Assembly: GCA_045126855.1 (NCBI GenBank)
Contig: JBGVPG010000008.1
Span: 66,158 to 130,157, forward strand
DNA: 64,000 nucleotides
Origin: Eubacteriales bacterium
GTDB taxonomy: Bacteria; Bacillota; Clostridia; Oscillospirales; CAG-272
Direction of reading: 5' to 3'
Shown here: positions 1 through 64,000 of the stretch, piece by piece
How positions within the stretch are numbered: the stretch's first letter is position 1
Layout of the letters: every line of letters begins with the position of its first letter
Translations under genes and position numbers: made by a program
The notes under the pieces: generated by a model
Database searches by the model: none
Seen by the model: the letters and a program-made list of their open reading frames with translations, nothing else
Told to the model about the DNA's origin: nothing

Positions 1-62
1 ATAAGCAGTATTCCGAAATTCATAAAAGCAAAGGTTTTAAAATTTGGAAGTATTTTTTTCAT
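1..62 (-). CDS. 5' end of an unidentified gene running off the window (MKKILPNFKTFAFMNFGILL...)
   Basis: ATG (RC of 60-62) downstream of GGAGG (RC of 68-72); hydrophobic N-terminus; open to window edge. Confidence 0.4.
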   Translation of the reverse strand, partial: MKKILPNFKTFAFMNFGILL

Positions 63-141
63 TTTAACCTCCGTCAAAATGGTAATTATCTAAAATAATT
101 ATACTCTAAAAAATCCAAATGTCAATCCCCAAATAAATACA

Positions 142-2213
<2,072 letters not shown>

Positions 2214-2221
2214 TAAAACAA

Positions 2222-2248
2222 GGCAGAGATGTTTAATCTCTGCCTTTT
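2222..2248. terminator. bidirectional intrinsic terminator between convergent ligA and pseudouridine synthase gene
   Basis: GGCAGAGAT / ATCTCTGCC stem (2222-2230 / 2236-2244), 5-nt loop, T-run. Confidence 0.7.
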
Positions 2249-3074
2249 ATGCTTTTATGGTTATGACTTCGCCGCTTCTCGGATGGGGGAATGAGATCTC
2301 CTTGCAACGGAGAAAATATTCCTTCTCTGAGGGCGTTCCGTAGAGGTAATCCGACACCAGCGGATGACCTATATGTGCCATGTGAACTCTTATCTGATGT
2401 GTTCTTCCTGTAAGCAAACGAAGCTCGCAAAGGCAGCTGTCGGAATACTCCTCCACAACGCTGTATTCGGTAATTGCATGCTTTCCGCCAGCCATTACTG
2501 CACGCTTGAGATTGCCTTCCTCGATTCGGTCGATAGGCGCATCAATCACACCGCTTTTCGGTGAGGGAACACCCGACACTAGGGCGTGATATTTCTTGCT
2601 CCATAGACCTTTTTTCATAGAGGCCGAAAGCATACCTGCGCTGAATTGATTTTTTGCAATAATAACGATGCCTGAGGTATCTCGGTCAAGGCGGTTTACC
2701 GAGCGGAAGGTAAAGTCTCCGCCGTAGTAGCCCATAACCCCATTGGCAAGGGTAGGGAGATTGTTGCCCTTGGACGGATGAGTCGGCATATTGGTCGGCT
2801 TGTCCACCGCTAGAAGGTCGTCGTCCTCGTATAAAACGGTGAGAGGAATATCCATTGGCGGTATTCCGTCGCTTACACCTTCGTCGGCAAATATTTCAAT
2901 TAAATCGCCCCGATTAACCAAGGCGCGTACGGTGACGGCAGTGCCGTTCAGATGTATGCCCCCGTACTTGGCTTTCTTTATCAGCGTTACCGAGATACCC
3001 CTGCGGCGCAGGTAATCCTTCATCGTGATGGGAAATTCTCCCTCGGCAGCCCTTTCACAAAACAGTTTTTTCAT
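2247..3074 (-). CDS. RluA-family pseudouridine synthase
   Basis: 275 aa; S4-like N-terminus, catalytic motif NRLDRDTSG, HQIRVH motif. Confidence 0.9.
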   Translation of the reverse strand: MKKLFCERAAEGEFPITMKDYLRRRGISVTLIKKAKYGGIHLNGTAVTVRALVNRGDLIEIFADEGVSDGIPPMDIPLTVLYEDDDLLAVDKPTNMPTHPSKGNNLPTLANGVMGYYGGDFTFRSVNRLDRDTSGIVIIAKNQFSAGMLSASMKKGLWSKKYHALVSGVPSPKSGVIDAPIDRIEEGNLKRAVMAGGKHAITEYSVVEEYSDSCLCELRLLTGRTHQIRVHMAHIGHPLVSDYLYGTPSEKEYFLRCKEISFPHPRSGEVITIKA

Positions 3075-3131
3075 GCCATCATTATATCACTCGTAGGTCA
3101 TAATGTCAAGCAATACTTACATTTTTAAATC

Positions 3132-3160
3132 TTGACAAATCAAAATAATAATGATATAAT
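3132..3160 (+). promoter_or_regulatory. sigma-A type promoter of topoisomerase subunit gene
   Basis: TTGACA 3132-3137, 17-nt spacer, TATAAT 3155-3160 with upstream TG. Confidence 0.55.
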
Positions 3161-3191
3161 GTACTTTGGAAAATAATGTGGAGGAAATAAA

Positions 3192-5186
3192 GTGGCAACG
3201 AAAATAGTAAAAAAAGACTATGACGACCAAAGTATAAAAAGCCTGAAGGGTGCGGACAGAGTAAGAAAAAGACCTGCCGTTATCTTCGGCTCTGACGACC
3301 TTATCGGCTGTCAGCATTCCTTTATTGAAATACTTGCGAACTCTGTTGACGAGGCAAGAGAAGGCTTCGGCGATAAGATTATTGTAAAAAAATATCAGGA
3401 CCTTTCTATTGAGGTTGAGGACTTCGGCCGTGGCGTTCCTCTCGGATATAACGAGAAGGAGAAGCGCTGGAACTGGGAGCTTGTATTCTGCGAGCTTTAC
3501 GCAGGCGGAAAGTACGACAACAACGATGGAAATTCGGCATACGAATTTTCTCTCGGTCTTAACGGTCTCGGCGCAACCGCAACACAGTATTCCTCGGAGT
3601 ATATGAACGTCAGGTCCTTTAACGGAAAGACTCTCTCGGAGATCAACTTCAAGAGCGGTAACGTTAAGGGTAAGCTTGAGGTCAGCGATATTCAGCAGGG
3701 GATGAAAAAGCGCGGAACTATCATCAGATGGCGTCCCGACCTGAAGGTGTTTAAGGAAATCGATATTCCCGTTGAATTTCTCTCGGCAACACTCCGCCGC
3801 CAGGCATTCGTAAACGCAGGCATCAGATTCATCCTTGAGGTTGAAAATGAGAAGGGGAAGTTTGAGAGGACCGAATACTACTACGAAAAGGGCGTTGCGG
3901 ATTATATCGCCGAAATTACCGAGGGTATTGCGGTGACTCAGCCCGTTCTCTGGAGCTTCGAGACCCAGGGACGAGACCGTGAGGACCTTCCCGAGTATAA
4001 GGTCAAGGCGGAGATCACCTTCTGCTTTGCCAAGACGGGTATGACGGAGTATTACCATAACTCATCCTTCCTTGAATATGGTGGCGCACCTGATAAGGCG
4101 GTTAAAAATGCTTTCACATACGCCATAGACAAGTACATAAAGGGACATAATAAGTATACCAAAAACGAGTCGAAGATTTCCTTTGCGGATATCGCCGACA
4201 ACCTTGCGGTAATAGTTAACTCGGCATCTACTCAGACCTCCTACGAGAACCAGACGAAAAAGGCTATAACCAACGCCTTTATTCAGAAGGCTCTTACAGA
4301 TTTTATCAAGACAAATCTTGAGATCTATCTCACCGAGAATGCTACCAGCGCCAACACCATAGTGAATCAGGTGCTTGTAAATAAGCGCGCGAGGGAGTCT
4401 GCGGAAAAGACGAAGATCGATATCAAGAAGAAGCTTACGGGAACAATGGACGTTTCCAACCGTGTTGAAAAGTTCGTTCCTTGCCGCTCTAAGGACCCCG
4501 AAATCCGTGAGGTCTACATAGTAGAGGGTGACTCGGCTATGTCCAGCTGTAAGCTCGGCAGAAACGCTGAGTTCCAGGCTATCATCCCCGTAAGAGGTAA
4601 GACCCTTAACTGTATGAAGTCCAGCTATGATAAGATCTTTGCCAGCGATATTATCGTTGATCTTCTGAAGGTAATCGGCTGCGGAGTTGAGGTTAAGACG
4701 GGCAAGAAGTCCGAGCTTACCACCTTCAATTACGACCTTTTAAAGTGGAATAAGATAATCATCTGTACCGATGCTGACGAAGACGGCTTCCAGATCAGAA
4801 CCCTTCTTCTCACCATGTTCTACAGACTTCTTCCCACTCTTATCGAGAAGGGTAAGATATTTATTGCCGAGTCTCCTCTGTTTGAGATCACCTCCGGTGG
4901 CGAAACTTATTTCGCTTATAATGAGTTTGAAAAGGCGGAGATTTTGGCAAAGCTTGGCAACAAAAAATATACTCTCCAGCGATCAAAGGGACTTGGTGAG
5001 AACGAGCCTGATATGATGTGGCGTACCACCATGTGTCCCCAGACACGAAGACTCGTTGCCGTTACCCCCACCGATGCGGAGGAGACGGCGAGAATGTTTG
5101 ATATTCTACTTGGCGACGCCCTTCAGGAGAGAAAGAAATTTATAACCGATTACGGTCATCTTTACATCAAAGATGCAGATATTTAA
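3192..5186 (+). CDS. type IIA DNA topoisomerase subunit B (GyrB/ParE family; which one is unresolved)
   Basis: 664 aa, GTG start after GGAGG; GHKL ATPase (EILANSVDEA, GLNGLGA), Toprim (EGDSA, DADEDG), C-terminal QRSKGLGE. Confidence 0.85.
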   Translation: MATKIVKKDYDDQSIKSLKGADRVRKRPAVIFGSDDLIGCQHSFIEILANSVDEAREGFGDKIIVKKYQDLSIEVEDFGRGVPLGYNEKEKRWNWELVFCELYAGGKYDNNDGNSAYEFSLGLNGLGATATQYSSEYMNVRSFNGKTLSEINFKSGNVKGKLEVSDIQQGMKKRGTIIRWRPDLKVFKEIDIPVEFLSATLRRQAFVNAGIRFILEVENEKGKFERTEYYYEKGVADYIAEITEGIAVTQPVLWSFETQGRDREDLPEYKVKAEITFCFAKTGMTEYYHNSSFLEYGGAPDKAVKNAFTYAIDKYIKGHNKYTKNESKISFADIADNLAVIVNSASTQTSYENQTKKAITNAFIQKALTDFIKTNLEIYLTENATSANTIVNQVLVNKRARESAEKTKIDIKKKLTGTMDVSNRVEKFVPCRSKDPEIREVYIVEGDSAMSSCKLGRNAEFQAIIPVRGKTLNCMKSSYDKIFASDIIVDLLKVIGCGVEVKTGKKSELTTFNYDLLKWNKIIICTDADEDGFQIRTLLLTMFYRLLPTLIEKGKIFIAESPLFEITSGGETYFAYNEFEKAEILAKLGNKKYTLQRSKGLGENEPDMMWRTTMCPQTRRLVAVTPTDAEETARMFDILLGDALQERKKFITDYGHLYIKDADI

Positions 5187-5216
5187 GTAATAATTCAAGG
5201 CAGAAAGGCAAAATAT

Positions 5217-6872
5217 ATGGCAACTCTTAATAAATCCACAAAATTCAAGGGTATTGACGGACCCCTTCTTACTATTGTAATGGACGGTGTTGGTATTGCT
5301 CCCGACAACGGTGCAAACGCTGTTGCGGCAGCTCACACTCCCACTCTTGACAGACTTCTCAGAGACTATCCCAACGTTGCGATCAAGGCACACGGAACTG
5401 CCGTCGGTCTTCCCAGCGACGACGATATGGGTAACTCCGAGGTTGGACATAACGCCCTTGGCTCAGGTCAGGTATTTGCACAGGGTGCAAAGCTTGTTTC
5501 CCAGTCTATTGAGTCGGGCAAGATCTTTACCTCCGACACCTGGCAGACCCTCGTTGGCGGAGTTAAGGCAAACAACTCCACCCTTCATTTCCTCGGTCTC
5601 TTCTCCGACGGTAACGTTCACTCTCATATAGACCACCTTACCGCACTTATCAACCGTGCCAAGGAGGAGGGTGTTAAGAGAGTTAGAATTCATATTCTTC
5701 TTGACGGACGTGACGTTGGTGAGACCAGCGCTCTTGATTATGTTCTTCCTTTCGAGGACTTTCTCTCCTCCCTCCGTTCCGACGATTTTGATATTGCGAT
5801 CGCATCGGGCGGTGGCAGAATGCAGATCACCATGGACAGATACGAGGCTAACTGGGCAATGGTTGACGCCGGTTGGAAGACTCACGTTCTCGGCGAGGGC
5901 AGACATTTCGCTTCCGCAGAGGAGGCTATCACCGCTTACAGAGCAGAGTACAAGGTTATTGACCAGGATCTTCCTCCCTTTGTAATCGCAAAGGACGGTC
6001 AGCCCGTAGGTACTATCGAGGACGGCGACAGCGTTATCTTCTTCAACTTCCGTGGCGACAGATCTATTGAGATCTCAAAGGCATTTGAGAGCGGTGCTGA
6101 TTTCGATAAATTTGACAGAAAGCGTGTTCCTGCCGTTCTTTACGCAGGTATGCTTGAGTATGACGGCGACCTTCACATTCCCAGCCGTTATCTCGTTTCT
6201 CCTCCCGAGATCACCAACACTATGACAGAGTATCTCGTTGGCGCAGGCGTTAAGTCCCTTGCAATTTCCGAGACACAGAAGTACGGCCATGTAACCTATT
6301 TCTGGAACGGTAACAAGTCCGGTAAGTTCTCCGAGGAGCTTGAGACCTATATTGAGATCCCCTCCGACGTCGTTCCCTTTGAGGAGAGACCCTGGATGAA
6401 GTGCGCTGAGATCACCGATAAGCTTATCGAGTGCCTCAGAAGCGGAGAGTATAAGTATCTCCGTGTTAATTTCCCCAACGGTGATATGGTTGGTCACACA
6501 GGCTCCTTCCTTGCAACCGAGTGCTCTATGGAGGCTCTTGACCTTCAGCTTGCGAGAATTCTCAAGGTTGTAGACGAGCTTCACGGTGTAGCTCTCATCA
6601 CCGCAGACCACGGCAACGCTGATGAAATGTACGAGATTGACAAGAAGAGCGGCGCTCCCAAGGCGAATAAGGACGGCTCCTTCAAGGCTAAGACCAGCCA
6701 CACACTCAACCCCGTTCCCTTCATCGTGTACGACAACTTCTATTCCGATAATTACGACTTAAAGCAGGGCAGAGCTGATTTTGGACTTTCCAACGTAGCA
6801 GCTACTACCGTAAATATGCTTGGATACGATGCCCCCGATATGTGGGACGAAAGCATGATTTCACTGAAGTAA
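5217..6872 (+). CDS. gpmI: 2,3-bisphosphoglycerate-independent phosphoglycerate mutase
   Basis: 551 aa; phosphoserine motif GNSEVGH, DGRD, ADHGNA metal-binding motifs. Confidence 0.9.
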   Translation: MATLNKSTKFKGIDGPLLTIVMDGVGIAPDNGANAVAAAHTPTLDRLLRDYPNVAIKAHGTAVGLPSDDDMGNSEVGHNALGSGQVFAQGAKLVSQSIESGKIFTSDTWQTLVGGVKANNSTLHFLGLFSDGNVHSHIDHLTALINRAKEEGVKRVRIHILLDGRDVGETSALDYVLPFEDFLSSLRSDDFDIAIASGGGRMQITMDRYEANWAMVDAGWKTHVLGEGRHFASAEEAITAYRAEYKVIDQDLPPFVIAKDGQPVGTIEDGDSVIFFNFRGDRSIEISKAFESGADFDKFDRKRVPAVLYAGMLEYDGDLHIPSRYLVSPPEITNTMTEYLVGAGVKSLAISETQKYGHVTYFWNGNKSGKFSEELETYIEIPSDVVPFEERPWMKCAEITDKLIECLRSGEYKYLRVNFPNGDMVGHTGSFLATECSMEALDLQLARILKVVDELHGVALITADHGNADEMYEIDKKSGAPKANKDGSFKAKTSHTLNPVPFIVYDNFYSDNYDLKQGRADFGLSNVAATTVNMLGYDAPDMWDESMISLK

Positions 6873-6926
6873 TTTGACGTCAACGGTGGCGATTTTTCGT
6901 GCGCTCACCCCCGAAAGCTATAATCT

Positions 6927-8153
6927 ATGAATACCCAAAAGAAAAAATCCTACAGAGAACCGAATCCATTTATATTCGGTACTGCAAGACTTATTTCAAG
7001 AGTTCTATGTAAGCTTGTTTTTAACGTAAAAATCCTTAGAAACGAGCTTCGCGGTAAAACGGGAAGATGCGTTATTATAGCAAATCACGAGTCTATAATC
7101 GACGTTCTTCCTGCCTTTACCGTCGTTCCCGATAAAACGCATTTCGTCGTCAGTAAGGCGATGATGCAGTCTATGCCCATTGCTCCTCTTATGGAGATGT
7201 GCGGTGCTATCGGCAAAAACCAGTTCCAGACCAGCGCACTTGATATGCGCAGGATGAAAACCGTACTTGACCACGACGAACCCCTGATGCTCTATCCCGC
7301 AGGTCTTATGACCGAGAGCGGCGCATCCACACCCATTCCCGTGGCGACCGCCAAGGTGCTCAAATGGTTCAAGTCGGATATCTACGTATCCCGTGTTTCC
7401 GGCACATATCTTACCAACCCCAAGTGGGCGAAGGTAAAGCGTCGTGGACAGATCACTATCGACCTTTATAAGCTCGCCTCCAAGGAGGAGTTTGAGGCGC
7501 TTTCAGATGAGGAGGCTGCAGCTCTTGTGGAGGAGCATCTCTCCTTTGATGCGTACAGACAGAATGACGAGGAGCGTGTCCCCTTCAAAAACGGTGATAA
7601 CGTGGAGGGCCTTGACTACGTTCTCTATAAATGTCCGGTCTGTGGGCAGGAATTCTCAATTATTGCCAGAGGCAAGAACAAGCTTTATTGCGAGTCCTGC
7701 GGATACACCGTTAAGAGCGACGTTTACGGTATGCTATCACTTCTTGGCGGTGGCGATGCCGTATTCAAGTATCCCAGCGATTGGTATAAATACATAGAGG
7801 ACTCGGTATACGATTTCGTAAAGGAGCATCCTAATTTCCATTACGAAACTCATGCCGAGATTCGTGTTATCAACGAGAAAAAGCATAAATACGAAACCGT
7901 TGGATTCGGTATGATATCCTTCAATTTCAATAAGTTTGTTATGAAGGGAACGTATATGGGAGAGGATTTCACCGAGGAAATTCCTACCTCTGCCTTTCCG
8001 ATTCTTCCGTTCCGTCCCGGTGCATATTTTGAGATCCAGCACGGCGAGCAGATTTACCGCATCATACCCGACAATCCTGATATAGTTATGAAGTGGATAC
8101 TTACTCTTAAAGCCACCTTCAGAATTAAACAGGAGAAGGCTTTGCAAGAATAA
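6927..8153 (+). CDS. PlsC-type acyltransferase with zinc ribbon and extra C-terminal domain
   Basis: 408 aa; HX4D motif NHESIID, YPAG block; CPVCG...CESCG ribbon near residue 235. Confidence 0.7.
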   Translation: MNTQKKKSYREPNPFIFGTARLISRVLCKLVFNVKILRNELRGKTGRCVIIANHESIIDVLPAFTVVPDKTHFVVSKAMMQSMPIAPLMEMCGAIGKNQFQTSALDMRRMKTVLDHDEPLMLYPAGLMTESGASTPIPVATAKVLKWFKSDIYVSRVSGTYLTNPKWAKVKRRGQITIDLYKLASKEEFEALSDEEAAALVEEHLSFDAYRQNDEERVPFKNGDNVEGLDYVLYKCPVCGQEFSIIARGKNKLYCESCGYTVKSDVYGMLSLLGGGDAVFKYPSDWYKYIEDSVYDFVKEHPNFHYETHAEIRVINEKKHKYETVGFGMISFNFNKFVMKGTYMGEDFTEEIPTSAFPILPFRPGAYFEIQHGEQIYRIIPDNPDIVMKWILTLKATFRIKQEKALQE

Positions 8154-8168
8154 ACCAAGAATAAACAA

Positions 8169-8202
8169 AGGGGCTGTCTCACCAAATGTGACATCCCCTT
8201 TT
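8169..8202 (+). terminator. intrinsic terminator after acyltransferase gene
   Basis: AGGGGCTGTC / GACATCCCCT stem (1 mismatch) followed by TTTT. Confidence 0.6.
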
Positions 8203-8215
8203 CCATATATTGCAT

Positions 8216-8244
8216 TTGACTTTTCCTCCCAAATATGGTATACT
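8216..8244 (+). promoter_or_regulatory. sigma-A type promoter of LysM-CAP gene
   Basis: TTGACT 8216-8221, 17-nt spacer, TATACT 8239-8244. Confidence 0.5.
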
Positions 8245-8375
8245 TAATGCGTAAGAAATTTGGGTGGCACGTCGCTTTTCGGCGACGGCTTTTTGTTTCC
8301 GAGGAAAGAGGGAGGTGACTCACGGTCGCGTCGGAATAATGTCCGACAAAACAGAAAGAAAGAGAGGAAAACATA

Positions 8376-8984
8376 TTGAAAAAAATATTAAGCATTATTT
8401 TAGTAACGGTTATGCTTCTTGCCGCTTTTGCAACGGAGGCGTTTGCCGCTACTACCCACAAGGTGGAGAAGGGAGATAGCCTTTGGAGGATCGCCGTGAA
8501 ATATCAGGTTGGCCTCAGCGAAATAAAGGCGGCAAATCCTACGATTAAAAACTATGATCTGATCTATCCCGGTCAGATTATTATTATCCCGACAGTAGAC
8601 AGCACGGTAACTGCCTATGAAAAAGAGGTTGTGAGATTGGTTAATGAGATCAGGAGGGAAAACGGCCTGAAGCCTCTTACTATGGATTGGCAGCTTTCAA
8701 GGGTCGCAAGATATAAATCACAGGACATGTCAGACCTCGGATACTTCTCGCATACAAGCCCCACCTATGGCTCGCCCTTTGAAATGATGAGGAGCTTTGG
8801 CATAAGCTATCGCACGGCAGGGGAGAATATTGCGAAGGGTTACAGAACTGCAGAGGCTGTCGTAAACGGTTGGATGAACTCCCCGGGACATAGGGCAAAT
8901 ATACTGAATTCAACATACACTCACATAGGCGTCGGTTACGTTTCACAGGGCAATTACTGGACGCAGATGTTTATAAGTAAATAA
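8376..8984 (+). CDS. secreted LysM + CAP/SCP (YkwD-like) domain protein
   Basis: 202 aa, TTG start; signal peptide; LysM (HKVEKGDSLWRIAVKY...YPGQIIIIP); CAP motifs GENIA, GWMNSPGHRANIL. Confidence 0.8.
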   Translation: MKKILSIILVTVMLLAAFATEAFAATTHKVEKGDSLWRIAVKYQVGLSEIKAANPTIKNYDLIYPGQIIIIPTVDSTVTAYEKEVVRLVNEIRRENGLKPLTMDWQLSRVARYKSQDMSDLGYFSHTSPTYGSPFEMMRSFGISYRTAGENIAKGYRTAEAVVNGWMNSPGHRANILNSTYTHIGVGYVSQGNYWTQMFISK

Positions 8985-8990
8985 AAATCA

Positions 8991-9015
8991 AAGCCTCCGC
9001 TTGATGCGGAGGCTT
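8991..9015. terminator. bidirectional intrinsic terminator
   Basis: AAGCCTCCGC / GCGGAGGCTT stem, 5-nt loop, flanking A/T runs. Confidence 0.7.
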
Positions 9016-9038
9016 TCTGCTTTAAATTAAGTCCAACA

Positions 9039-9272
9039 TTATTTGGTTTTGAGCCCCATTATGTCCTCTTCCTTCCAGTTGTAAAGCATGGCAGGACACT
9101 GACCGCCTATCTGAATGGTATAGCTGACCTTGCCGTCTTCACCGACGAAGGCCTCATATATGTATCCAAAACAAAGGTCACCTCTGCGCTTGAAATTTAC
9201 GAAGTCGCCTTTCTTGTACTTTGCTATTTCAGGGTAGGTTTCCTTTTTCTTAAAAAGCTTATCAAAAAACAT
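9039..9272 (-). CDS. hypothetical small protein (77 aa)
   Basis: ORF with GGAGG-type RBS (aaaggaggtatacgatATG on minus strand); no motif recognised. Confidence 0.5.
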   Translation of the reverse strand: MFFDKLFKKKETYPEIAKYKKGDFVNFKRRGDLCFGYIYEAFVGEDGKVSYTIQIGGQCPAMLYNWKEEDIMGLKTK

Positions 9273-9329
9273 ATCGTATACCTCCTTTTCTTTATTTTAC
9301 CATACCGGTCGCAAAAAATCAATATGCGA

Positions 9330-9358
9330 TTGACAAACCTTCCACAAAATGATATAAT
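9330..9358 (+). promoter_or_regulatory. sigma-A type promoter of GH3 gene
   Basis: TTGACA 9330-9335, 17-nt spacer, TATAAT 9353-9358 with TG extension. Confidence 0.55.
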
Positions 9359-9394
9359 TTATCTATTAAAATAAGTAAAAAGCAGGGCAAAACA

Positions 9395-11824
9395 ATGATT
9401 AACGTTGATAAAATACTTAGCGAGCTGACGAGGGAGGAAAAGGTTTGCCTTCTCTCGGGCCACAAATCCTGGTTTACCAATAAGGTCTCCCGTGTCGGCC
9501 TTTCTCCGATCATGCTGACCGACGGACCCCACGGCCTCAGAAAAAAGCGGATGGATGATAAGCAGGCAGGCCTCGGTCAGACCGAGCCGTCAACCTGTTT
9601 TCCTGCGGCGTGCACAAGTGGCAGCACCTGGAATAAGGATCTGCTTTATAAATTGGGCGTCGCTATGGGCGAGGAATGCCGTTATTATGACGTAAATCTA
9701 ATTCTCGGTCCTGCCGTAAACATTAAGCGTAACCCCTTCTGCGGCAGAAATTTTGAGTATTTTTCCGAGGATCCTCATATTGCAGGTCAGCTTGGCGCTC
9801 GCCTCACTCGTGGAATTGAGGATATGGGCGTCGGCACCAGCGTGAAGCACTTTGCTTGCAATAATAACGAGGCTAACCGCTATTTCGGTGACTCTATCGT
9901 CGACGAGCGTGCCTACCGTGAGATATACCTCAAGGCGTTTGAGCCTATAATCAAGGAGGGCAGACCTCAGACGGTTATGTGTGCCTACAACAAGGTAAAC
10001 GGTGTCTACGCCTCCGAAAATCACCTACTTCTTACCGAGATCCTTCGAGATGATTGGGGCTTTGAGGGACTGGTTATGTCTGATTGGGGCGCGGTAAACG
10101 ATAGGGTAGAGGGACTCAAGGCAGGACTTGACCTTGAAATGCCGGGCGACGTCAGCTACAACCGACAGGTCATTCTCGATGCGTTGAACGATGGAAGCCT
10201 TGACGACGAAACTCTTGACAGAGCCGTTCGCCGAGTGCTGAATATGATCTACAACACCACCGTTAGTGCAGGTAAGCTGCCCGATAAATTTAACGATCAT
10301 TCCGAGCTTGCAAAGGCTATCAGCGCCGAGGGTGCGGTTCTTCTCAAAAATGAAGGCAAAATCCTTCCGCTTGACAATACGGCACAGTATTTGGTTGTTG
10401 GTGAGATGTTTAACAAAATGCGTTATCAGGGCGCAGGCTCTTCGCTTATTCGCCCCTATAAGCTCACCTCTCCCAAGGATGCCTTTGATGCCAACGGCAT
10501 CAGATACGAGTACTGCAAGGGCTATGACCTGGATTCCTTTGAAGCAGACGGTGAGCTTGTCAGTCGTGCAACCGAGCGTGCCGCAAGCTACGATACAATC
10601 CTGTTCTTTGGCGGTCTTTCGGAGGATGCCGAAAGCGAGGGCTTTGACAGAGAGACCCTTTCTTTACCCAAAAACCAGCTGGAGCTTCTTCTTGCGCTTG
10701 CAAAGAGTGGCAAGAAAATCGTCTTTGTGATGTACGGCGGCAGCCCCGTTGATATGAGCTTTGACCGCTCTGTTGACGCCATTCTTAATATGTATCTCCC
10801 CGGTCAGAGTGGCGGTGAAGCTACCCACGACCTTCTCTTTGGTAAGGCAAATCCCTCGGGCAGATTGGTTGAGACCTGGCCCGTGTCCTACGATGACGTT
10901 CCCTTCGGTGAGGAGTTCACCCTAACCACCAACGATAGATATAAGGAGAGCATTTTCGTCGGCTACCGTTATTACACGAGCTTTGATATGCCCGTGAAGT
11001 ATCCCTTCGGCTACGGCCTCTCCTACACCGATTTTGCATACAGTAATATGACCGCCGAGGTCAGCGATAATACGGTACACGTTGAGGTTGACGTCGAGAA
11101 CATAGGCGATCGTGACGGTGCTACTGTTCTGGAGATATTCGTCAATGCTCCAAAGAGCGAGGTTATTAAGCCTCTCAGAGAGCTTCGTGGCTTTGATAAG
11201 GTATATCTTTCGGCAGGCGAGAAAAAACGTGCCTCGGTGGATATCCCCGTGGATAGCCTTCGCTATTATATTGATGGTGACTGGCGACTTGAGGGCGGCG
11301 AATACACCTTCGAGCTCTGCCTGGATGCAAATACACCGATTATCTCTGCAAAGGCTCATATTGATAGCCACGAGCAGGTGAGGGAAAATGATATCTACAT
11401 CCAGCTTTACGGCTCTGACTATAAGAGATTTCTCTCTATCACCGACGAGGAATTTGACCGCCTTATAGGCAGGGAAATAGCCTCTCCCGAGGTGACACGC
11501 CCCTATGATCTCAACACCCCTATGCGTTCCTATCGCACGGTGGGAGGACGTATGCTCTTCGGTATGCTTAACTTCGCCTTCAAGACCGCATACAATATGG
11601 AGAAGCTGGGGAAGAATACTCCCGATAAGGAAACCCGTGTTAAGAATGCCTACTTTACCTGGAGGACAATTAACTCCATGAGTCTCAGATCGATCTGCTA
11701 TTGCAGTGAGGGCAGGCTTTCTCACCAGCTTGCAGTTTTCCTTCTCGATATTGCAAACAATCATCCCATAAGGGCCATTGGCAGGCTCTTTAAACCCGAG
11801 AAGAATATAAACCTTCCCGAATAA
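9395..11824 (+). CDS. glycoside hydrolase family 3 beta-glucosidase
   Basis: 809 aa; GH3 N-domain (LTDGPHGLR, KHFACNN), nucleophile block VMSDWGA, C-terminal beta-sandwich region. Confidence 0.9.
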   Translation: MINVDKILSELTREEKVCLLSGHKSWFTNKVSRVGLSPIMLTDGPHGLRKKRMDDKQAGLGQTEPSTCFPAACTSGSTWNKDLLYKLGVAMGEECRYYDVNLILGPAVNIKRNPFCGRNFEYFSEDPHIAGQLGARLTRGIEDMGVGTSVKHFACNNNEANRYFGDSIVDERAYREIYLKAFEPIIKEGRPQTVMCAYNKVNGVYASENHLLLTEILRDDWGFEGLVMSDWGAVNDRVEGLKAGLDLEMPGDVSYNRQVILDALNDGSLDDETLDRAVRRVLNMIYNTTVSAGKLPDKFNDHSELAKAISAEGAVLLKNEGKILPLDNTAQYLVVGEMFNKMRYQGAGSSLIRPYKLTSPKDAFDANGIRYEYCKGYDLDSFEADGELVSRATERAASYDTILFFGGLSEDAESEGFDRETLSLPKNQLELLLALAKSGKKIVFVMYGGSPVDMSFDRSVDAILNMYLPGQSGGEATHDLLFGKANPSGRLVETWPVSYDDVPFGEEFTLTTNDRYKESIFVGYRYYTSFDMPVKYPFGYGLSYTDFAYSNMTAEVSDNTVHVEVDVENIGDRDGATVLEIFVNAPKSEVIKPLRELRGFDKVYLSAGEKKRASVDIPVDSLRYYIDGDWRLEGGEYTFELCLDANTPIISAKAHIDSHEQVRENDIYIQLYGSDYKRFLSITDEEFDRLIGREIASPEVTRPYDLNTPMRSYRTVGGRMLFGMLNFAFKTAYNMEKLGKNTPDKETRVKNAYFTWRTINSMSLRSICYCSEGRLSHQLAVFLLDIANNHPIRAIGRLFKPEKNINLPE

Positions 11825-11830
11825 TAAAAA

Positions 11831-11854
11831 TGACCTAAGCCACGGCTTAGGTCA
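11831..11854. terminator. bidirectional terminator between GH3 and NUDIX genes
   Basis: TGACCTAAGC / GCTTAGGTCA stem, loop CACG; overlaps NUDIX stop codon. Confidence 0.65.
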
Positions 11855-12374
11855 TTATTTCTTTAGCTCTTGTGAGAATAGGCAATTCACGGTTGGCAAT
11901 CAATCTTCCAAGGCGTGAGTCCTTGGAGTTTTCGTACTCAGCCACAGCCTTGTCATAGGTCAATCTCATTGTCGTGAGATGCCAGGTATTTATCTCATCA
12001 TCGGTCATATTTTTTTCGCCAAAAGATATGACTCGGCATAGAAAGTAGTTGTTGATATTATGCCTGTGAATGAGGTTGTAATAATCCTCAACAACACCGA
12101 TTTTACAAACGACCTCAACCTCGACTCCAAGCTCCTCCCGAAGCTCTCGGCGAATTGCAGAAATCAACTCCTCGCCCTTTTCAACACCACCGCCCGAGGT
12201 CTCGATTATGGAGCATTTGCCGAAGTCGTCGTCACGCTCTGCGTGTACGAAGTAAAAGTATCCCTCATCATCATAGACAATAGCCCTCACGATCTCTCTG
12301 TCGTGGTCTATGTATTCAAATGGCCACTCGTTATCCACGAGGGAAATGTGTAATTCATTAGGATTCATTTTCAT
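11847..12374 (-). CDS. NUDIX hydrolase
   Basis: 175 aa; Nudix box GGGVEKGEELISAIRRELREELG. Confidence 0.85.
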   Translation of the reverse strand: MKMNPNELHISLVDNEWPFEYIDHDREIVRAIVYDDEGYFYFVHAERDDDFGKCSIIETSGGGVEKGEELISAIRRELREELGVEVEVVCKIGVVEDYYNLIHRHNINNYFLCRVISFGEKNMTDDEINTWHLTTMRLTYDKAVAEYENSKDSRLGRLIANRELPILTRAKEIMT

Positions 12375-12481
12375 TTTTGACTCCGTGATTTGCTATTTCC
12401 AGGCGCTTGCCCACACTCTTCATTCTGAGATAACCTCCGTATACTTTTTCTTACACCGACCTCGTTACGATTGTTTTACTA

Positions 12482-12510
12482 ATTATACCACACCTCGGGA
12501 AATAAATCAA
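12482..12510 (-). promoter_or_regulatory. sigma-A type promoter of NUDIX gene
   Basis: minus strand TTGATT (12510-12505), 17 nt, TATAAT (12487-12482) with TG extension; the -35 lies in the B'' remnant. Confidence 0.45.
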
Positions 12511-12528
12511 GTCTATCCCGTTTCCTAT
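12488..12528 (-). repeat. internally deleted copy (B'') of the B module
   Basis: minus strand ATAGGAAACGGGATAG...CTTGATTTATTTCCCG matches both ends of B (47005-47097); ~57 nt missing inside. Confidence 0.6.
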
Positions 12529-12587
12529 CCAGGTAAAGACCTTGCATAAAAATAAAGACCAAGATTTTCATCCTGGTCTTTACCTGG
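12529..12587 (-). repeat. palindromic module A' (copy of sequence that follows the tRNA-Leu CCA end at 46942-47004)
   Basis: 12548-12590 is a perfect 43-nt reverse-complement match to 46939-46981; contains terminator hairpin AAAGACCAGGAT/ATCTTGGTCTTT + T-run on minus strand. Confidence 0.85.
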
Positions 12588-12592
12588 TGCGC
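12585..12592 (-). repeat. displaced partial tRNA-Leu 3' end (GCGCACCA on minus strand)
   Basis: 7 of 8 nt identical to the CCGCACCA end of the tRNA, and directly abuts module A' as the genuine CCA end does at 46944. Confidence 0.7.
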
Positions 12593-12636
12593 CAGAGAAG
12601 ATAATGTACGAACCTTTTGTAGAGAATTATTTAAGA

Positions 12637-15264
12637 TTAATTCCAATGAGAAACCTTATATTTCTTTCCCATGGCCTTTTCATTGAAAGTGATATAAGAA
12701 CGCTTTCTGCATTTTAAAATCAGCCGCCTGCCGTCCTCACGATGCGTATAAACAGGCTCAAAGTTGCCCGTTGTGGCTTTCAATTTTTTCGCCAACACCT
12801 CTACATACTCTTTCTTTTTGCCAATAATAGAAGGGCAAGCGAAAGAAAGCTCATAGTTATAGCGTTTGAATATGTTTTTAGAAATCAAGATATAACGAGG
12901 ATTTTCAATAGGCGAAAGCATTTCTGCCATAGCCGTATTGAAAACATTTTGATCGTGAATCGATGCGTTTCTCAAATGTAAAGCAACGACATAGAGTTGT
13001 TTGTGCGCAGTTGTTTCAACCTTTGCAGAGGATGATATCAGATCACATTCGTACAGTGTCTTATAAACGGCAACACCAAGCGTTTTGATTGAGTTGGCCG
13101 GATTGAAATGCAACACCATCTTCTTTACACCATGGTATAAAACAACAAACAATCCAATCATCACCGCAAGAGTTCCCAATGTCATCGGAACGTTATTGTT
13201 CGCAATCAGCCTCATTAATGGTTGCAATAATAAAATTTCTGTTGCAACAATAATTGAATTCAATGCGAAATTCCAAAATGTAAATACTGGAATTCTTGCC
13301 TCTTTTGGAATTTCAGTTTCTACATCGACCGCAAAGCTTCCGTCTGCCACTTCTCCACGCCACTTGTTTTTTACTTCGCCGCGGTCGGCAGACAGTTTTA
13401 GCATTTCCTCGTTAATTCGTTCGATGCCGTTTTTATCATAAGGCAGCTTGATCAAGGTAATTCGCTCAATTCCGCTCTCAATCGTCCCAGTAGAATAATT
13501 AGGTCCCATAAAGGAATCGAAGCGGCGTTTTAAAATATCATAGTCATATGAATGGAGCTCCTTGTAATCCTCTTTAAGGTATGCAGAGATCCTTTCCGTA
13601 GCTTTATCTTTGAACAAATATTCCGGTTCAACCGTTACGAGATGCCATATATTCGCCGATTTATCGGGATCGTTTTTGTCAATGCGAATCGCACGTCCGC
13701 GCATTTGGTTGGACAAAACGAAGCTACCGACAAAGCTTGCTAAAATAAGCGAGTTAATGCAAGGGGAATCCCATCCTTCACCGAGAAGCGATTTTGTTCC
13801 GATGAGTATTTGGATTTTCCCCTCCTCGAACAACTTTCCAACGTAATCAACGCCTCGATGGAGTGCTCCTGCAAATTCAACCGTACAGTAATCGGTATCC
13901 GCAATATCCTCTTTTTTGTGTTTAATATCTGAAAGATCAACGGATCTTGGAAGAATAACGAGAGATCCCGAAAGAACTCCGATGTTTACGTTCAAATTTG
14001 CACGACGGAGAGTTTCAAAAATGCTGACGATATTCACCGAATTGAATTCTTCAGCAGATGCAATTTTAGTAAGATTCTCTTTCTTGATATAATCGGTAAG
14101 GACGAGCATACGAAGTCGCTTACCCATTGCCGAAACTTCATTGGAAGCGATACGCTTTATACTCTCAAGCTTTCCTACCGATGAGATAAGAGTTCTTTTC
14201 AAACGCTCGTTCAGATCAAGCGTGACCTTCTTTTTCTCATAAACAGAATGATCCTTTAAAATCGAAATGATCTCTGCTTTCTGTTCTTCAGTAAGCAAAT
14301 CTCCGTTAAGAAGAAATCCGATTGCCGTTTCGGCATACTGCATTTTAAACGTGGGAAGTCCTCTTTTGGCGGTAAGCTCGCGAATCAGTTTATTATCAAT
14401 TTCAAAGCCATAATATTTAAGCAACGTTACAAGAGCTATATATTGCTTGGCATCCGAAAACAGTATATCGTAGTCCCGTTCTGCATTTAAGGATTGACAT
14501 ACATGATCAAATAGATCAAGCTTTCCGAGATCCGCCACAGCAAGTAATGCACGCTCCTTGTGGGTACGGAAGCTTTCTATTTCCAATTCTGTCGGATAAT
14601 TGAAGTACACATAATCCTGATGCGGACACAAGGTGTTTTGACCGACAAGCTCAGGAACGAAAATCTCTTCGTCAATCTCGCCGCAGATGTTCATATATCT
14701 GCTCCACTCAGAGCCTTCAGAATCATACGGAGGCGTAGCTGTGAGAGAAATGATTTTCACATCTTTGTCAAGTGCAGAAATGAATTTTTCAAGTGCCTTC
14801 TGCCACTCGTTTTTGAGATGATGCGCCTCATCAAGACATACGGTTTTTATTCCGAATTCTCTCATAGTAGCAAAGATATCAACATCAGAGCAGTCAATAT
14901 CCTCGTATTCGGTTGCAGATACCTTATCTACAGCAGTGTATAAAGCTTGATATGTTATCGAGTTTACAAGCTTGATATTATGTAGGTCGTTCGAAAAGAG
15001 GACTGGAAAATCCTCTAAATTATCAAGAAACAGATCCTTAAATCTTTCTCCCCACTGCTGGCGAATTGCTGTTGTAGGCGACAAAACAATGCAAGGTGAA
15101 CCCAAACGGCGAATCAATTCAATACCGAGAACAGTTTTTCCACTACCTGGTGCAGCTACAATATTGATTTTTCCGTCTTTAAGATACTTTTCAGCATTTC
15201 TAAGGACGCGTTGCTGATAGTCGCGAAAACTACCCTTAAAATGAACTTTATCAAAATTCGGCAT
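12637..15264 (-). CDS. SF2 (DEAH, ResIII-type) helicase with internal membrane hairpin and unassigned C-terminal domain
   Basis: 875 aa from ATG 15264 (RBS GAGGTGAG; track ORF starts 15279). Walker A AAPGSGKT, DEAH LDEAHH, TATP, motif VI QMRGRAIR. Two hydrophobic helices (FTFWNFALNSIIVATEILLL, TLGTLAVMIGLFVVLY). Confidence 0.85.
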   Translation of the reverse strand: MPNFDKVHFKGSFRDYQQRVLRNAEKYLKDGKINIVAAPGSGKTVLGIELIRRLGSPCIVLSPTTAIRQQWGERFKDLFLDNLEDFPVLFSNDLHNIKLVNSITYQALYTAVDKVSATEYEDIDCSDVDIFATMREFGIKTVCLDEAHHLKNEWQKALEKFISALDKDVKIISLTATPPYDSEGSEWSRYMNICGEIDEEIFVPELVGQNTLCPHQDYVYFNYPTELEIESFRTHKERALLAVADLGKLDLFDHVCQSLNAERDYDILFSDAKQYIALVTLLKYYGFEIDNKLIRELTAKRGLPTFKMQYAETAIGFLLNGDLLTEEQKAEIISILKDHSVYEKKKVTLDLNERLKRTLISSVGKLESIKRIASNEVSAMGKRLRMLVLTDYIKKENLTKIASAEEFNSVNIVSIFETLRRANLNVNIGVLSGSLVILPRSVDLSDIKHKKEDIADTDYCTVEFAGALHRGVDYVGKLFEEGKIQILIGTKSLLGEGWDSPCINSLILASFVGSFVLSNQMRGRAIRIDKNDPDKSANIWHLVTVEPEYLFKDKATERISAYLKEDYKELHSYDYDILKRRFDSFMGPNYSTGTIESGIERITLIKLPYDKNGIERINEEMLKLSADRGEVKNKWRGEVADGSFAVDVETEIPKEARIPVFTFWNFALNSIIVATEILLLQPLMRLIANNNVPMTLGTLAVMIGLFVVLYHGVKKMVLHFNPANSIKTLGVAVYKTLYECDLISSSAKVETTAHKQLYVVALHLRNASIHDQNVFNTAMAEMLSPIENPRYILISKNIFKRYNYELSFACPSIIGKKKEYVEVLAKKLKATTGNFEPVYTHREDGRRLILKCRKRSYITFNEKAMGKKYKVSHWN

Positions 15265-15293
15265 ACTCTCACCTCTCATTATTTTCTAAAACA

Positions 15294-15322
15294 AGTATAG
15301 CACATATTTCCAAATAATGCAA
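15294..15322 (-). promoter_or_regulatory. sigma-A type promoter of helicase gene
   Basis: minus strand TTGCAT (15322-15317), 17 nt, TATACT (15299-15294). Confidence 0.5.
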
Positions 15323-15323
15323 C

Positions 15324-15351
15324 AAAAAAGCAATTCTTCAAGAAGAATTGC
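15324..15351 (-). terminator. intrinsic terminator just upstream of helicase promoter
   Basis: minus strand GCAATTCTTC TT GAAGAATTGC followed by TTTTTT. Confidence 0.7.
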
Positions 15352-15405
15352 ATTAAATAATTAATTTATCCAGCGATTTGAATACCAAAGTAATCCCTTG
15401 TAAAG

Positions 15406-15440
15406 AAAAAGTACAAACCCTGATTACTCTGGGTTCGTAC
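15406..15440 (-). terminator. intrinsic terminator after module B'
   Basis: minus strand GTACGAACCC / GGGTTTGTAC stem (G-U pair) followed by TTTTT. Confidence 0.6.
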
Positions 15441-15449
15441 TATACTGTT

Positions 15450-15541
15450 TGGTGCGGGAAATGTCAGGCGTTAAGAAAACTCTTGATAAGAGTTTTTAGC
15501 CTGAAGACTGAAGCGATAGCTGAAGTCTGTCCCGTTCCCGC
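15450..15541 (-). repeat. module B' (92 nt; tRNA-end mimic with hairpin and triple CTTCAG repeat)
   Basis: minus strand starts GCGGGAA, ends TTCCCGCACCA; homologous to 47008-47097 with compensatory changes in the central hairpin. Confidence 0.7.
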
Positions 15542-15560
15542 TCAACAAAAAAAGCAGACC

Positions 15561-15710
15561 GTGGAAACGGGATCTTGAATGGAGTTCGTTTACGAACTCC
15601 ACTAAGTTTTCTTTGACGGTTAGACACCGTCATTTTGCAATGCAAAAGCAGAAAACGTTAGCCCGTAAGTTTGCCTACGGCAAACAACGGGTTCTTCGTC
15701 ACCGTTCCAC
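15561..15710 (-). other. module D' (150-nt multi-hairpin element closed by GTGGAACGG / CCGTTTCCAC)
   Basis: nested hairpins GTTTGCC/GGCAAAC, GACGGT/ACCGTC, GGAGTTCG/CGAACTCC; 3' end TTCAAGATCCCGTTTCC resembles tRNA T-arm/acceptor; tail ACGGTCTGCTTTTTTT. Confidence 0.5.
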
Positions 15711-15715
15711 GCAAA

Positions 15716-15750
15716 CAAAAAGAGGTCAACCCAAAGGTCAACCTCTTTTT
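15716..15750 (-). terminator. intrinsic terminator (C') directly after tRNA-Leu
   Basis: minus strand AAAAAGAGGTTGACC TTTG GGTTGACCTCTTTTT. Confidence 0.75.
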
Positions 15751-15752
15751 GT

Positions 15753-15836
15753 TGGTGCGGGAAACGGGACTTGAACCCGTACATCAAAGATACACGCCCC
15801 TCAAACGTGCGCGTCTGCCGATTCCGCCACTCCCGC
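15753..15836 (-). tRNA. tRNA-Leu (anticodon GAG), type II, CCA encoded
   Basis: acceptor GCGGGAG/TTCCCGC, anticodon stem CACGT/GCGTG with loop TTGAGGG, 12-nt variable arm, T-arm ACGGG-TTCAAGT-CCCGT; 84/84 identical to 46861-46944. Confidence 0.95.
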
Positions 15837-15848
15837 GAGCGCTTTACT

Positions 15849-15877
15849 ATTATAAAGCATAATATTTAATTTGTCAA
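15849..15877 (-). promoter_or_regulatory. sigma-A type promoter of tRNA-Leu copy 1
   Basis: minus strand TTGACA (15877-15872), 17 nt, TATAAT (15854-15849), 12 nt before mature 5' end. Confidence 0.6.
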
Positions 15878-15947
15878 TACCTTTTTAATAAAAAAATAAA
15901 AAAATTATTACATTGTCTGACAAATCTATAAGCCGTGGAAATTTCGG

Positions 15948-15976
15948 TTGACAGAAAAACCCGACTGTGGTATAAT
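15948..15976 (+). promoter_or_regulatory. sigma-A type promoter of M28 peptidase gene
   Basis: TTGACA 15948-15953, 17 nt, TATAAT 15971-15976 with TG extension. Confidence 0.55.
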
Positions 15977-15996
15977 CAATGCCAACGGAGGGTATT

Positions 15997-16905
15997 ATGA
16001 AGGATTATTTAAACGAAATTAATGATAAATTTCCCATAAGGAAATCTGACAAAGAAAAACAGGCTTTTTACGACTACGTTGCTTCAGATCTCGGATGTGA
16101 CAGGGTGAAGATTGAGCAGCTTGAGAACAACAATAACATTATTATTGGCGATCCGTCGAGTGCGAAGGCAATTTTTACAGCGCATTATGACACACCTGCA
16201 TCATCTCCTATGCCAAACTTTATGATTCCTGCAAACAAGGTTCTTGGAACCTTGATTAATTTCTGCTATCCCTTGGCAGTTGCGATTATCAGCCTGCTTT
16301 TGGGATTTGGTGTAGGTGACTTGCTTGGGTTTGATAACAACGAGTGTGTGCTTTTATATCTTGTATTTTATTTTTCCATATTTTTCTTTACGCGACTTGT
16401 ACCGAACAAGCATAACAAAAATGACAACACCTCGGGTGTTGCCACGGTAATGTCTATCGCTGCGAAATATAACAATGAAAAAGTAGCGTTTATCCTTTTT
16501 GACAACGAGGAAAAGGGTCTTCTTGGTTCGAAGGCGTATAACAAGAAATACAAGAAGATGATGGAAGATAAACTCCTAGTAAACCTTGACTGCGTTGGCA
16601 ACGGCGATCAGATTGTGCTTATTCCAAAGGAAAAAATTATTGATTCCGAGGAGTATAAACTTCTATCCGAGGTATTCTCGGGTGATACGGACGGCTTTAG
16701 TGTGCATCAGATTCCATTCAAAAAGAGTCTCGGAAACTCCGATCACAAGAGCTTTCCCGGTTCGGTTGGAGTTATGGCGGCAAGAAAGGGAAAGGTGCTG
16801 AAGCTTGTTACCGGCAGAATCCACACTGCAAAGGATACCATGGCTGACAGTAAGAATATTTTGTTTCTCTCTACTCGATTTGGCGAGTTTATCGATAGGC
16901 TATAA
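15997..16905 (+). CDS. membrane-associated M28-family metallopeptidase
   Basis: start moved to ATG 15997 (GGAGGG RBS; ATG 15979 lies about at the TSS); motifs HYDT, DNEEKGLLGS, internal TM helices. Confidence 0.75.
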   Translation: MKDYLNEINDKFPIRKSDKEKQAFYDYVASDLGCDRVKIEQLENNNNIIIGDPSSAKAIFTAHYDTPASSPMPNFMIPANKVLGTLINFCYPLAVAIISLLLGFGVGDLLGFDNNECVLLYLVFYFSIFFFTRLVPNKHNKNDNTSGVATVMSIAAKYNNEKVAFILFDNEEKGLLGSKAYNKKYKKMMEDKLLVNLDCVGNGDQIVLIPKEKIIDSEEYKLLSEVFSGDTDGFSVHQIPFKKSLGNSDHKSFPGSVGVMAARKGKVLKLVTGRIHTAKDTMADSKNILFLSTRFGEFIDRL

Positions 16906-16945
16906 AAAATGCCTTTGGTCCTGTGACCAAAGGCATTTTTTTATA

Positions 16946-18172
16946 TTAGAACGCCCACTCGCCGTCCTTGAAGATGGCGATCTCCTTACCGTCCTCGCAG
17001 GTTGCGGTGATGGAAAGGTCGGCTGTACCGATCATAAAGTCCTCGTGAACGATGGAGTCGTTGATGCCCATCTCGTGAAGCTCTGCTTCGGTGTAGTTTT
17101 CGTATCCCTTGATAACGTTTGTGAAGCCTCTGCCGAAGGCAAGATGGCATACTGCGTTTTCATCAAAGAGGGTGTTGTAGAAGAGAAGTCCTGACTCGTT
17201 AATGGGGGAGGAGTAGGGAACGAGAGCAACCTCGCCAAGGAAGGATGCACCCTCATCCATATTTACAAGTTCACGGAGCAATTCCTCGTTCTGCTCAGCT
17301 TTAACCTCAACAATTTTGCCATTTTCAAATCTGATAGAGAAGTTATCGATAAGCTGACCACCATAGGAAAGGGGCTTGGAGGAGTAAACGATACCGTCTG
17401 CATCGCCCTTTCTGGGAGAGGTGAATACCTCCTCGGTGGGGATGTTGGGATTGTAGTAAACACCTCTGCCGAGAGTCTCCTCGCCGCCTGCCATAAAGGT
17501 GGCGTTGGGAAGAAGACCAACTCTGAAATCTGTGCCGTTAGACGCCTTGTACTTCAGCTCCTTGATGCCAAGACCGTTAAGGTATGCGCATCTGTTTGCA
17601 AGGTTTGCATTGTGCTGATTCCACGCCTCTACGGGATCCTCATTTACACGGGAGGTGGAGAGGATAGCCTCCCAGAGCTTTTCAACTGCAACGCTGGATC
17701 TCTCACCGGGGAATACCTTTTTTGCCCAGCCCTTGCCTGGAACAGCGGCGATACACCACTGATACTTGTTTTCCATTCTGTTTCTGATAGGCTTAATAAG
17801 CTTGGAACGGGATGCCATAGCGCCTGCGTACTTCTTCTGGTTAACGCCCTTGAGTCCGTCGGGATCCTCGCTCATAAGGTAGATCTTGCAGGGAAGAACC
17901 TCTGCCTGATGCTCCCACTTTTCAAGCTGCCACTTGTCGAGGTTGCCGAGAACCTTCTTGGAACAATGGCGAACGTTGAGCTTTGTGAGAGGCTGATAGG
18001 ACCAGTCAACAGAAACCTTGGATGCGCCTGCCTTGTAGCACTCGTCAACGACCATAGCCACGAATTCGGGCTGGTCAAGCTCTGCGTTTATAATAACCTC
18101 CTGACCCTTCTGCACGTTAACGCCGCAGCGAGCGATCAGGTTGGCATATTTTCTAAGTCTTGTTTTGTTCAT
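16946..18172 (-). CDS. M29-family aminopeptidase (AmpS/PepS type)
   Basis: 408 aa; full-length resemblance to thermophilic aminopeptidase family (N-terminus MNKTRLRKYANLIARCGVNVQKGQ...). Confidence 0.8.
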   Translation of the reverse strand: MNKTRLRKYANLIARCGVNVQKGQEVIINAELDQPEFVAMVVDECYKAGASKVSVDWSYQPLTKLNVRHCSKKVLGNLDKWQLEKWEHQAEVLPCKIYLMSEDPDGLKGVNQKKYAGAMASRSKLIKPIRNRMENKYQWCIAAVPGKGWAKKVFPGERSSVAVEKLWEAILSTSRVNEDPVEAWNQHNANLANRCAYLNGLGIKELKYKASNGTDFRVGLLPNATFMAGGEETLGRGVYYNPNIPTEEVFTSPRKGDADGIVYSSKPLSYGGQLIDNFSIRFENGKIVEVKAEQNEELLRELVNMDEGASFLGEVALVPYSSPINESGLLFYNTLFDENAVCHLAFGRGFTNVIKGYENYTEAELHEMGINDSIVHEDFMIGTADLSITATCEDGKEIAIFKDGEWAF

Positions 18173-18184
18173 TTCTATGTCTCC

Positions 18185-19606
18185 TTAAATATTTTTCAAA
18201 ACGTTAATAATATATCCGTACACTCTGTCAAAGGAGGAAAGCGAAAGCCTCTCGTCGGGGGTGTGAATATCGTGGTTGTCAGGTCCAATAGAAACGCAGT
18301 CAAGGCCGTCCATCTTGTCAGAGAAAATACCGCACTCAAGTCCTGCGTGGATCGTAACTACGGTAGCATCATTGCCGTACATTTCCTTGTAAACCTTGCA
18401 CATTACGTCACGGAGGTGGGATTCCTTGCGGTATTCCCAGGCAGGGTATTCGCCACGGACGGAGATCTCACCGCCGTGAGCTGCAACCACGCTGCGAATT
18501 TTGTCGATCAGCTTTGACTTCTCCTCACCCTTGGCACTTCTTACCGAAACGGTGAGATCAAGTGACTTGGAGTCAAGTCTGATTATTCCCATGTTCAGAG
18601 AGGTCTCAACAAGTCCCTCGATATCTTCCATCATGCGTGTAACACCGTTGGGCATTTCGTTAATAAGTGCTATAAGGTTCTGGCTGTCCTCGACGCTCAT
18701 AAGCTTTGCGGAGGAGATGTTCATTTCAACGCTGAACCTTGCATCAGACTCATCCTCGGGCAGGGCAGACTTAGCGTTGTCTATCACCTCGCTGATCTCA
18801 AAAATCGAGGATTTAGTATTGAAAATAAGGATAATGTCGGAGGGAATTGCGTTGTCGGCGCTTCCGCCCAAGGTCTTTCCGAGACGAACTCCGTCAAGCT
18901 CAGAAAGTATTTCTGCCGCACATTTTATCGCATTTGCACGGTTCTTGTGTATTTCAACTCCGCTGTGTCCACCCTTGAATCCCTCGATTTTCAGGGTGTA
19001 GATCTGACCGATATGAGTCTTTGTCTTGATGGGAAGGTTAATGTCAACTCTTGCGCCGCCTGCACAGCCTGCGGTAAAGATGCCCTCCTCGTCGGAGTCG
19101 ATGTTGATAAGCATCTTGCCGTGGAGAACCGAGGCATCAAGAGCTGTCGCACCGAGAAGACCAACCTCCTCGTCGGAGGTGAATACCGCCTCAAGCTCGG
19201 GGTGAGCAAGGTCGGTGGAATCAAGAATAGCCATAGCGTATGCCATAGCGACACCATCGTCAGCACCGAGGGTGGTGCCTCTTGCACGAAGATAGTCTCC
19301 GTCACGGTAAAGGTCGAGCCCCTCATTTTCCATATCAATGGGACAGTCGGGAGTCTTGAGGGCAACGATGTCGGTGTGCCCCTGAAGGATTACACCGGGA
19401 CGGTCCTCGTAACCGGCGGTAGCAGGTTTTCTGATTACAACGTTGTCGCTCTCGTCACGGTAGCACTCAAGTCCACGCTTCTTAGCAAAGGCAACAAGGT
19501 AATCTGCAATAGCCTTAGTGTTACCGGATCCTCTTGGTATTTTAGAAAATTCCTCGAAAAATCTCAGAGCCTTTTCGGAGGAAGGATAGTCATGAAAATC
19601 TAACAT
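18185..19606 (-). CDS. pepD: aminoacyl-histidine (Xaa-His) dipeptidase, M20C
   Basis: 473 aa; GHTDIV, TSDEEVGLLGA, dimerisation lid; typical PepD length. Confidence 0.85.
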   Translation of the reverse strand: MLDFHDYPSSEKALRFFEEFSKIPRGSGNTKAIADYLVAFAKKRGLECYRDESDNVVIRKPATAGYEDRPGVILQGHTDIVALKTPDCPIDMENEGLDLYRDGDYLRARGTTLGADDGVAMAYAMAILDSTDLAHPELEAVFTSDEEVGLLGATALDASVLHGKMLINIDSDEEGIFTAGCAGGARVDINLPIKTKTHIGQIYTLKIEGFKGGHSGVEIHKNRANAIKCAAEILSELDGVRLGKTLGGSADNAIPSDIILIFNTKSSIFEISEVIDNAKSALPEDESDARFSVEMNISSAKLMSVEDSQNLIALINEMPNGVTRMMEDIEGLVETSLNMGIIRLDSKSLDLTVSVRSAKGEEKSKLIDKIRSVVAAHGGEISVRGEYPAWEYRKESHLRDVMCKVYKEMYGNDATVVTIHAGLECGIFSDKMDGLDCVSIGPDNHDIHTPDERLSLSSFDRVYGYIINVLKNI

Positions 19607-19730
19607 ATTTGCTCCTTTTCATTGGTTTTATTACTATTTTACAACATATATGAAGATTTTTCAAGGAGTAAGTTGACTTTTTTTATTAAAAGTTGTAAAA
19701 TATATAAAAACAAACGTGCGAGGTTTATTT

Positions 19731-20996
19731 ATGGCATACGTAAACGAGCTTATAGATTTTATTAAGGCGTCTCCCAGCGCCCACCATACCGTTGACAGTG
19801 TGAAGCGTGCTCTCTTGGCAGAGGGCTATACCGAGCTTTGCGAAAGTAATCCCGAGGCCTTTTCCGACGGCGGCAAGCATTTCGTCATTCGTGGCGGAAG
19901 CTCAATTATTGCCTTTAAGGGTAAGGGTGATGGTTTTATGATCTGTGCATCCCATTCCGATTCCCCCTGCTTTAAGGTTAAGGACGAGCTTGCAGGAGCA
20001 AGGTACACACGTCTTGCTACCGAGAAGTATGGCGGAATGATTCATTATACCTGGCTTGACCGTCCTCTTTCCGTTGCGGGCAGAGTGGTCGTTAAGACTC
20101 CCACAGGAGTTAAGGGCGTTCTTGTTAATCTCGATAAGGCGGCTCTCACCATTCCCAGCGTTGCGATCCACCTAAATAGAGGAGTGAACGACGGATATAA
20201 GTTCAACCCTGCAACCGATCTTCTCCCCCTTCTTGGCACGGCAGAGGCAAAGGGCGCGCTTATGACTGCTCTCGCAGCTCAGGCGAATGCAAAGCCCGAG
20301 GATATCATTTCCCACGACCTTTATCTTTATAACGCAGAGGAGGGCAGAGTGATCGGTATTAACGATGAGCTTGTTCTCGCTCCCAGAATTGACGATCTTG
20401 GTTGCGTTTACGCATCCCTTCGTGCCTTCCTTGACGCACCCGAGAGCAAAAACGTTTCCGTCCTTGCGGTATTTGACAATGAGGAGGTCGGCTCAGAGAC
20501 AAAGCAGGGCGCCGCGTCCACCTTCCTTGATATGACCCTCGGCGCAATAGCAGGCAACAGATATTCTCAGATGCTCCATAACTCCTTTATGGTAAGCGCA
20601 GACAACGCTCACGCTATACACCCCAACCACCCCGAGCTTTATGACGGCACCAATGCTCCCCACCTCGGCGGCGGTGTTGTGGTTAAGTACAACGCAAATC
20701 AGCGCTATACCACCGATGCGATTTCCGACGGCATCTTCACCACCATTGCAGAGCGTGCAGGCGCAAAGCTTCAGAAGTTCTCCAACCGTGCGGATATGGT
20801 CGGCGGCTCCACCCTCGGTTCGATATCCAACACCCGTGTGTCGGTTTCCACCGTTGATATCGGTCTGCCTCAGCTTGCAATGCACTCGGCAACCGAAACC
20901 GCCGCTGTAAGCGACCTTACCGATATGGTAAAGGTGCTCACCGCCCTCTATTCCTCATCCCTTGAGCGAATGGGCGACGAAATAATAATCAAATAA
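19731..20996 (+). CDS. M18-family aminopeptidase
   Basis: start at ATG 19731 (RBS GCGAGG); motifs SHSDSPCFKVK, DNEEVGS, HSATE. Confidence 0.85.
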   Translation: MAYVNELIDFIKASPSAHHTVDSVKRALLAEGYTELCESNPEAFSDGGKHFVIRGGSSIIAFKGKGDGFMICASHSDSPCFKVKDELAGARYTRLATEKYGGMIHYTWLDRPLSVAGRVVVKTPTGVKGVLVNLDKAALTIPSVAIHLNRGVNDGYKFNPATDLLPLLGTAEAKGALMTALAAQANAKPEDIISHDLYLYNAEEGRVIGINDELVLAPRIDDLGCVYASLRAFLDAPESKNVSVLAVFDNEEVGSETKQGAASTFLDMTLGAIAGNRYSQMLHNSFMVSADNAHAIHPNHPELYDGTNAPHLGGGVVVKYNANQRYTTDAISDGIFTTIAERAGAKLQKFSNRADMVGGSTLGSISNTRVSVSTVDIGLPQLAMHSATETAAVSDLTDMVKVLTALYSSSLERMGDEIIIK

Positions 20997-21036
20997 AAAA
21001 CGAAAAAAGGCGACGGATCACTCCGTCGCCTTGTAT

Positions 21037-21906
21037 TTATTTATACCACGTTGGCACAATATTTGTCATATTATCGTACCATTGCAAAATCTCGTCCGCT
21101 TGCCTTCTCATTACCTTTACTTCATCGTCACCGAATGGAATTGCCCAAGGAAGGGAGCTGAGAGTGTTTGAACAAATATATAGCGCAAGCAAACGCCAAA
21201 AATCAATAGGAACGTTGTGAGTGAAATATCCGTCAACCATACCGCGAGCAAAGTCTGGAGCAGCCTGAGCGCACCAAACTATACGGTTGAACTCCTCCCA
21301 CGGATCTCCGTAATCATCACGGTCGAAATCAATGATGTTAAGAACTCCGTTTTTGTCTATCATCATATTTCCGATGTGGTAATCTCCGTGCTGATATGTT
21401 TGCGGTCTGTTTGCGAGTAAACGCCTGTTGTCTTCAATATATTTCAGGAAAAGATGCCCCCGTTCATATTTCAGGTCACAGGCTTGATACATTGCTATTT
21501 TGCGGTCAATTTTTGCATTGAATCGATCTTCCCAGTAGGGAATATCATCCGGGGCAGGTAATGTGTGAATTTTTGCCAGTATTTTTCCTGCATCAAGTCC
21601 GTAGGAGTACTGTGTGTCAGAGGAAAGCGTGGGAAGATATTCCTCGGCGTCAAAGCCCTCGATATAACCTTCAATGGTGTAAACGCCCTCGTCACATATA
21701 CCGAATTCTAGTGGTGCCGCCATTGGAATACCAAGCTTCGCCACCTCGCACATTTTGTCAAACTCTCGTTTTCTGCGTTCGTGCTTTGCAAGAGGTGAAA
21801 TACGAAGCAGATACACGCTTCCATCGGATGAGCTTACACGATATTTTTTGTCTCCCGACCAGCCCTTGTTTATAATTTCTTTGCTGATGAGATTATCTAT
21901 AAACAT
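21037..21906 (-). CDS. aminoglycoside/choline-kinase-type phosphotransferase family protein
   Basis: 289 aa; Brenner motif HGDYHIGNMMID and IDFDRDDYGDPWEEF. Confidence 0.8.
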   Translation of the reverse strand: MFIDNLISKEIINKGWSGDKKYRVSSSDGSVYLLRISPLAKHERRKREFDKMCEVAKLGIPMAAPLEFGICDEGVYTIEGYIEGFDAEEYLPTLSSDTQYSYGLDAGKILAKIHTLPAPDDIPYWEDRFNAKIDRKIAMYQACDLKYERGHLFLKYIEDNRRLLANRPQTYQHGDYHIGNMMIDKNGVLNIIDFDRDDYGDPWEEFNRIVWCAQAAPDFARGMVDGYFTHNVPIDFWRLLALYICSNTLSSLPWAIPFGDDEVKVMRRQADEILQWYDNMTNIVPTWYK

Positions 21907-21939
21907 ATTTACTTTAAAATCGGATTTTTGCTTTGCGGA

Positions 21940-22566
21940 TTATTCCATTTTCATTTTCGCAAACTGGCAGATAAGCTCTACCGTTCCTTCGATACCGAGG
22001 GTGGAGGAGTTGATAGCCATATCGTAGTTGTCATACTTGCCCCACTTGTTGCCGGTGTAGAAGTTGTAGTATGTAGATCTGCGTTTGTCTGTCTTGTTGA
22101 TAGCGTCGATTATCTGAGAGGATTTCAGCTCAGGGTGTCTCATAGCCACTCTCTCCTTGCGGTGATCAAGATCACCGTAGATAAAGAGCCTTATGACGTT
22201 TGGCTCGTCCCTCAGAACGTAATCTGCACATCTGCCGATGAACACGCCGCTGCCCTGTGCTGCGTAGTCACGAATAACCTCCGATTGGAGAAGGAAGAGT
22301 TTGTCGTTAAGGGGCATCTTGTAGCCGAAATGCATAGCTGTTCCTAGGGTGTTTGATCCCATAGCAAGGGTGTAGAGCAGGCTGTTCGCCGAGGATTCGT
22401 CTGCGCTTTTGAGCACCTCAACGTTAAGGTCGCCCTTTGCCGCTACCTCTGTGATAAGCACCTTATCATAGATTGGAATATTGAGTGCTGCCGCAACACG
22501 CTCTCCGATTTCACGTCCTCCGCTGCCGTACTGTCTCGCAATAGTGATAAGAATCTTTTTTGCCAT
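21940..22566 (-). CDS. cytidylate kinase-like family protein
   Basis: P-loop-like ARQYGSGGREIG; start set to ATG 22566 (RBS GGTGAG) rather than GTG 22575. Confidence 0.7.
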   Translation of the reverse strand: MAKKILITIARQYGSGGREIGERVAAALNIPIYDKVLITEVAAKGDLNVEVLKSADESSANSLLYTLAMGSNTLGTAMHFGYKMPLNDKLFLLQSEVIRDYAAQGSGVFIGRCADYVLRDEPNVIRLFIYGDLDHRKERVAMRHPELKSSQIIDAINKTDKRRSTYYNFYTGNKWGKYDNYDMAINSSTLGIEGTVELICQFAKMKME

Positions 22567-22667
22567 AAATCTCACCAGCCCTTTTTATTTTATTCTACCA
22601 CAAAAAATTGGATTTGTAAAGTGGAAATTTTAACGGCGCGTCGGCTTTTTACCGACGCGCCTTTTGA

Positions 22668-23945
22668 TTAATGCATATGCATGATTCTGTAAAGGTATTC
22701 TGCAACGTCACCACGGGTCACCTTTTCGGAGAGAGCGCCCGTGTCGTTTGAATCGAAGATCCCAAGAGAGCACATGGCATAAACACCTGCTCTCGCCCAC
22801 ACGGGAATATCACTCTCGGTGGCGAATACACTCTCCTCACCCTCGTTACCGTTTGCCACAAGGCTTGCCATGATTTTTGCCGCCTCATAGCGTGTTATTT
22901 CTTCACCGGGCGCGAAGACGAGCTTTCCGTCCTTAAAGTCACCGCTGACGATTCCAACACGCTGTGCGGTGGCTATATAGCTCTTCAGCGATGGGGTGAT
23001 GTCGCCGTCATCGTCGAAATAGGTGTGGGTCAGGGTAGAGTCGGCTCGAATACCGCAGCACTTCATTGCCATTGCTACAAACTCCGCACGGCTCACCGTA
23101 AGGTCGGGCTCAAAGTATAGATCGTCACCAACCTGCCTGCCGTTCATAATACCCATAGCCGTTACCGCCACGGCGGCGTTGTATTCCTCTCTGTCCTCCA
23201 TATCACGGTATACCGTCTCGCACATACGCTCGTTAACCCTGACGGAGACCGTCACGGGCTCGGAGTAATTGCCGTATTCATCACGGACCACGAAGGTGAA
23301 TTTATCCTTGCCGGTATAACCGCTAACGGGAGTGTAGCAGTATCTTCCGTCTTCATCACTGATGGTAAGCATGCCTCTCTTAGGATAGGATACAATGATA
23401 TACTCAAGGGCATCGCCCTCAGGGTCGTGTGCCTCGAGGTTGCCCCATACCGAGATGGACTCCTGGGTTACGACACTTGCAACACCAATGGAATCTCCCA
23501 CCGCCTCGGGTGCGTAATTGACCTTATCGATAAACTTCATAATACACTCAATCTCAGCACCCCCGGCATAGCCGTTCACCGTAAATCTGAAGCTGCATTC
23601 GTTGACCGTGTCCGATGCAGGAATGAACACCATAGAGCCGATACTTTTGCGCTTTATTACACGTCCTTTCCCAACACGTCTGCCACCGACCAGAAGGGTA
23701 CCCTCGGTTGACGAGGGGATCTCGGTAATGGTAATGCTATCGAAATCCAACAGCACAAGTGCAGACTTGAAATCTCCGTCCGTGAAGCAGATTTTTTGAC
23801 CCAAAAGCCCTGTTTTAATAAGATTTACGTCGGATGCGATCACCTCGGCTCCGCTGCCGAAGAACGCCGAGACGGACATCCCACCGCAAAACACGGCAGA
23901 GCATATCGCTGTTATGATAAGAAGCGTAGAAAATATTTTTTTCAT
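22668..23945 (-). CDS. secreted cadherin-like/Ig-like + SLH-domain cell-surface protein
   Basis: signal peptide from MKKIFSTLLIITA (ATG 23945); DPEGDALEY...GYTGKDKFTFVVRD cadherin-like module; C-terminal SLH-like repeats. Confidence 0.75.
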   Translation of the reverse strand: MKKIFSTLLIITAICSAVFCGGMSVSAFFGSGAEVIASDVNLIKTGLLGQKICFTDGDFKSALVLLDFDSITITEIPSSTEGTLLVGGRRVGKGRVIKRKSIGSMVFIPASDTVNECSFRFTVNGYAGGAEIECIMKFIDKVNYAPEAVGDSIGVASVVTQESISVWGNLEAHDPEGDALEYIIVSYPKRGMLTISDEDGRYCYTPVSGYTGKDKFTFVVRDEYGNYSEPVTVSVRVNERMCETVYRDMEDREEYNAAVAVTAMGIMNGRQVGDDLYFEPDLTVSRAEFVAMAMKCCGIRADSTLTHTYFDDDGDITPSLKSYIATAQRVGIVSGDFKDGKLVFAPGEEITRYEAAKIMASLVANGNEGEESVFATESDIPVWARAGVYAMCSLGIFDSNDTGALSEKVTRGDVAEYLYRIMHMH

Positions 23946-24084
23946 TATTAACCAATCCTTTCCGTTTTCCATTTTCCGTAAAGCTATTTTTGCCCGCAAA
24001 AATTATTTTTATTCGCCGAAAAAGGTTGCAATAAAAGAAAAAACTTGGTATAATGTTATTGAATAAAATTGCAGAGGAAAACCT

Positions 24085-26295
24085 ATGGCACAGGCATCGG
24101 GAAAGCTTACCTTGAAGGGCACAATTGAAAACCTGGTCTACCGCAACGACAAGAATGATTACACCGTTATGGAAATAGTAACGGATGACGATGAGCTGGT
24201 TTGCGCGGTAGGCACTATTCCTATGTCCTTTGAAGGTGAGATAGTATCGCTTCGCGGAAGCTGGACCTACCACAAGGATTTTGGTAAGCAGTTTGCCTTC
24301 GAGTCCTTTGAGAAGACTCTGCCGGATGACGTTGACGGTATCTTTAAATACCTCTCCTCGGGTACTATAAAAGGCGTGGGACCCGTAACTGCATTGAAGA
24401 TTGTTAATCGCTTCGGTGCAGATAGCTTCGACGTTATCGAGCATCGTCCCGAGTGGCTTGCAGATATTCCCGGAATAACACGCAAAAATGCGGCGGTGAT
24501 CTCCGAATCCTTCCGTGAGCAGGCAGGTATCCGTGGTGTAATGATGTTCTGCAAGGACTATATGGCGGCAGGCGAGGTTTCGAGAGTTTATAAGAAGTTC
24601 GGTGCAGGTGCCGTTGGAATAATCAAGGACAACCCATATATTCTTTGTAACGGTGAATTGTCTATTCCTTTCGCCAAGGCAGATGCTATTGCTATGAGTC
24701 TTGGTACGCCTATTGATTCTAAGGAGAGGATACTCAGCGGAATCAGCTTCGTGCTTCGCAACGTGGCTGCCCAGAACGGACATACCTGTTATCCTATTGG
24801 CGATACTGTAACCGCCGCCTCCGAGCTTTTGGGCGTTGATATAGAGAAGGTTGAAAATATCCTTGATAAGCTAATCGATAACGGTGAACTGTCGCTTTAC
24901 AAAAAGAATGGCGAATCCTTCCTTATGACGAACGAAACGGCAGAGGACGAGGATACCGTAGCCAGAAACCTGACTCGCATTATGAGGTCTGCAGGACGCT
25001 TTGGTGCGATGGATATATCCGTGCTTATTGAGAAGGTAGAGACAACTCTCGGTATCAGCTTTGCTCCCTTGCAGAGAGAGGCTATATTCGCTTCTCTTGA
25101 AAACGGTGTAATGATCCTTACAGGTGGCCCCGGTACGGGAAAGACCACGGTTGTGCGTGCTATGCTTTCCATATTCAATAGCGTGGGATTGTCTACAGTC
25201 CTCGCGGCTCCCACCGGCCGCGCCGCAAAAAGAATGAGCGAGGCTACGGGTGAGGAGGCTAAAACCGTACATAGAATGCTGGAGATGGAGAGAGGAATTG
25301 ACGGCAACGTCAGGTTCGGCAGGGGAGAGAGAAATCCCATTAACGAGCAGGTCGTTATTGTAGACGAGGCATCAATGCTTGATCTGTCGCTGACGGCGTC
25401 ACTTCTCAGAGCAATGAAGCGTGGAGCAAGGCTTATACTTATCGGTGACTCGGATCAGCTTCCCAGCGTTGGCGCAGGAAACGTTCTGTCGGATCTTATC
25501 GGCTCTGAGCGTATAAAAACAATACGCCTTACTGAGATATTCCGTCAGTCAAAGGAGAGCCTTATAATAACTAACGCTCATCTGATTAACGAAGGAACTC
25601 CTCCGATCATCAATAGAGCAGACAGCGACTTCTTCTTCGTCAGACGTGAGAGGGAGGGGGATATTGCCGAGACGGTTGCCGACCTTATTGATAACCGTCT
25701 TCCCAAAACCTATGGCAAGGATATAAAAGAGAAAATACAGGTAATTACTCCGTCAAAGCGAGGTGCGGGCGGTGTTGAGGCGATGAACACCATTCTTCAG
25801 GACAGACTTAATCCAAAGACGTCATTCAAGAAAGAGCGAGCCTCTCACGGCGTTATTTTCCGAGAGGGAGATCGCGTAATGCAGACGGTGAATAATTATG
25901 ATATAGAGTGGGAAAAGAACGGTGCTGTTGGCGTTGGACTTTTCAACGGTGATATTGGCATCATTGAGGAAATCAGCGATAAGCGTGAAAAAATGCGCAT
26001 TCGCTTCGACGACCGAGTTGCCGAATACGATTTCGATATGCTGGAGGAGCTTGAGCTTGCCTACGCTATCACCGTGCACAAAAGTCAGGGAAGCGAATAT
26101 CCTGTTGTTATAATTCCCATGTACGCCTGCGCACCTATGCTTATGGCAAGGAATCTTCTTTATACGGCGGTGACCCGTGCCAAGTCGATGGTTATTTTGG
26201 TGGGACGAACGGATATACCTCGTAAAATGACCGAAAATGACAGGCAGATTACGAGATTTACCGCTTTAAAGGACAAAATTATTGATTATCTTTAA
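24085..26295 (+). CDS. recD2: ATP-dependent RecD-like DNA helicase
   Basis: 736 aa; Walker A GGPGTGKTT, VDEASML, GDSDQLPSVG, C-terminal ITVHKSQGSE. Confidence 0.9.
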   Translation: MAQASGKLTLKGTIENLVYRNDKNDYTVMEIVTDDDELVCAVGTIPMSFEGEIVSLRGSWTYHKDFGKQFAFESFEKTLPDDVDGIFKYLSSGTIKGVGPVTALKIVNRFGADSFDVIEHRPEWLADIPGITRKNAAVISESFREQAGIRGVMMFCKDYMAAGEVSRVYKKFGAGAVGIIKDNPYILCNGELSIPFAKADAIAMSLGTPIDSKERILSGISFVLRNVAAQNGHTCYPIGDTVTAASELLGVDIEKVENILDKLIDNGELSLYKKNGESFLMTNETAEDEDTVARNLTRIMRSAGRFGAMDISVLIEKVETTLGISFAPLQREAIFASLENGVMILTGGPGTGKTTVVRAMLSIFNSVGLSTVLAAPTGRAAKRMSEATGEEAKTVHRMLEMERGIDGNVRFGRGERNPINEQVVIVDEASMLDLSLTASLLRAMKRGARLILIGDSDQLPSVGAGNVLSDLIGSERIKTIRLTEIFRQSKESLIITNAHLINEGTPPIINRADSDFFFVRREREGDIAETVADLIDNRLPKTYGKDIKEKIQVITPSKRGAGGVEAMNTILQDRLNPKTSFKKERASHGVIFREGDRVMQTVNNYDIEWEKNGAVGVGLFNGDIGIIEEISDKREKMRIRFDDRVAEYDFDMLEELELAYAITVHKSQGSEYPVVIIPMYACAPMLMARNLLYTAVTRAKSMVILVGRTDIPRKMTENDRQITRFTALKDKIIDYL

Positions 26296-26384
26296 AAATA
26301 TACTTGAAATTTCTACTTAGATGTAGTATAATATGATGTAGCTGTAAAATTATAGCTGAAAAATGACACAGAAAGGAATGCGGC

Positions 26385-27404
26385 ATGGTTACAAAGATCG
26401 GTCTTGACCTCGGATACGCCAATATTACTATAAGCGATACCGCGGCAGGTGTTTATCGTGAGCAATCTATAGCATTGATTGACAGAGACAGTCGCCGTAT
26501 TATTTCTGTAGGAAACACGGCTGTTGAAAAGAGTGAGGAGCTTGGGGATGCTGCTATGCTTGTCAGACCCTTCAAGAACGGCATTCTTTTTGATAGGCAG
26601 ATTACCGAGAGCGTTGTAAAGCAGGTTGTTGGCTCCATACCCAAGGACGAGCGCATTCGTTGTGTTATCGGTGTGCCCTCGGGTCTTGTGGCAAAGCAGG
26701 AAAAGGAGATATTCAGCATTCTTACCGAGGCAGGTATAACCGATTGTTATGCGGTTAATCGTGCGCTTGCTGCACTTATAGGTGCAGGGCACTCCCCTCT
26801 TGAAAATATCGTTTCCGTTAACGTCGGTGCGGCACATACCGAGATCTGCGTTATGATCGACGGTAAGATTGTATATGCTGACAGAGCTGCGGTCGGCGGC
26901 GAGGATTTCGACAAAGCTGTTAAGCAGTACATAAGCGATAGAGGTGGAGTTAACGTATCACTCTCGGTTGCTCGAGCGATAAAGGAACAGCTTGGTTCGG
27001 TTTGGCAGGGGAAGGAAGAGTCCAGCGTGGATATCGAGGGCACTCTCGCTCTTACGGGTAACAGAGTACAGATGACTATTTCCTCAGAGGACATCGTCGG
27101 TGTATTCGAGAAACCTTTGCATAAGCTTCTTATGGCAGTAGCCCAGGCGATCAAGAGCATTCCGCTTGACAGCGTTGAGAAGGTGTTTAAGAACGGTGTT
27201 CTTCTCACCGGTGGCGGTGCTATGATTCACGGTATGGATCTGATGATGAGCAAGGTGCTTGGCATCAACGTAACCATTCCGGATAGCCCCATCGATTCTG
27301 TTGCAAAGGGATTGTCCTTAATCAATACAAAGATCCCTGTGAAGGGTAGGGCATCACAGAAAAACGTTACCGATCAGGTTAGCGAATATTACAAGGATAA
27401 GTAA
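26385..27404 (+). CDS. divergent MreB/Mbl-like actin-fold ATPase
   Basis: 339 aa; phosphate-1 IGLDLGYANI, VNVGAAHTE, adenosine motif LTGGGAMIHG. Confidence 0.75.
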   Translation: MVTKIGLDLGYANITISDTAAGVYREQSIALIDRDSRRIISVGNTAVEKSEELGDAAMLVRPFKNGILFDRQITESVVKQVVGSIPKDERIRCVIGVPSGLVAKQEKEIFSILTEAGITDCYAVNRALAALIGAGHSPLENIVSVNVGAAHTEICVMIDGKIVYADRAAVGGEDFDKAVKQYISDRGGVNVSLSVARAIKEQLGSVWQGKEESSVDIEGTLALTGNRVQMTISSEDIVGVFEKPLHKLLMAVAQAIKSIPLDSVEKVFKNGVLLTGGGAMIHGMDLMMSKVLGINVTIPDSPIDSVAKGLSLINTKIPVKGRASQKNVTDQVSEYYKDK

Positions 27405-27424
27405 TAAAGGATAAGGATATACAT

Positions 27425-27526
27425 ATGAAAAAAGATTCTCTTTTCGTTAAAATTATGGCAGGTATTCTTGCTGGTCTTATGATTGTCAGTGTGCTTGCAA
27501 TAGCAATTATCTATTTTCTTCAGTAA
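27425..27526 (+). CDS. 33-aa single-TM microprotein (MKKDSLFVKIMAGILAGLMIVSVLAIAIIYFLQ)
   Basis: not in ORF track (too short); ATG 20 nt after mreB-like stop, AGGA-rich RBS, followed at once by a terminator. Confidence 0.45.
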   Translation: MKKDSLFVKIMAGILAGLMIVSVLAIAIIYFLQ

Positions 27527-27543
27527 GTGAAAGAACAAAAAAA

Positions 27544-27571
27544 ATGGCTCCTGTTTGGGAGCCATTTTTTT
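27544..27571 (+). terminator. intrinsic terminator after mreB-like/microprotein unit
   Basis: ATGGCTCC / GGAGCCAT stem, loop, TTTTTTT. Confidence 0.75.
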
Positions 27572-27626
27572 GTCAAAATGGGCAAATTACACTTTTCCGT
27601 TTCAAGGTGTCTGATCTGTTGATGAA

Positions 27627-27785
27627 TGTGGAAAAAAACGAAAAAATCAAAAATTGCACTTTTTTGTTCAAGAAAAGGTGTGGAAAACCTTCCGTGAAAA
27701 AAGTATATTATTCCGATATTTGATACTAATTCATTCATAAAATAAATAAAATATAACGAAAATGATATAATCTAGGTGTGGAAAA
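27627..27785 (+). promoter_or_regulatory. three DnaA-box-like 9-mers TGTGGAAAA
   Basis: 27627-27635, 27679-27687, 27777-27785, same strand; each is one mismatch from TGTGGATAA (RC of TTATCCACA). Confidence 0.3.
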
Positions 27786-27896
27786 TTCATTTCGGCAACA
27801 TCGGAAAAAACGAAAATCAAAATGTCAACAAAATGGCAAAACGGAAAAATACACTTTTATTTTTTCTCAACATTTGAGAAAAACAAAATGTTGAAA

Positions 27897-27931
27897 AGAA
27901 AAAAAGAGGCACGATTTTCGTGCCTCTTTTT
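27897..27931. terminator. bidirectional intrinsic terminator downstream of ftsZ
   Basis: A-run, AGAGGCACGA / TCGTGCCTCT stem, T-run. Confidence 0.75.
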
Positions 27932-27951
27932 ATGTAGATTGTCAGAAGAAA

Positions 27952-29145
27952 TTATCTCTTCTTATTCTTGGTGATGCAAGTGAAGGTGTTGCCGTAAACA
28001 CTCTCGTAGGTTGCCTCGCGAACAGGCTCAACAACGGGAGCTGCCTTGGGTGCCTCGGGAACGGGAGCGATCTCAACCTTGTTGAAACTCTCCTCGAAAG
28101 AGGGCATGGGAGCAGGAGCGGGCTGAGCAACAATGTTCTCGATGCTGGGAGCGGGTCTTGCGGGCTCGGGCTGCTTCTGATCAGCGTTCTCAGCGATGAA
28201 GCCGGTAGCGATAACGGTTACACGCATCTCATCCTGGAGTGTGGGATCGAATGCTGCACCCCAAATGATATTTGCATCGGGATGAGCCTCCTCGTAGATC
28301 ATGTTGGAAGCTGCGTCGATCTCGTCAAGCTGAATGTCCTCGGAAGCGGTGATGCTTACAAGTACGCCGGTAGCACCGGTAATGTTAGTCTCAAGAAGGG
28401 GAGAGGAAATTGCCTGCATTGCAGCAACCTGTGCCTTGTCGGTACCCTTAGCAGCACCAACACCCATGTGAGCGTAGCCTGCATTCTTCATGATAGAAGT
28501 AACGTCTGCAAAGTCAAGGTTGATGAATCCGGGAACGTTGATAAGCTCGGAAACAGACTGAACACCACGACGAAGAACGTCGTCTGCGATCTCAAATGCG
28601 TTAGCAAGAGTGATGTGAGTATCCTCAACCTGCTTAAGTCTTTCGTTAGGAATTACGATGAGAGAGTCAACGTACTTGGAGAGCTCTGCGATACCAAGCT
28701 CAGCCTGAGCGTATCTTCTCTTACCCTCGAAGGAGAAGGGCTTGGTTACGATACCAACTGTAAGAATACCCATCTCTCTGGAAGCCTTTGCGATAACGGG
28801 AGCTGCACCTGTACCGGTACCACCGCCCATACCTGCGGTAATGAATACCATGTCCGCGCCCTGAAGAGCATCGCGAACGGTCTCGATAGACTCCTCTGCA
28901 CTGCGCTTACCAACCTCGGGGTTAGCGCCTGCGCCCTTACCGTGGGTGATCTTGTCACCAATAACAAGCTTCTTAGCTGCACAAGAAGTATCGAGTGCCA
29001 TGCTGTCGGTGTTGATAGCAATAAACTCAACGCCACGGATGTTTGTGGAAATCATACGGTTAACAGCGTTGTTTCCGCCGCCGCCGACACCGATGACCTT
29101 TATATTAACACCACTGTCATATACCTGTTCGAAATCAAATTCCAT
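27952..29145 (-). CDS. ftsZ: cell division GTPase FtsZ
   Basis: start at ATG 29145 (GGAGG RBS); tubulin signature [14 protein letters not shown], disordered C-terminal linker. Confidence 0.95.
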
Positions 29146-29351
29146 TTTTAAACCTCCATCATTATTACTGATTTGTTTCAACATATAGTATTTATTTTAA
29201 AATTATTTATCTTCTATAGTATATCATAACTGTTTTTTAAATGCAATAGATTTAAAATATTTTGGCTATCAATTAACAAATTACAACCAAAATCTAAATT
29301 AAAAGCAGGGCAGAAAAATAAATATGAACAATTCGCATCGAAGCAAAAAGC

Positions 29352-29389
29352 AAAAAAACAAATAGGCGGATAAAAAACCGCCTATTTGT
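29352..29389 (-). terminator. intrinsic terminator after murG (separates murG from ftsZ)
   Basis: 12-bp stem ACAAATAGGCGG / CCGCCTATTTGT overlapping murG stop, T-run on minus strand. Confidence 0.7.
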
Positions 29390-30488
29390 TCCCATTTTTT
29401 AGCAATTCCAACTCGTTTATGATATCTTTAGCTGCGTTTGGGGTTGAAAGCTCTTTTAAAATTTTTGCCCTCTTTTTTCGTCCGTTTTTGTCGTTTTTTA
29501 TGTCTTTTATGGCATTTATTACCACTTCTTTGCTGAGATTTTTCTCCTCAATCAGTATTGCACCGCCTTTTTCGCTAAGATGGCGTGCATTCAGGTATTG
29601 GTGGTTGCCTGTGACGTTTGGTGAAGGTATCAGAATGGCTGTTGTTCCTGCCTCGCATATCTCGGATAATGTCATTGCTCCGCTGCGGCATATAACCAGA
29701 TCGGCAGCCTTAATATAGGTCGGCATATCTTCGATGTAGTCTTTTATTCTGCATCCGTTGGTGTTGAAGCTTTTGCTTTGTTTATCCATAGCGGCATAAT
29801 ATTTTTCACCGGTGCAATGAACGTGACGTGTGTTCTTTTCCTTCGAGGTGTATTCCTTCATAATCGAAATCATAATTTCGTTTATTATTTTTGCTCCGCC
29901 ACTTCCGCCAAAGGATAGAATGAAAAAATCATCATTATTTAGCCCGAGCTTTCTTCTGGCAAATTCTCGGGTTGTTTTTTTGAATTCCTTTCTTATAGGA
30001 TTACCTACGATTCTTATTTTCGTTTTTTTAGATAGATACGACGTTGTATCCTTTCGGTTCAGGAATACCACGTTACATTTTCTGCTAAGGAGCCTTGTGG
30101 TCAGACCGGGAGTTATGTTGGACTCGTGAATAGCAACGGGAATATTCATTGATTTTGCTGCGCTTATTACCGGCCAACAAACGTATCCACCCGTGCCAAG
30201 AACTACGTCGGGAGCAAACTCGGCGATGATCTCTTTCGCTTTTTTTCTCGCTTCTATGGCTATCTTCATTCTTTTTACGTTTTCTATGCTTACTGACCTT
30301 TTTATCCCTTTAACCGCAAGAGTTTCAAGTTTGATACCTGCATTGACGACCGCACGGTTTTCGCCACCATCGGTTCGCCCGATAAATAGAATTTCACTTT
30401 TGGGTGTTTCCTCGCGTAATTCCTCGGCAATAGCGATTGCCGGACTAACGTGCCCTGCCGTTCCTCCACCGCATAGTATTATTCTCAT
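29382..30488 (-). CDS. murG: UDP-N-acetylglucosamine--lipid I transferase
   Basis: 368 aa; GGTAGHVSPAIA motif; dcw position. Confidence 0.9.
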   Translation of the reverse strand: MRIILCGGGTAGHVSPAIAIAEELREETPKSEILFIGRTDGGENRAVVNAGIKLETLAVKGIKRSVSIENVKRMKIAIEARKKAKEIIAEFAPDVVLGTGGYVCWPVISAAKSMNIPVAIHESNITPGLTTRLLSRKCNVVFLNRKDTTSYLSKKTKIRIVGNPIRKEFKKTTREFARRKLGLNNDDFFILSFGGSGGAKIINEIMISIMKEYTSKEKNTRHVHCTGEKYYAAMDKQSKSFNTNGCRIKDYIEDMPTYIKAADLVICRSGAMTLSEICEAGTTAILIPSPNVTGNHQYLNARHLSEKGGAILIEEKNLSKEVVINAIKDIKNDKNGRKKRAKILKELSTPNAAKDIINELELLKNGNK

Positions 30489-30500
30489 CTTTTCTCCTTT

Positions 30501-31661
30501 CTATTTCGAGATTGTCGCCTTCCGTGATACCGAAAGGACGATACCCATCTCCAGAAAAAGCATTATCAAGGACGAACCGCCGTAACTGAAGAAGGGAAGA
30601 GATATTCCTGTGTTTGGGATAGTGTTTGTCACAACCGCAACGTTTAGTAACGCCTGCACAGCCATTTTTATCGAGATACCAAGCACTAGAAGTCTATCGT
30701 ATTTATCTTCGGCACGAAGCGCAACGTGGCATCCGCGAGCTATAAGTAATGCGAATAGCAAAAGCGCAAGGGCTGCTCCAACAAGTCCCAGCTCCTCGCA
30801 GAGAATTGCAAATATCATATCGTTGGCAGGCTCGGAAACGTAGCAATGCTTCAATAGGCTTTGCCCGTATCCAACGCCGAAAAGTCCTCCTGATCCTATT
30901 GCCATTAACCCTTGCAGGGTTTGCCAGCCACCCGTGAGCTTGTATGCCTCCGGGTCTTGCCATACGGTGATTCTCTCTTTTGTGTAATCCGTAAGAAATG
31001 CAAGCGCGCAAACACCTATTACCGCTAAAAGGCAAAATGCGTATATGTATTTAGGGTTTACCCCTGAAATAAAAATCATCAAGAGACCGATCGTACCGAG
31101 AATAATAATACACGATAGATGCTTTTGCAGCATAACGAGAATTATTGGTGCGAGCATTATAAGGCAAGGAATAAGCGTTCCGTATATCAGAATATTGCTT
31201 TGCTTTTTTCTATCGGTTGCTTTTTCCTCGTTGCTTGAAAAATAAAGCGAAAGCATCATTACCATTGAAAGCTTTGCTATCTCCGATGGTTGGATAGTAA
31301 TGGGACCGAGAGAGATCCAGCGCTGGGCTCCGTTACCAACAAGTCCAACTGCAAGAACCAGAGCAAGAAGACCGAGGGTCAGAATATAGAAATGTGGAGT
31401 ATATTTTTTATAGTATTTGCTATCTATCATAGAGGCAAAATACATAGTTACAAATCCGAGGATCAGCCATATGGCCTGCCTTTTGACAAAATAGTATTGG
31501 TCGTTGTATCTTGCCTCAGCGTATGCCGTTCCGGCGCTGAAAACCATCAGCGTACCGTAAAGGGTTATCATAATCACGAGAAGGGCAAATAATGCGTCTG
31601 CCCGTCCTTCGCCTTTCTTTAGTACGGGAAATCTCATATCAGTAAATAAATGCCGCGACAA
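30501..31661 (-). CDS. ftsW: SEDS-family lipid II polymerase FtsW/SpoVE
   Basis: 386 aa polytopic; between mraY and murG; start may be ATG 31637 instead (track start overlaps mraY by 23 nt). Confidence 0.85.
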   Translation of the reverse strand: MSRHLFTDMRFPVLKKGEGRADALFALLVIMITLYGTLMVFSAGTAYAEARYNDQYYFVKRQAIWLILGFVTMYFASMIDSKYYKKYTPHFYILTLGLLALVLAVGLVGNGAQRWISLGPITIQPSEIAKLSMVMMLSLYFSSNEEKATDRKKQSNILIYGTLIPCLIMLAPIILVMLQKHLSCIIILGTIGLLMIFISGVNPKYIYAFCLLAVIGVCALAFLTDYTKERITVWQDPEAYKLTGGWQTLQGLMAIGSGGLFGVGYGQSLLKHCYVSEPANDMIFAILCEELGLVGAALALLLFALLIARGCHVALRAEDKYDRLLVLGISIKMAVQALLNVAVVTNTIPNTGISLPFFSYGGSSLIMLFLEMGIVLSVSRKATISK

Positions 31662-32592
31662 CGCTGAGGAGCAAGGTCGCTATCGTTGCAGAAATGCAGA
31701 TCTTGTTTTCGCTTAAACCGCATTTTTCAAGATGGTGATGAAGGGGAGCCATTTTAAACAGTCTCTTTTTCGTCATCTTGTAGAAAACAACCTGAAGAAT
31801 TACGGAGAGCCCCTCAATAGCGTATACGCCTCCAAGAAAGAGGATAATCGTTGGATTGCCAAAGGTGAAGGCCAGAGCGCAGGTTAGTCCACCGAAAAAT
31901 AAAGATCCCGTATCTCCCATAAAAATTTTTGCCGGATGGCGGTTGTAAAACAAAAATCCAAGAGCAGTGCCAATAATTGCGGCAGAAATGGGAGCGATGG
32001 ATGCATTGCGATTAGCACCCAGAATGACAAATGCAAAACCTATGGTCAAAGCAACCGATGATGCAAGACCGTCAATTCCGTCGGTGAGGTTGGCACAATT
32101 AGTTGTACCAAGAATAATGAGTATGGCTAACGGATAGTATAACCAACCAAGCTCAATATTTCCAAAGGAAAAATTGAGATGAGTCTCGTCACCGAGAAAA
32201 TGCCTTCGTGCCATAAGGAATACTATTGCGATCAGTAATTGGAGTATTAGCTTCTCGTAAGGCTTCAGTCCACCGTTTGCTTTTCTTTTTAGCTTGGTCA
32301 GATCGTCCATAATTCCGACCATCGAATTTGCGACGGCAAATGCCACGGCGATTAATATAGAAGCAACTGTGGTTTGATCGGGTTTTGAAAATAACAGATA
32401 GAGCATCAAGGAGATGGCAACGGAAATAATAAACACGATACCACCCATTGTTGGTGTGCCGGACTTTACCATGTGCCAGGAAGGACCTTCCTCATAAATA
32501 GGCTGGGCAGCACGGGATCTGAGGTAGGGAATAATCTTTCGTTCTATTACAAGGGTAAGTAAAAGGGAAATTAAAAAGGTAATTATTATCAT
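31639..32592 (-). CDS. mraY: phospho-N-acetylmuramoyl-pentapeptide transferase
   Basis: 317 aa, 10 TM; NLTDGIDGLA, MGDTGSL, HHHLE motifs. Confidence 0.95.
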   Translation of the reverse strand: MIIITFLISLLLTLVIERKIIPYLRSRAAQPIYEEGPSWHMVKSGTPTMGGIVFIISVAISLMLYLLFSKPDQTTVASILIAVAFAVANSMVGIMDDLTKLKRKANGGLKPYEKLILQLLIAIVFLMARRHFLGDETHLNFSFGNIELGWLYYPLAILIILGTTNCANLTDGIDGLASSVALTIGFAFVILGANRNASIAPISAAIIGTALGFLFYNRHPAKIFMGDTGSLFFGGLTCALAFTFGNPTIILFLGGVYAIEGLSVILQVVFYKMTKKRLFKMAPLHHHLEKCGLSENKICISATIATLLLSVVAAFIY

Positions 32593-32599
32593 TTTTCCT

Positions 32600-33931
32600 C
32601 TAGTTAAAGTAATCTATAATCCGTTCAAGTCTGACCGAGCGTGAAGCCTTCATATAGATCACTTCGTTGTTTTGACAGAATCGTTTTATTTGATCTGCGG
32701 TAATTTCGGGAGAAGTAAGATCCTCGTTAACGTGAATAAACTCAGGAGGAAATCCCGTGCTCTCTAGTCCATAAAGCAGATACCTTGCATTTTCTCCGAA
32801 TAGGAAAACGTGTCTGAAAGACGCCTCTCCCACGGCCACGCCTACCATGCGATGTATTGCCTCACAGTATTCTCCAAGCTCTAAGATGTCTCCGATTACA
32901 ACCGAACTCTCGCCAAGTTTTTTATGAAGATTTGCGGTTTCGATAAGTGCCAGAACAGACTCGTATGATGAATTGTAACAATCTGCAACAAAATGGTATC
33001 CGGACCTGCAAATCGTTGTCTGCCGGGTATTATCTGTCGAAATCTGTAATGTTCCTGTCCCCAGCTCCTCGGGCAGCATTCCTAAAAACGAACCCAATGA
33101 GGTGGCGAATGCCAACGCCTTCAGGTGATGACTTTCGCATAAAGCAAAGGGAGAGCGATAGATTTCATCACCACCGTTGAAAAGAATAGCATCTCCGTCC
33201 TGGTAAATCAGCGTATAGTCTGCATCAAGGCTCTCATGTGATACGGTGGATCTTCCTGCTCCGGGCTTCAAAAGAGGCTCACCGAGGGGGATGAAAAGCT
33301 GACCGTTAGTCATTCCTTTCAGTACCTCTAATTTTGCCTCTGCAATAGCCTCTCTGCTACCCAGATTACCGATATGTGAGCTTCCGATATTAGTGATTAT
33401 TCCAATATCAGGCTCGAGGCATTTCGATAGCCCCTCTATCTCTCCAAGATGATTCATTCCCATTTCCATAAGGAGAATTTGTGTATCCCATGGGGCAGAA
33501 AGAATCGACATTGGAAGACCAATATGATTGTTGTAGTTCCCCTCGTTTGAGTGAACCTTAAAGCGTTCGGACAAAATGATTTTCGTGAACTCTTTAGTGG
33601 TTGTTTTTCCAACACTTCCCGTAATTGCTATCTTATATAATATATAAGGAAGCTTTTTGATGTAATTCTTAGCAAGGGTTGGTAAAACTTCGGTATCATC
33701 GCTAATCTCAATGCTTGAACCCGTTTGAGAGAAAACAACGAAAGCGCCGATGCTTTTTGCTTCCTCGATATATTTCCTTCCATCGGCTATGGCAACAAAT
33801 AGGTCTCCGGGAAATAAGTCACGAGTGTCGGTTGAAATATGCGTTATTAACCTATCAGCGACGTTGAGCTCTCCTGACAGGCAATCGGCAACGAAGGACA
33901 GTTTGAATGGTATTCCAAGCTTTATTCGCAT
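32600..33931 (-). CDS. murF: UDP-MurNAc-tripeptide--D-Ala-D-Ala ligase
   Basis: 443 aa; P-loop ITGSVGKTTTKE; Mur ligase middle/C domains. Confidence 0.9.
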   Translation of the reverse strand: MRIKLGIPFKLSFVADCLSGELNVADRLITHISTDTRDLFPGDLFVAIADGRKYIEEAKSIGAFVVFSQTGSSIEISDDTEVLPTLAKNYIKKLPYILYKIAITGSVGKTTTKEFTKIILSERFKVHSNEGNYNNHIGLPMSILSAPWDTQILLMEMGMNHLGEIEGLSKCLEPDIGIITNIGSSHIGNLGSREAIAEAKLEVLKGMTNGQLFIPLGEPLLKPGAGRSTVSHESLDADYTLIYQDGDAILFNGGDEIYRSPFALCESHHLKALAFATSLGSFLGMLPEELGTGTLQISTDNTRQTTICRSGYHFVADCYNSSYESVLALIETANLHKKLGESSVVIGDILELGEYCEAIHRMVGVAVGEASFRHVFLFGENARYLLYGLESTGFPPEFIHVNEDLTSPEITADQIKRFCQNNEVIYMKASRSVRLERIIDYFN

Positions 33932-35376
33932 TATCTAAGCGACCTTCTTTCTGCCAGGGCGGTGCGGATCGTTTCGCTCTCGCTGTAATCGTGATATCCG
34001 GATTGATCAATGTAATATCTCTCTACGCCTTTGCCTATCACCGCTACAAGGTCGCCTTCGTCTGCGCTTAACACGGCGGTTCTTATGGCTTCTTTTCGGT
34101 TTTCAACGACGCGATAATTTCCACCCTCAAATCCTCGGGTAATGTCCCATATAATATCCTTTATATCCTCGCTTCTTGAGTTGTCTGAGGTAACTATCAC
34201 ACGATCTGCATATTTTTCTGCTATTTTTGCCATTTGGGGACGCTTTTCTTTATCTCTGTTCCCACCGCAACCAAATACAACGGTAAGCTTTTTGTTTGCC
34301 TTGACTGCGCTAAGCTCCTTCATAATATTTCTGAAGGCTGAAATTGTGTGCGCATAATCTATTATTACCGAAACCTCGTCGTTTATTATCTCAAAACGAC
34401 CGGGCAGGGCGGAGATTTCTCCAATAATCCTTTTAACCTCGCAGGGGCGACACCCCATATCAATGCAAACTGTTGCCGCCAGCATTGAATTATACACGTT
34501 ATATATTCCTGCGGTGTTCAGAGCCATTCTGAAGGAAAAGTTGTTTTGGTGGTATATATAACTCAGGCCTTTTAATCCGTTGTTTTCAATATTGCTTGCC
34601 CAAGCATCTCCGCGCCATAGTATTCCGGTGGATATTCTTTTTCGTTCAAAAAGATTATACATTCGTTTTCCATAGTCGTCATCGATATTGAAAACTCCGC
34701 ACTTGCAGCTCGAAAACAGCTTAGCCTTTGACTGAAAATATCCTTCCATATCGGTGTGAAAATCTAAGTGCTCATGGGATAGGTTGGTAAAAACACCGTA
34801 ATCAAAGCTAAGCGGAGCCAGCTTGTCAAGAGCGAGAGCGTGGCTGGAGACCTCCATAATTATAGCGTTGCAGCCCTCACGGATCATCTCTGCAAGGGAC
34901 TTATAGAGAAGAGGAGGATCTGGCGTTGTCATAGAATAATACTTATCAGTTAACGTTTTCCCCATGATCTCTATTTTACCCGTTCCGATCATGCCGACCT
35001 GATATCCGATTTCGCAAAGCACGTTTTTTATAAATTCTGCCGTAGTACCTTTTCCGTTTGTTCCCGTAACCCCAATGAGCTTTACCCCCTCTAGGTTTAC
35101 ACCCTCGTATCGATAAAAGGCTCTTGACATAGCGAGCCTTGGGTTTTCAACTCGAATCGTAGGAATAATGTGGGGCAGAACGGCATTTTGATCGCAAATT
35201 ACTGCGAGCGGTGGATTCTTATCTATGTTATGAGAAAGCTTTAATGAGTTTGGTATTATCAGAATATCGCCCGAGGTAACTTCGCTCGGATTTACTGTAA
35301 GACGATCGAACTCAAGATCATCATTTACTTCGGAATACAGGTATTCTCCCTTAAAAATAATATCACTTATTTTCAT
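33931..35376 (-). CDS. murE: UDP-MurNAc-L-Ala-D-Glu--diamino acid ligase
   Basis: 481 aa; GVTGTNGKGTT, DYAHT, GCGGNRD motifs. Confidence 0.9.
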   Translation of the reverse strand: MKISDIIFKGEYLYSEVNDDLEFDRLTVNPSEVTSGDILIIPNSLKLSHNIDKNPPLAVICDQNAVLPHIIPTIRVENPRLAMSRAFYRYEGVNLEGVKLIGVTGTNGKGTTAEFIKNVLCEIGYQVGMIGTGKIEIMGKTLTDKYYSMTTPDPPLLYKSLAEMIREGCNAIIMEVSSHALALDKLAPLSFDYGVFTNLSHEHLDFHTDMEGYFQSKAKLFSSCKCGVFNIDDDYGKRMYNLFERKRISTGILWRGDAWASNIENNGLKGLSYIYHQNNFSFRMALNTAGIYNVYNSMLAATVCIDMGCRPCEVKRIIGEISALPGRFEIINDEVSVIIDYAHTISAFRNIMKELSAVKANKKLTVVFGCGGNRDKEKRPQMAKIAEKYADRVIVTSDNSRSEDIKDIIWDITRGFEGGNYRVVENRKEAIRTAVLSADEGDLVAVIGKGVERYYIDQSGYHDYSESETIRTALAERRSLR

Positions 35377-35378
35377 AA

Positions 35379-37622
35379 TTAATCCTCGAAATTATTTTCT
35401 ATTGCCCTGATTGTAATAACGCTTCCGTGCTTTGCCATCATATCAGGAGGTAGAGATTGCTCAAATACAACGTCGTCTGCGTTGGGGAAATGGGCGGAAT
35501 TGCCTAAGAGTCTGATGTTGAAGCCATGGCTTAGAGCAAGCATAATTGCTTCGGTCAGACTTAGACCCCTGAGGTTTGGAACCTTTATATTGACCGGAGA
35601 AGTGTTACTTGTATACAGTATTACTTTTGATAATGCCGTGGTGATGATGTCACCACCGCTCGGGGTTTGTGCCAGAACAACCGATCCGTCGCCGACTATT
35701 TCATAGGCGATACCAAGCCTTTTTAACTCTGTCTCGGCTGCTTTTACGCTGAGTCCAACGTAATTTCCTACGCTGATATTTACGTTTTCTGCCGTCGATT
35801 TGTACTCAAGGTAGGGAAGTACCTTTTCCATCAGTGCGGATATGTACGGAGCTGCTACAACACTTCCGTACTTTACGTTTGAATTTGGCTCGTCGACGAC
35901 AATAATTGCTGATATACCCTTATCACCGTCAATGGAATATGCTACCGTTGAACCAATGCGCAGATATGAATTACCATTCTCGTCCAGAACGTCGAATTTT
36001 TGTGAGGTACCTGTTTTTGCGGCAATATCGTACCCGATGACACCTGCGTTCTTTGCGCCTCCATTTCCGTTTACACCCTCCACCAGAATATCCGAGACGG
36101 TCTTTGCTACGTTCTCGGAGACCACGGTCCTTCTCGCATCGCTTTCGTGAGTTGAGATAATTCTGCCTTTATTGTCAATGACCTGTTCAACCACGTATGG
36201 GGTTACTAGCCTTCCTCCGTTTGCTACTGCAGAAATTGCCGTAAGGTGGTTAATTATGGAAACCTTGAAGCGCTGACCAAATGAGGCTGTGGCAAGCTCG
36301 GTTGATCCGATGTTTTCTTCCTTATGGAATATTGTCGTCGCTTCGCTTGGCAGATCAATTCCGCTTTTTTCAAAATAACCGAATTTCGCTACGTAATCGT
36401 AGAAATTGCTTGCGCCTATTCTTTCCGCCAGCGTCATCATACAAGGGTTGCAGGACATTTGTAAACCGTATGCCAGGTTGAATCCTGATCCATGTCCCGT
36501 CGTTTTATGGCACTTGATCTTCCAGCCGCCGACCTGGTGATATCCCTTGCAGGAGAAGGTGCTGTTCACGGTTGCTACACCAAGGTCCAGCGCTGCGGAA
36601 ACGGTTACTATTTTAAAGGTTGATCCGGGCTCGTAGGTTTCACTTACTGCTTTGTTTGACCACATAATCTGCAGAAGCTCGTTTCTGTATTTTTTGTATT
36701 CGTCCGTTCCGTTGACAAGCCCCGAGCTCGCAAGCTTTTCCTGGGATTGTGCGTCAAGGGTAAAGGGGGAGTTGGGATCAAAGGGCGAGGTGGTTGCCAT
36801 AGCAAGAATTGCGCCCGTTGTGGTGTCCATAACTATGCCACAAACTCTGTTTTGCGCTCCGTGATTTACCCGTGCGGTTTCAATGATCGTCTCCAGCTCG
36901 GATTGAATATAGGAATCTATGGTGGTTACTATACTGTAACCGTCCTCTGCCGGGATGTAGTCGGTATATTCGGTATCCAGTGCTCTTCCGCCTGCATCCT
37001 TGGCATAAAGGTAATATCCGTCTTCACCTGACAGAATATCGTCGTAATAATATTCAAGGCCGTACAGTCCCTGACCATCGCTTCCCGTGAATCCGAGGAC
37101 GTGTGCAGCAAGAGTACCCTCAGGGTAGCTTCTCGAGGTTTCGGCTTCTGTGTAAATAAGCTTTTCCAAGGACTCCTTCTTCATAAATTCAAGAACTTTA
37201 AGGTATTCCTCTTCAGAAACAGCCCTTTTGATTGTAACGTCAAGCACAGAGGATCCCTTGATCTTTTCGTATAGCTTTTCTGCATCAAGAGATAAAATGG
37301 GTGATACCCCGTCTGCAATAATTCGGCAATAGTCGACGCCTTGCTCTTTTTCTGCCTTTTTAATATCTCTTGTGGACACGAAAACACGCCAGACCGTGTC
37401 GCTTTTTGCAAGTATATTCATATTTGAATCATAGATTTTTCCGCGCTCCGCCTTCAGCACCGAAGAGGTGGTTATCTGGTCATAAGTGCGATCTCTATAA
37501 TAATCGTGCTTTATATAGCATAGCCTGAATATATTGACAAGCAAAAATAAAGCCATAAAGGAAAACAGCAGCATGACTGCTACCACTCGTTTGCCGGTTA
37601 AACTCTTGATCTTTTGACTCAT
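35379..37622 (-). CDS. class B penicillin-binding protein (FtsI/PBP2B/SpoVD type) with two PASTA domains
   Basis: 747 aa; N-terminal TM, STFK, SCN, KTGT motifs, two C-terminal PASTA repeats. Confidence 0.9.
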   Translation of the reverse strand: MSQKIKSLTGKRVVAVMLLFSFMALFLLVNIFRLCYIKHDYYRDRTYDQITTSSVLKAERGKIYDSNMNILAKSDTVWRVFVSTRDIKKAEKEQGVDYCRIIADGVSPILSLDAEKLYEKIKGSSVLDVTIKRAVSEEEYLKVLEFMKKESLEKLIYTEAETSRSYPEGTLAAHVLGFTGSDGQGLYGLEYYYDDILSGEDGYYLYAKDAGGRALDTEYTDYIPAEDGYSIVTTIDSYIQSELETIIETARVNHGAQNRVCGIVMDTTTGAILAMATTSPFDPNSPFTLDAQSQEKLASSGLVNGTDEYKKYRNELLQIMWSNKAVSETYEPGSTFKIVTVSAALDLGVATVNSTFSCKGYHQVGGWKIKCHKTTGHGSGFNLAYGLQMSCNPCMMTLAERIGASNFYDYVAKFGYFEKSGIDLPSEATTIFHKEENIGSTELATASFGQRFKVSIINHLTAISAVANGGRLVTPYVVEQVIDNKGRIISTHESDARRTVVSENVAKTVSDILVEGVNGNGGAKNAGVIGYDIAAKTGTSQKFDVLDENGNSYLRIGSTVAYSIDGDKGISAIIVVDEPNSNVKYGSVVAAPYISALMEKVLPYLEYKSTAENVNISVGNYVGLSVKAAETELKRLGIAYEIVGDGSVVLAQTPSGGDIITTALSKVILYTSNTSPVNIKVPNLRGLSLTEAIMLALSHGFNIRLLGNSAHFPNADDVVFEQSLPPDMMAKHGSVITIRAIENNFED

Positions 37623-37634
37623 TGATTCCTCGAA

Positions 37635-37676
37635 AATAAAAAAATATAGCGACAGACAAAAAGTCTATCGCTATAT
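37635..37676 (-). terminator. strong intrinsic terminator inside the dcw cluster (before pbp)
   Basis: 14-bp stem ATATAGCGA(T/C)AGAC with TTTTT loop, followed by TTTTTTTATTTT on minus strand. Confidence 0.7.
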
Positions 37677-37720
37677 CTTATTTACAGAAGGAGAGAATTA
37701 TGAGAAGATAGAAAAATCAA

Positions 37721-38167
37721 TTATCTGAAAAGATCCTCTACAAATCCAACTCCGTTGTTTTCTGCCTGCTCGGTGATAACTGTATCGTTAGCAACGGGCT
37801 TCTGATTGTTCATGGACTTTGCTCCAATAAGAACAAAGGAAAGAAGGAATGCACACGCTACACTTGCGGTAAGGAATGCGGAAGCGGATGCACGGAAGGG
37901 AAAGGCTCTGATAGTCTTATCCTTTACAGGGGGCTGCTTAATTGTGAGCTTATCGTCAACGAAGGATACGATGTTAGAAACTGCAACCTCGCTTCTGGTT
38001 ACGGCAGTCTGAACCGCAACGGGAAGGGCAGTAGTCTCGGTCTTCTTGCTGTCGGCTCTCATAAGCATGTACTCGCCGAGAGTGTATTCGGTATCGTTCT
38101 GAGAAACAGTAAATCTCTGCTTCATATTGTTATAAAGCTTATCGTAATTGTTAGTTGTCTGTGTCAT
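37721..38167 (-). CDS. hypothetical single-TM protein occupying the ftsL position
   Basis: 148 aa; one hydrophobic helix near residues 100-125 (SAFLTASVACAFLLSFVLIGA); no FtsL-like topology. Confidence 0.6.
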   Translation of the reverse strand: MTQTTNNYDKLYNNMKQRFTVSQNDTEYTLGEYMLMRADSKKTETTALPVAVQTAVTRSEVAVSNIVSFVDDKLTIKQPPVKDKTIRAFPFRASASAFLTASVACAFLLSFVLIGAKSMNNQKPVANDTVITEQAENNGVGFVEDLFR

Positions 38168-38181
38168 TTTCTTATCTCCTC

Positions 38182-39120
38182 TTAAAGTTTCTCCGCCACG
38201 CGAAGCTTTGCGCTTCTGGAGCGTGGGTTATTTTCTAATTCTTCCTCTGTGGGTAAAATGGGTTTTCTCGAAATTTCTTTGATTACGGGCTTGCGGCCGC
38301 AAATACAAACGGGGAAGTCCTTGGGACAGGTGCATCCTCCGAGCAGAGATTTGAAGCCCTGCTTAACAAGTCTGTCCTCCAACGAGTGGAAGGAAATAAC
38401 TGCTATCCTTCCACCGGGGACAAGGTTTTTAGCTGCAGAGTCAATCAAGGGGGTGATTGCGTCCAGCTCACCATTAACCTCAATTCTGATGGCCTGGAAC
38501 GTGCGCTTGGCAGGGTGGGGGCCGTCTGCTCTCGCCGCACTGGGGATCGCTCCCTTGATGATCTCTGTCAGCTCGTGTGTCGTGGTTATTGGATGTTCAC
38601 TGCGGCTTTTGCAAATTGCAGATGCGATCCTGGGGGCGAATCGCTCTTCGCCGTAGTCATAAATGATTCTTTTGAGTGCCTCCTCCGAGTAGCTGTTGAC
38701 GATTTCATAAGCGGATAGGGGAGAATCGGTGTCCATTCTCATATCCAGCCTTGCATCGTGCATATAGCTGAAGCCTCTTTCGGGAGTATCAAACTGATAA
38801 CTGCTGCAACCGAGGTCGGCAAGAACGCCGCCGAGGTTGTCAATGCCGTATTCCTTGATAACTCGTTCAAGACCGGAGAAGTTGTCGTTTACGAAGGTGA
38901 TCTTGTCGAGATAGTCTTTAAGTCTTTCCTTAGCCGCCGCAATGGCGTCCTTGTCTCTGTCAAAGCAGATAAGTCTGGAATTTGGACCAAGGCGCTTCGC
39001 TATTTCAAGCGAATGACCTCCACCACCGGTTGTGCAATCAACGTATGTGTAACCATCTCTGATGTTAAGAGCATCAATGCACTCGAAAAGAAGAACCGAT
39101 ACGTGAGAGAAGTTGTTCAT
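38182..39120 (-). CDS. rsmH: 16S rRNA (cytosine1402-N4)-methyltransferase
   Basis: 312 aa; DCTTGGGGHS SAM motif; follows mraZ. Confidence 0.95.
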   Translation of the reverse strand: MNNFSHVSVLLFECIDALNIRDGYTYVDCTTGGGGHSLEIAKRLGPNSRLICFDRDKDAIAAAKERLKDYLDKITFVNDNFSGLERVIKEYGIDNLGGVLADLGCSSYQFDTPERGFSYMHDARLDMRMDTDSPLSAYEIVNSYSEEALKRIIYDYGEERFAPRIASAICKSRSEHPITTTHELTEIIKGAIPSAARADGPHPAKRTFQAIRIEVNGELDAITPLIDSAAKNLVPGGRIAVISFHSLEDRLVKQGFKSLLGGCTCPKDFPVCICGRKPVIKEISRKPILPTEEELENNPRSRSAKLRVAEKL

Positions 39121-39144
39121 CGCAGAATCTTCCTTTCAAATATA

Positions 39145-39567
39145 TTAAAGCTCGTATTGCTGAAGTATAGAACGAATGCTTTCGAGATCGCGTGTAGCCT
39201 CGCGCTTCGACCAAAGCTCCTCAGACCACACGTTGATTACTCGGCCTGCGCCGACGAATACAACGTTCTTGTTCATCTGAGAGTGCGTGCGCAGGGTATC
39301 GTCAAGAAGGATTCTGCCGCTTCCGTCGGGAGTGCATTTCTGTGCAGCTGACATGAAGTATTCCTTTGCAGCAGCTCCTGCTGTGTTGGGAATTCTGTCA
39401 AGCCTCTCGAGGAAAAGCGACCATTCGCTCTCGGTGTATATGGTGAGGCAGCTGTCAACACTTCTTGTTACGTAGAAAGTGTTTCCAAGATCTTCGCGGT
39501 ATTTTGCGGGAACAAAGACACGATTCTTTGTGTCAAGAGAGTATGTGCTCGAACCTAAAAACGCCAT
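39145..39567 (-). CDS. mraZ: transcriptional regulator MraZ
   Basis: 140 aa; two SpoVT/AbrB-like halves, LDTKNRVFVP and DGSGRILL motifs; GGAGG RBS. Confidence 0.95.
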   Translation of the reverse strand: MAFLGSSTYSLDTKNRVFVPAKYREDLGNTFYVTRSVDSCLTIYTESEWSLFLERLDRIPNTAGAAAKEYFMSAAQKCTPDGSGRILLDDTLRTHSQMNKNVVFVGAGRVINVWSEELWSKREATRDLESIRSILQQYEL

Positions 39568-39643
39568 TGGGACTGCCTCCTTTTCTCAAAATAATATTTT
39601 GTGGTCTTACAAGGGAATAATTCGCCACAAAGTTGTCATAAGT

Positions 39644-39704
39644 TAACACTTATCACCACTTTTCACCACGCATATATTATAATACATATATTTGGAAAAA
39701 TCAA
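39644..39704 (-). promoter_or_regulatory. mraZ promoter plus putative MraZ operator (three direct GTG-type repeats, 10-bp period)
   Basis: minus strand TTGATT (39704-39699), 17 nt, TATAAT (39681-39676), then GTGGTGAAAA GTGGTGATAA GTGTTA (39669-39644). Confidence 0.55.
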
Positions 39705-39858
39705 GACCTTTTCTAAAAAAAGTTTACAGATTTTCAAAGTTTTTTGACAATTTTTTGAATTTTAGTAATTTTTGTGGTAAAAAGTGAAAAAAGTCTTCCA
39801 TTTTCGCCCTCAATGTGATAGAATATAAGCAGTAAATGTGAATTTGGAGGACGAATTT

Positions 39859-41037
39859 TTGAGCAGAAAGAAGAAATCCTTCGTAACCGCCGTAATTCTG
39901 GCTGCCGGTAGTGGTAGCAGAATGGGTGGTGAAATAACTAAGCAAAGGATTCAAATAGGTGGGGAAAGCATTCTTCGCCACACCGTTCGCGCCTTTGAGC
40001 TTGCCGAGGAAATAGACTCGATAGTAATTGTCTCTCGTGCTGATGAGATTGCGTGGGCAAGTGAAGAGTTGAATAGTGATTTTCCCAAGGTAAAGACGGT
40101 GATTTCAGGTGGAAAAAACAGGGCAGAGTCGGCATATCTTGGATTTTCTGCAGTGGATTCTCATACTGATTTCGTTGCTATTCACGATGGCGCAAGATGC
40201 CTTGTTACCCCCGAGATGATCAACGCAGTAGTACGTACTGCATACCAGACCTCGGCGGCAAGTGCTGCATGCAAAATAACCGACACCTTGAAGAAGGTAG
40301 GGGAAGATGGATACGTGGCCCATACACTTTCCCGAGACGGTATATATTCAGCACAGACTCCACAGGTATTTTCTTATGAACTGTACGACCGTGCAACACG
40401 CGGCATTGATCTGGGCGAAATAATGACAGACGATAATATGCTGGTCGAAAGGATAGGCGGCAGGGTTTACGCCGTTGAAACGGGCAGGGAGAATATTAAG
40501 ATTACTACGCCCGACGATATTGGCTATGCTGAATATATTCTTGAAAGGAGACGTGCTGTGGGTGAAATCAGAATCGGCCATGGATATGACGTTCATAGAC
40601 TTGTTGATGGAAGAAAATTGATTCTCGGTGGCGTTGAGATCCCTCATAGCCTTGGGTTGCTCGGTCACTCGGATGCCGACGTTCTGACACATGCCGTTAT
40701 GGATGCGCTTCTTGGTGCGGCAGGGCTTGGTGATATAGGACGTCATTTTCCCGATACAGACGGTCAGTACAAGGATATATCCAGCCTGACACTTCTTGAA
40801 AAGGTTGCTATTATACTTTCAAATGAGGGGTACTCGGTGGAAAACATCGATGTAACGCTTGTAATGCAGAAGCCGAAGGTAGCCCCCTATATTGATTCGA
40901 TGATATTCAATATTGCGAATATTCTGCATATAAATCCAGGCAGAGTGAACATAAAAGCAACCACCGAAGAAAAACTTGGTTTCACCGGACGAGAGGAAGG
41001 CGTAAGCTGTCACGCCGTTGCTCTGATAAAAAAATAA
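39859..41037 (+). CDS. ispDF: bifunctional IspD/IspF (MEP cytidylyltransferase / MEcPP synthase)
   Basis: AAGSGSRMG (IspD), [11 protein letters not shown] (IspF); start uncertain: TTG 39859 is 8 nt after GGAGG, track uses GTG 39838. Confidence 0.9.
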
Positions 41038-41202
41038 GGGGTGATAATCACCCCAATCATAAGGCTGAACTGACTGAATTTATTCTGAAACGTCTTTTAC
41101 TTTTCCGTCGTTTCAGCCAGTTCATGCCGTTATTTGCCGCAAAACGGCTCTATAGCATTTTATGAATTTAACCACAAAATGACACTTAAGAAAGGTAATG
41201 AT

Positions 41203-41853
41203 ATGACTAAAATTTCCCCTTCCGTTCTCGCCTGCGACCTTTCCAACCTTGCAAATGAAGTAAAGGAGATTGAACGTTGCGGAGCCGATATGGTGCATCT
41301 TGACGTAATGGACGGAATGTTCGTTACAAATATTTCCTTCGGACTCCCAGTAATACAGTCCTTGAGGGATAAGACTGATCTGATCTTTGACGTTCATCTG
41401 ATGATTGAAGAGCCGGAAAGATATGCAGACCGTTTTATTGAGGCCGGTGCGGATATCCTTACCTTCCATCTCGAAGCCTGCAAGGACCCCGTTGGACTGC
41501 TTCAAAGCATTAGAGCTCAGGGCGTTATGGCAGGAATTTCTATAAAGCCAGGTACGGATGTAAGTGAGGTTTTTCCTCTCCTTGAGGAGTGCGATATGGT
41601 TCTTGTTATGACGGTTGAGCCCGGGTATGGTGGACAGAAGCTGATACCTGAAACTCTAGAAAAGGTAAGTAAAATCAGGGCAGAAATTGTAAATCGCTCA
41701 CTCTCTGTTGAAATTCAGGTTGACGGCGGTATTAATAGCAGCAATGCCCCCATGGCTATTTCTGCCGGTGCAAGCATCCTCGTTGCAGGCAGTAGCGTAT
41801 TTGGTGCTGCCGATAAAAAGGCGGCGATAGAATCTCTCAGAAATGCAAATTGA
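41203..41853 (+). CDS. rpe: ribulose-phosphate 3-epimerase
   Basis: start at ATG 41203 (MTKISPSVLACD); HLDVMDG, VDGGI motifs. Confidence 0.9.
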   Translation: MTKISPSVLACDLSNLANEVKEIERCGADMVHLDVMDGMFVTNISFGLPVIQSLRDKTDLIFDVHLMIEEPERYADRFIEAGADILTFHLEACKDPVGLLQSIRAQGVMAGISIKPGTDVSEVFPLLEECDMVLVMTVEPGYGGQKLIPETLEKVSKIRAEIVNRSLSVEIQVDGGINSSNAPMAISAGASILVAGSSVFGAADKKAAIESLRNAN

Positions 41854-42580
41854 CAATTTACGGTTTGCCATAGCTTATGAGACGGCGGTAAATGAGGCCA
41901 GACAGGGAATCGGACGTCTTGGCGAAAAGACGATACATCGTACTCTGAAGCATTATTTTGAGCCTGACAGCAGCTATCACGAGGTAAAATACGGACCTAT
42001 GGTCTGCGATATAAAAAAGGACGGCGAGATTATTGAAATTCAAACCCGATCCTTTGATAGACTTATTCCAAAGTTGAGATCATATTTACTAAGCAATTCC
42101 GTTACCGTAGTATATCCGATCATAGAAAATAAAACGATTTTCAGGATTGACGTCAATAGCGGCGAGACAATTTCTTTGAGAAGGAGTTCAAAGAAGGGAA
42201 ATTTCATAGATGCATTGGCGGAAATTGCTAAGCTTCGTGAGTTTATTCCCAATGAAAATCTTAGAATTCTTCTTGTTTTTATTGATGCAACCGAAGCAAG
42301 AATGGACGGCAAAACCGTACGTGTAGGGAGAAAGAGAACAGAAAAGCTTGATGCGATCCCAACCTCGATTAATTCTATTGTAGAGCTTCATGGTGTCGAG
42401 GATTATCGTGTATTATTGCCCGAAAATCTTCCGAATGAATTTGGATCTAAGGATTTTGAAAAACTGACAAAGCTACATAATATCAATCTCCACGCCGCGC
42501 TTGCGTTCTTTTTTAAAATAGGCTTTTTCAATCGTGACAAGCGTGGAGGAAGAAGCTATATCTATACCTTGAATGACTAA
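41843..42580 (+). CDS. hypothetical protein, possible PD-(D/E)XK-fold
   Basis: 245 aa; overlaps rpe stop by 11 nt; CDIKKDGEIIEIQTRS resembles a D...E.Q/K nuclease core; otherwise unassigned. Confidence 0.55.
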   Translation: MQIDNLRFAIAYETAVNEARQGIGRLGEKTIHRTLKHYFEPDSSYHEVKYGPMVCDIKKDGEIIEIQTRSFDRLIPKLRSYLLSNSVTVVYPIIENKTIFRIDVNSGETISLRRSSKKGNFIDALAEIAKLREFIPNENLRILLVFIDATEARMDGKTVRVGRKRTEKLDAIPTSINSIVELHGVEDYRVLLPENLPNEFGSKDFEKLTKLHNINLHAALAFFFKIGFFNRDKRGGRSYIYTLND

Positions 42581-42588
42581 AAGATGAT

Positions 42589-42619
42589 GGCGATGTGCTC
42601 TTTTCACATCGCCTTTTTT
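42589..42619 (+). terminator. intrinsic terminator
   Basis: GGCGATGTG / CACATCGCC stem followed by TTTTTT. Confidence 0.7.
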
Positions 42620-42766
42620 GTCGTTATATCAAAAAAACTAAGGTTGATTGTAAAAAGGCGCAAACGGAGTCAAAAAAATTAAGGTTTTTGATCTCTTATT
42701 GTTTTATAATAAGAATAGCACACTATAAGTTTTTAAAATAAATACTCATAGGGGGATTTTTTTAGC

Positions 42767-44056
42767 ATGAATTTTGAGAAAAAACAGAGAACAGAAAGAG
42801 TAATTCAGTTTGGCGAGGGCGGCTTCCTTCGTGGCTTTGTGGACTGGATGCTTCAGAAAATAAACGAAAAATCCGATTTTGACGGTAGCGTTGTTGTCGT
42901 TCAGCCCATTGAGCAGGGAATGTGCGATATGCTTTCTGCGCAGAACTGTGTTTACACTCACGTTTGCCGAGGAGTGGAGGGCGTTGATACCACCGTTGTT
43001 GACGTTATTTCCAGATGCGTAAAGCCCTACGAGGACTTTAGCGCTTATCTTGCGCTTGCAGAGCAGCCTGAGATGCGTTTTATCGTGTCCAACACTACCG
43101 AAAGCGGTATTGTTTTCTCGGCTGATGATAAGATTACCGATGCGCCTCCTAAGTCCTTCCCGGCAAAGGTTACCCTTCTTCTCAAGAAGAGATACGAGCT
43201 TGGTCTTGGCGGATTTATCTTCCTCCCCTGCGAGCTTATAAACCGTAACGGCGATAACCTGAAGAAGTGTATTCTTCAGTATGCAGACCTCTGGTCTCTT
43301 GGCGACGGCTTCAAGGCTTGGGTAGAGCAGGAGAACGTATTCACCAACACTCTTGTTGACCGAATCAATACGGGCTATCCCAGAGGAGAGGACCTCGGCC
43401 TCGGATATGAGGATAACATGGCAAATACCTCCGAGTTCTTCCATCTTTGGGTTATTGAAACTGACTTCGATCTTGATGCCGAGATGCCCTTCAGCAAAAC
43501 CGACCTTAACGTGATTATTACTCCCGATAAGCTTGAGATGTACCGCACCAGAAAGGTTCGTATTCTGAACGGTGCTCACACCTCGCTTGTTCCTTATGCG
43601 CTTCTTTCGGGCCTTGACACGGTTAAGAGCTGTCTTGATGATGAAACGATGAGCGCCCATCTCAAAAAGTGCGTCTTTGATGAGATTATTCCTACTCTCG
43701 ATCTTCCTCACGACGAGCTTCTTTCCTATGCAAACAGCGTTGTTGAGCGTTTCAGCAATCCGTATATAAAGCACTATCTCTCTGCCATCGCCCTTAACTC
43801 GGTATCCAAGTTTAAGGTAAGAGTTCTTCCTTCCATTCTTGAATACATAAAGAGATATAACAAGATGCCCGAGACACTCCTCTTTGCATTTGCAAAGCTT
43901 ATTGACTTCTACAAGACCGATATGACAAACGACGACGCCGACGTTGTTGAGTTTATGAAGAACAACGATACTGCGGCAATTCTTGCAAACGAAGCTCTTT
44001 GGGGACAGGATCTGTCTCATCTTACACCCGAGGTAGAGAAATATGTTAATAAATAA
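42767..44056 (+). CDS. uxaB: tagaturonate reductase (altronate oxidoreductase)
   Basis: 429 aa; N-terminus RVIQFGEGGFLRGFVDWML matches the UxaB family; mannitol dehydrogenase fold. Confidence 0.85.
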   Translation: MNFEKKQRTERVIQFGEGGFLRGFVDWMLQKINEKSDFDGSVVVVQPIEQGMCDMLSAQNCVYTHVCRGVEGVDTTVVDVISRCVKPYEDFSAYLALAEQPEMRFIVSNTTESGIVFSADDKITDAPPKSFPAKVTLLLKKRYELGLGGFIFLPCELINRNGDNLKKCILQYADLWSLGDGFKAWVEQENVFTNTLVDRINTGYPRGEDLGLGYEDNMANTSEFFHLWVIETDFDLDAEMPFSKTDLNVIITPDKLEMYRTRKVRILNGAHTSLVPYALLSGLDTVKSCLDDETMSAHLKKCVFDEIIPTLDLPHDELLSYANSVVERFSNPYIKHYLSAIALNSVSKFKVRVLPSILEYIKRYNKMPETLLFAFAKLIDFYKTDMTNDDADVVEFMKNNDTAAILANEALWGQDLSHLTPEVEKYVNK

Positions 44057-45413
44057 GCTTGATAACGTTGATATAAACCTTGATGATGGCCACAAATATG
44101 CTCTTCGAGACATAAAGGCAGGAGAGGATATTATCAAGTATGGTAACCCCATCGGACACGCTACCTGCGATATTAAGGCAGGTGAGCACGTTCACACTCA
44201 CAACGTAAAAACTAATCTTTCCGGCAATCTCGAGTATACCTATGAGCCCAAGTTCTACGATACGCCGGCAGAGCCTACCGACCGTACCTTTATGGGCTAC
44301 GTTCGTGAGAATGGCGACGTCGGTATCAGAAACGAGATTTGGATCGTTAACACGGTTGGTTGCGTTAATAAGATTTCCCAGAAACTTGCCGAGCTCACAG
44401 GCGCAAGATATTTTCCACACCCCTTTGGATGCTCTCAGCTTGGAGACGACCAGACCATAACGCAGAAGATCCTGCGCGGAATGGTAAATCACCCCAACGC
44501 CGCAGGCGTTCTTGTGCTTGGTCTTGGATGTGAAAATAACAATATCGACGTGTTTAAAAAGGTTCTCGGCGACTATAATCCTGATAGGGTGAAATTCCTC
44601 AATACTCAGGATGCTGACGATGATATTGAGGCAGGCGTTGCTCTTATTAACGAGCTGAGGGAATACGCTGCAAGATTTGAGCGTGTGCCCGTTCCCGTAT
44701 CCAAGCTTCGCATAGGTCTTAAATGCGGCGGTAGCGACGGATATAGCGGAATAACCGCAAATCCCCTTGTCGGCAGACTGTCGGATAAGGTGATTTCTCA
44801 CGGCGGTAGCTGTGTTCTTACCGAGGTTCCCGAGATGTTCGGCGCAGAGCACCTTCTTATGCAAAGGTGCGAGAGTAGGGAAATATTCGATAAGACCGTC
44901 AAGCTTATCAATGATTTCAAGGATTATTATACCCGTCATAATCAGGTTATTTACGAAAACCCCTCGCCCGGAAACAAGAAGGGCGGAATTACAACCCTTG
45001 AGGAAAAGTCGCTTGGCTGCGTTCAGAAGGGCGGACTTTCCAAGGTGGTTGACGTCCTTGATTACGGTGACGTGTTGACCAAAAACGGACTTTCGCTGCT
45101 TAACGGTCCCGGTAATGACATTGTTGCAATAACCAACCTGATGGCGGCAGGAGTGCATATTATTCTCTTTACCACGGGTCGAGGAACTCCCGTTGGAGCA
45201 CCTGTGCCTACCGTAAAGATCGCAACCAATCATTCGCTTGCTACTCGCAAGGCAAATTGGATCGACTTCGACGCATCTCCCACTCTCGAGGGCAAGCCCC
45301 TTACAGACGAGCTTTTTGAGTACGTTGTCAGTGTAGCAGAGGGCAGAGAAACACAGAACGAAATAAATAATTATAGAGAAATCTCAATATTTAAGGATGG
45401 TGTAACGCTATGA
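44043..45413 (+). CDS. uxaA: altronate dehydratase
   Basis: 456 aa; SAF domain GHKYALRDIKAGEDIIKYGNPIG...AGEHVHTHN; UxaA C-domain. Confidence 0.85.
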   Translation: MLINKLDNVDINLDDGHKYALRDIKAGEDIIKYGNPIGHATCDIKAGEHVHTHNVKTNLSGNLEYTYEPKFYDTPAEPTDRTFMGYVRENGDVGIRNEIWIVNTVGCVNKISQKLAELTGARYFPHPFGCSQLGDDQTITQKILRGMVNHPNAAGVLVLGLGCENNNIDVFKKVLGDYNPDRVKFLNTQDADDDIEAGVALINELREYAARFERVPVPVSKLRIGLKCGGSDGYSGITANPLVGRLSDKVISHGGSCVLTEVPEMFGAEHLLMQRCESREIFDKTVKLINDFKDYYTRHNQVIYENPSPGNKKGGITTLEEKSLGCVQKGGLSKVVDVLDYGDVLTKNGLSLLNGPGNDIVAITNLMAAGVHIILFTTGRGTPVGAPVPTVKIATNHSLATRKANWIDFDASPTLEGKPLTDELFEYVVSVAEGRETQNEINNYREISIFKDGVTL

Positions 45414-46768
45414 GTTTCATTAACGACAACTTTATGCTCAAAAATGAGCCCGCAAAGAAGCTTTATTCTATGGTAAAGGATCTTCCGATTATAGATTATC
45501 ATTGTCACCTTTCCCCCAAGCAGATCGCAGAAAACTATCAGTTCAAGAATGCATTTGATCTCTTCCTTGGCGGTGATCACTATAAGTGGCGTCAGATTAG
45601 AACCGCAGGTGTTCCCGAGGAGCTTATTACCGGCAACGCTGACGAGTATGAGAAGTTCAAGATGTTTGCAAAGACCATCCCCGGTCTTATCGGCAACCCC
45701 CTTTATCATTGGACACACCTTGAGCTCAAGAGATATTTTGATATCGACGAGCCTCTTAACGAGGAGTCCTGCGAGCGCATTTGGAATAAGGTAAACGAGT
45801 GCCTTGCAAAGCCCGAATACCGTGCTCAGGAGCTTATTCGCCGTTCTAATGTTGAGATCATCTGCACCACAGACGATCCCGTCGACACACTTGAATACCA
45901 CGCAGCTCTCAAGAGCTTTTCTACCAAGGTTCTTCCCACCTTCCGTCCCGATAAGGCGGTTGAGATCGGCAAGGAGACCTTCATTCCTTACATTGAGTCT
46001 ACAGGCGTTAAGTCCTACGACGAGCTTGTTGCTTGGATCAAGGGCCGTATCGCATACTTCAACGAGTATGGATGCAAGCTTTCCGACCACGCTCTCGAGT
46101 ACGTTCCCTTTGCAACCGGTGACGCTAAGGCTGCTTTCGACAAGCGTATGGCAGGCGGCGAGCTTACCAAGGAGGAGATCGACTCCTTCAAGACCGCTAT
46201 GCTTCTCGCGTGCGCTGAGGAATACGTTAAGTACGATTGGGCAATGCAGCTACACATCGGTGCACTTCGTAATAATAATAAGAAGATGTATGCTAAGCTT
46301 GGTCCCGATACCGGCTTTGATTCCATCAACGACCTTTGCATCGCAGAGGATCTTGGCGCATTCATGAGCCACCTCGAGTGTGCAGATTGTCTTCCCAAGA
46401 CTATTCTTTATACTCTTAATCCCAAGGACAATTACGTTCTCGGTACTATGCTCGGTTGCTTCCAAGGCGCAGGCGTAGCAGGTAAGATCCAGTTCGGCTC
46501 CGGCTGGTGGTTCAACGATCAGCGTGACGGCATGGAGGCTCAGATGCAGGCACTTGCAAACCTTGGCACACTTTCCGCATTCGTTGGTATGCTTACCGAC
46601 AGCCGTTCCTTCGTATCCTATCCTCGCCATGAGTACTTCAGACGTATTATGTGTAACCTCATCGGTAAGTGGGTAGACGAGGGCGAGTATCCTGAGGATT
46701 ATAAGGCTCTCGAGAAGATCGTAACAGGCATTGCATACTACAACGCAAAGAATTACTTCAAATTCTAA
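45410..46768 (+). CDS. uxaC: glucuronate isomerase
   Basis: 452 aa; PIIDYHCHL, GDHYKWR motifs. Confidence 0.9.
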   Translation: MSFINDNFMLKNEPAKKLYSMVKDLPIIDYHCHLSPKQIAENYQFKNAFDLFLGGDHYKWRQIRTAGVPEELITGNADEYEKFKMFAKTIPGLIGNPLYHWTHLELKRYFDIDEPLNEESCERIWNKVNECLAKPEYRAQELIRRSNVEIICTTDDPVDTLEYHAALKSFSTKVLPTFRPDKAVEIGKETFIPYIESTGVKSYDELVAWIKGRIAYFNEYGCKLSDHALEYVPFATGDAKAAFDKRMAGGELTKEEIDSFKTAMLLACAEEYVKYDWAMQLHIGALRNNNKKMYAKLGPDTGFDSINDLCIAEDLGAFMSHLECADCLPKTILYTLNPKDNYVLGTMLGCFQGAGVAGKIQFGSGWWFNDQRDGMEAQMQALANLGTLSAFVGMLTDSRSFVSYPRHEYFRRIMCNLIGKWVDEGEYPEDYKALEKIVTGIAYYNAKNYFKF

Positions 46769-46820
46769 ATATTTATCCCCGAGAAACAAAAATTCTCGGG
46801 GATTTTTTTGTAAAAAGCTA

Positions 46821-46849
46821 TTGACAAATGGAAAACTATGTGATATAAT
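46821..46849 (+). promoter_or_regulatory. sigma-A type promoter of tRNA-Leu copy 2
   Basis: TTGACA 46821-46826, 17 nt, TATAAT 46844-46849 with TG extension; 11 nt before mature 5' end. Confidence 0.6.
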
Positions 46850-46860
46850 ATCAAATGTTC

Positions 46861-46944
46861 GCGGGAGTGGCGGAATCGGCAGACGCGCACGTTTGAGGGG
46901 CGTGTATCTTTGATGTACGGGTTCAAGTCCCGTTTCCCGCACCA
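46861..46944 (+). tRNA. tRNA-Leu (anticodon GAG), type II, CCA encoded
   Basis: same cloverleaf as 15753-15836 (identical sequence). Confidence 0.95.
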
Positions 46945-47004
46945 GGTAAAGACCAGGATGAAAATCTTGGTCTTTATTTTTGTTTATGCCTGGTCTTTAC
47001 CTGG
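46942..47004 (+). repeat. palindromic module A (perfect 16-bp inverted repeats enclosing a terminator)
   Basis: CCAGGTAAAGACCAGG 46942-46957 and CCTGGTCTTTACCTGG 46989-47004; inner hairpin AAAGACCAGG/CTTGGTCTTT + ATTTTT. Confidence 0.8.
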
Positions 47005-47007
47005 ATA

Positions 47008-47097
47008 GGAAACGGGACAGTTTTCAGGCAAGCCTTCAAACTTCAAGCTAAAAACGATTATCAATCGTTTTCTTAACGCTTGACATTTCCCGCACCA
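47008..47097 (+). repeat. module B (90 nt), ends in TTTCCCGCACCA
   Basis: homologous to complement 15450-15541; hairpin 47051-47071; repeats TTTCAG/CTTCAA/CTTCAA at 47022, 47034, 47041. Confidence 0.7.
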
Positions 47098-47104
47098 ACA
47101 AAAA

Positions 47105-47131
47105 GAGCAGACCAATCGGTCTGCTTTTTTT
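47105..47131. terminator. bidirectional intrinsic terminator (C)
   Basis: A-run, GCAGACC AAT CGGTCTGC, TTTTTTT. Confidence 0.75.
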
Positions 47132-47139
47132 GTTGGTAT

Positions 47140-47244
47140 GGGGACGGGCTTGAAGGGGAAGCGGTAGTGAATGACAGTCCGGTGGACTGTCAGAGCCGCG
47201 GAAGACCGAGCGCGTAGTTCGCGCGAGAATCAAGTCCCGTTTCC
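47140..47244 (+). other. module D (105-nt structured element closed by GGGGACGGG / CCCGTTTCC)
   Basis: internal hairpins GACAGTCC/GGACTGTC and GCGCG/CGCGC, GCGG/CCGC helix; 3' end TCAAGTCCCGTTTCC identical to tRNA T-arm/acceptor; tail ACGGTCTGCCTTTTTTT. Confidence 0.5.
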
Positions 47245-47345
47245 ACGGTCTGCCTTTTTTTCTTTGTGAAAATGTATAAATGGGATATTTTTCGATACGA
47301 TCCTGTACTTGTTTATTCATTGTATTACCTCGATAAGATGGGAAA

Positions 47346-48005
47346 CTATCTCTTTTTATAGATGATCAACTCGGGGTTTTCTCCGTTTTCCTCATAACTG
47401 CATATCAGAAGAAAATCCATATTCGCTGCAATACCAATACATCTACCGCCAAAATCACTTTCAAGCTGACTGCCGAGATAGGTTTGCTTATCGTCAAGGA
47501 ATTTGACTATATTCCCGTTAGGGAGAGTGTATTCCATATTGATAAATTCGCCCGAAAGCACGTTAAGGTTTTCAACCTTCGGCAATCCTTCGTTTTTCAA
47601 AAGTGCGTTGAACTCGTTTATTAATTGCGATTTGAATTCCTCGAGCTTTTCTTTTCCGCCTATTTTTGCGTACTGCTTCCAGATATCAAGCGTGTACTCT
47701 CCGTCAGCATAGCACCACTTGCAATATTCCTCGTTAAACAGTCCGTCAAGCTCCCGGCTGATATTACAGTCCTCGAGAGGCATTCCGCAGCATTGGCAAA
47801 AAAGCTCCCTTGGAGAGCCGAGCAGAGTGTTTATGGACACATCAAACAACCGCGAGAGTAGCTTGAGAGTTTCAATATTCGGTGTTGTTTCGCCGTTTTC
47901 CCAACGTGAAACAGCCTGTCTTGTCACAAATACCTTCTCAGCGAGTGCCTCCTGCGAGAGGCCGTTTTTTGTTCTTAGTTCAAAAATTACGTCTTTTGTA
48001 TTCAT
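47346..48005 (-). CDS. XRE-family HTH regulator with zinc ribbon and unassigned C-terminal domain
   Basis: 219 aa; HTH LSQEALAEKVFVTRQAVSRWENG; CQCCGMPL...YCKWCY ribbon. Confidence 0.85.
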   Translation of the reverse strand: MNTKDVIFELRTKNGLSQEALAEKVFVTRQAVSRWENGETTPNIETLKLLSRLFDVSINTLLGSPRELFCQCCGMPLEDCNISRELDGLFNEEYCKWCYADGEYTLDIWKQYAKIGGKEKLEEFKSQLINEFNALLKNEGLPKVENLNVLSGEFINMEYTLPNGNIVKFLDDKQTYLGSQLESDFGGRCIGIAANMDFLLICSYEENGENPELIIYKKR

Positions 48006-48036
48006 AAAAAGCTCCTATTAGCAGTGATTTGAATAC

Positions 48037-48083
48037 ATTATATCATAAATTTTATAGGTTAGCAAGCAACCGCTTGTTGCTAA
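48037..48083 (-). promoter_or_regulatory. XRE gene promoter with overlapping imperfect palindrome
   Basis: minus strand TTGCTA (48065-48060), 17 nt, TATAAT (48042-48037); palindrome TTAGCAAGCAAC C GCTTGTTGCTAA 48059-48083. Confidence 0.45.
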
Positions 48084-48258
48084 GATAAAATGCACCTACT
48101 AAAAAGGCAACGATAGGTTTGATCCTACTCTATCCCGATTGCCTTATGATCCGGGAGCTTGTTCCCGGTGGCTTAGAGGGTGTGCACGGTTATATTAACT
48201 ACAAAATGTACGATGCTCTCAGCTAATCAAAAATTAATTGATATTTTTGTGAAAAGGG

Positions 48259-48287
48259 TTGATTTTTGTATTAATATATGATATAAT
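48259..48287 (+). promoter_or_regulatory. sigma-A type promoter of S-box/metK
   Basis: TTGATT 48259-48264, 17 nt, TATAAT 48282-48287 with TG extension. Confidence 0.55.
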
Positions 48288-48305
48288 GCTATCGAAAAAA
48301 ATAAT

Positions 48306-48428
48306 GCTTATCAAGAGTGGTGGAGGGACTGGCCCTGTGAAACCCGGCAACCTGTTTTTTCAAGGTGCTAATTCCCGATAGATGAGTTGTGCTCAAAAGC
48401 TCGGGGGTCAAGTGCCTCCCGAGCTTTT
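48306..48428 (+). promoter_or_regulatory. SAM-I (S-box) riboswitch with terminator expression platform
   Basis: CTTATCAAGAGTGGTGGAGGGACTGGCCCTGTGAAACCCGGCAACC...GGTGCTAATTCC...GATGAG matches the S-box core; terminator AAAAGCTCGGG...CCCGAGCTTTT 48395-48428. Confidence 0.9.
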
Positions 48429-48450
48429 GATATATACGAAAGGAAACAAT

Positions 48451-49629
48451 ATGAAAAAGATTCTTTTTACATCCGAGTCTGTTACTGAGGGACATCCCGA
48501 CAAAATCTGCGACAAAATATCGGATGCAATTCTTGATGAAATGCTTGCACAGGATCCTATGTCCCGTGTAGCATGTGAGACCTTTGCCACAACGGGTATA
48601 ATTACCGTTATGGGTGAGATCACCACAAAGGCGCGCGTTGATATTCAGAAGATCGTGCGTGACACGGTAACCGAGATCGGCTATGACAGGGCAAAGTACG
48701 GCTTTGATGCAGGTACTTGTGCCGTTCTCAGCTCTATTCACGAGCAGAGCGCGGATATCGCTCTTGGCGTTGATAAGTGCCTTGAGGCAAAGGAGGGCGA
48801 GTACGACCAGCTGGACACCGGTGCAGGTGACCAGGGCCTTATGTTCGGATATGCTTGTGATGAGACTCCCGAGCTTATGCCTCTGCCCATTTCTCTTGCT
48901 CACAAGCTTGCAAAGCGCCTTACCGAGGTAAGAAAGAACGGAACGCTCTCCTACCTTCGTCCTGACGGAAAGACCCAGGTTACCATTGAATATATCGACG
49001 GTGTTCCCAGCCGTGTGGACACTATCGTAGTATCCTCTCAGCATTCTGCTGACGTTGACAGCGCTACTATTCGTAAGGATATTATTGACAAGGTTATTCT
49101 TCCTATCATTCCCGGTGAGCTTCTTGACGGAAAGGTTAATATTTACGTTAACCCTACCGGCCGCTTTGTAATCGGCGGTCCTCAGGGTGACACAGGCCTC
49201 ACGGGTAGAAAGATCATCGTTGATACCTACGGCGGTTACTCCCGTCACGGCGGTGGCGCATTCTCCGGCAAGGACCCCACAAAGGTTGACCGTAGTGCAT
49301 CCTACGCAGCAAGATACGTTGCCAAGAATATCGTTAAGGCAGGTCTTGCTAAGAAGTGCGAGGTTCAGATCGCATACGCAATCGGTATTGCAAAGCCCGT
49401 ATCGGTTATGATCGATACATTCGGCACTGCAACCGTTGATGAGGAGAAGATCGTTGCGGCTGTAAATCAGCTCGTTGATCTTCGTCCTGCAGCAATCATT
49501 AAGAAGTTCGAGCTTAGAAAGCCTATTTACAAGCAGCTCGCAGCCTATGGACACATGGGTAGAGAAGAGCTTGGCGTAAAGTGGGAAGAGACCGACATTG
49601 CGGACAAGCTTGCAGAGCTTTGCAAGTAA
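48451..49629 (+). CDS. metK: S-adenosylmethionine synthetase
   Basis: start ATG 48451 ([18 protein letters not shown]); [15 protein letters not shown] motifs; the track ORF start 48382 lies inside the riboswitch. Confidence 0.95.
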
Positions 49630-49642
49630 TTACAGAATATTT

Positions 49643-49675
49643 AAAAGAGGGACACCGAAGTGTCCCTCTTTTTTT
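49643..49675. terminator. bidirectional terminator between metK and the lipoprotein operon
   Basis: AGAGGGACAC CGAA GTGTCCCTCT flanked by A-run and T-run. Confidence 0.8.
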
Positions 49676-49691
49676 GATCTAATTACTGGTT

Positions 49692-52600
49692 TTACTGTGC
49701 TGCGGGCATTGCAACGGTGTAGCCGTAGCCAAGCACAAAGCCCATGTTGTTCTGATGCATTGCAATGTAATCTCCCATCTTGAGGCCCTCGTGATTCATT
49801 GCGTCCATTGTAGGATCACCGGTAAGGGCTGTCAGAAGGGTCTCGCCGTTGAAGATACCAACGCCGCCTGCGCAGGTATTGAAGACGGGAGCCTGACCGC
49901 CAGTGGAAGCAACTGCCTGAGCAACGAACTGGTTGCCATAGCCGATGGGCTTGCCTGTACCTGCGTGAGGTGCAGTGTACTTATCACTCATATCCATATA
50001 GGTGATGCCACCCTTGGTGAAGCTGCCGTCGAGGTCGTCGGTGCCGTTCATCATTTCGGCAACGGTTTCGCCCTGAGCGAGCTGGATCATTACGATGTTC
50101 ATATATACGGTGCCGCCGGAGGTATTTCCGTTCTCATCCTCCTGGGTGATATAGGTGGTGCCAAGAACGCCCTGAAGGATATAACCCAGCTGCTTGATCT
50201 GCTGAGCAGTACCTGTAACGCCCATTGCCTTAAACCAAGCCTCCTCGCCGGTTACGAAGGTCCAGATTTCTGTTGCAGCATCGATGTTTACCACACCGCC
50301 GCACTTATCGGTTCTGTTCTCGCCGGTGTGAGCGGTCTGAGAAATAATTACGGGACCGCCGCACTTGGTGATAGAGGAGTTAGTAACGTTGAGGGTTGCT
50401 GCAGGGTAGTTCTCTCTGGGATATTCATCCTCAGACTGAACGATGTTTGTTGCCCAGATGAAAATGTGGTTCTGCCAGGAGTTGTAAAGCTTACACTCAT
50501 TAAGATTTGCGGTTGTGAAGTCACCGTCGATGAAGAAGCTGATGTAGAAGGCTTCCATTCTTACGTTCTCGAGATTTGCTTCCTGGTAAATAACCTTCAT
50601 ACCGATAAGACCTCTCATATCACGGTCTGCAGTCATTACGTTGTCGGTATTGGGGTTATCGTCTCTCATATAGAGGCTATTGATGTTAAGCTTGTACTGA
50701 GTGTGATCGTAGTTGCCATCGGTAGCGGGTGCGGTAAATCTGAAGAGCTGACCGTTAGATACGGTGTCACCCTGATTACCTGTTCCGGGGGCACATACGT
50801 TGGGAAGGTTATAGGAGAATACGGTGTAGTAGTTACCGTAAAGACTGAAGGTCTTTGTGGGGCTGTCGTTTACGTGGTGGAAAATAGTAAGATAGTCCCA
50901 AAGCTCGTTGTTGCGGTTTGCGCCAACGAAGTATTCAGCAGGAATATCGGTGGTCTTGATGATAAGGTCGTTGTGAATTACGAGACCTGCAAGATTCTCG
51001 GGTCTTACAGCGCCCTTGGTTTTAAGGAAGTCGTCAACGATCTGGGGCTGAGTTCTGGTTTCCCCGGTGAGCCAATCACCGATATTTGTTTCATTTGCGT
51101 TGGTGAGATAGTTAAGCTCCCAAGCCTCGTAGATGTTATAACCGTCAACAACGGTAACGTCGAGAGATCTGGTCATTTCAGCCTCATTGCCATCAACGCC
51201 GTGAAGGGGACGTGTCTTAATGGTAAATGTCTTGCCGATTGCTTCCTCGGTGAAATCAATGCTGTTCTTTTCTGCGTTGATAACAACGTACTTGTCAAGC
51301 TCATCGCCTTCAAGAGTTACGCTATTAAGAACGATCTCGAAATAGCTTACGTAAGAGGAGAAGCCTTCAACGTAGTTATCATTCTCATCAAGAATGGTAA
51401 GAGAAAGCTTGAAGATGAAGGGATTGTCATCGCCTACAACGTAGCCGTACTCCTTGTTAAGGAAGAGTTCCTTCTTGGAGTCAAGTCCGGAGAGAGAGGC
51501 GGGCATATCTACGCCGAAGATATAGTAGTTGATGTTAGGGTCGATAACTGCGATAGTAAGCTTTTCGGATACAACGCCGCCGTAGGATGCGGTGATGTAG
51601 TAATCGTCGTTGCTGATTACTTCTACGTCAAGGTGGCTGAGGTCAACTGTAACACCGTCAAGAACGCTACGTGTGACAACAGAGTCGTCAGAAAGAGTGA
51701 GAAGAACCGAGAGAGTGCTAGCATCAAATGCCTCGCCAACGGGATGCTCAACCTTAACGCTGTTGGTGTTAATGGTGATCTTCTTGATAGAAAGAACTGT
51801 GAGTGTGTACTCAGCGGTAATGCTTTCGTCATCAAGATACTTAGCGGTGATCTTGAACTCGCCGGCTTCGGTAACCTCAAGGGAGGAGAAGGAAAGCTTT
51901 GCGTTCTCAATAGTTTTGGTAGTACCGTTATTAAGAGTGGCGGTAGCGGTTACGCCGCTGGTGTCGATCTTGTCACCGAAGACAAGCTTGCCGTTTGCAG
52001 CCTCGTATCCGGTGGTCTTAATGACCATGGAAACAGCTACGGGAGGAGTGGTAGAAAGGGTGAGCTCTGCGGTCTGATTCTTGTAGGTAACGGTTACAAG
52101 AGTGCCATTCTGCTCAACGGTGAGGTCCTTGAGATCAACCTTAAGTCTTGCGCCGTTGTTATAGTTTGCATATACGATCATATTATCGTAAACAAACTCA
52201 GTGCCCTCGGTAATAACGGTATCGATGCTGTCGCCGTCGATCTCAATACCGGTGAGGAGGATCTCCTGCACGGTGATTTCAAGCTCAGTCTTCTTGCCCA
52301 TATAGGTAATGGTAAGAGTCTGAGTGCCGAGCTCGGATGTATCGATGTTGCCGCCGTTGTGCTTGATGTTAGCGTTGGTGGCAACCTCCTGAGTTTCCTC
52401 GGTGCCGTTGTTATACTTAACAAGAATTACGATCTTGTCGAAGTTGATAATGTCGTTCTGGAAGACGTTGGTGTTAATACCGGAGAGATACTGAATACTC
52501 TCAACGGTACGATTTGTTCCGATAGCCTTGTCGTTTACAACTACCTCATAAGAGGTGCTGAAGTCCTTGTAGCTAACGGTAAGACTTTTCTTACCAGCGG

Positions 52601-52838
52601 TGGAGGTGTCAATGGTACCAAAGGTAAGCTGAGATGCCTCAACGTTCTCGGTAGAGCCATCGTTATAAGTAACGATCGCCTTTACACCGGAGAAATCGGG
52701 GGTATCGCCAATGGTGTACTCGGTCTTAAGACCTTCGGTGATTTCGATGCTCTGAACCTGCTTCTGTCCGCGACAGCCGGTGAGAAGAAGGGTCACGGTG
52801 AGAATGAGGAGGAGTGCTAAGGATAAAAACTTTTTCAT
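49692..52838 (-). CDS. 1,048-aa lipoprotein: five tandem Ig-like repeats + ~600-aa unassigned C-terminal region
   Basis: start ATG 52838 (GGAG 6 nt upstream); lipobox LLTGC; five ~80-aa repeats with pattern YTIGD..D.SG....YNDG....DTS..G...LTV.Y; remainder unassigned. Confidence 0.85.
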   Translation of the reverse strand: MKKFLSLALLLILTVTLLLTGCRGQKQVQSIEITEGLKTEYTIGDTPDFSGVKAIVTYNDGSTENVEASQLTFGTIDTSTAGKKSLTVSYKDFSTSYEVVVNDKAIGTNRTVESIQYLSGINTNVFQNDIINFDKIVILVKYNNGTEETQEVATNANIKHNGGNIDTSELGTQTLTITYMGKKTELEITVQEILLTGIEIDGDSIDTVITEGTEFVYDNMIVYANYNNGARLKVDLKDLTVEQNGTLVTVTYKNQTAELTLSTTPPVAVSMVIKTTGYEAANGKLVFGDKIDTSGVTATATLNNGTTKTIENAKLSFSSLEVTEAGEFKITAKYLDDESITAEYTLTVLSIKKITINTNSVKVEHPVGEAFDASTLSVLLTLSDDSVVTRSVLDGVTVDLSHLDVEVISNDDYYITASYGGVVSEKLTIAVIDPNINYYIFGVDMPASLSGLDSKKELFLNKEYGYVVGDDNPFIFKLSLTILDENDNYVEGFSSYVSYFEIVLNSVTLEGDELDKYVVINAEKNSIDFTEEAIGKTFTIKTRPLHGVDGNEAEMTRSLDVTVVDGYNIYEAWELNYLTNANETNIGDWLTGETRTQPQIVDDFLKTKGAVRPENLAGLVIHNDLIIKTTDIPAEYFVGANRNNELWDYLTIFHHVNDSPTKTFSLYGNYYTVFSYNLPNVCAPGTGNQGDTVSNGQLFRFTAPATDGNYDHTQYKLNINSLYMRDDNPNTDNVMTADRDMRGLIGMKVIYQEANLENVRMEAFYISFFIDGDFTTANLNECKLYNSWQNHIFIWATNIVQSEDEYPRENYPAATLNVTNSSITKCGGPVIISQTAHTGENRTDKCGGVVNIDAATEIWTFVTGEEAWFKAMGVTGTAQQIKQLGYILQGVLGTTYITQEDENGNTSGGTVYMNIVMIQLAQGETVAEMMNGTDDLDGSFTKGGITYMDMSDKYTAPHAGTGKPIGYGNQFVAQAVASTGGQAPVFNTCAGGVGIFNGETLLTALTGDPTMDAMNHEGLKMGDYIAMHQNNMGFVLGYGYTVAMPAAQ

Positions 52839-52865
52839 AATTTTCTCCATTTCCGTCTTTCGACT

Positions 52866-53264
52866 TTATTTAAAAATTATTTTTATTGTATCGCTTTGTT
52901 GAGTTCCGTCTGCCGAGGTTACGGTGATGTCGATAGTACCCTTGGAGGTAAAAGTAACAAGACCGTTTTCGTCGACCGAAACGAATGAATTTTGCTTATC
53001 GTAGTTGAAGGTAACCTTGCCGTTGGTGGCATTGTCGGGCGTTACGACCCATACAAGCTGGTACTGGCGGTTTCCGTTTTCGTCAGGAGAGAGGATAACG
53101 ACCTTGGATCCCGTTGAGGTATACTGTGCGTTTTCCTCAATAATCTCGACCTGGCTGACGTATATAACTTCATTGAAGGTCTTGTGCTTAAGACCGAAAA
53201 GCGTTACGGCTACGATAGAAAGGCCGTAAATCACTCCAATAATAATGACAACTGACTTTTTCAT
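52866..53264 (-). CDS. N-terminally membrane-anchored single Ig-like (Big_2-like) domain protein
   Basis: 132 aa; TM VVIIIGVIYGLSIVAVTLFGL; VTPDNATNGKVTF...VDENGLVTF..GT..ITVTS; ATG abuts upstream stop. Confidence 0.75.
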   Translation of the reverse strand: MKKSVVIIIGVIYGLSIVAVTLFGLKHKTFNEVIYVSQVEIIEENAQYTSTGSKVVILSPDENGNRQYQLVWVVTPDNATNGKVTFNYDKQNSFVSVDENGLVTFTSKGTIDITVTSADGTQQSDTIKIIFK

Positions 53265-54962
53265 TTAATTCTCCTTATAATAAAGCTTTATGGTGGAGAA
53301 GTAGAGGTATACTCTGTAAAGCATACAGCCAAGTCCTACGAGGAAGATCTTTAAATATACGGTATCAAGCGAGAGAGAACCAAGTTTGATAACGCCTATA
53401 GCCTCACTCTTATCGAGAAGAAGGAGGAAGGTCGCGCCTGCGGTAAGGAAGGCAATTATAAAGGCGGTAAGAGTTGCTTTTGTCTCGTTAGGATTGTTAT
53501 CCGTCGCGCCAACTGTTGCATAGATCTCATACTGAGGATTAAGCAGATCCTGCTCGGCACAGTACATAAGATGTGCAAAGTAAATCGTGAGAATTCCAAG
53601 CATAAGAACTATTGCATCTAACGCACCGAGGTTAGACTGTGTAATCAAAATAACCGTGGTTGCAATAAGACCAATGATGCAGTAAAGTGCATCGGGCATA
53701 AGCTTGGAGAAGAGAAGTATATCGGGATTGGTAGGCTGTGTTTTGATAAGATACGCAGCACGTCCGTCTCTTGAATAAATGCTGGACGCCGTTGTGTTGG
53801 CATTCAGAGCAATGAGAAGTATGATCATTACGTTGAAGGTAATAACCAGGCTGTCTCCTATTTCGTCGGTGTTCATAGCATAGAACAGACGGTTAAGAAG
53901 GAAGGTCAGAAGGGGAATGGAAATCAAAATACCTACGTTTGAGAATGCTCTCGTGGGATTTTTGATTGCAGAAATAAACTCGGTAAAGAAGGTTGTAAGC
54001 TTCTTTGAATGAACAATGTTCTTTCTGGGCTTCACAGCCTTTTTCAGATACTCGAAGGGGGTACTTGCCATCTTGTAGAAGATGGGGAGCACGATGATCA
54101 TACCGACTGCAAGGCAGCCTACGGTCATTCCCAGAAGAATAAGGAAACGGACAATAGTATCCACAGCGGAGAAGCTTACGTAAATAATATCGTATATCTC
54201 GCCAAGGAACATCAGGGTCAGATCATAGTAGAATTTGAAATCAACTGCAAACTGAGCGAGTCTTCGCTGAATATTCAGGGTGATGATGGGCCATGTTGCA
54301 AGAAGGTCAAGATTCTTGGGTATAAGAGAAACCGCAAGGAACAGACCTACGATAACACCCGAAACAAGAACAATAAGAGTTCCTATCTGAAGATATCTGT
54401 TCTGCCTGAAAATATTGGAGATCCACATAGCAGGAACAGAAAGAATAGTGCCGACTGCTACTGTGAAAAGTGAAACGAGGGTGAAGCAAACTATGATCCA
54501 AAGGTATGTCCACGCGGGATAACCGTGGAGAATATAGTATGCGAAGAAGAGTGGGATAATAAAACCGAAGTTTCTCTTCAGCTCAAATGCGAAGAAGATT
54601 ATGAGCTTCGAAAGGAATACCTGTATAGGTTTACAGGGAAGTGTGAGCAGAATTGCGTTGTCGCGGGAGAAGTAAATTGCCTTCGTAAGTCCTGCGGTAC
54701 AGGAGATTATAGATGCAATCAGCATAACGCCAAAGGCAATAGACATTACGGTTGTGGGTGTTCTCTGTACTGAACTGAATATACCGAGGTAATTCACGAG
54801 ATAAAGGAGAACCGCCAGAACTGCGGTTATCACCGCAAACTTCAGCAAAGCAAACACTATGTTGACAAACAACTGGAAGGGGCTTATCTTCTCACGCTCG
54901 AGGGCCTTGAGATTCAGCTTTTCCTTCAGCTGCATCTTAACGAGTGTAATTAAGTTTTTCAT
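53265..54962 (-). CDS. polytopic membrane protein, putative ABC-exporter permease
   Basis: 565 aa, >=12 hydrophobic helices, no soluble domain; 3 nt after the ABC ATPase fusion gene; family assignment from memory only. Confidence 0.7.
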   Translation of the reverse strand: MKNLITLVKMQLKEKLNLKALEREKISPFQLFVNIVFALLKFAVITAVLAVLLYLVNYLGIFSSVQRTPTTVMSIAFGVMLIASIISCTAGLTKAIYFSRDNAILLTLPCKPIQVFLSKLIIFFAFELKRNFGFIIPLFFAYYILHGYPAWTYLWIIVCFTLVSLFTVAVGTILSVPAMWISNIFRQNRYLQIGTLIVLVSGVIVGLFLAVSLIPKNLDLLATWPIITLNIQRRLAQFAVDFKFYYDLTLMFLGEIYDIIYVSFSAVDTIVRFLILLGMTVGCLAVGMIIVLPIFYKMASTPFEYLKKAVKPRKNIVHSKKLTTFFTEFISAIKNPTRAFSNVGILISIPLLTFLLNRLFYAMNTDEIGDSLVITFNVMIILLIALNANTTASSIYSRDGRAAYLIKTQPTNPDILLFSKLMPDALYCIIGLIATTVILITQSNLGALDAIVLMLGILTIYFAHLMYCAEQDLLNPQYEIYATVGATDNNPNETKATLTAFIIAFLTAGATFLLLLDKSEAIGVIKLGSLSLDTVYLKIFLVGLGCMLYRVYLYFSTIKLYYKEN

Positions 54963-54965
54963 TCC

Positions 54966-57233
54966 TTAGTTGCCCTCGCTGGTAATACCGAGAATATCGT
55001 CACCGTCGATGCTTACGACGGGAGCGCCTTCCTCGGCGTAGATTGTATCAAGATAGAATTGTTCAAGATCCATATTGCGTCTCTCAAGCTCCTTAACGCT
55101 TGCAGCAGCACGGATCTTACCTTTTCTGATAATTGCGATCTTGTCGCAGATCTTCTCAACGACGTCGATGATGTGAGAGGAGAAGAATACGATGTTACCC
55201 TTGGCAGCATGCTCCTTCATACATTCCTTAACCTCGTGAATACTCGTGGGGTCAAGACCTGTGAGGGGCTCGTCCAGGATCCATACCTTGGGATTGTGAA
55301 CCAGGGCCGCCATAATAGCGATCTTCTGCTTCATACCGTGGGAGTAGGTCTTCATCTGGTTATCAAATGCGCCCTGGAGCTGGAAGCGTGTTACCATTCT
55401 CTCAATGGTCTCGTCACGCTCTTCCTTGCTTACGTTGTAAAGGTCAGCTACGTAGTTGATGTACTCACGTCCTGTGAGGTTTTCGTAAAGGGCGTAGTGA
55501 TCGGGAACAAAACCAAGGTTGAGCTTAGCCTGTACTGACTGCTTCTCAACGTCGTAACCGCAGATCTCGATACTGCCCGAGGTAACGGTTTGAATACCAA
55601 CCATGCTCTTGATGATGGTAGACTTTCCTGCACCGTTAGGGCCGAGGAAGCCGAATATCTCGCCGCCACGAACCTTGAAGGAGGCATGATCAACCGAATA
55701 GTGCTTGTTTGCACCGTATATCTTAGAAAACTGCTTTAATTCAATGCAGGGTGAAGCGTCGCCCGAAATAGGCTCGTTCACCGATTTTGCACCGAGGAAT
55801 TCCTGGAAGTCTTTTTTCATCTGTTTGTAATCTCTTTCTCTATTTCTTCTGTCCTCTGCCTTATCCCAGATCTGGAACAGCAGAGCGTACAGGAACCACA
55901 TTCCTGCGGAAATTACCACGTACACGAGGTAGAAAATAACCTGATATACAGGGTAGAAGGTCATTGTAATATTGCCAATGGTTATCTGGGCGGAAATCTC
56001 TCTGATCTTCTCAGCCCAAGGACCAAGCTTATCAACGATGAAGTCACCGTTGAGGAAGAAGAAGTCGGGGTTGTGACCAAGCTCGGTGAACCACGCATTG
56101 CAAATAAGCACGAGGATGAAGTAGCAGGCAAAGGATACCTGTGAATAGAGCCACTCCTTGAATTTCGGACGCTGGAACAATCCGAGAGCAATAAGTAGCA
56201 CGGGCATAAAGAACGCCGCGTAGTGGTTCCACCAGTACATGAAGCGGTATGCCGCAAAGGCGTTGACCTCAGACGGTGTGTTGGGCATCAGCATTGCAAA
56301 GAACGCGCCCATAACGTTGATGAACAGGCAGAAATAGAACACCTTGTCCCACTTGAATATGAGACAGAGGGGAATAATGAACATTGCCGTGTTGCAGAGG
56401 TGCAGGGGCCATGCCCAGGGTTCAAAGATGGTATCAAGGGAATAATGCTCGATAAACGCCCAGGTCATAGCAACCATGAGATATATCATGGCAAATCTCT
56501 TAACCTCATAGCTCTTGTCTTTATAATAAAGGAAGATGAGGATAGGGATGATAAATCCAAGGTAAATTACAAATCTGTGTGCCTCGGTAAGATCCTCGAT
56601 TTTGACACTCTGATCAAGGTAACCGTAGAGCGCCTGGGGAACGTAGGGAGGCATGATGGGAATGATTGCAAAGGGAAGCGTGCCGAGCAGAGACAGAACC
56701 TCATGCTTCGTTGGCAGTCGCTTGTCCGACGTCAGAATGTTCGACAATGCAAGGCTGAGACCGATGACGGTTTCAATTGCAAGGCAAACGAGTCTGGGAT
56801 CACCGGAGGTAAAGGCATTCTTACCTACGATACCGGTGGCATAGATGCCAAACAGGGCAACGTCAAGAATAAGAATCGGTACTGAGAAGAAGCGAACGAT
56901 ATTGTTGAGAGTAACAAATTTATAAAACTCATTCATCACAATGGTGAAGAGTGCTGCCCAGGTGAACCAGATGAGGAGAACTGCGATAAAGGTAAGATGC
57001 ATCTGATCACCAAATGGGATCTCATAACCGGGAAGCAGAGTCATATTAAGACCGCGGACCCAGTAGACCGCCTCTCTCTCCGACATATATCGGTAAAAGG
57101 CAACAAGACAGAGGGCCGCAACCGCAATCTTCCTTATAACAGGAAGGAAACGAAGCTTGTTATTTGCAAAATATGCTCCTGCTGTGAGAATGGCTGTTGC
57201 GAGGATAATAATCAAAGAATAAGTTAAAGCCAT
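54966..57233 (-). CDS. fusion of ~470-aa polytopic membrane domain to C-terminal ABC ATPase
   Basis: 755 aa; Walker A GPNGAGKST, signature SHGMKQK, Walker B ILDEPLTGLD; N-terminal half has ~12 TM helices with a WPLHLCN motif. Confidence 0.85.
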   Translation of the reverse strand: MALTYSLIIILATAILTAGAYFANNKLRFLPVIRKIAVAALCLVAFYRYMSEREAVYWVRGLNMTLLPGYEIPFGDQMHLTFIAVLLIWFTWAALFTIVMNEFYKFVTLNNIVRFFSVPILILDVALFGIYATGIVGKNAFTSGDPRLVCLAIETVIGLSLALSNILTSDKRLPTKHEVLSLLGTLPFAIIPIMPPYVPQALYGYLDQSVKIEDLTEAHRFVIYLGFIIPILIFLYYKDKSYEVKRFAMIYLMVAMTWAFIEHYSLDTIFEPWAWPLHLCNTAMFIIPLCLIFKWDKVFYFCLFINVMGAFFAMLMPNTPSEVNAFAAYRFMYWWNHYAAFFMPVLLIALGLFQRPKFKEWLYSQVSFACYFILVLICNAWFTELGHNPDFFFLNGDFIVDKLGPWAEKIREISAQITIGNITMTFYPVYQVIFYLVYVVISAGMWFLYALLFQIWDKAEDRRNRERDYKQMKKDFQEFLGAKSVNEPISGDASPCIELKQFSKIYGANKHYSVDHASFKVRGGEIFGFLGPNGAGKSTIIKSMVGIQTVTSGSIEICGYDVEKQSVQAKLNLGFVPDHYALYENLTGREYINYVADLYNVSKEERDETIERMVTRFQLQGAFDNQMKTYSHGMKQKIAIMAALVHNPKVWILDEPLTGLDPTSIHEVKECMKEHAAKGNIVFFSSHIIDVVEKICDKIAIIRKGKIRAAASVKELERRNMDLEQFYLDTIYAEEGAPVVSIDGDDILGITSEGN

Positions 57234-57298
57234 AAAAACCTCTAATATATATTTTGGACAAATTGCTGAAAAACCTGTCCATATTTTCGTACATTAAC

Positions 57299-57327
57299 AT
57301 TATATATCAGGCGCGCATATAAGTCAA
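57299..57327 (-). promoter_or_regulatory. sigma-A type promoter of the ABC/lipoprotein operon
   Basis: minus strand TTGACT (57327-57322), 17 nt, TATAAT (57304-57299). Confidence 0.5.
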
Positions 57328-57371
57328 TATATATAATTCTTAAACATTCTTAAATTTTTAGTCGAAAACAT

Positions 57372-57398
57372 AAAAAAGACCGTTGTAAACAACGGTCT
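57372..57398 (-). terminator. intrinsic terminator after ruvB
   Basis: AGACCGTTG / CAACGGTCT stem, T-run on minus strand. Confidence 0.7.
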
Positions 57399-57411
57399 TA
57401 ATTATAACTCT

Positions 57412-58485
57412 TTAGTTATCCAGCTCCATCATCTTCTGACCGAAAACCTGATTCCCGTTAGTTACGAACGGAATGCCAAGATGATCGTATGCAAGCTTGG
57501 TGACGCATCTTCCGCGAGGAGTTCTTGCCAAAAAGCCGATCTGCATGAGATAAGGCTCATATACGTCCTCAATGGTCACGGTTTCCTCTCCAATCGTTGC
57601 TGCCAGTGTATCCAAACCAACAGGACCTCCGCCGTAATACTTTATTATCGCTTCAAGGAGACGGCGGTCTATATTATCGAGGCCGAGCTCGTCTATTTCG
57701 AGAGACTCTAATGCATATTTCGCTATATCGGACGTAATGGTTCCGTTACCCTTTACAAGGGCAAAATCACGTACACGCTTTAAAAGTCGGTTAGCAATTC
57801 TCGGGGTACCGCGCGATCTTGATGCGATGCTGTACGCACCGTCGTCGGTTATTGCAATATCAAGAATGGTTGCAGAACGTTTTACGATCGTTGCAAGCTC
57901 CTCAGGGGTGTAAAGCTCAAGCTTCAGCAGAACACCAAATCTGTCACGCAGAGGTGTTGTAAGCTGACCTGCACGGGTCGTCGCACCAATGAGGGTGAAT
58001 TTCGGTATAGGCATATGAATAGTTCTTGCGCTCGGACCCTTGCCAATAATAATATCTATGGCATAATCCTCCATAGCAGGGTAGAGAATCTCCTCTGCAA
58101 CGCGGGATAAACGATGAATTTCGTCAATGAAGAGAACGTCACCGGGGGCAAGATTCGTAAGTATTGCTGCAAGGTCGCCTGCCTTTTCAATAGCAGGGCC
58201 TGACGTAGTGCGGATGTTGACCCCCATTTCATTCGCAATTATGGCGGAAAGGGTGGTCTTACCAAGACCGGGAGGGCCGTAGAGCAAAACGTGGTCAAGG
58301 GGCTCTCCACGAAGCTTCGCACTTTCAATATATATCTTCAAATTTGATTTCGCCTTGTCCTGACCAACGTATTCCTCGAGGGTCTTGGGACGCAGACAAT
58401 TCTCAACGTCTCCGTCGGAGATTGAGTCATATTCGTTTGACAGAATTCGGTTTTCAAAATCGAATTCGTTTACTTCTTCCATCAT
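57412..58485 (-). CDS. ruvB: Holliday junction branch migration ATPase
   Basis: 357 aa; Walker [10 protein letters not shown], Walker B IDEIHR, sensor motifs. Confidence 0.95.
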
Positions 58486-58505
58486 AAAAAATGAGTCCTT
58501 TCAGC

Positions 58506-59120
58506 TTATCTTGCAAGCTTCTTGAGAGCCAGTCTTATTATCTCACCGGTGTCGGTGATAGAGGGGTCGATTCCCTTGAGAATAGAGAGTGCCGTGGTCT
58601 TGTCATAACCCAAAACAGTAAGCGCTTCTGCGGCTTCGGAAATCGCATAACTCGGAACATAAACCGAGGCAGAAGCGGAAAAGTCGCCGCTTGCAATATC
58701 TGCTTCGAGCATTTCCTTCGACATTTTATCCTTGAGCTCAAGAATGATTCTTGCGGCGGATTTTGCGCCTATTCCGTTGGCCTTTGCGATCGCTTTTTTG
58801 TCCTCGGTGCAGATAGCAACTGCAAGCTTTTCAGGAGTCATTGTGGAGAGAATACTCATAGCCGCCTTGGGGCCTATTCCACTCACAGAGGTAAGTCTGT
58901 TAAAGCATTCTTTTTCCTCGTTTGATCCAAAGCCAAACAGCTCAATACCGTCCTCTCTTACGGCAAGATGTGTGTAAAGCTTAACGGTTTTTCCGAGCTT
59001 TGAAGCATAGGCTTCGGAGGTAAGAAGGCTGACTGTCAGCTTATATCCAACGCCGCCGCAATCGATAACGCAGCAGCTTATATCTCTGTATGCAAGCTCG
59101 CCCTGCAGGTAATAGAACAT
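58506..59120 (-). CDS. ruvA: Holliday junction DNA-binding protein
   Basis: 204 aa; OB-fold N-terminus MFYYLQGEL, HhH motifs SVSGIGPK / ANGIGAKSA. Confidence 0.95.
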   Translation of the reverse strand: MFYYLQGELAYRDISCCVIDCGGVGYKLTVSLLTSEAYASKLGKTVKLYTHLAVREDGIELFGFGSNEEKECFNRLTSVSGIGPKAAMSILSTMTPEKLAVAICTEDKKAIAKANGIGAKSAARIILELKDKMSKEMLEADIASGDFSASASVYVPSYAISEAAEALTVLGYDKTTALSILKGIDPSITDTGEIIRLALKKLAR

Positions 59121-59300
59121 ATTTTTCTCCCTTCGTGTTGAGTCATAGGATTGTAGACGTTTAACGACATAATTTCACAAGTATATAATACCATATTCTT
59201 TTGTTTTTTTCAAGTCGCTTTTTGCAATTATCCGTACTTTTTTACAAAAGTTGCAAAATGAATAAAAATTCGTTTTTTATGCAAAATGTTTTTAAATCGG

Positions 59301-59329
59301 TTGACATTTTATTTTTTATGATATATAAT
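59301..59329 (+). promoter_or_regulatory. sigma-A type promoter of nusB operon
   Basis: TTGACA 59301-59306, 17 nt, TATAAT 59324-59329. Confidence 0.55.
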
Positions 59330-59365
59330 AGTGTAAATACATTTTTATTTTGCGAGGACAAATTT

Positions 59366-59776
59366 ATGCAGAGAAAACAGGCTAGAGAAAACGCATTTAT
59401 GCTTATATTCGAGAGCGTTTGCAAGAGCGATGAAACTGCTGAGGAGATTTTCAGCAAGGCTACCGAGCTTCGTGGACTTGAATATGACCAGTACGTGACC
59501 GACGTATTTTTCGGCGCATATGAGAATGCCGCACTTCTAGATGAAAAAATGGAGAAGCACCTCAAGGGATGGAAGAAGGAGAGAATTTCTCCCGTTTCCT
59601 TGGCAACGCTACGTCTCGGATGCTATGAGATGCTCTTTATGGAGGACATTCCTGCCAAGGTTAGCATTAACGAGGCGGTTGAGCTTTCCAAGAAATACGA
59701 TGACGAAAAGTCCTACTCCTTTGTTAACGGTGTGCTTAATGCAGTTGCAAACGATATAAGCGCCAATGAAAAATAA
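59366..59776 (+). CDS. nusB: transcription antitermination factor NusB
   Basis: start ATG 59366 (MQRKQARENAFMLIFE), 136 aa; the track ORF begins upstream of the promoter. Confidence 0.9.
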   Translation: MQRKQARENAFMLIFESVCKSDETAEEIFSKATELRGLEYDQYVTDVFFGAYENAALLDEKMEKHLKGWKKERISPVSLATLRLGCYEMLFMEDIPAKVSINEAVELSKKYDDEKSYSFVNGVLNAVANDISANEK

Positions 59777-60728
59777 TTCTGTGGTGCTGGGCATTGACAC
59801 CAGCAATTATACCACGTCTGTTGCTATTGTCGGCATTAACGGTGAGCTTATTGCAAACCTGAAAATGCCACTGCGTGTTAAGGAGGGTGAGCGTGGGCTT
59901 CGCCAGTCTGACGCACTATTCAGCCACACCGTAAATATCCCACAGCTTATGAAGCAGGCAGGGGAATACCTATGTGGAAAAGACGTTGTGGCAATCGGTG
60001 TCAGCGAAAAGCCCCGTAACGTCGAGGGCTCGTATATGCCTTGCTTTCTTGCAGGTGTTGCAGCTGCCGAAAGCATAGCTCAGACTATGCATTTGCCTTT
60101 GTATCGATTTTCTCATCAGTGCGGTCACGTTATGGCTGCACTTTATTCATCGAAAAGCGACGAGCTTCTTGAACGGGATTTTGCTGCCTTTCATATTTCC
60201 GGCGGTACGACAGAGCTTGTAAGGGTTAGAAACGTCGACGGTTGCTTCCAAACAGAGCTGGTGGGAGGAACTGCAGATCTTAACGCAGGTCAGGTTATCG
60301 ACAGAATCGGTGTGTATCTTGGTATGCCTTTTCCTGCAGGACCCCACATGGAAGAGGCGGCGCTTACCAATACAAAGAAAATACCCAAAAAGAAACTGTC
60401 TGTAAACGGAATGAAAATAAACCTTTCAGGTCTTGAGAACATGGCGGTAACGCTTTATAAGGAGAGTAATGATAAGTCTCTTGTGGCAGCTTTTGTCTTT
60501 GATTACGTTGCACGTGCAATATCTGCTATGATAGATGCCTATGAAACGGAATATGGCAAGGGCAGGATTCTCTGCGCGGGCGGAGTAATGTGTAATCGTA
60601 TAATAAAGGATATGCTTTCATCGAAATATGACGTTGCGTTTGCCGAGCCGGCTATGTCCGCCGACAATGCAGTTGGATGCGCATGCCTTGCGTTGAGAGC
60701 GTTCAAATCGGAGAATAACTGTGATTGA
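59766..60728 (+). CDS. Kae1/TsaD-family (M22 glycoprotease-like) ASKHA protein
   Basis: 320 aa; GIDTSNYTTSVAIV, metal motif HQCGH, ISGGTTEL. Confidence 0.75.
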   Translation: MKNNSVVLGIDTSNYTTSVAIVGINGELIANLKMPLRVKEGERGLRQSDALFSHTVNIPQLMKQAGEYLCGKDVVAIGVSEKPRNVEGSYMPCFLAGVAAAESIAQTMHLPLYRFSHQCGHVMAALYSSKSDELLERDFAAFHISGGTTELVRVRNVDGCFQTELVGGTADLNAGQVIDRIGVYLGMPFPAGPHMEEAALTNTKKIPKKKLSVNGMKINLSGLENMAVTLYKESNDKSLVAAFVFDYVARAISAMIDAYETEYGKGRILCAGGVMCNRIIKDMLSSKYDVAFAEPAMSADNAVGCACLALRAFKSENNCD

Positions 60729-61959
60729 TATTAATTCACTCAGAGAGCGTGACAATATCGATATCTTTTCGGTATCATCGCTTAATGAGTATATAAAAAG
60801 TATTTTTGAAAATAATAGGACCCTTAGTTCTGTCACCGTCAGGGGAGAGATATCCAATTTTACTAACCATAGGAGCGGACATCTTTACTTTTCTCTCAAA
60901 GATGGAGGCGGGCAGGTCAGGGCGGTTATGTTCCGTTCCCGTGCTGCAGGACTAAAATTTATGCCCGAGTCGGGTATGAAGGTCATTGTTCATGGCTCCG
61001 TCAGCGTTTTCCCAAGAGACGGCTCCTATCAGATATACGTATCCTCAATGCAACCCGACGGAATCGGGGCGCTGTACCTTGCTTACGAGCAAATGAAGGC
61101 TCGCCTTGCCGAGGAGGGCTTGTTCGATGAGGCGCATAAGCAGCCTATACCTGCTTTCCCGAGGCGTATCGGCGTTATTACGTCTCCTACGGGTGCGGCA
61201 GTCCGTGACATTATTAACGTCACGGGTCGAAGATATCCTTTGGCTGACGTATATCTTTATCCTGCCCTTGTACAAGGCTCGGGAGCCGAGGCAAGTCTTG
61301 TAAAAGCACTTGATTATCTTGATAAATCAGGACTATGCGACGTAATTATTATCGGTCGTGGTGGAGGATCAATAGAGGATCTGTGGGCGTTTAACAGCGA
61401 AATCCTGGCAAGGCGTATTTATTCTGCCGTTACGCCGGTTATTTCTGCCGTAGGTCACGAGACCGATTTCACAATATGCGATTTTGTGGCAGATATGCGT
61501 GCGCCAACACCGTCAGCGGCAGCAGAGCTTGCCGTACCCGATAAACGAGAGCTTCTAATGCAGATTGACCGCCTGGACGAAAGACTTTCCGCAGCTCTTG
61601 TGCGTTCTGTTACACGGGCGAGAGAAAGGCTTGAATCGCTCTCCGAGCGTATAGCAGGCGACGTACTTTTACGTCAGCTTTCAGCAAAGCGTGATGAGGT
61701 CGACAGACTTCAGGAAAAGGCGTTATTACTTATGAAGGGCGTTCTCCGTGAAAAAAGAGAGAGACTTTCATCTTTTGCAGGAAGGGCAGATGCATTAAGC
61801 CCTTTATCTACGCTTTCCAGGGGTTATTCCTTGGCAGAGCACGATAATAAGATCGTTGCGAGAGTAAATGACCTGAACGTGGGTGATAAACTTTCCGTCA
61901 TAATGCACGACGGACGGGTAGAAACCGAGGTAGTTGAGATTAAGGGAGATAAAGAATGA
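60721..61959 (+). CDS. xseA: exodeoxyribonuclease VII large subunit
   Basis: 412 aa, GTG start; OB-fold N-terminus (V.GEISNF..H.SGH.YFSLKD), RGGGS.EDLW.FN motif. Confidence 0.9.
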   Translation: MIDINSLRERDNIDIFSVSSLNEYIKSIFENNRTLSSVTVRGEISNFTNHRSGHLYFSLKDGGGQVRAVMFRSRAAGLKFMPESGMKVIVHGSVSVFPRDGSYQIYVSSMQPDGIGALYLAYEQMKARLAEEGLFDEAHKQPIPAFPRRIGVITSPTGAAVRDIINVTGRRYPLADVYLYPALVQGSGAEASLVKALDYLDKSGLCDVIIIGRGGGSIEDLWAFNSEILARRIYSAVTPVISAVGHETDFTICDFVADMRAPTPSAAAELAVPDKRELLMQIDRLDERLSAALVRSVTRARERLESLSERIAGDVLLRQLSAKRDEVDRLQEKALLLMKGVLREKRERLSSFAGRADALSPLSTLSRGYSLAEHDNKIVARVNDLNVGDKLSVIMHDGRVETEVVEIKGDKE

Positions 61960-62189
61960 AGAATATAGATTTTGAATCAGCAATACTGAAGCTTGAGAGC
62001 GAGGTTAAAAAGCTTGAATCGGGCAATATGTCGCTTGACGAGTCCATAAAGGCCTTTGAAGAAGCGGTGAAGCTCGTTAAGGTGTGTAACGAGAGGCTTG
62101 AATCGGCGGAGCGCAGAGTTCGTATTTTGACCGAGGGAACTGACGGCAGTATTACCGATATGCCTTTTGAGAGCGACTATGAGGCTTGA
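61956..62189 (+). CDS. xseB: exodeoxyribonuclease VII small subunit
   Basis: 77 aa; helical, ...LESG..SLDES...FEE...L; coupled to xseA (ATGA overlap). Confidence 0.9.
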   Translation: MKNIDFESAILKLESEVKKLESGNMSLDESIKAFEEAVKLVKVCNERLESAERRVRILTEGTDGSITDMPFESDYEA

Positions 62190-62910
62190 CGTTTATCTAG
62201 CCGATAACGGCTTGGTTGACAGCCGCACCGATGCAAAGAAGTTTATTATTGCAGGATCGGTGAAGGTCAATGGTGTCTCCGTAACTAAGCCTGCCTTTGA
62301 CGTTGATGGAGCCGAGGAGATTACGGTTGACAAAAGCTCGAAAAAGTACGTCAGCAGGGGTGGTTTGAAGCTGGAGGGAGCCCTTGATAGTTTTGGGATC
62401 AATACCGAAGGTGTATATGCCATCGATATTGGCGCATCCAGCGGCGGATTCACAGACTGCCTATTAAAGCGTGGAGCCATGCACGTCATTGCCGTCGATT
62501 CTGGATCGGGGCAGATGGTTGAATCGTTGAGAGCCGACCCACGCGTAACTGTAATTGAAAATTTTAACGCAAGATATATGAGTCCGTCGGATTTTGAATA
62601 TACACCGACCCTTGCCGTTATGGACGTTTCGTTCATTTCCGCAAAGCATATTATTCCTGCCGTTGCATCTATTCTTTCGGATGACGGAGAATACGTTTGC
62701 TTAATAAAGCCTCAGTTTGAGGTGGGAAGATCGGGACTTAATAAGAAGGGTATTGTAAAAAATGATACTCTTCGCAAGAATGCGATAAATGACGTGTTGG
62801 ATTTTGCCGCTTGCTGTGGCTTCGACACAGTTGGCGTAATTGAATCGCCAATTTTAGGTGGCGACGGAAACACAGAATATCTCGCTCATTTTAAGAAAAG
62901 AAAAGTTTAA
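62179..62910 (+). CDS. tlyA: TlyA-family rRNA 2'-O-methyltransferase (S4 + FtsJ-like domains)
   Basis: start ATG 62179 (MRLDVYL); S4 domain, SAM motif DIGASSGGFTDCLL. Confidence 0.85.
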   Translation: MRLDVYLADNGLVDSRTDAKKFIIAGSVKVNGVSVTKPAFDVDGAEEITVDKSSKKYVSRGGLKLEGALDSFGINTEGVYAIDIGASSGGFTDCLLKRGAMHVIAVDSGSGQMVESLRADPRVTVIENFNARYMSPSDFEYTPTLAVMDVSFISAKHIIPAVASILSDDGEYVCLIKPQFEVGRSGLNKKGIVKNDTLRKNAINDVLDFAACCGFDTVGVIESPILGGDGNTEYLAHFKKRKV

Positions 62911-62937
62911 TGCTTACTTGAAAGGAACGCATTTGTT

Positions 62938-63399
62938 ATGAAAAACGCAAGACAGCAGAAGATTTTGGAGCTTATTGAGAAGTATGATATTGATACTCAG
63001 GATACCCTTATCCGAAAGCTCGCAGAGGAGGGTTACTCGGTAACTCAGACCACAGCATCAAGAGATATCCGACAGCTTAATCTTATCAAGGGCGTTACTG
63101 CCAATGGAACCTATAAATACATAGCCCCCAAAGCGGTTATAGCACACGAAAGTAAAACTCCCGTGCTCAATTCCTCCATTACCGATGCGGTTATCAAGGT
63201 TGAGGCGGCAGGTCATATCGTTGTTGTCAGAACCTTCTCGGGCATGGCAAACGCTATTGCCGTTTGCTTCGATTCTCTTCACAAGGACAATATCGTCGGC
63301 TCGGTTGCAGGTGACGACACCATCCTCCTTGTAGTTAAAACCAGCCAGGGTGCATTGGAACTTGAGGCTGAGCTCAGAGAAATATTCAAGATAAAGTAA
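62938..63399 (+). CDS. argR: arginine repressor
   Basis: 153 aa; winged-helix N-terminus QQKILELI...TQTTASRDIRQL, C-terminal GDDTILLV. Confidence 0.9.
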   Translation: MKNARQQKILELIEKYDIDTQDTLIRKLAEEGYSVTQTTASRDIRQLNLIKGVTANGTYKYIAPKAVIAHESKTPVLNSSITDAVIKVEAAGHIVVVRTFSGMANAIAVCFDSLHKDNIVGSVAGDDTILLVVKTSQGALELEAELREIFKIK

Positions 63400-63422
63400 G
63401 GCAGAGTCTTTGGAGATATAAA

Positions 63423-64000
63423 ATGCTACTTTCGTTGCATATAGAAAACATAGCAGTAATTAAATTCTGCGATTTTGATTTTACCGAGGGATTTATGGTT
63501 CTTACGGGTGAGACGGGTGCAGGAAAATCCATAGTAATAGATAGCATAAATCTTCTTCTCGGCGGTAAGGGTGAGCGTGAGCTGATCAGGCACGGCGAGC
63601 CATATGCTATGGTCAGCGGCCTTTTTGGGGAGCTTTCGGATTATACACGTGAGAGACTTTTTGAGCTTGGTATAACTCCTGATGATGAGGGAAGCATTCT
63701 TGTTCAGCGTACGTTAGGCGCTGATGGAAAGAATAAAATTACTCTCAATGGCAGGAGCGTCAGTCTCGCTATTCTGAAAAGCATTATGCCTTATCTCGTT
63801 AATATTCACGGTCAGAGCGATACGCAAAGCCTTTTTAACTCGAAAAATCATCTTTCGCTTATCGACGTATACGCAGGATGCACAGATTTGCTTGGCGAGT
63901 ACAGAAATGCATTTTCCGAGCTTGAGTCTGTAAGACGAGAGAAGGCCGAGCTTATTAATCGCTCCCGTGAGGGTGAGAGAATGAAGGAGATCCTCGAATA
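63423..64000 (+). CDS. recN: DNA repair protein RecN (5' part, runs off window)
   Basis: not in ORF track (no stop in window); MLLSLHIENIAVIKF...VLTGETGAGKS Walker A; GGAG RBS; follows argR as in other Firmicutes. Confidence 0.85.
   Translation, partial: MLLSLHIENIAVIKFCDFDFTEGFMVLTGETGAGKSIVIDSINLLLGGKGERELIRHGEPYAMVSGLFGELSDYTRERLFELGITPDDEGSILVQRTLGADGKNKITLNGRSVSLAILKSIMPYLVNIHGQSDTQSLFNSKNHLSLIDVYAGCTDLLGEYRNAFSELESVRREKAELINRSREGERMKEILE

Follow-up and report, generated by a model that had tools for sequence, protein, structure and literature searches.

Acinetobacter pdif modules carry no recombinase of their own and use the XerCD enzymes of their host. Host XerCD is likewise exploited by CTX-phi and TLC-phi (IMEX), and CTX-phi does so by means of a folded single strand that rebuilds a duplex site (PMC6744903). 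Integrated elements are documented to decay to CIMEs (cis-mobilizable elements) and to accrete at att sites, and tandem islands derived from ICEs and IMEs occur at tRNA genes, such as those related to ICESt1/ICESt3 in Streptococcus thermophilus (PMC5704250). Stacked elements bounded by tRNAs and accompanied by partial tRNAs have been described as the tycheposon islands of Prochlorococcus (bioRxiv 10.1101/2020.12.28.424599). In this work, we analyzed a 2,858-bp cassette (12592..15449, minus strand) of the window, the whole 64-kb stretch of DNA under study, which holds a single helicase gene and is bracketed by copies of the 3' end of a tRNA-Leu gene. This arrangement, an integrase-less helicase islet within a tRNA-Leu array, is not described in the literature that we found, in which neither a tRNA-anchored integron-like cassette system nor integrase-less satellites with a helper integrase in this arrangement came to light.

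The original prediction had placed two tRNA-Leu genes in the window, and ARAGORN and Rfam recovered both as tRNA-Leu(GAG). These genes and the modules around them are as follows:

15849..15877, minus: consensus promoter of tRNA-Leu copy 1, TTGACA-17-TATAAT, with 90% similarity to that of copy 2
15753..15836, minus: tRNA-Leu(GAG) copy 1, attB-like anchor of the array (ARAGORN; Rfam RF00005, 46.8 bits)
15707..15760, minus: bidirectional extended terminator, a palindrome with 25-bp arms (15707-15731/15736-15760, 80% complementary) that includes the CCGCACCA end of the tRNA
15546..15712, minus: module D', a strongly structured spacer of four hairpins (fold z = -6.4) with the tRNA-like end TCAAGATCCCGTTTCC
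15450..15548, minus: module B', left neighbor of the cassette (covariance-model match of 114.5 bits; covariation in alignment A1)
12521..12584, minus: module A', a terminator hairpin plus a second arm, the same sequence as that 3' of the genuine tRNA-Leu copy 2
12503..12520, minus: 5' start of a truncated B module, GGATAGGAAACGGGATAG, abutting the NUDIX promoter (compare 47003-47020)
46861..46944, plus: tRNA-Leu(GAG) copy 2, the paralogous "empty" site, where module A directly follows CCA
46945..47007, plus: module A of locus 2
46999..47097, plus: module B of locus 2 (covariance-model match of 116.5 bits)
47139..47262, plus: module D of locus 2, a hairpin whose 15-bp closing stem is TCAAGTCCCGTTTCC, a tRNA 3' fragment, with its inverted copy

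The perfect 43-nt reverse-complement match between 12548-12590 and 46939-46981 was confirmed, and similarity extends at 92% to 12516/47017. The junction thought to be interrupted by the cassette, GCACCA/GGTAAAGACC, is indeed uninterrupted at the second tRNA-Leu locus (46944/46945), and a D/A junction without the cassette is present in the related locus L018. The duplicated tRNA-Leu segment excludes the helicase, there being none at the second tRNA locus. Homologous copies of D' in L018 and L012 have compensatory hairpin changes as judged by eye. At the Rfam gathering threshold just tRNAs and a SAM riboswitch pass, A, B, D and the multi-hairpin elements matching no family, and a permissive E-value added only chance-level hairpin matches for the modules; one sub-threshold match to "PGK RNA" (29.9 bits, E ~1) was judged to be chance. 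A viral collection scanned with two B-module patterns gave no match.

The heptamer TGGTGCG occurs, as had been claimed, at both 12585-12591 and 15450-15456, bracketing 12592-15449. Read in reverse complement, 15450-15461, the end of B', is TTTCCCGCACCA and 12585-12592 is GCGCACCA. Between the heptamers lie a single ORF, its promoter and two terminator hairpins, again in keeping with the earlier description:

15450..15456, minus: left heptamer, CGCACCA (TGGTGCG on the plus strand)
12592..15449, minus: cassette, comprising two terminators, its own promoter, the helicase gene and a 45-nt tail, with homology to relatives over the whole length
15405..15440, minus: first hairpin-terminator, which begins 9 nt past the junction and is found in all copies
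15432-15440, minus: left subterminal repeat GTACGAACC, inside the first hairpin-terminator
15324..15351, minus: second intrinsic terminator
15294..15322, minus: TG-extended promoter TTGCAT-17-TATACT, read from the sequence and absent from the sites returned by a consensus promoter scan, conserved in L001, L003, L005, L025 and L063
12637..15264, minus: helicase gene, 875 aa in all homologues (Pfam ResIII/DEAD/Helicase_C)
12606..12614, minus: right subterminal repeat GGTTCGTAC, an inverted copy of 15432-15440, conserved in L001, L005, L063 and L064
12585..12591, minus: right heptamer CGCACCA, attR-like and, from the right ends compared, a remnant of a decayed tRNA-Leu 3' end

The chance of a 7-mer repeat 2.9 kb apart is about 0.16, and an 8-mer inverted repeat like the subterminal one arises in 2.4% of shuffles; neither the 43-nt match nor the end points that recur exactly in other genomes can be chance. 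At the right end of the cassette, identity to the tRNA end covers just 6-7 nt and the adjacent bases drift, as those of a dead site would. The corresponding end in L005 still reads CTCCCGTTTTTTGCACCA, 14 of whose last 17 positions match the tRNA 3' end, and on this comparison the 7-bp right repeat is what remains of a longer, decayed tRNA 3' copy. There is no hairpin at the right end and no B- or D-like fold (z = -1.3), and a search by eye for core-type inverted binding sites flanking CGCACCA found none. A promoter-like site across the junction of B' and cassette (15439-15467) was dropped, as the other contexts do not conserve it. Furthermore, the helicase stop and the att remnant are just 45 nt apart, and an origin from a larger element through deletion would therefore require remarkable tidiness.

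The helicase is an XPB/Hef-like SF2 protein, with a PDB match to XPB/Rad25; its AlphaFold model is of low confidence (mean pLDDT 62.7, pTM 0.34), and the Foldseek matches, to XPB and Hef, cover the core only. The protein also has a hydrophobic, predicted-helical stretch at about residues 660-740 and a C-terminal domain of unknown function; the C-terminal half of the model is too poor for interpretation. More than 6,799 homologues exist, while an exact-protein look-up of the helicase of the window returned no record. NCBIfam, PHROGs and PADLOC gave no specific name, and no known anti-phage system model in PADLOC matches it. In L026, a member of the same family (92% aa) is bracketed by tRNA-Asn on one side and a degenerate 3' copy of tRNA-Asn on the other. 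The adjoining NUDIX gene matches the PADLOC candidate PDC-S07 (E = 2e-9).

The cassette recurs at 88-96% identity, with the same ends, in six contexts and beside five different right neighbors. Full-length or near-full-length copies are present in L063, L005, L025 and L064. Identity is 95.0% in L063, 91.2% in L001-4 and 88.2% in L005, all with the same end points, and 95.8% in L025, where the right end is deleted. In L001-4, homology to the window spans 15461..12584 and the cassette lies directly 3' of a genuine tRNA-Leu. To its left stand D'-B' in the window, A-B in L025, the tRNA in L001-4, a B-like variant in L063 and, in L005, the cas3-type end CTCACAA of an unrelated cassette; to its right stand A' in the window, a terminator and Bbig in L001-4, a terminator and a D-like module in L063, and unrelated sequence in L005 and L064. 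The join is invariably at ...ACCA/. At least three other units join as exactly: TAAAGAAACCATAATATTGATACG... after B in L008/L017 and after cas3 in L055, GAAAAAGACTCAGG... after Bbig in L001/L003 and after cas3 in L005, and AAAAAGTCGTATC... after Bbig in L003 and after B in L011. L055 was the one real match to the cas3-type end in the viral collection; a second match lay inside an ORF and was judged to be chance.

Base composition and divergence also set the cassette apart. When the window is compared with L001, identity at third codon positions reaches 0.80 in the helicase and 0.43-0.64 in five flanking genes, and nucleotide identity is 91% versus 80.6%. GC content is 39-41% versus 46-51% for the flanking genes. 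Identical ends beside different neighbors in related gut bacteria point to a small islet that is mobile or was so recently. Taken together, these comparisons show that the cassette is a discrete unit which has spread horizontally and whose ends coincide with copies of the tRNA-Leu 3' end.

The empty site expected for such an insertion was found in part: at the species level, L018 has the same GH3-to-M29 interval as the window (GH3 with 67% aa identity, tRNA-Leu, D, D, A, B, M29), there without a protein cassette, but no empty allele of the same species was found. Exact protein look-ups of NUDIX and M28 led to same-species contigs that end exactly at repeats (CGCACCAGG..., the tRNA body), and as they break there they are uninformative on the empty site. 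In L025, the closest relative, the helicase occupies the same place beside NUDIX, to which a 250-bp deletion has fused it, and the synonymous-site values of the two genes are equal (0.92 and 0.91). The cassette is therefore currently inherited vertically in that lineage. Syntenic vertical inheritance, which would have spoken against insertion, thus holds for L025, but not for L018 or for the syntenic interval of L019, which has other genes and no helicase, nor does it account for the recurrence in six contexts.

No integrase, resolvase, transposase or Xis was detected in the 64-kb window when essentially all ORFs of at least 70 aa were searched against Pfam, as the original prediction had stated; a few small ORFs with no Pfam match may be excisionases. 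The sole ORF of the cassette is the helicase, and genes for integration, excision or transfer are absent from it. Around none of about 20 related arrays did an integrase turn up within 4-8 kb, nor did one adjoin the tRNA at any locus; nor was an excised circle found, whose expected junction is ...CTCTGGCGCACCA/AACAGTATAG.... A matching integrase and attP for the tRNA-Leu site do exist in a phage: in the IMG/VR phage contigs L021/L022, a Phage_integrase (tyrosine integrase) gene is followed after 61 nt by the attP, a 29-nt stretch that matches the 3' end of this tRNA-Leu without a difference and beyond which lies a terminator.

We consider that the helicase segment is probably (at roughly 0.58) a single unit within an array built by tandem accretion at tRNA-Leu(GAG), CIME-like and in need of an integrase supplied in trans. 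The original prediction of site-specific insertion at a tRNA 3' end stands as regards a discrete mobile unit and tRNA-end copies, but not as regards a lone insertion between two heptamers: the array has several units (terminator-D', B', cassette, A'), each of which begins with a terminator after ...CCA and ends tRNA-like. The 3' end of tRNA-Leu(GAG) would be an attachment site of tyrosine-integrase elements in this uncultured gut Clostridia clade. A unit would open with an intrinsic terminator at once after ...GCACCA, expected there because an element that targets a tRNA must rebuild a working tRNA gene, and would close with its own tRNA 3'-end copy. The helicase unit would have retained its two ends, of which the right has decayed to (C)GCACCA, but no recombination genes; its movement, if any, would depend on a tRNA-Leu-specific integrase that a phage or integrative element provides in trans. 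The cargo helicase would rely on its own promoter for expression, with the two upstream terminators as insulation. We infer the recombination chemistry, the dependence on a trans-acting integrase, by which the cassette may undergo site-specific recombination, and the role of the cargo.

Against the accretion array stand the failure to find an integrase near these arrays, an excised circle, a same-species empty allele or core-type binding sites, the short, drifting right end (deleted in L025) and the tidy deletion that the 45-nt tail would demand. Also, units might be shuffled through recombination between the many short repeats of these loci. No dedicated recombinase would then be involved: the array would be a stretch of short repeats prone to recombination (the palindromic terminators, the tRNA 3' copies and the B and D modules), in which homologous or microhomology-mediated exchange, also after DNA uptake, adds, removes, duplicates, inverts and swaps units, the helicase being a trapped accessory gene. 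We hold this to be unlikely. Tandem D duplicates in L018, B duplicates in L016/L020, a B module in L025 that looks chimeric between B types, a tRNA array inverted relative to L018/L019 and the deletion and fusion in L025 fit such shuffling; the tRNA gene, 100% identical across nearly all related loci examined (98.8% in one), and the B module, at ~85-90%, offer homology for exchange, and the helicase ORF by itself is found with other flanks in different cassette types. Yet B, the tRNA body and cas3, as left neighbors, lack homology beyond 5-12 nt and are nevertheless joined at the same nucleotide. Besides, the other units behave alike, and in each unit the terminator stands right after CCA, exactly as in the phage attP of L022.

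The structured spacers bring in another alternative. In the B module, compensatory changes occur in two hairpins, with pairing in 95% of cells; 43 double-change cells were counted against 15.6 in shuffles (0/500 reach 43), and slid controls collapse. The element is well supported as a structure, is undescribed and is linked to a single tRNA gene. It was found only 3' of tRNA-Leu(GAG), and it might be either a small RNA derived from the trailer of that tRNA or a recombination site that folds. If the latter, the tRNA-Leu 3' end could act as attI and B and D (perhaps also cas3-type ends) as folded attC-like sites, a recombinase encoded elsewhere inserting and excising single-gene cassettes at ...ACCA/, and inverted and direct tRNA-end copies would pair to recreate a duplex target within a single-stranded site. 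The covariation, the closing stem of D, the position of each ...CCA end within a 25-27-bp palindrome and a fold kept while the hairpins vary in sequence, a trait also of attC and of the CTX-phi attP, are consistent with this idea, as are several unrelated single-gene cassettes with exact junctions at different array positions, and mismatches in which G:U and A:C are about equally frequent, so that one transcribed strand is not indicated. We nevertheless regard it as improbable: B is conserved in sequence at ~85-90% (84% mean), unlike attC, its closing stem is invariant, so that covariation is silent there, and it stands at both tRNA-Leu loci in about ten species even without a cassette, which an RNA- or terminator-linked role fits at least equally well. 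The R''/R' boxes (RYYYAAC/GTTRRRY) are absent from B and D, the helicase cassette end is unstructured, no recombinase adjoins the tRNA and the cassettes have their own promoters and terminators. That the trailer is an integron-like cassette-capture platform built from other parts, with the tRNA 3' end as primary site, B and D as folded secondary sites and a recombinase, encoded elsewhere or by a phage, that inserts, excises and shuffles cassettes, is doubtful too; if true, it would be the first in Firmicutes-type bacteria and the first on a tRNA gene, with cassettes that include many candidate defence or accessory genes.

That the cassette is ordinary chromosome, with no mobility and with repeats that are coincidental or stem from local duplication of the tRNA trailer, finds some support in L025 and in a heptamer repeat that alone might be chance, but is very improbable, being contradicted by the recurrence at identical ends in six contexts, the excess synonymous similarity across species, the low GC, and the absence from L018, L019 and the duplicated tRNA locus.

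If units such as this one move, uncultured gut Clostridia would be trading accessory genes in very small packets, candidate anti-phage genes (the helicase and the adjacent NUDIX) among them, with a phage or some other element supplying the integrase. Software that finds islands by seeking integrases would miss such traffic entirely.

Altogether, the locus can be set beside several known systems. With integron cassettes and CALINs, the arrays have in common single-gene units, exact joins, imperfect-palindrome spacers of conserved fold and cassettes devoid of a recombinase; they differ from them in lacking IntI, an integrase-adjacent attI and the R''/R' consensus, and in spacers that are conserved in sequence and anchored to a tRNA. 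The comparison with IS200/IS605 elements and their non-autonomous PATE derivatives points both ways: a position 3' of CACCA and a hairpin 9 nt past the left junction agree with them, but the right end has no hairpin and the 64-kb window no Y1 transposase. Like IMEX and pdif modules, the cassette would rely on an enzyme encoded elsewhere, but its junction is unlike dif, its target is a tRNA 3' end and no Xer gene is present in the 64-kb window. In tycheposon islands, as here, entry at the tRNA pushes older elements outward, and partial tRNA copies and degenerate or cargo-only pieces occur; tycheposons, however, carry their own tyrosine recombinase and replication genes, which no unit in the ~20 arrays does, and host phylum, target tRNA and cargo all differ. 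Among temperate phages that integrate at tRNA genes, L022 has the exact layout for the same tRNA, and the left end of the cassette is also CCA followed by a terminator; as a self-contained island or prophage the cassette falls short, since Pfam finds only ResIII/DEAD in it and neither an integrase or excisionase nor any phage gene, and its block of identity is much shorter than the 29 nt of the phage. CIMEs differ in that the cassette is far smaller (2.9 kb, one gene), has a right att of just 6-7 nt and no trace of decayed integrase or transfer genes, and stands among units separated by conserved structured spacers, its mobilization being a suggestion of ours. Notwithstanding, like CIMEs, the cassette has attL/attR-like bounds (CGCACCA on both sides, the tRNA in L001-4, a decayed copy in L005), has lost or never had genes for integration and transfer, stands in tandem with other units at one site, and would need a related integrase in order to move.

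The helicase cassette of this stretch is most likely an unusually minimal unit, lacking an integrase, of an array that grew by accretion at a tRNA gene. The original prediction, a site-specific insertion without a recombinase between direct copies of the tRNA-Leu 3' end, stands as regards a discrete unit bounded by tRNA ends, whereas its view of a lone insertion needs refining to one unit of a tandem array. Its description of the locus (two tRNA-Leu copies, a 43-nt match, paired heptamers and a single-gene segment) was correct according to ARAGORN, Rfam and the sequence, the main features being the following.

15753-15836, minus strand: tRNA-Leu(GAG) copy 1 (ARAGORN, Rfam)
46861-46944, plus strand: tRNA-Leu(GAG) copy 2 (ARAGORN, Rfam)
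12585-12591 and 15450-15456: heptamer TGGTGCG (CGCACCA on the minus strand)
Starting 9 nt past the junction, minus strand: first hairpin-terminator of the cassette
15324-15351, minus strand: second terminator of the cassette
15294-15322, minus strand: cassette promoter TTGCAT-17-TATACT, read from the sequence
12637-15264, minus strand: helicase gene, the sole ORF of the cassette, 875 aa in every homologue
48305-48388, plus strand: SAM riboswitch upstream of metK, 69.8 bits
48382-49629: metK, behind the SAM riboswitch

The heptamers enclose 2,858 bp, and the reverse complement of 15450-15461 is TTTCCCGCACCA. The 43-nt match is a perfect reverse-complement one between 12548-12590 and 46939-46981, from which 92% similarity extends onward to 12516/47017. 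Subterminal 9-bp inverted repeats are conserved in the cassette (GTACGAACC, 15432-15440; GGTTCGTAC, 12606-12614), and its right-end motif TGGNGCACCA (12585-12594) is a near-perfect 10-bp palindrome, present in the related contig L064 as TGGTGCACCA (about 2690-2700). A promoter-like CTGACA-17-TATAGT (15439-15467, minus strand) straddles the left junction of the cassette; being present in the same-species-level relative L025 and absent in other contexts, it is probably fortuitous. The promoters of the two tRNA-Leu(GAG) genes are nearly identical, and the genes themselves are 31 kb apart in inverted orientation. The gene content of the window is that of an ordinary chromosome (ligA, a gyrB-like gene, the dcw cell-division cluster, recD2, uxaC, metK, ruvAB), and a Pfam scan of essentially all its ORFs found no integrase, resolvase, transposase or Xis, which bears out the lack of a recombinase noted at the outset.

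We compared the DNA around close relatives of the helicase. The spacer modules behind tRNA-Leu copy 2 (locus 2) are named A, B and D, and their counterparts at copy 1 A', B' and D'.

Copies of the cassette, with nucleotide identity to the window copy and neighbours
Window: left, terminator-D'-B'; right, A'
Related loci L001-L004: 91.2% (94% aa); left, genuine tRNA-Leu; right, terminator and large B module
Related locus L063: 95.0%, end to end; left, B-like variant ending GGTGCACCA; right, terminator and D-like module
Relative L025: 95.8%, right end missing; left, A-B; right, deleted, the helicase stop 6 nt from the NUDIX start
Related locus L005: 88.2%; left, end of another cassette (...CTCACAA); right, unrelated DNA after TTGCACCA
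Contig L064: 94.1%; left, contig begins within the cassette; right, different DNA after GGTGCACCA

Over all contexts there are five left and five right neighbours, joined each time exactly after ...ACCA, and in L001-L004 nucleotide homology spans window positions 15461 to 12584, with a tRNA-end copy at either limit. These junctions indicate that the cassette is a discrete unit. Its right end in L005 is CTCCCGTTTTTTGCACCA, in which 14 of the last 17 positions match the tRNA, and the right ends of the window and L001 have drifted further, keeping (C)GCACCA alone; the heptamer is thus the remnant of a longer attR-type copy. That copies at least 94% identical have different neighbours argues that the junctions were rearranged recently, and either the cassette itself may still move or newer units may be inserted around it.

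Two IMG/VR phage contigs carry a Phage_integrase-family gene for a tyrosine integrase, behind which lies an attP with 29 nt of the tRNA-Leu(GAG) 3' end and a terminator (L021, 23-760; L022, 9664-10830). In L022, TACGGGTTCAAGTCCCGTTTCCCGCACCA, 61 nt past the integrase gene, is identical over these 29 nt to the tRNA end and is directly followed by the terminator hairpin. The integrase family is large and occurs on phage-genome-sized contigs (about 40 kb). From these contigs, the tRNA-Leu(GAG) 3' end is evidently a real attachment site. All units of the arrays, the helicase cassette among them, start with CCA and an immediate terminator, exactly as the phage attP does. A helicase of the same family (92% aa) follows 5S rRNA and tRNA-Asn in the related contig L026 (23-3250), and downstream of it lies a degenerate tRNA-Asn 3'-end copy that agrees in 26 of 29 columns; an islet of this kind thus also exists at another tRNA. 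As the family also lies near tRNA-Asn in three further loci (L034, L035, L051), these two tRNA contexts mark it as a habitual passenger of tRNA-linked islets.

When the window is compared with L001, third-codon-position identity is 0.80 in the helicase and 0.43-0.64 in the gyrB-like, iPGM, rluD-like, LysM/CAP and M28 genes, with nucleotide identities of 91% vs 80.6%, a comparison indicating that the cassette has moved between lineages. In L025 the helicase occupies the same position as in the window, and its synonymous similarity (0.92) equals that of NUDIX (0.91), so that the cassette is currently inherited vertically within this lineage. The segment bounded by NUDIX and M28 (about 11.8-16.9 kb) has a GC content of 39-44% vs 46-51% in the flanking GH3 and M29/M20 genes; this low-GC island makes up the whole GH3-M29 interval (11825-16945), with NUDIX, helicase, tRNA array and M28 peptidase. 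The syntenic locus of L018, an Oscillospiraceae MAG, reads GH3 (67% aa identity), tRNA-Leu, terminator-D, terminator-D, A-B, terminator, M29; its interval holds no protein-coding unit, M28 and NUDIX being likewise missing, and its tRNA has the opposite orientation. In the related locus L019, an HTH gene and a 137-aa ORF take this place. Compared with both, the window carries the copy-1 array in inverted orientation, suggesting that tRNA-Leu repeats may drive chromosomal inversions. In one sample (L002, 1-5903), a mobile-element-like block with a D5_N primase, two DNA methyltransferases and an ICEA nuclease replaces ligA to iPGM upstream of LysM/CAP.

Two of the spacer modules are structured.

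46999-47097, plus strand, and 15450-15548, minus strand: modules B and B', two covarying hairpins
47139-47262, plus strand, 15546-15712, minus strand, and L018 2186-2599: modules D and D', the second structured spacer
47089-47142, 46927-47018 and 15707-15760: palindromes at ...CCA ends

A pattern scan with one genome per species found B at 13 loci, which belong to about 10 MAGs or species of uncultured Clostridia, with tRNA-Leu(GAG) just upstream in 10 of the 13, i.e. wherever the stored stretch reaches that far. Its two hairpins show compensatory changes (e.g. CAGGC/GCCTG, CAAGC/GCTTG, CGTGC/GCACG, and CGATT/AATCG vs CTCTT/AAGAG): in an alignment of 15 copies, 95.3% of cells are paired vs 85.0% in shuffles, with 43 double-change cells vs 15.6 (none of 500 shuffles attains the observed value), and pairing falls to 25-48% when partners are slid by one to three columns. 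A covariance model detected 27 copies in the DNA examined, all within tRNA-Leu arrays; B matched no Rfam family and was absent from IMG/VR in pattern scans. Its 5' start GGAAACGGGAC is a perfect inverted copy of GTCCCGTTTCC in the tRNA, and its 3' end is the last 12 nt of the tRNA. We take B to be a conserved structured element, not described before, that occurs solely behind tRNA-Leu(GAG). Since it is retained at both tRNA-Leu loci across species, cassette-free ones included, it is probably functional in its own right, either as a trailer-derived RNA or, at the DNA level, as a folded site; with G:U and A:C mismatches in about equal numbers, neither strand is favoured. Module D is closed by a 15-bp stem in which a tRNA 3' fragment (TCAAGTCCCGTTTCC) pairs with its inverted copy; the fold of D' has z = -6.4, and the inner hairpins show compensatory changes by eye between the window and L018, the copies being too few for statistics. 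Each tRNA-like ...CCA end falls within the left arm of a palindrome of 25-27 bp whose centre is the loop of the next terminator, and at locus 2 a perfect 16-bp inverted repeat is nested in an 11-bp one to which the tRNA T-stem/acceptor strand belongs.

Related arrays hold other single-gene cassettes (L003 10963-13389; L001 10963-12175; L005 380-3938; L015 1-1442; L055 1-330), with small membrane proteins, HTH regulators, DUF7677 or an R-M-like set as cargo. These unrelated ORFs lie between conserved 5' (about 90 nt) and 3' (about 110 nt) regions, the latter containing a T-arm-like hairpin and repeats of TGCACCC, and the cassettes join their neighbours exactly after ...CTCACA(A/G). On the 5' side of many cassettes stand multi-hairpin elements (L003 10985-11200 and 12300-12500; L026 3270-3420; the related locus L057 5700-5950), in which a cassette-specific 9-mer (GATGAAATC, ATATCATCA, ATGGCATC or AGTGAAGTT) occurs three times and then its complement four times, with small GC hairpins in between; they matched nothing in Rfam.

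The cargo protein is an XPB/Rad25-like SF2 helicase in which Pfam recognises ResIII, DEAD and a weak Helicase_C domain; its homologues number more than 6,799 and come exclusively from uncultured Clostridia. A PDB sequence search returned archaeal XPB, and Foldseek XPB and Hef with a poor model (pLDDT 62.7). Past about residue 560, the protein has a conserved C-terminal domain that matches no family, as well as a hydrophobic stretch that is predicted to be helical (about residues 660-740). The helicase matched nothing in PADLOC; the adjacent NUDIX gene (11847-12374, minus strand; own promoter at 12482-12510) hits PDC-S07, a defence candidate of PADLOC (E = 2e-9). In L025 the loss of about 250 bp has brought NUDIX to 6 nt after the helicase stop, so that the two genes form an operon. 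The helicase may plausibly act in defence or against mobile elements.

Taken together, we favor, with a probability of roughly 0.6, tandem accretion at a tRNA attachment site, in which the helicase unit lacks an integrase. An integrase would recombine incoming elements into the tRNA 3' end or into a copy further downstream; each element would bring its own terminator and leave a tRNA-end copy at its far side, and older units would be displaced outward. Against this, no integrase was seen near any array, no inverted core-type sites surround CGCACCA, the right end is decaying and was lost in L025, and neither a circle nor an empty site of the same species turned up, as contigs of the window's species are broken at the repeats. 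Homologous or microhomology recombination between the repeats, with no dedicated enzyme, is unlikely; it would account for the duplications, the chimeric B of L025, the inversion and the deletions, but not for identical junction nucleotides beside unrelated neighbours, a pattern repeated in at least three other units. A tRNA-anchored platform working like an integron, a reading prompted by the spacer modules, is more doubtful still: unlike integrons proper, the arrays have neither IntI nor R boxes, their cassettes carry their own promoters and the end of the helicase cassette is not folded. The larger segmental duplication including the helicase, envisaged as an alternative in the original prediction, is ruled out by locus 2, where the CCA/GGTAAAGACC junction is uninterrupted and the helicase absent. 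To a specialist, two aspects would be surprising, both directly testable: modules B and D with their structure, and the way in which several single-gene units are shuffled at exact junctions.

Under tandem accretion, the helicase unit, having both ends and no recombination genes, is comparable to CIMEs as defined in PMC5704250, the likeness being ends without recombination genes, or to cargo-only remnants of tRNA-bounded islands (bioRxiv 10.1101/2020.12.28.424599), although the cassette is far smaller than either.

Follow-up and report, generated by a model that had tools for sequence, protein, structure and literature searches.

The gene studied here lies on the reverse strand of a 64,000-nt stretch of a Eubacteriales bacterium contig (JBGVPG010000008.1); this whole stretch is referred to below as the window. 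In a program-made list of open reading frames the helicase ORF was intact, and the coordinates of its domains and flanking signals are collected in Table 1. The longest frame (12637..15279, minus strand) comprises 880 aa. Given that the best 120 homologues measure, almost without exception, 871-882 aa (most exactly 875 aa), and that a GAGGTG lies 5 nt upstream of ATG 15264, this ATG is likely the start codon, as the initial annotation had proposed; translation probably does not begin at the in-frame ATG 15279. Terminators had also been described on both sides of the gene, and both are present. The downstream hairpin (12552-12583; -23.4 kcal/mol, z -4.6) is followed by a U-run, and the upstream hairpin (15330-15351; -9.6 kcal/mol, z -2.4) is the weaker of the two. 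Upstream of the gene, a promoter-like TTGCAT (15322-15317), a 17-nt spacer and TGc-TATACT (15302-15294) were read by eye only, these hexamers being absent from the list of the promoter scan; a second promoter-like site (15467-15439) came from that scan. An Rfam search of the leader returned tRNA only and no regulatory RNA.

Table 1. Features of the helicase gene, its predicted protein domains and its flanking signals, in window coordinates.
Feature	Residues	Position	Strand	Basis or remark
Upstream hairpin and U-run (15324-15351), then promoter-like site		15294..15351	-	terminator-like site in scan
Complete CDS, probable membrane-anchored XPB-like SF2 ATPase	1-875	12637..15264	-	875 aa plus stop (12637-12639)
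RecA-like lobe 1	1-225	14590..15264	-	Pfam ResIII, DEAD; invariant columns in 71 sequences
All-helical insertion of ~155 aa between the RecA lobes	226-380	14125..14589	-	AF2 secondary structure
RecA-like lobe 2	381-545	13630..14124	-	weak Helicase_C 477-528, invariant columns, Foldseek
Conserved linker domain, predicted cytoplasmic	546-641	13342..13629	-	alignment invariants, AF2 helices
Flexible tether preceding the hairpin	642-662	13279..13341	-	AF2 pLDDT below 50
Predicted membrane helix 1	663-687	13204..13278	-	KD maximum 1.69; family median 2.02; AF2 helix
Predicted membrane helix 2	692-718	13111..13191	-	KD maximum 2.09; family median 2.51; AF2 helix
Basic C-terminal alpha/beta domain	719-865	12670..13110	-	AF2 domain model
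Intrinsic terminator 3' of the gene (hairpin 12552-12583 and U-run)		12541..12583	-	RNA fold

When the protein was searched against Pfam, the best match was ResIII (residues 12-179, 6.8e-18); DEAD (3e-11) and a weak Helicase_C match at 477-528 were also found. A complete DEAH/ResIII-type core had been annotated on the strength of four motifs, and all four were located: AAPGSGKT (37-44), LDEAHH (144-149), TATP (175-178) and QMRGRAIR (520-527). In an alignment of 71 homologues they show little or no variation, and the core was confirmed by Pfam, motif reading and alignment alike. Its extent had been put at ~620 aa and required correction, since the core proper stops near residue 545 and residues 546-641 form a separate conserved domain. 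In lobe 1, R-x-YQ (14-17) is followed by motifs I (AAPGSGKT) and II (LDEAHH), by motif III in the form TATPPYD (175-181), and by a further conserved stretch, CGEIDEEIFVP...LCPHQDY..F..PT (194-225). Lobe 2 carries motif V (GTKSLLGEGWDSP, 489-501) and motif VI (QMRGRAIR). Two RecA-like lobes with motifs I, II (DExH), III, V and VI place the protein in helicase/translocase superfamily 2 (SF2), and the AF2 model, with its Foldseek matches to SF2 cores, supports this membership. The insertion between the lobes was modelled as helices (226-383) at a pLDDT mostly of 80-93, and its conservation across the family is reduced (0.37). In the linker domain, for which the Pfam search gave no family, R581, F582, F585, P588, R601, P608, I617, N618, R628 and W635 are invariant, and AF2 helices span 555-563, 573-583 and 611-639.

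The relatives of this core were sought by sequence and by predicted fold. When a family profile was compared with PDB sequences, only XPB/Rad25 chains were matched (best 2.9e-13). Foldseek with the full model ranked an archaeal XPB first (6p4f_C, 1.4e-12), then Hef, MDA5/RIG-I, Mot1, Chd1 and CSB, and also returned Dicer helicase cores; the matches of lobe 2 were XPB, Hef, RIG-I and Snf2 cores. XPB, Hef, MDA5/RIG-I, Mot1, Chd1 and CSB are duplex-tracking motors. The ATPase core is thus complete and XPB-like, and archaeal/eukaryotic XPB is its closest relative by sequence and predicted fold. The helicase shares with XPB/Rad25/Ssl2 the R-x-YQ, DEAH and TAT-type motifs and the strand that links the two lobes. 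XPB itself is characterized by a RED motif after motif III, a thumb insertion and an N-terminal damage-recognition domain. The protein described here differs from it in several respects. Sequence similarity is confined to some 100 residues of lobe 1, and the XPB equivalog NF045503 was not passed (28.9 bits vs. a cut-off of 610, residues 12-112 only). At the RED position the helicase reads PPYDS after TAT, with P179, Y180 and D181 invariant. There is no N-terminal extension ahead of R-x-YQ at residue 14, and no Bax1-like nuclease neighbour beside the gene. The helicase also has the 155-aa helical insert, together with a linker domain, a hairpin and a new C-terminal domain that are all absent from the matched XPB chains. 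The ResIII match, together with weak HsdR-type matches, also recalls the motors of type III and type I restriction systems (Res, HsdR). However, the helicase has no nuclease domain, NCBIfam HsdR/EcoAI models scored far below cut-off, and no methyltransferase or specificity gene is adjacent in the window or recurs in 92 loci. The SNF2-rel_dom profile reached 30.6 bits (cut-off 24.9) over 139 of its 290 positions, in a region that overlaps the stronger ResIII match.

Two strongly hydrophobic helices had been annotated after the core, and they were found where claimed (residues about 660-718, nt 13111-13287). The loop that joins them, NNNV (688-691; nt 13192-13203), is predicted to face outside. 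Kyte-Doolittle (KD) maxima, calculated over 19 residues, were 1.69 and 2.09. Hydrophobic peaks of up to 3.2 occupy the hairpin position in 70 of 74 full-length family representatives; most have two peaks there and about ten have one. The mean hydropathy of the two helices is retained across the family (1.46 and 1.85), and N665, at the start of helix 1, is the only hairpin residue conserved (at least 90% in 71 sequences). The loop is mostly 6-9 residues long across the family and largely uncharged, and the 15 residues past helix 2 contain 3.4 K/R vs. 0.36 D/E. Because the hairpin is variable in sequence yet stays hydrophobic and obeys the positive-inside rule, we regard it as a real membrane anchor. 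Two hydrophobic helices of at least 20 residues, a short loop and positive-inside flanks, the marks of an N-in/C-in helical hairpin, were all present. The charge distribution predicts that both ends of the hairpin are cytoplasmic, which would therefore hold the motor and the C-terminal domain together at the inner membrane face. Hydropathy, charge and AF2 combined make this architecture and N-in/C-in topology very probable.

Alternatively, the helices could lie outside the membrane, packed into a domain interface or within a soluble oligomer; in the window protein, helix 1 has only modest hydrophobicity (KD 1.69) and includes E677 and Q681. Such a placement is highly improbable. The family KD medians are 2.0 and 2.5, the flanks follow the positive-inside pattern, and sequence conservation in the hairpin (0.25-0.27) is the lowest in the protein, unlike that of a packed interface. 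Moreover, in the AF2 model a disordered tether, itself of low conservation (0.28), precedes the two long helices (663-687 and 692-718). By hydropathy, low conservation and charge, the helices behave as a membrane anchor rather than as buried soluble helices. In one lineage (P0147) the hairpin is cleanly deleted while the C-terminal domain is kept, and it therefore appears to be an add-on anchor and not part of the catalytic unit.

The C-terminal region had been annotated as basic and devoid of recognizable motifs. Its pI is indeed 9.7 (family median 9.85), and searches of Pfam, PDB sequences and PHROGs gave no match. AF2 modelled it as a domain of ~150 aa (pLDDT 88.8, pTM 0.81) with the element order a-b-b-a-b-b-a-b-a-a; neither solved structures (PDB) nor viral models (BFVD) yielded a fold match. 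No known domain with an established role was thus recovered by sequence or fold. Conserved positions comprise F775, LSPIxNPRY (783-791), SFACP (807-811), YT(R/H)xxxGR (839-846) and C852. A nuclease in this domain was considered and rejected: there are no invariant acidic residues, no PD-(D/E)xK-like pattern and no fold match.

The basic charge of this domain is also compatible with a membrane-associated RNA helicase, in which the domain would bind RNA and the motor would remodel or unwind RNA at the membrane during mRNA decay or processing or membrane-protein translation. The RIG-I/MDA5 and Dicer cores returned by Foldseek point the same way, as does a b-a-b-b-a-b unit of RRM/ferredoxin-like type within the domain, the topology of which was inferred from element order only. 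Against this, the sequence signals of the motor are of ResIII/XPB type (R-x-YQ, DEAH, TATP), XPB proteins are its only sequence-level PDB relatives, no DEAD-box Q-motif was found and no RNA-helicase family model scored above threshold, and neighbourhoods showed no link to RNase or ribosome genes. We consider an RNA substrate improbable.

The distribution of the family was examined with the C-terminal domain as query, which matched 809 clusters, 492 of them at E<=1e-10. Full-length matches are nearly all 830-1055 aa long, with the query match at the extreme C-terminus. At least 490 clusters (50% identity) share one fixed domain layout, and no variation of effector domains was seen among the matches. 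Short matches suggestive of stand-alone hairpin plus C-terminal domain proteins start at an internal Met (e.g. MRGRAIR) and were dismissed as gene-calling artefacts. Relatives are present in at least 574 species genomes. The clusters come from Clostridia, Bacilli, Erysipelotrichales and Acholeplasma-like bacteria, with few outliers; members occur in human and animal gut Bacillota. Cultivable carriers include Paenibacillus cellulositrophicus KACC 16577 (WP_152404286.1) and Haloplasma contractile. Identity is discordant with taxonomy, a Bacilli MAG sharing 59% and several Lachnospiraceae just 37-38%. P0115 is present in 193 index blocks, which indicates stability in abundant gut species. A full-text literature search found no paper on such a protein and no biochemical or genetic data for any member; one preprint's "transmembrane helicase" proved to be a slip for "helices". 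This appears to be a large, mainly Bacillota, gut-bacterial family for which we found no prior study.

The initial annotation had also presented the gene as the only cargo of a tRNA-associated insertion, and this did not hold. A 12-nt copy of the tRNA 3' end at 15450-15461 brackets 285 non-coding nt and does not enclose the helicase. No further copy was found beyond the gene (past 12637), and no integrase gene was seen among the annotated neighbours in the window. The same tRNA-Leu(GAG) is also found immediately ahead of the helicase in related genomes that share 91% nt identity. Of 60 further loci, each retrieved with up to 8 kb on either side, 4 have a tRNA directly upstream and 49 contain no tRNA. 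Given that the repeats bound 285 nt only, that the adjacency is common to relatives and that the tRNA is missing at most loci, the tRNA-island model was rejected.

The gene shows signs of being a single-gene unit exchanged horizontally. When compared with locus L010, its dS was 0.41, whereas values for six syntenic genes that flank it ranged from 0.77 to more than 2.5; the low value of the helicase could derive partly from atypical codon usage rather than transfer. Its GC3 (0.39) is the second lowest among 43 window ORFs. The CDS and about 180-270 nt upstream share 88-91% nt identity in three different contexts, and the region adjoining the helicase differs between strains that carry the identical protein. 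No flanking repeats able to account for the inversion were found. Exact look-ups of the window M28 and helicase proteins yielded one short contig and nothing, respectively, and in a search for empty sites the relatives found among metagenome contigs via the LysM/CAP neighbour share no other syntenic gene. A phage or plasmid origin was rejected, as phages, viral contigs and mobilizable plasmids carry almost no members: INPHARED gave 2 matches (both unannotated faecal contigs), IMG/VR gave 3 among 2.9 million contigs (two at contig ends), and five full-length matches in a plasmid collection lie on large non-mobilizable replicons.

To characterize the neighbourhood, 821 neighbour ORFs from 92 loci were clustered all-against-all. 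No conserved partner gene emerged; the top neighbour family, an ABC transporter, occurs in 9 of the 92 loci. This lack of recurrence supports the description of the gene as stand-alone. Neighbour Pfam families include EF-Ts, PGI, catalase, methyltransferases and response regulators, so that the neighbours are housekeeping genes yet not a conserved housekeeping neighbourhood. About 18 of 298 nearest neighbours (about 80 loci) match any PADLOC model; the matches are dispersed, and most are generic (mad2 x4, DEDDh x2, ShosA/PsyrA, HTH, one PDC-S01 and one PDC-S05); the ShosA/PsyrA match may be a DprA-like housekeeping protein. There is accordingly no enrichment of defence genes among these neighbours, and defence by guilt-by-association was rejected. 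Housekeeping-like neighbours, scattered PADLOC matches and the lack of a recurring partner do not support the claim that the context is typical of accessory or defence functions. The label of "accessory" gains some independent support from the signs of horizontal exchange.

Known defence helicases (Hachiman HamB, Gabija GajB, Zorya ZorD, Druantia DruE, DISARM DrmA, Mokosh, Hna, Nhi) resemble the protein in being built on a large SF1/SF2 motor, and Hna and Nhi, like it, are encoded by single genes; the helicase differs in lacking partner genes, a nuclease and a defence-island context. That it corresponds to none of the defence helicases named in the initial annotation was borne out by PADLOC-DB v2.0.0, in which no model matched at E<1e-3; the best matches, all short and partial, were PbeA (0.0019), DinG (0.0052) and Cas3b (0.0088). 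Bacterial immunity commonly employs two-helix membrane effectors, and Zorya demonstrates that membrane-associated DNA-targeting defence exists. Kiwa is reported to be a second defence of this kind (PMC11785009). In these other systems the membrane part and the motor reside on separate proteins, whereas here they form one polypeptide.

One could therefore envisage single-gene defence by abortive infection, with the helicase sensing phage nucleic acid and either the hairpin (by oligomerizing) or the C-terminal domain acting as toxic effector. The gene does stand alone with its own promoter-like site and terminators, shows signs of horizontal exchange, and sits beside a strain-variable spot, with prophage or restriction-modification DNA adjacent in some relatives (L008, L011). 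On the other hand, no PADLOC model was matched, the 298 neighbours were not enriched in defence genes, effector domains do not vary across the family, the hairpin conserves N665 only, as expected of an anchor rather than a pore, and the P0147 lineage dispenses with the hairpin. Such an activity is distinctly improbable, and phage defence in general is possible but unsupported.

Taken together, our tentatively preferred reading is that the protein is a stand-alone, membrane-tethered, ATP-driven translocase on duplex nucleic acid, most likely DNA, and our guess is that it handles DNA at the membrane. The motor would translocate on duplex DNA, like its XPB, Hef and Snf2-type relatives; the basic C-terminal domain would grip nucleic acid or the anionic membrane surface; and the sole job of the hairpin would be to confine this activity to DNA lying at the membrane. 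As a working analogy only, FtsK/SpoIIIE and VirD4/TraD are likewise ATP-driven DNA motors held at the membrane. FtsK/SpoIIIE and the coupling proteins are hexameric P-loop ATPases of FtsK/HerA type anchored by N-terminal helices. The helicase, in contrast, belongs to SF2 and is anchored internally, has no Pfam FtsK or T4CP match and, in the plasmid collection, is not carried on conjugative elements.

As to the task, our leading guess is that the protein handles membrane-attached or entering DNA, for example by excluding or remodelling foreign DNA as it comes in, although a role specifically against incoming DNA is doubtful. More narrowly, members of the family could, as single polypeptides and without a nuclease, bar or handle phage, plasmid or transforming DNA on its entry at the membrane. 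An XPB-like motor would be parked at the inner face and the new basic C-terminal fold would clamp the DNA or its entry site, which would make this a mode of defence or exclusion with no known homologue; this we deem unlikely. Against the preferred reading, the protein has no nuclease or other effector domain, its C-terminal domain lacks invariant acidic residues, and neighbours show no defence enrichment. Furthermore, the uniform architecture, a dN/dS of 0.07 and the stable presence of P0115 look cellular rather than like fast-turnover immunity.

A rival reading is a cellular genome-maintenance factor, in which a membrane-anchored XPB-like motor would act on the cell's own DNA at its points of contact with the membrane, for example in repair, in clearing stalled transcription complexes or R-loops on membrane-insertion-coupled genes, or in chromosome handling. 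The low dN/dS denotes strong purifying selection, and the architecture is invariant from Clostridia and Bacilli to Erysipelotrichales, Acholeplasmataceae and Izemoplasmatales. Also in favour are the ordinary housekeeping character of the neighbours, the near-absence of the family from mobilizable plasmids, viral contigs and phages, and the recurrence of an identical protein across many samples of one species; XPB, the nearest characterized relative, is a repair/transcription motor. However, the 92 loci revealed no conserved tie to repair, replication or division genes, the gene bears signs of horizontal exchange and an atypical composition, and homologue identity is out of step with taxonomy. 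We regard genome maintenance as plausible, if somewhat unlikely.

To our knowledge, bacterial SF2 motors are soluble, and the few membrane-anchored DNA motors we know of (FtsK/SpoIIIE, coupling proteins) are ATPases of a different class. The membrane-tethered translocase proposed here would be an XPB-type motor held permanently at the membrane and fused to a confidently predicted domain that matches no solved structure or viral model. Knowing which substrate it acts on would establish a new mode of spatial confinement for helicase activity, and could bring to light a new housekeeping step in membrane-associated DNA handling or else a new, nuclease-free means of coping with incoming DNA.

The helicase gene is present as an intact ORF on the minus strand (12637..15279 in the ORF list). 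Translation likely begins at 15264 (875 aa), the start already favored in the initial annotation, because homologue lengths match (871-882 aa in almost all of the best 120, most exactly 875) and the ATG at 15264 is preceded by GAGGTG at a distance of 5 nt. Past the stop codon, RNA folding revealed a strong hairpin with a U-run (-23.4 kcal/mol, z -4.6); 66 nt upstream of the helicase start, a second, weaker hairpin with a U-run is followed by a promoter-like element read by eye (TTGCAT-17 nt-TGcTATACT). An Rfam scan yielded no RNA match except tRNA. The gene is probably monocistronic. Elsewhere in the window, the mechanical ORF list contained three pairs of long ORFs (400-1050 aa) on opposite strands with near-complete overlap; presumably, each pair includes one shadow ORF.

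Coordinates of protein domains (AlphaFold2 model, aa) and window features (nt)
Feature	Coordinates	Strand	Remark
RecA lobe 1	aa 1-225
All-helical insert	aa 226-380
RecA lobe 2	aa 381-545
Helical linker domain	aa 546-641		several invariant residues
Disordered tether	aa 642-662
Two long helices	aa 663-687 and 692-718		4-residue joint
Alpha/beta domain	aa 722-865
tRNA-Leu(GAG), first copy	15753-15836	minus
tRNA-Leu(GAG), second copy	46861-46944	plus
Conserved 77-aa gene	9039-9272		one border of inverted block
M28 peptidase gene	15979-16905		other border of inverted block
Overlapping ORF pair	42746-44152 and 42767-44056	opposite
Overlapping ORF pair	48289-49554 and 48382-49629	opposite
Overlapping ORF pair	49692-52850 and 49755-52820	opposite

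All helicase motifs listed in the initial annotation were found, and in an alignment of 71 homologues (41-94% identity) they were invariant or nearly so. Pfam assigned residues 12-179 to ResIII (6.8e-18) and DEAD (3e-11) and, weakly, residues 477-528 to Helicase_C; NCBIfam matches were partial and all sub-threshold (XPB, 28.9 bits versus a cut-off of 610; also UvrB and HsdR), and a PADLOC scan of the helicase gave nothing better than E = 0.0019. A full-length AlphaFold2 model was built from 71 sequences (mean pLDDT 79.6, pTM 0.72). When the whole model was searched with Foldseek, archaeal XPB ranked top (6p4f_C, 1.4e-12), followed by Hef, MDA5/RIG-I, Mot1, Chd1, and CSB; a profile of 67 diverse family members matched only XPB/Rad25 chains among all PDB sequences. 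Because both searches led to XPB, we conclude that the motor is XPB-like. An XPB orthologue was nonetheless rejected: the equivalog score was far under the cut-off, PYD stands where XPB has RED after motif III, and the window helicase carries extra domains. By analogy with its XPB-type relatives, the motor would be a duplex-tracking translocase; that it belongs to an RNA helicase is less likely.

The 19-residue Kyte-Doolittle maxima of the window protein were 1.69 and 2.09, and hydrophobic peaks of up to 3.2 occupied the hairpin position in 70 of 74 full-length representatives (two peaks in most, one in about ten). Among 67 aligned members, conservation of this segment was the lowest in the protein (0.25-0.27, versus 0.6 for the RecA lobes), but the two helices kept mean hydropathies of 1.46 and 1.85; the loop mostly comprised 6-9 residues with few charges, and the 15 residues past helix 2 held on average 3.4 K/R versus 0.36 D/E. 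A variable yet hydrophobic segment with a K/R-rich exit typifies a membrane anchor whose two ends lie in the cytoplasm, as predicted here, and this placement also fits the requirement of the ATPase. Location of the hydrophobic helices outside the membrane is less likely. In the representative family protein P0147 (842 aa), the ~50 residues holding the hairpin are cleanly deleted, whereas the linker and C-terminal domain are kept, so the hairpin is an added anchor outside the catalytic unit. P0147 is a natural soluble variant that could serve biochemistry.

Modeled alone from 29 sequences, the C-terminal domain gave a confident AlphaFold2 fold (pLDDT 88.8, pTM 0.81) with the element order a-b-b-a-b-b-a-b-a-a. 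It is basic (pI 9.7; family median 9.85), and its conserved positions include F775, LSPIxNPRY, SFACP (P811 invariant), YT(R/H)xxxGR, and C852. Because the family alignment contained no invariant acidic residue in this domain, a metal-dependent nuclease is unlikely. The initial annotation had recognized no motif here, and this holds: Pfam gave nothing consistent on 34 members, no match was obtained against PDB sequences (profile search) or PHROGs, and fold searches yielded at best E 0.59 (TM at most 0.26) in PDB and E 0.34 among BFVD viral folds.

When residues 546-875 were searched against 1.84 billion representatives, 809 family clusters were recovered at E<=1e-3 and 492 at E<=1e-10. Full-length members were nearly all 830-1055 aa and matched at the very C-terminus; short matches began at internal methionines (e.g. 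MRGRAIR) and were rejected as gene-calling artefacts. Members carry no more specific source names than "DEAD/DEAH box helicase family protein" or "superfamily II DNA or RNA helicase", and a literature search found no description of such a membrane-anchored helicase. A relative was found in at least 574 species-representative genomes, with taxa including Lachnospiraceae, Oscillospiraceae, Acutalibacteraceae, Christensenellaceae, Ruminococcus, uncultured Bacilli, Erysipelotrichaceae, Acholeplasmataceae, Izemoplasmatales, and Haloplasma; full-length relatives also reside on large non-mobilizable replicons of Paenibacillus, Chondrinema (Bacteroidota), and Tritonibacter (Alphaproteobacteria). Phage genomes contain almost no members (2 unannotated faecal contigs), and only 3 of 2.9 million IMG/VR contigs matched, two of those at contig ends.

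In an approximate comparison with the homologue locus L010, the helicase had a dS of 0.41 (dN/dS 0.07), versus 0.77 (iPGM), 1.47 (ParE/GyrB-like), and >2.5 (four others) for syntenic flanking genes. Its GC3 (0.39, z -1.7) was second lowest of 43 window ORFs. Moreover, the CDS with ~180-270 nt upstream and ~40-50 nt downstream was 88-91% identical in three unrelated contexts, and identity did not follow taxonomy (59% in a Bacilli MAG, 37-38% in several Lachnospiraceae). These combined data point to a single-gene unit moving between genomes.

The helicase gene was always alone, and the surroundings of close homologues, like those in two annotated cultured carriers, were entirely different; when 821 neighbouring ORFs (92 loci) were clustered, no resulting family was shared by more than 9 of the loci. 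PADLOC matched about 8 of 148 nearest-neighbour proteins (each side) and about 10 of 150 second or third neighbours from a subset of the loci, the matches being scattered and mostly generic, and Pfam identified EF-Ts, PGI, catalase, AsnA, methyltransferases, and response regulators. Guilt-by-association thus lends no support to a defence role. The defence-type context initially proposed was not borne out, given these sparse matches and the near-absence from phage; an abortive-infection effector is less likely. In some relatives, though not family-wide, mobile or phage DNA is located a few kb away from the helicase gene. Genes near it encode a D5_N primase, two DNA methyltransferases, and an IceA-like endonuclease (L011 1-5900); GDSL-lipase-domain, PG_binding-domain, and Tad2-like proteins (L008 1-7500); or Macro, faint SIR2, and BppU_N proteins (L002 800-5500). 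A NUDIX hydrolase gene (11847-12374, minus strand) lies immediately downstream of the helicase, and Paenibacillus cellulositrophicus has another (L093 12713-13489) two genes downstream of its homologue. This adjacency is probably coincidence, because NUDIX did not recur in neighbour clustering.

The exact 12-nt tRNA 3′-end sequence TTTCCCGCACCA occurs four times in the window (0.3 expected), at 15450-15461, 15753-15764, 46933-46944, and 47086-47097, so that an extra copy lies about 300 nt downstream of the first tRNA-Leu gene and 150 nt downstream of the second. No further copy was found beyond the helicase. Three contigs that encode a 94%-identical protein have the tRNA-Leu(GAG) immediately adjoining the sequence whose start is window position 15461; what the repeat marks is therefore a non-coding insertion of 285 nt (15462-15745) rather than a helicase-bearing island. 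Related contigs L010-L012 lack this segment, which resembles either a scar left at an att-type site or a miniature insertion there. A tRNA stood directly upstream of the helicase in 4/60 family loci, and in 49/60 the retrieved sequence, extending up to 8 kb on either side, contained no tRNA. When the two tRNA-Leu(GAG) loci were compared (15440-15900, minus; 46800-47260, plus), they proved to share the promoter, the tRNA, and a ~100-nt downstream element ending CTGACATTTCCCGCACCAA; each also carries a degenerate tRNA T-arm-like piece, TCAAG(A)TCCCGTTTCCACGGTCTGC with a T-run after it. These similarities point to duplication of a tRNA module or to recurrent integration. Relative to L010-L012, the tRNA-Leu and helicase block (within 9395-15895) is inverted, and the window alone carries the GH3 glycosidase (9395-11824) and NUDIX genes; a search for flanking repeats gave none that would explain the rearrangement.

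Taken together, our analysis established the architecture and topology of the helicase and confirmed the SF2 helicase with an internal membrane hairpin and unassigned C-terminal domain described initially; of the accompanying interpretation, the stand-alone, probably monocistronic gene stood, and the tRNA-island cargo and defence-type context did not. The helicase would be a duplex-DNA translocase confined to the inner membrane face, where the basic C-terminal domain may bind nucleic acid or anionic lipid. Among candidate roles, we rank first that of an accessory gene, exchanged horizontally, whose product would handle or exclude DNA at the membrane; cellular genome maintenance is a close second. 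The helicase is a known kind of enzyme in a new, unusual architecture, with a C-terminal domain unmatched in the libraries searched, and represents a large unstudied family.

Follow-up and report, generated by a model that had tools for sequence, protein, structure and literature searches.

A co-transcribed four-gene cassette that fuses a putative TMEM164-type acyl-enzyme to a type V ABC motor, with an adaptor and a lipoprotein: a tentative acyl-transfer machine

Within the 64,000-nucleotide stretch of DNA analysed here (the window), which comes from an uncultured gut bacterium, four minus-strand genes, designated A, P, B and L, span positions 57233-49692 between a promoter and a hairpin terminator. 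Gene A (57233-54966) encodes 755 aa, gene P (54962-53265) 565 aa, gene B (53264-52866) 132 aa and gene L (52838-49692) 1048 aa, with an alternative start of L at 52850 that gives 1052 aa. The gaps measure 3 nt between A and P, 0 nt between P and B, and 27 nt between B and L if L begins at ATG 52838, and the 1048-aa start is preferred because a GGAG ribosome-binding site lies 6 nt upstream of this ATG. The promoter, on the same strand, is of the sigma-70 type (TTGACT-17-TATAAT, 57327-57299; 11/12 match) and has the top score of the region; immediately upstream of it lies the ruvB terminator (57399-57376). A hairpin with a 13-bp stem (49643-49675), located by a terminator scan and from the sequence, separates the convergent L and metK genes. 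It was called on the plus strand as the end of metK, and its stem is flanked by an A-run and a T-run; it is therefore able to act both ways and is likely a bidirectional terminator. The flanks of the operon are metK and ruvBA, and an ORF survey of the operon and flanking genes revealed neither a solute-binding protein nor a regulator.

Bovine-gut metatranscriptome contigs cover the four genes as one unit of ~7.6 kb, and a single contig of 6,675 nt spans 50601-57275. On the 5' side the RNA contigs reach 57267-57275, some 25-30 nt past the -10 box, and on the 3' side 49678-49738; in four runs the RNA depth in the operon was ~2-10x that of metK and ruvB. The four genes are one transcribed operon, with RNA ends that agree with promoter and terminator. 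A first-pass annotation, made from the DNA letters, had described one promoter, one terminator and four packed genes, the 1,048-aa start of L, and a set lacking a solute-binding protein or regulator; ORFs, signals and RNA contigs agree with this description.

Protein A joins three parts in one polypeptide, namely a 6-TM module, a 7-TM TMEM164-type domain and an ABC ATPase, with 12-13 TM segments by hydropathy. The N-terminal module (residues 1-215; 57233-56589), with about 6 TM helices in the hydropathy plot, has no Pfam match, and hhalign related it neither to the TMEM164-like half nor to P; its W89 is invariant. Residues 216-455 (56588-55869) constitute the 7-TM TMEM164/YwaF-type (ATGY) domain, which matched PF14808 (TMEM164) with E 1.1e-16 and 61.5 bits, against a cut-off of 25, over residues 222-434 and profile positions 10-205 of 217; in a whole-genome search the score was 70 bits. 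Its motifs are HRxxxY (219-224), WPLHLCN with Cys280, and WWNHY with His337. Among 40 sequences, C280, P276, H219, R220 and Y224 are invariant and H278, N336 and H337 are kept in at least 90%, and the counterparts of C280 and H337 do not vary among 10 stand-alone relatives. When the TM helices are numbered backwards with the ATPase fixed in the cytoplasm, C280, H337 and H219/R220/Y224 fall at outer helix ends; on this topology, which is based on the hydropathy plot and the positive-inside rule, Cys280 and His337 are predicted to face outward.

The ATGY superfamily is defined by a nucleophile (Cys, Ser or Thr) of core TM2 that lies opposite an invariant His of core TM4, and the polytopic part of A is, by its motifs, an ATGY-superfamily domain with a Cys/His dyad and putative acyl-enzyme activity. 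Human TMEM164 (PF14808; PDB 9LW1), a phospholipid:lyso-ether-phospholipid transacylase of this superfamily, has a proven catalytic dyad. Both proteins have 7 TM helices, a Pro-preceded Cys nucleophile and a Y/F-x-x-x-His on a later helix, so that Y333-H337 of A corresponds to Y177-H181 of TMEM164, and the Cys-His spacing is 57 residues in A and 58 in the human enzyme. However, TMEM164 is a stand-alone eukaryotic homodimer, whereas A is extended by a 6-TM module and by the ATPase fusion, and Glu106, important in TMEM164, has no conserved counterpart in A. The fusion of the ATPase to a large polytopic domain had been recognized in the first-pass annotation, but the nature of that domain, an acyl-enzyme of the TMEM164 type and not a transport domain, had been missed; this putative identity changed the mechanistic reading.

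The ABC nucleotide-binding domain of A (residues 491-755; 55763-54969) matched Pfam ABC_tran (PF00005) with E 6.3e-28. It contains a Walker A motif (GPNGAGKST, 531-539), the signature YSHGMKQK (630-637), a Walker B motif with the catalytic Glu (ILDEP, 652-656) and an H-loop (SSHI, 685-688), with VPDH instead of Q at the Q-loop position, and its identity among related loci is 61-93%. The top NCBIfam matches are DrrA- and GldA-type, and every one lies below its cut-off.

The permease P has 12 TM segments by hydropathy, with the longest loops no more than 59 aa, and consists of two fused 6-TM halves, each starting with a basic amphipathic stretch. Putative coupling-loop motifs occur in the first half (YFSRDNAILLTLPC, 97-110) and in the second (YSRDGRAAYLIKTQPT, 396-411), and the repeated SRD...P motif sits in the TM2-TM3 loop of either half. 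The halves align at equivalent positions, with an hhalign E of 0.004 and a probability of only 8%. No Pfam match was obtained for P of the window even at E = 10, and its relatives (~25-55% identity) score 25-30 bits with PF16949, whose cut-off is 25.7. An AF2 model (pLDDT 76) found its best Foldseek matches in Rv1217c (8k1o_A), NosY, Wzm, CcmB and KpsM, with probabilities of 0.9-1.0 but E values of only 0.05-0.7 and TM-scores of 0.4-0.5; ABCA and ABCG were also among the fold matches. Type V transporters are recognized by a short 6-TM domain without domain swap, an amphipathic N-terminal connecting helix and a TM2-TM3 coupling helix, and P is, as far as its modelled fold indicates, a pseudo-dimeric type V (ABC-2) exporter-fold permease. 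The earlier statement that the set matches no classic drug-exporter layout is not supported: on this modelled fold, which resembles Rv1217c, NosY and Wzm, P and the ATPase have the core of a classic exporter.

LptB2FGC, LolCDE, MacB and FtsEX use ATP hydrolysis in the cytoplasm to act on a lipid, a lipoprotein or a partner protein of the envelope. The Lpt, Lol, MacB and FtsEX folds are types VI and VII, the FtsX-type permease having 4 TM segments, of which TM1 and TM2 are separated by a large extracytoplasmic domain. A type VII assignment of P (MacB, FtsEX, LolCDE) was rejected on account of its 12 TM segments and short loops; P has no FtsX/MacB_PCD Pfam match, and its fold matches include no type VII structure. 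The suggestion of an ABC-powered surface machine is partly supported, in that the architecture looks machine-like and is built around the lipoprotein, but the accompanying analogy with FtsEX, LolCDE and MacB is structurally wrong.

The best full-length structural match of P, Rv1217c, belongs to the M. tuberculosis type V exporter Rv1217c-Rv1218c (PDB 8K1M/8K1N/8K1O), which was solved with phospholipids in its transmembrane domains; the assigned role of this system is drug efflux, and Rv1217c is part of a rifampicin efflux pump (PMC11406275). Like P, Rv1217c carries both transmembrane halves, with 12 TM, on one polypeptide, and it pairs with a DrrA-like ATPase, a separate protein present in two copies, whose non-canonical YSxG signature is comparable to that of the A ATPase. 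Unlike the cassette, this system has no membrane enzyme fused to the ATPase, no Big_2 adaptor and no dedicated lipoprotein, and its similarity to P is ~10% in sequence, with a Foldseek E of only 0.05. The match raises the idea of an ordinary ABC-2 efflux or immunity pump (for a drug, bacteriocin or lantibiotic) beside two unrelated surface-protein genes, as does the resemblance of the A ATPase to DrrA-type (TIGR01188, 211 bits) and lantibiotic-protection proteins (TIGR03740, 155 bits). These scores fall far under the family cut-offs of 312.45 and 309.75, as does every NCBIfam match, and P matches neither the LanE/G nor the DrrB family, for which reasons LanFEG-type immunity and DrrAB were rejected. 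PADLOC returned only generic ATPase-domain matches for A and none for P, B or L, so that defence or immunity families are represented by nothing past generic ATPase similarity. The set corresponds to no characterised system, in keeping with the first-pass view of an uncharacterised set.

The B protein (132 aa) comprises an N-terminal TM anchor and a single Big_2 Ig-like domain (Pfam Big_2, E 1.7e-8). The TM helix, MKKSVxILIxxIYxAxIxxVSFFGL, is almost invariant and is the most conserved stretch of the protein, with a median identity of 60% against 40% for the Ig domain. B adjoins P in 63/63 loci, and P is its strongest co-variation partner (r = 0.84). Helix conservation and co-variation both count for B as a partner of P, for which the role of a putative adaptor subunit is suggested. 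In LptB2FGC the bitopic LptC inserts its TM helix into the transporter, an arrangement similar to the one proposed for B.

L is, from its N-terminal sequence, a bacterial lipoprotein and a predicted Lgt/Lsp substrate, with a signal peptide and a lipobox LTGC (...LLLTGC, residues 23-26; Cys26 in the 1052-aa numbering used here). A signal peptide followed by Cys was present in all ~53 homologues read, and Lgt is encoded in the genome (223.7 bits). Residues 31-440 (52760-51531) constitute a stalk of Big_3-type Ig repeats (Pfam Big_3, E 2.5e-19), and in an AF2 model with pLDDT 90.4 and pTM 0.91, residues 441-1052 (51530-49695) fold as an Ig-like domain (441-570) and a right-handed beta-helix head (571-1052). 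The first Big_3 repeat (31-112) is the best-conserved part of L and the head the least conserved (median identity 45.7% vs 32.8%, repeat 1 being higher in 45/47 loci). Variation in the number of Ig repeats in the stalk, from ~1 to 15 or more, gives homologues of 672 to 2245 aa, and one A-P-B set may accompany two or three tandem L paralogues. With the predicted lipobox of L, the TM anchor of B and the 12 TM segments of P all present, the lipoprotein, the anchored protein and the largely transmembrane partner listed in the first-pass annotation are confirmed.

The set is complete in every related locus with enough flank, a result that answers the co-occurrence check of the first-pass annotation in its favour: in addition to the B-P adjacency, the A fusion is kept in 57/57 related loci with enough flank, and the L head is present in 41/41 with at least 7 kb of flank. 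These loci come from Clostridia, Oscillospiraceae, Christensenellales and Bacilli MAGs; among them no further conserved gene flanks the cassette, and no lipid or glycan synthesis gene lies in it or conserved nearby. The cassette is rare and patchy, occurring in 4/151 genomes of the family. A divergent branch has the same five parts but encodes its membrane module and its ATPase in two neighbouring genes, which lends Rosetta-stone support to their partnership. All four proteins co-vary (r = 0.33-0.84), and the cassette is a self-contained unit that is inherited as such. The complete linkage of B and L, their co-transcription with A and P, the universally kept enzyme-domain fusion and the one shared evolutionary history of the four proteins make the ordinary pump beside unrelated genes extremely unlikely.

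Another system with a similar inventory is NosDFYL (PDB 7O0Y, 7ZNQ, 7QBA), in which an ABC-2/type V permease and ATPase occur with a periplasmic right-handed beta-helix protein and a lipoprotein, and whose motor is thought to drive partner proteins, not to move a solute. However, NosD docks directly on NosY, whereas the beta-helix of L sits at the end of a lipid-anchored Ig stalk; no enzyme is fused to NosF, and a nosZ or copper context is missing around the cassette. Identification of the cassette as NosDFYL was rejected, given its metK and ruvBA flanks and the lack of a NosD-family signature in L: no NosD or Beta_helix family was significant in 44 L-head sequences, no Pfam family was found among 44 members, the PDB and BFVD gave only weak beta-helix matches, and NosD is not in the top 50 PDB fold matches of the head. 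A NosDFY- or Lpt-like mechanotransmission, in which the motor would cycle B and L docked on P, with the ATGY domain accessory or regulatory and with no transport, would transfer the first-pass idea to the proper class of transporter, but is quite improbable. NosDFYL pairs the same kinds of protein, the head of L is a beta-helix, the conserved B TM helix tracks P, and NosY is among the best P matches (7znq, 7o0y; probability 0.99-1.0), but the Foldseek E values are weak (0.05-0.3) and the NosY likeness is generic to the type V fold. The interval of 1 to 15 or more Ig repeats between head and membrane is a poor fit to a fixed docking geometry, the head is the least conserved part of L, and the strict conservation of the Cys/His dyad seems to indicate catalysis and not scaffolding. 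The variable stalk likewise argues against the earlier proposal that the motor mechanically actuates L, as it would have to act on a distal head.

A different precedent is offered by LhaT (YpjA, DUF1405) of Bacillus subtilis, a lipoprotein N-acetyltransferase that acts at the extracytoplasmic face on the N-terminal Cys and requires a lipid-borne acyl donor; the step that moves this donor across the membrane has not yet been identified (PMC12345273). LhaT and A both belong to the ATGY superfamily, but LhaT represents the PF07187 branch and A the TMEM164 branch, and LhaT is a stand-alone 6-TM general lipoprotein enzyme that is not coupled to an ABC transporter, in contrast to the ABC-fused A. 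PF07187 has no match in A or anywhere in the genome, and PcrB (PF01884), needed for the carrier of the Ac-HepG donor, is absent from the genome, which excludes an LhaT-type Ac-HepG donor for this cassette. Membership of the LhaT/DUF1405 pathway was rejected in the absence of PF07187 and PcrB, although the cassette may work in an LhaT-like manner. For the TMEM164/YwaF proteins of bacteria the literature yielded no functional study.

An acyltransferase-like enzyme fused to a lipid-type ABC motor, with its own adaptor and lipoprotein, appears to be an undescribed system, whose function we infer from its parts. Judging from folds, motifs and topology, the four products would form one membrane machine, and we propose tentatively, with clearly less than even confidence, that it is driven by ATP and, on the outer side of the membrane, performs acyl transfer on the lipid anchor of the lipoprotein encoded with it. 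Two copies of A, the number expected from the two coupling-loop motifs of P, would dock on P by way of their ATPase domains, and each A would place its 13-TM module beside P with the Cys280/His337 acyl-enzyme site open to the outer leaflet. The conserved TM helix of B would lodge in P or lie against it, with the single Ig domain projecting outwards, and B would position the first Big_3 domain of L, in a presumed A2:P:B:L stoichiometry with corresponding contacts. The target of the machine would be the part of L nearest the membrane. P, driven by ATP, would either raise the diacylglyceryl-Cys anchor of this lipoprotein from the outer leaflet or supply a lipid as acyl donor. The fused enzyme, passing through an acyl-Cys280 intermediate, would then transfer an acyl group to the N-terminus or the anchor of L, or move one within them.

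Several observations count for such acyl transfer, among them the precedent of LhaT acting on lipoprotein N-termini at the outer face, the lipid-type type V fold of P together with the phospholipids bound in Rv1217c, and the service of several L paralogues by one A-P-B set; the conserved membrane-proximal domain of L and its free stalk length count for action at the anchor end. On the other side, an ordinary phospholipid donor, as used by TMEM164, would already be in the outer leaflet, which leaves the need for ATP unexplained, and an ATP-driven machine serving a single lipoprotein would be unusual. Stand-alone two-module relatives of the membrane part of A exist without an ABC partner, and lipoproteins are not enriched among their neighbours (2/38 vs 8/174); the ATGY domain and the first L domain show no specific co-variation after controlling for P and the ATPase domain (partial r = -0.08), and both results count against acylation of the lipoprotein. 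The fuller statement, that a type V motor fused to an outward Cys/His enzyme extracts the anchor or flips the donor and edits the N-terminal lipid of L, with B as adaptor, is somewhat unlikely.

The same two results agree better with lipid or glycolipid export coupled to acylation, where P and the ATPase would flip or extrude a lipid, lyso-lipid or lipid-linked glycan. The ATGY domain would then (re-)acylate the exported lipid at the outer leaflet, and B and L would be its users or receivers and not the substrate, with L as, for instance, a surface enzyme or an adhesin dependent on this lipid. Type V ABC transporters usually handle lipids and lipid-linked polymers (Wzm, KpsM, ABCA, ABCG, and the lipids of Rv1217c), the only studied TMEM164-branch enzyme works on phospholipid/lyso-phospholipid pairs, and flipping accounts for the ATP requirement. 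Nonetheless, the constant linkage of B and of L with its conserved membrane-proximal domain is left unaccounted for, and the cassette and its conserved surroundings contain no lipid or glycan synthesis gene; this export reading as a whole is considered unlikely.

The ATGY superfamily holds hydrolases (AIG1/ADTRP) as well as transferases with the same dyad, and the Cys/His domain could accordingly be imagined as a hydrolase that deacylates the anchor of L while P, powered by ATP, extracts it, so releasing or relocating L, for example to the wall or the medium. This would account for the motor and would suit L paralogues that resemble clients, but the closest family, TMEM164, is a transferase and the release of a long-stalked, anchored protein looks wasteful; such shedding is very improbable.

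Should the acyl-transfer machine proposed here prove correct, it would be the first ATP-coupled extracytoplasmic acyl-transfer machine, would give the first function for bacterial members of the TMEM164/YwaF branch, and would provide a worked answer to the donor-flipping gap in the LhaT pathway. In this acyl-transfer machine the part put on display, to bind or cleave glycans, would be the beta-helix head at the tip of the variable Ig stalk, and the motor would not act on it. The conserved residues of the head include H626, D635, D652, S698, GGP 831-833 and WF 872-873.

The four minus-strand genes of the cassette, here called A, P, B and L, follow one another closely: A at 57233-54966 (755 aa), P at 54962-53265 (565 aa), B at 53264-52866 (132 aa) and L at 52850-49692, the last encoding 1052 aa when counted from its first ATG. 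A second ATG of L lies at 52838 and has a GGAG 6 bases upstream, so that the 1048-aa protein of the first-pass annotation is the likelier product, and with this start the gaps of 3, 0 and 27 nt reported there agree with the open reading frame coordinates. The promoter that it had placed at 57327-57299 was confirmed as a minus-strand TTGACT-17-TATAAT element with an 11/12 match, the best of the region, located after the ruvB terminator (57399-57376) that lies upstream of the operon; the ribosome-binding site AGAGG stands ahead of the ATG of A. The expected terminator was found as a hairpin with a 13-bp stem flanked by A- and T-runs (49643-49672), which lies between L and the convergent metK and is predicted to be able to terminate both genes. 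The GC content of the operon is 46.6%, equal to that of the window (45.7%).

The operon stretch is present at 98-99% identity in bovine-gut metagenomes and metatranscriptomes, and the alignment of RNA contigs from four bovine-gut metatranscriptome runs to positions 48300-58600 showed that the four genes are transcribed as one unit in the bovine gut. A single RNA contig of 6,675 nt covers 50601-57275. Three of the four runs have contig 5' limits within 57267-57275, some 25-30 nt past the -10 box, and three have 3' limits within 49678-49738. In the four runs, the summed contig depth over the operon was about 2-10 times that over metK and ruvB (about 5-49, against 0-8 over most of metK/ruvB). This comparison is rough, since expression is poorly reflected by contig depth and some of the signal could come from carried-over DNA. 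Several runs show a step in depth at both predicted signals, promoter and terminator, a pattern expected of mRNA, not of DNA. These data suggest that the operon is strongly expressed in vivo, and the depth above that of the neighbouring housekeeping genes indicates that the cassette is in use in the bovine gut. The opposite strand carries a 1021-aa antisense open frame (49755-52820, plus strand) across nearly all of gene L, which, having no family support and facing a conserved, expressed gene, looks like a by-product of codon bias.

A locus scan with one genome per species gave 65 loci, all of them in gut (animal or human) or rumen metagenome-assembled genomes (MAGs) labelled Clostridia, Eubacteriales, Oscillospiraceae, Christensenellales or Bacilli. 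The four genes, proposed as one set from the window, do co-occur elsewhere: where the flanks are long enough, 57/57 loci have the fused A next to P on its upstream side, 63/63 have a B-like gene immediately after P (61 detected by tblastn, two recognised from their open frames), and the head domain of L is found in 41/41, with L upstream of A instead of downstream in three Bacilli loci. Across loci the genomic neighbours vary and no other flanking gene is conserved, and all parts of the cassette share one evolutionary history (distance-matrix r of 0.33-0.84). The cassette is conserved and self-contained. It is also rare, being single-copy in its own 1.62-Mb genome and present in 2/301 genomes sampled across the class and 4/151 in the family. 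Two congeneric genomes lack it, and in both of them ruvB stands at the very contig end (343 bases away from it at locus L134, G327:C43:1-1400; 28 bases at locus L135, G418:C20:1-1200). The 343 bp after ruvB in the former are unrelated to the cassette; since these assemblies break exactly at its site, the absence could in part be an artefact of assembly breaking off in a variable region. A 4.9-kb contig with A and P (locus L057, JAILNJ010000179.1) is filed under a 'Gammaproteobacteria' MAG, and its tblastn percent identities to the window's proteins are those of locus L055, from a Bacillales MAG; mis-binning, not occurrence in a proteobacterium, is the probable explanation.

In protein A, residues 222-434 match the Pfam family TMEM164 (PF14808) with 61.5 bits at a cut-off of 25, and ABC_tran was also found. 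Hydropathy gives about 13 transmembrane (TM) helices, about 6 within residues 1-215 and 7 in the TMEM164-like part. From its sequence, the enzyme domain of A belongs to the ATGY superfamily and, within it, to the TMEM164 branch. In human TMEM164, mutagenesis and a cryo-EM acyl-Cys intermediate have established Cys123 as the acyl-accepting nucleophile, together with His181, while Tyr177 positions the phospholipid (10.1101/2022.07.06.498872; PMC12830759). An alignment of 40 homologues of A revealed C280, P276, H219, R220, Y224 and W89 as invariant, and H278, N336 and H337 as kept in at least 90%. A resembles the human enzyme in the P-x-x-x-C motif, in Y333-x-x-x-H337 and in the Cys-to-His spacing (57 in A, 58 in TMEM164), but the equivalent of Glu106 is not conserved in A. 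When the helices are numbered backwards from the ATPase, which is cytoplasmic, and the basic loops at 294-297 and 354-361 are assigned to the inside, the hydropathy plot would place C280, H337 and H219/R220/Y224 at extracytoplasmic helix ends. PDB sequence searches with the membrane part of A alone and with a 40-sequence profile returned only spurious PsaJ matches and did not reach 9LW1, so that the link to TMEM164 rests on Pfam and the motifs. Two further ideas about the membrane part were rejected: an internal duplication, forming a pseudo-dimer like the TMEM164 homodimer (hhalign of 1-215 against 216-470, probability 0.6%), and an N-terminal module that is a degenerate transmembrane domain of ABC-2 type (compared with P, it showed no similarity, at a probability of 0.2%). 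The same genome holds two more stand-alone TMEM164/YwaF-like genes, one at G000:C3:12203-12880 on the minus strand (258-aa open frame, 60 bits) and one at G000:C18:1872-2510 on the plus strand (251 aa, 19.5 bits, below the cut-off), which marks the fused copy in A as a specialised paralogue.

The permease P has, by hydropathy, 12 TM helices in two halves connected by a basic loop with 10 Lys/Arg. The halves share a repeated motif at equivalent positions, YFSRDNAILLTLPC at 97-110 and YSRDGRAAYLIKTQPT at 396-411, a weak similarity (E 0.004, probability 8%), which sits in the TM2-TM3 loops; type V transporters have their coupling helices in these loops (PMC11406275). The AF2 model of P (pLDDT 76) finds Rv1217c as its top structural match over the full length, followed by NosY, Wzm, CcmB and KpsM with probabilities of 0.9-1.0 and E-values of only 0.05-0.7. 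Pfam gave no match for the window's P, its relatives match PF16949 close to the threshold, and PDB sequence searches with P and with the head of L gave nothing useful. As modelled, P is a type V (ABC-2) permease with fused halves and should therefore bind two copies of A. The ATPase of A has intact Walker A, Walker B and H-loop with the signature YSHGMKQK, and is nearest to DrrA-/GldA-type ABC-2 ATPases, yet under every curated cut-off. The transporter core belongs to, and works like, the type V ABC-2 exporters, Rv1217c/1218c being its nearest solved example. Protein B, first described as a TM-anchored single Ig-like domain, is a TM anchor with a single Big_2 domain (Pfam). Its most conserved part is the TM helix MKKSVxILIxxIYxAxIxxVSFFGL (median identity 60%, against 40% for the Ig domain), and B and P are the closest-tracking pair of different proteins in the mirror-tree comparison (r = 0.84).

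It is very improbable that this core is an ordinary efflux or immunity pump beside chance neighbours, given that the synteny is complete, the four genes are co-transcribed and the fusion is conserved, all of which contradicts it. The features that define LanFEG- and DrrAB-type pumps were looked for in the cassette and are lacking; a match to a bacteriocin or lantibiotic immunity transporter was a possibility raised in the first-pass annotation. Its analogy with FtsEX, LolCDE and MacB had to be given up, as the defining features of type VII ABC systems are absent from the cassette, as are those of NosDFYL. A PADLOC defence-system search of the cassette gave generic ATPase matches only.

Further support for a joint action of enzyme and motor comes from a branch in which they are separate genes. 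A profile of the membrane part of A retrieved 592 clusters from 1.84 billion representative proteins. These are of two kinds, fusions (about 720-830 aa) and stand-alone proteins, which are about 450-510 aa long and retain the Cys and His. At ten metagenome loci the next gene after the stand-alone membrane module encodes an ABC ATPase of its own, 47-52% identical to the ATPase of A; those with longer contigs continue with a PF16949 permease and a Big_2 protein (about 300 aa) that carries a TM anchor, and the three longest with a lipoprotein of 770-830 aa, to which the head of L has no homology detectable by profile comparison. The split loci are the same system with the parts of A as two genes, and this arrangement provides a Rosetta-stone argument that enzyme and motor work together.

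Lipoprotein L, in line with its first description as an Ig-repeat lipoprotein, has a signal peptide, the lipobox LTGC and Big_3 repeats, followed by an Ig-like domain and a right-handed beta-helix, the last two modelled with pLDDT 90.4 and pTM 0.91. Pfam assigned no family to 44 L heads, and Foldseek searches of PDB and BFVD gave only a generic beta-helix likeness to GH49/GH28/GH87 enzymes and phage tailspikes (TM-scores about 0.2). The head (571-1052; 49695-51140 in the window) conserves a polar set of H626 and S698 (both 100%), D635, D652, E870 and several Asn, together with an xCGGPVI motif (GGP 831-833 invariant) and WF 872-873. The Ser/His/Asp-like set could form a putative esterase or hydrolase site, although no family or fold match supports a specific activity of the head. 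Homologues of L span 672-2245 aa, as set by the number of Ig repeats, and all those read have a signal peptide and the Cys. In 45/47 loci the domain that comes first behind the lipid-modified Cys shows higher conservation than the head. Mechanical actuation of L, proposed in the first-pass annotation and conceivable as a NosDFY-like process, is weakened by this variable stalk and by a head that is the least conserved part of L, and we regard it as improbable. In some cassettes a single A-P-B set is followed by two or three L genes in tandem. Loci L026, L032 and L044 carry two each; locus L137 (GCA_965351275.1, 3380-14350) has one A-P-B set and then three paralogues of 720, 717 and 718 aa, which share about 52-80% identity among themselves, according to the domain compared. 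That cassette also adjoins metK, which there lies on the other strand and upstream of A.

Taken together, the four products probably form one acyl-transfer-coupled ABC envelope machine. In the proposed arrangement, an A2-P core would assemble with the helix of B against P and the acyl-enzyme sites facing outward, and the function would be acyl transfer on the membrane-proximal end of L. We put this last step forward tentatively, as the likeliest of the functions considered, by analogy with LhaT/YpjA, which N-acetylates lipoproteins on the outer face and is the sole bacterial ATGY enzyme with a known function (PMC12345273). Besides this precedent, it is favoured by L being apparently always a lipoprotein, by the conservation of the domain next to the lipid-modified Cys over that of the head, by the unconstrained stalk length, and by the multiplication of L genes behind one machine, as clients would. 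ATP could serve to extract the anchor of L, a Lol-like task carried out by a type V fold, or else to deliver the acyl donor. LhaT itself depends on a lipid donor flipped across the membrane by a step that its study calls unidentified (PMC12345273). The genome of the window encodes Lgt, but LhaT and PcrB are both absent, which rules out Ac-HepG as the donor, and the defining features of the LhaT pathway were not found in the cassette or genome. If the donor is a phospholipid, the need for ATP is not explained, which is a weak point of acyl transfer on L; export of a lipid or glycolipid with coupled acylation is a further, somewhat unlikely reading, and hydrolysis or shedding of the anchor is scarcely probable.

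Each part comes from a known class, namely type V ABC exporters, ATGY acyl-enzymes and Ig-repeat/beta-helix surface proteins, and their combination is not described in the searchable literature. Full-text searches found no description of such an enzyme-ATPase fusion, nor any study of function in the bacterial part of the TMEM164/YwaF branch, a branch for which the cassette supplies a defined genetic context. An ATP-coupled extracytoplasmic acyl-transfer machine, a possible but rather doubtful outcome, would be categorically new. The means by which bacteria drive and feed acyl-transfer reactions beyond the cytoplasmic membrane are an open problem; with an ATGY-superfamily enzyme physically fused to an ABC motor, the coupling hypothesis can be tested directly in a construct of four genes. 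As the lipid form of lipoprotein N-termini controls TLR2 recognition (PMC12345273), lipoprotein editing in gut commensals could bear on host sensing.

A second weak point of acyl transfer on L is the stand-alone relatives, which have no link to lipoproteins. In this group the module occurs alone in variable, unrelated contexts, no ABC partner was seen beside stand-alone two-module relatives in the neighbourhoods examined, and lipoproteins are not enriched beside stand-alone modules (2/38, against 8/174); these neighbourhoods pointed to no function. At 7/27 loci (L094, L119, L121, L130 and others; at about 6100-6900 in each) the gene directly before the stand-alone module encodes a membrane protein that starts with MMTIGGTAHI and is about 240-280 aa long. 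A third weak point is that mirror-tree comparison within the cassette indicated no specific co-evolution of the ATGY domain and L beyond shared history.
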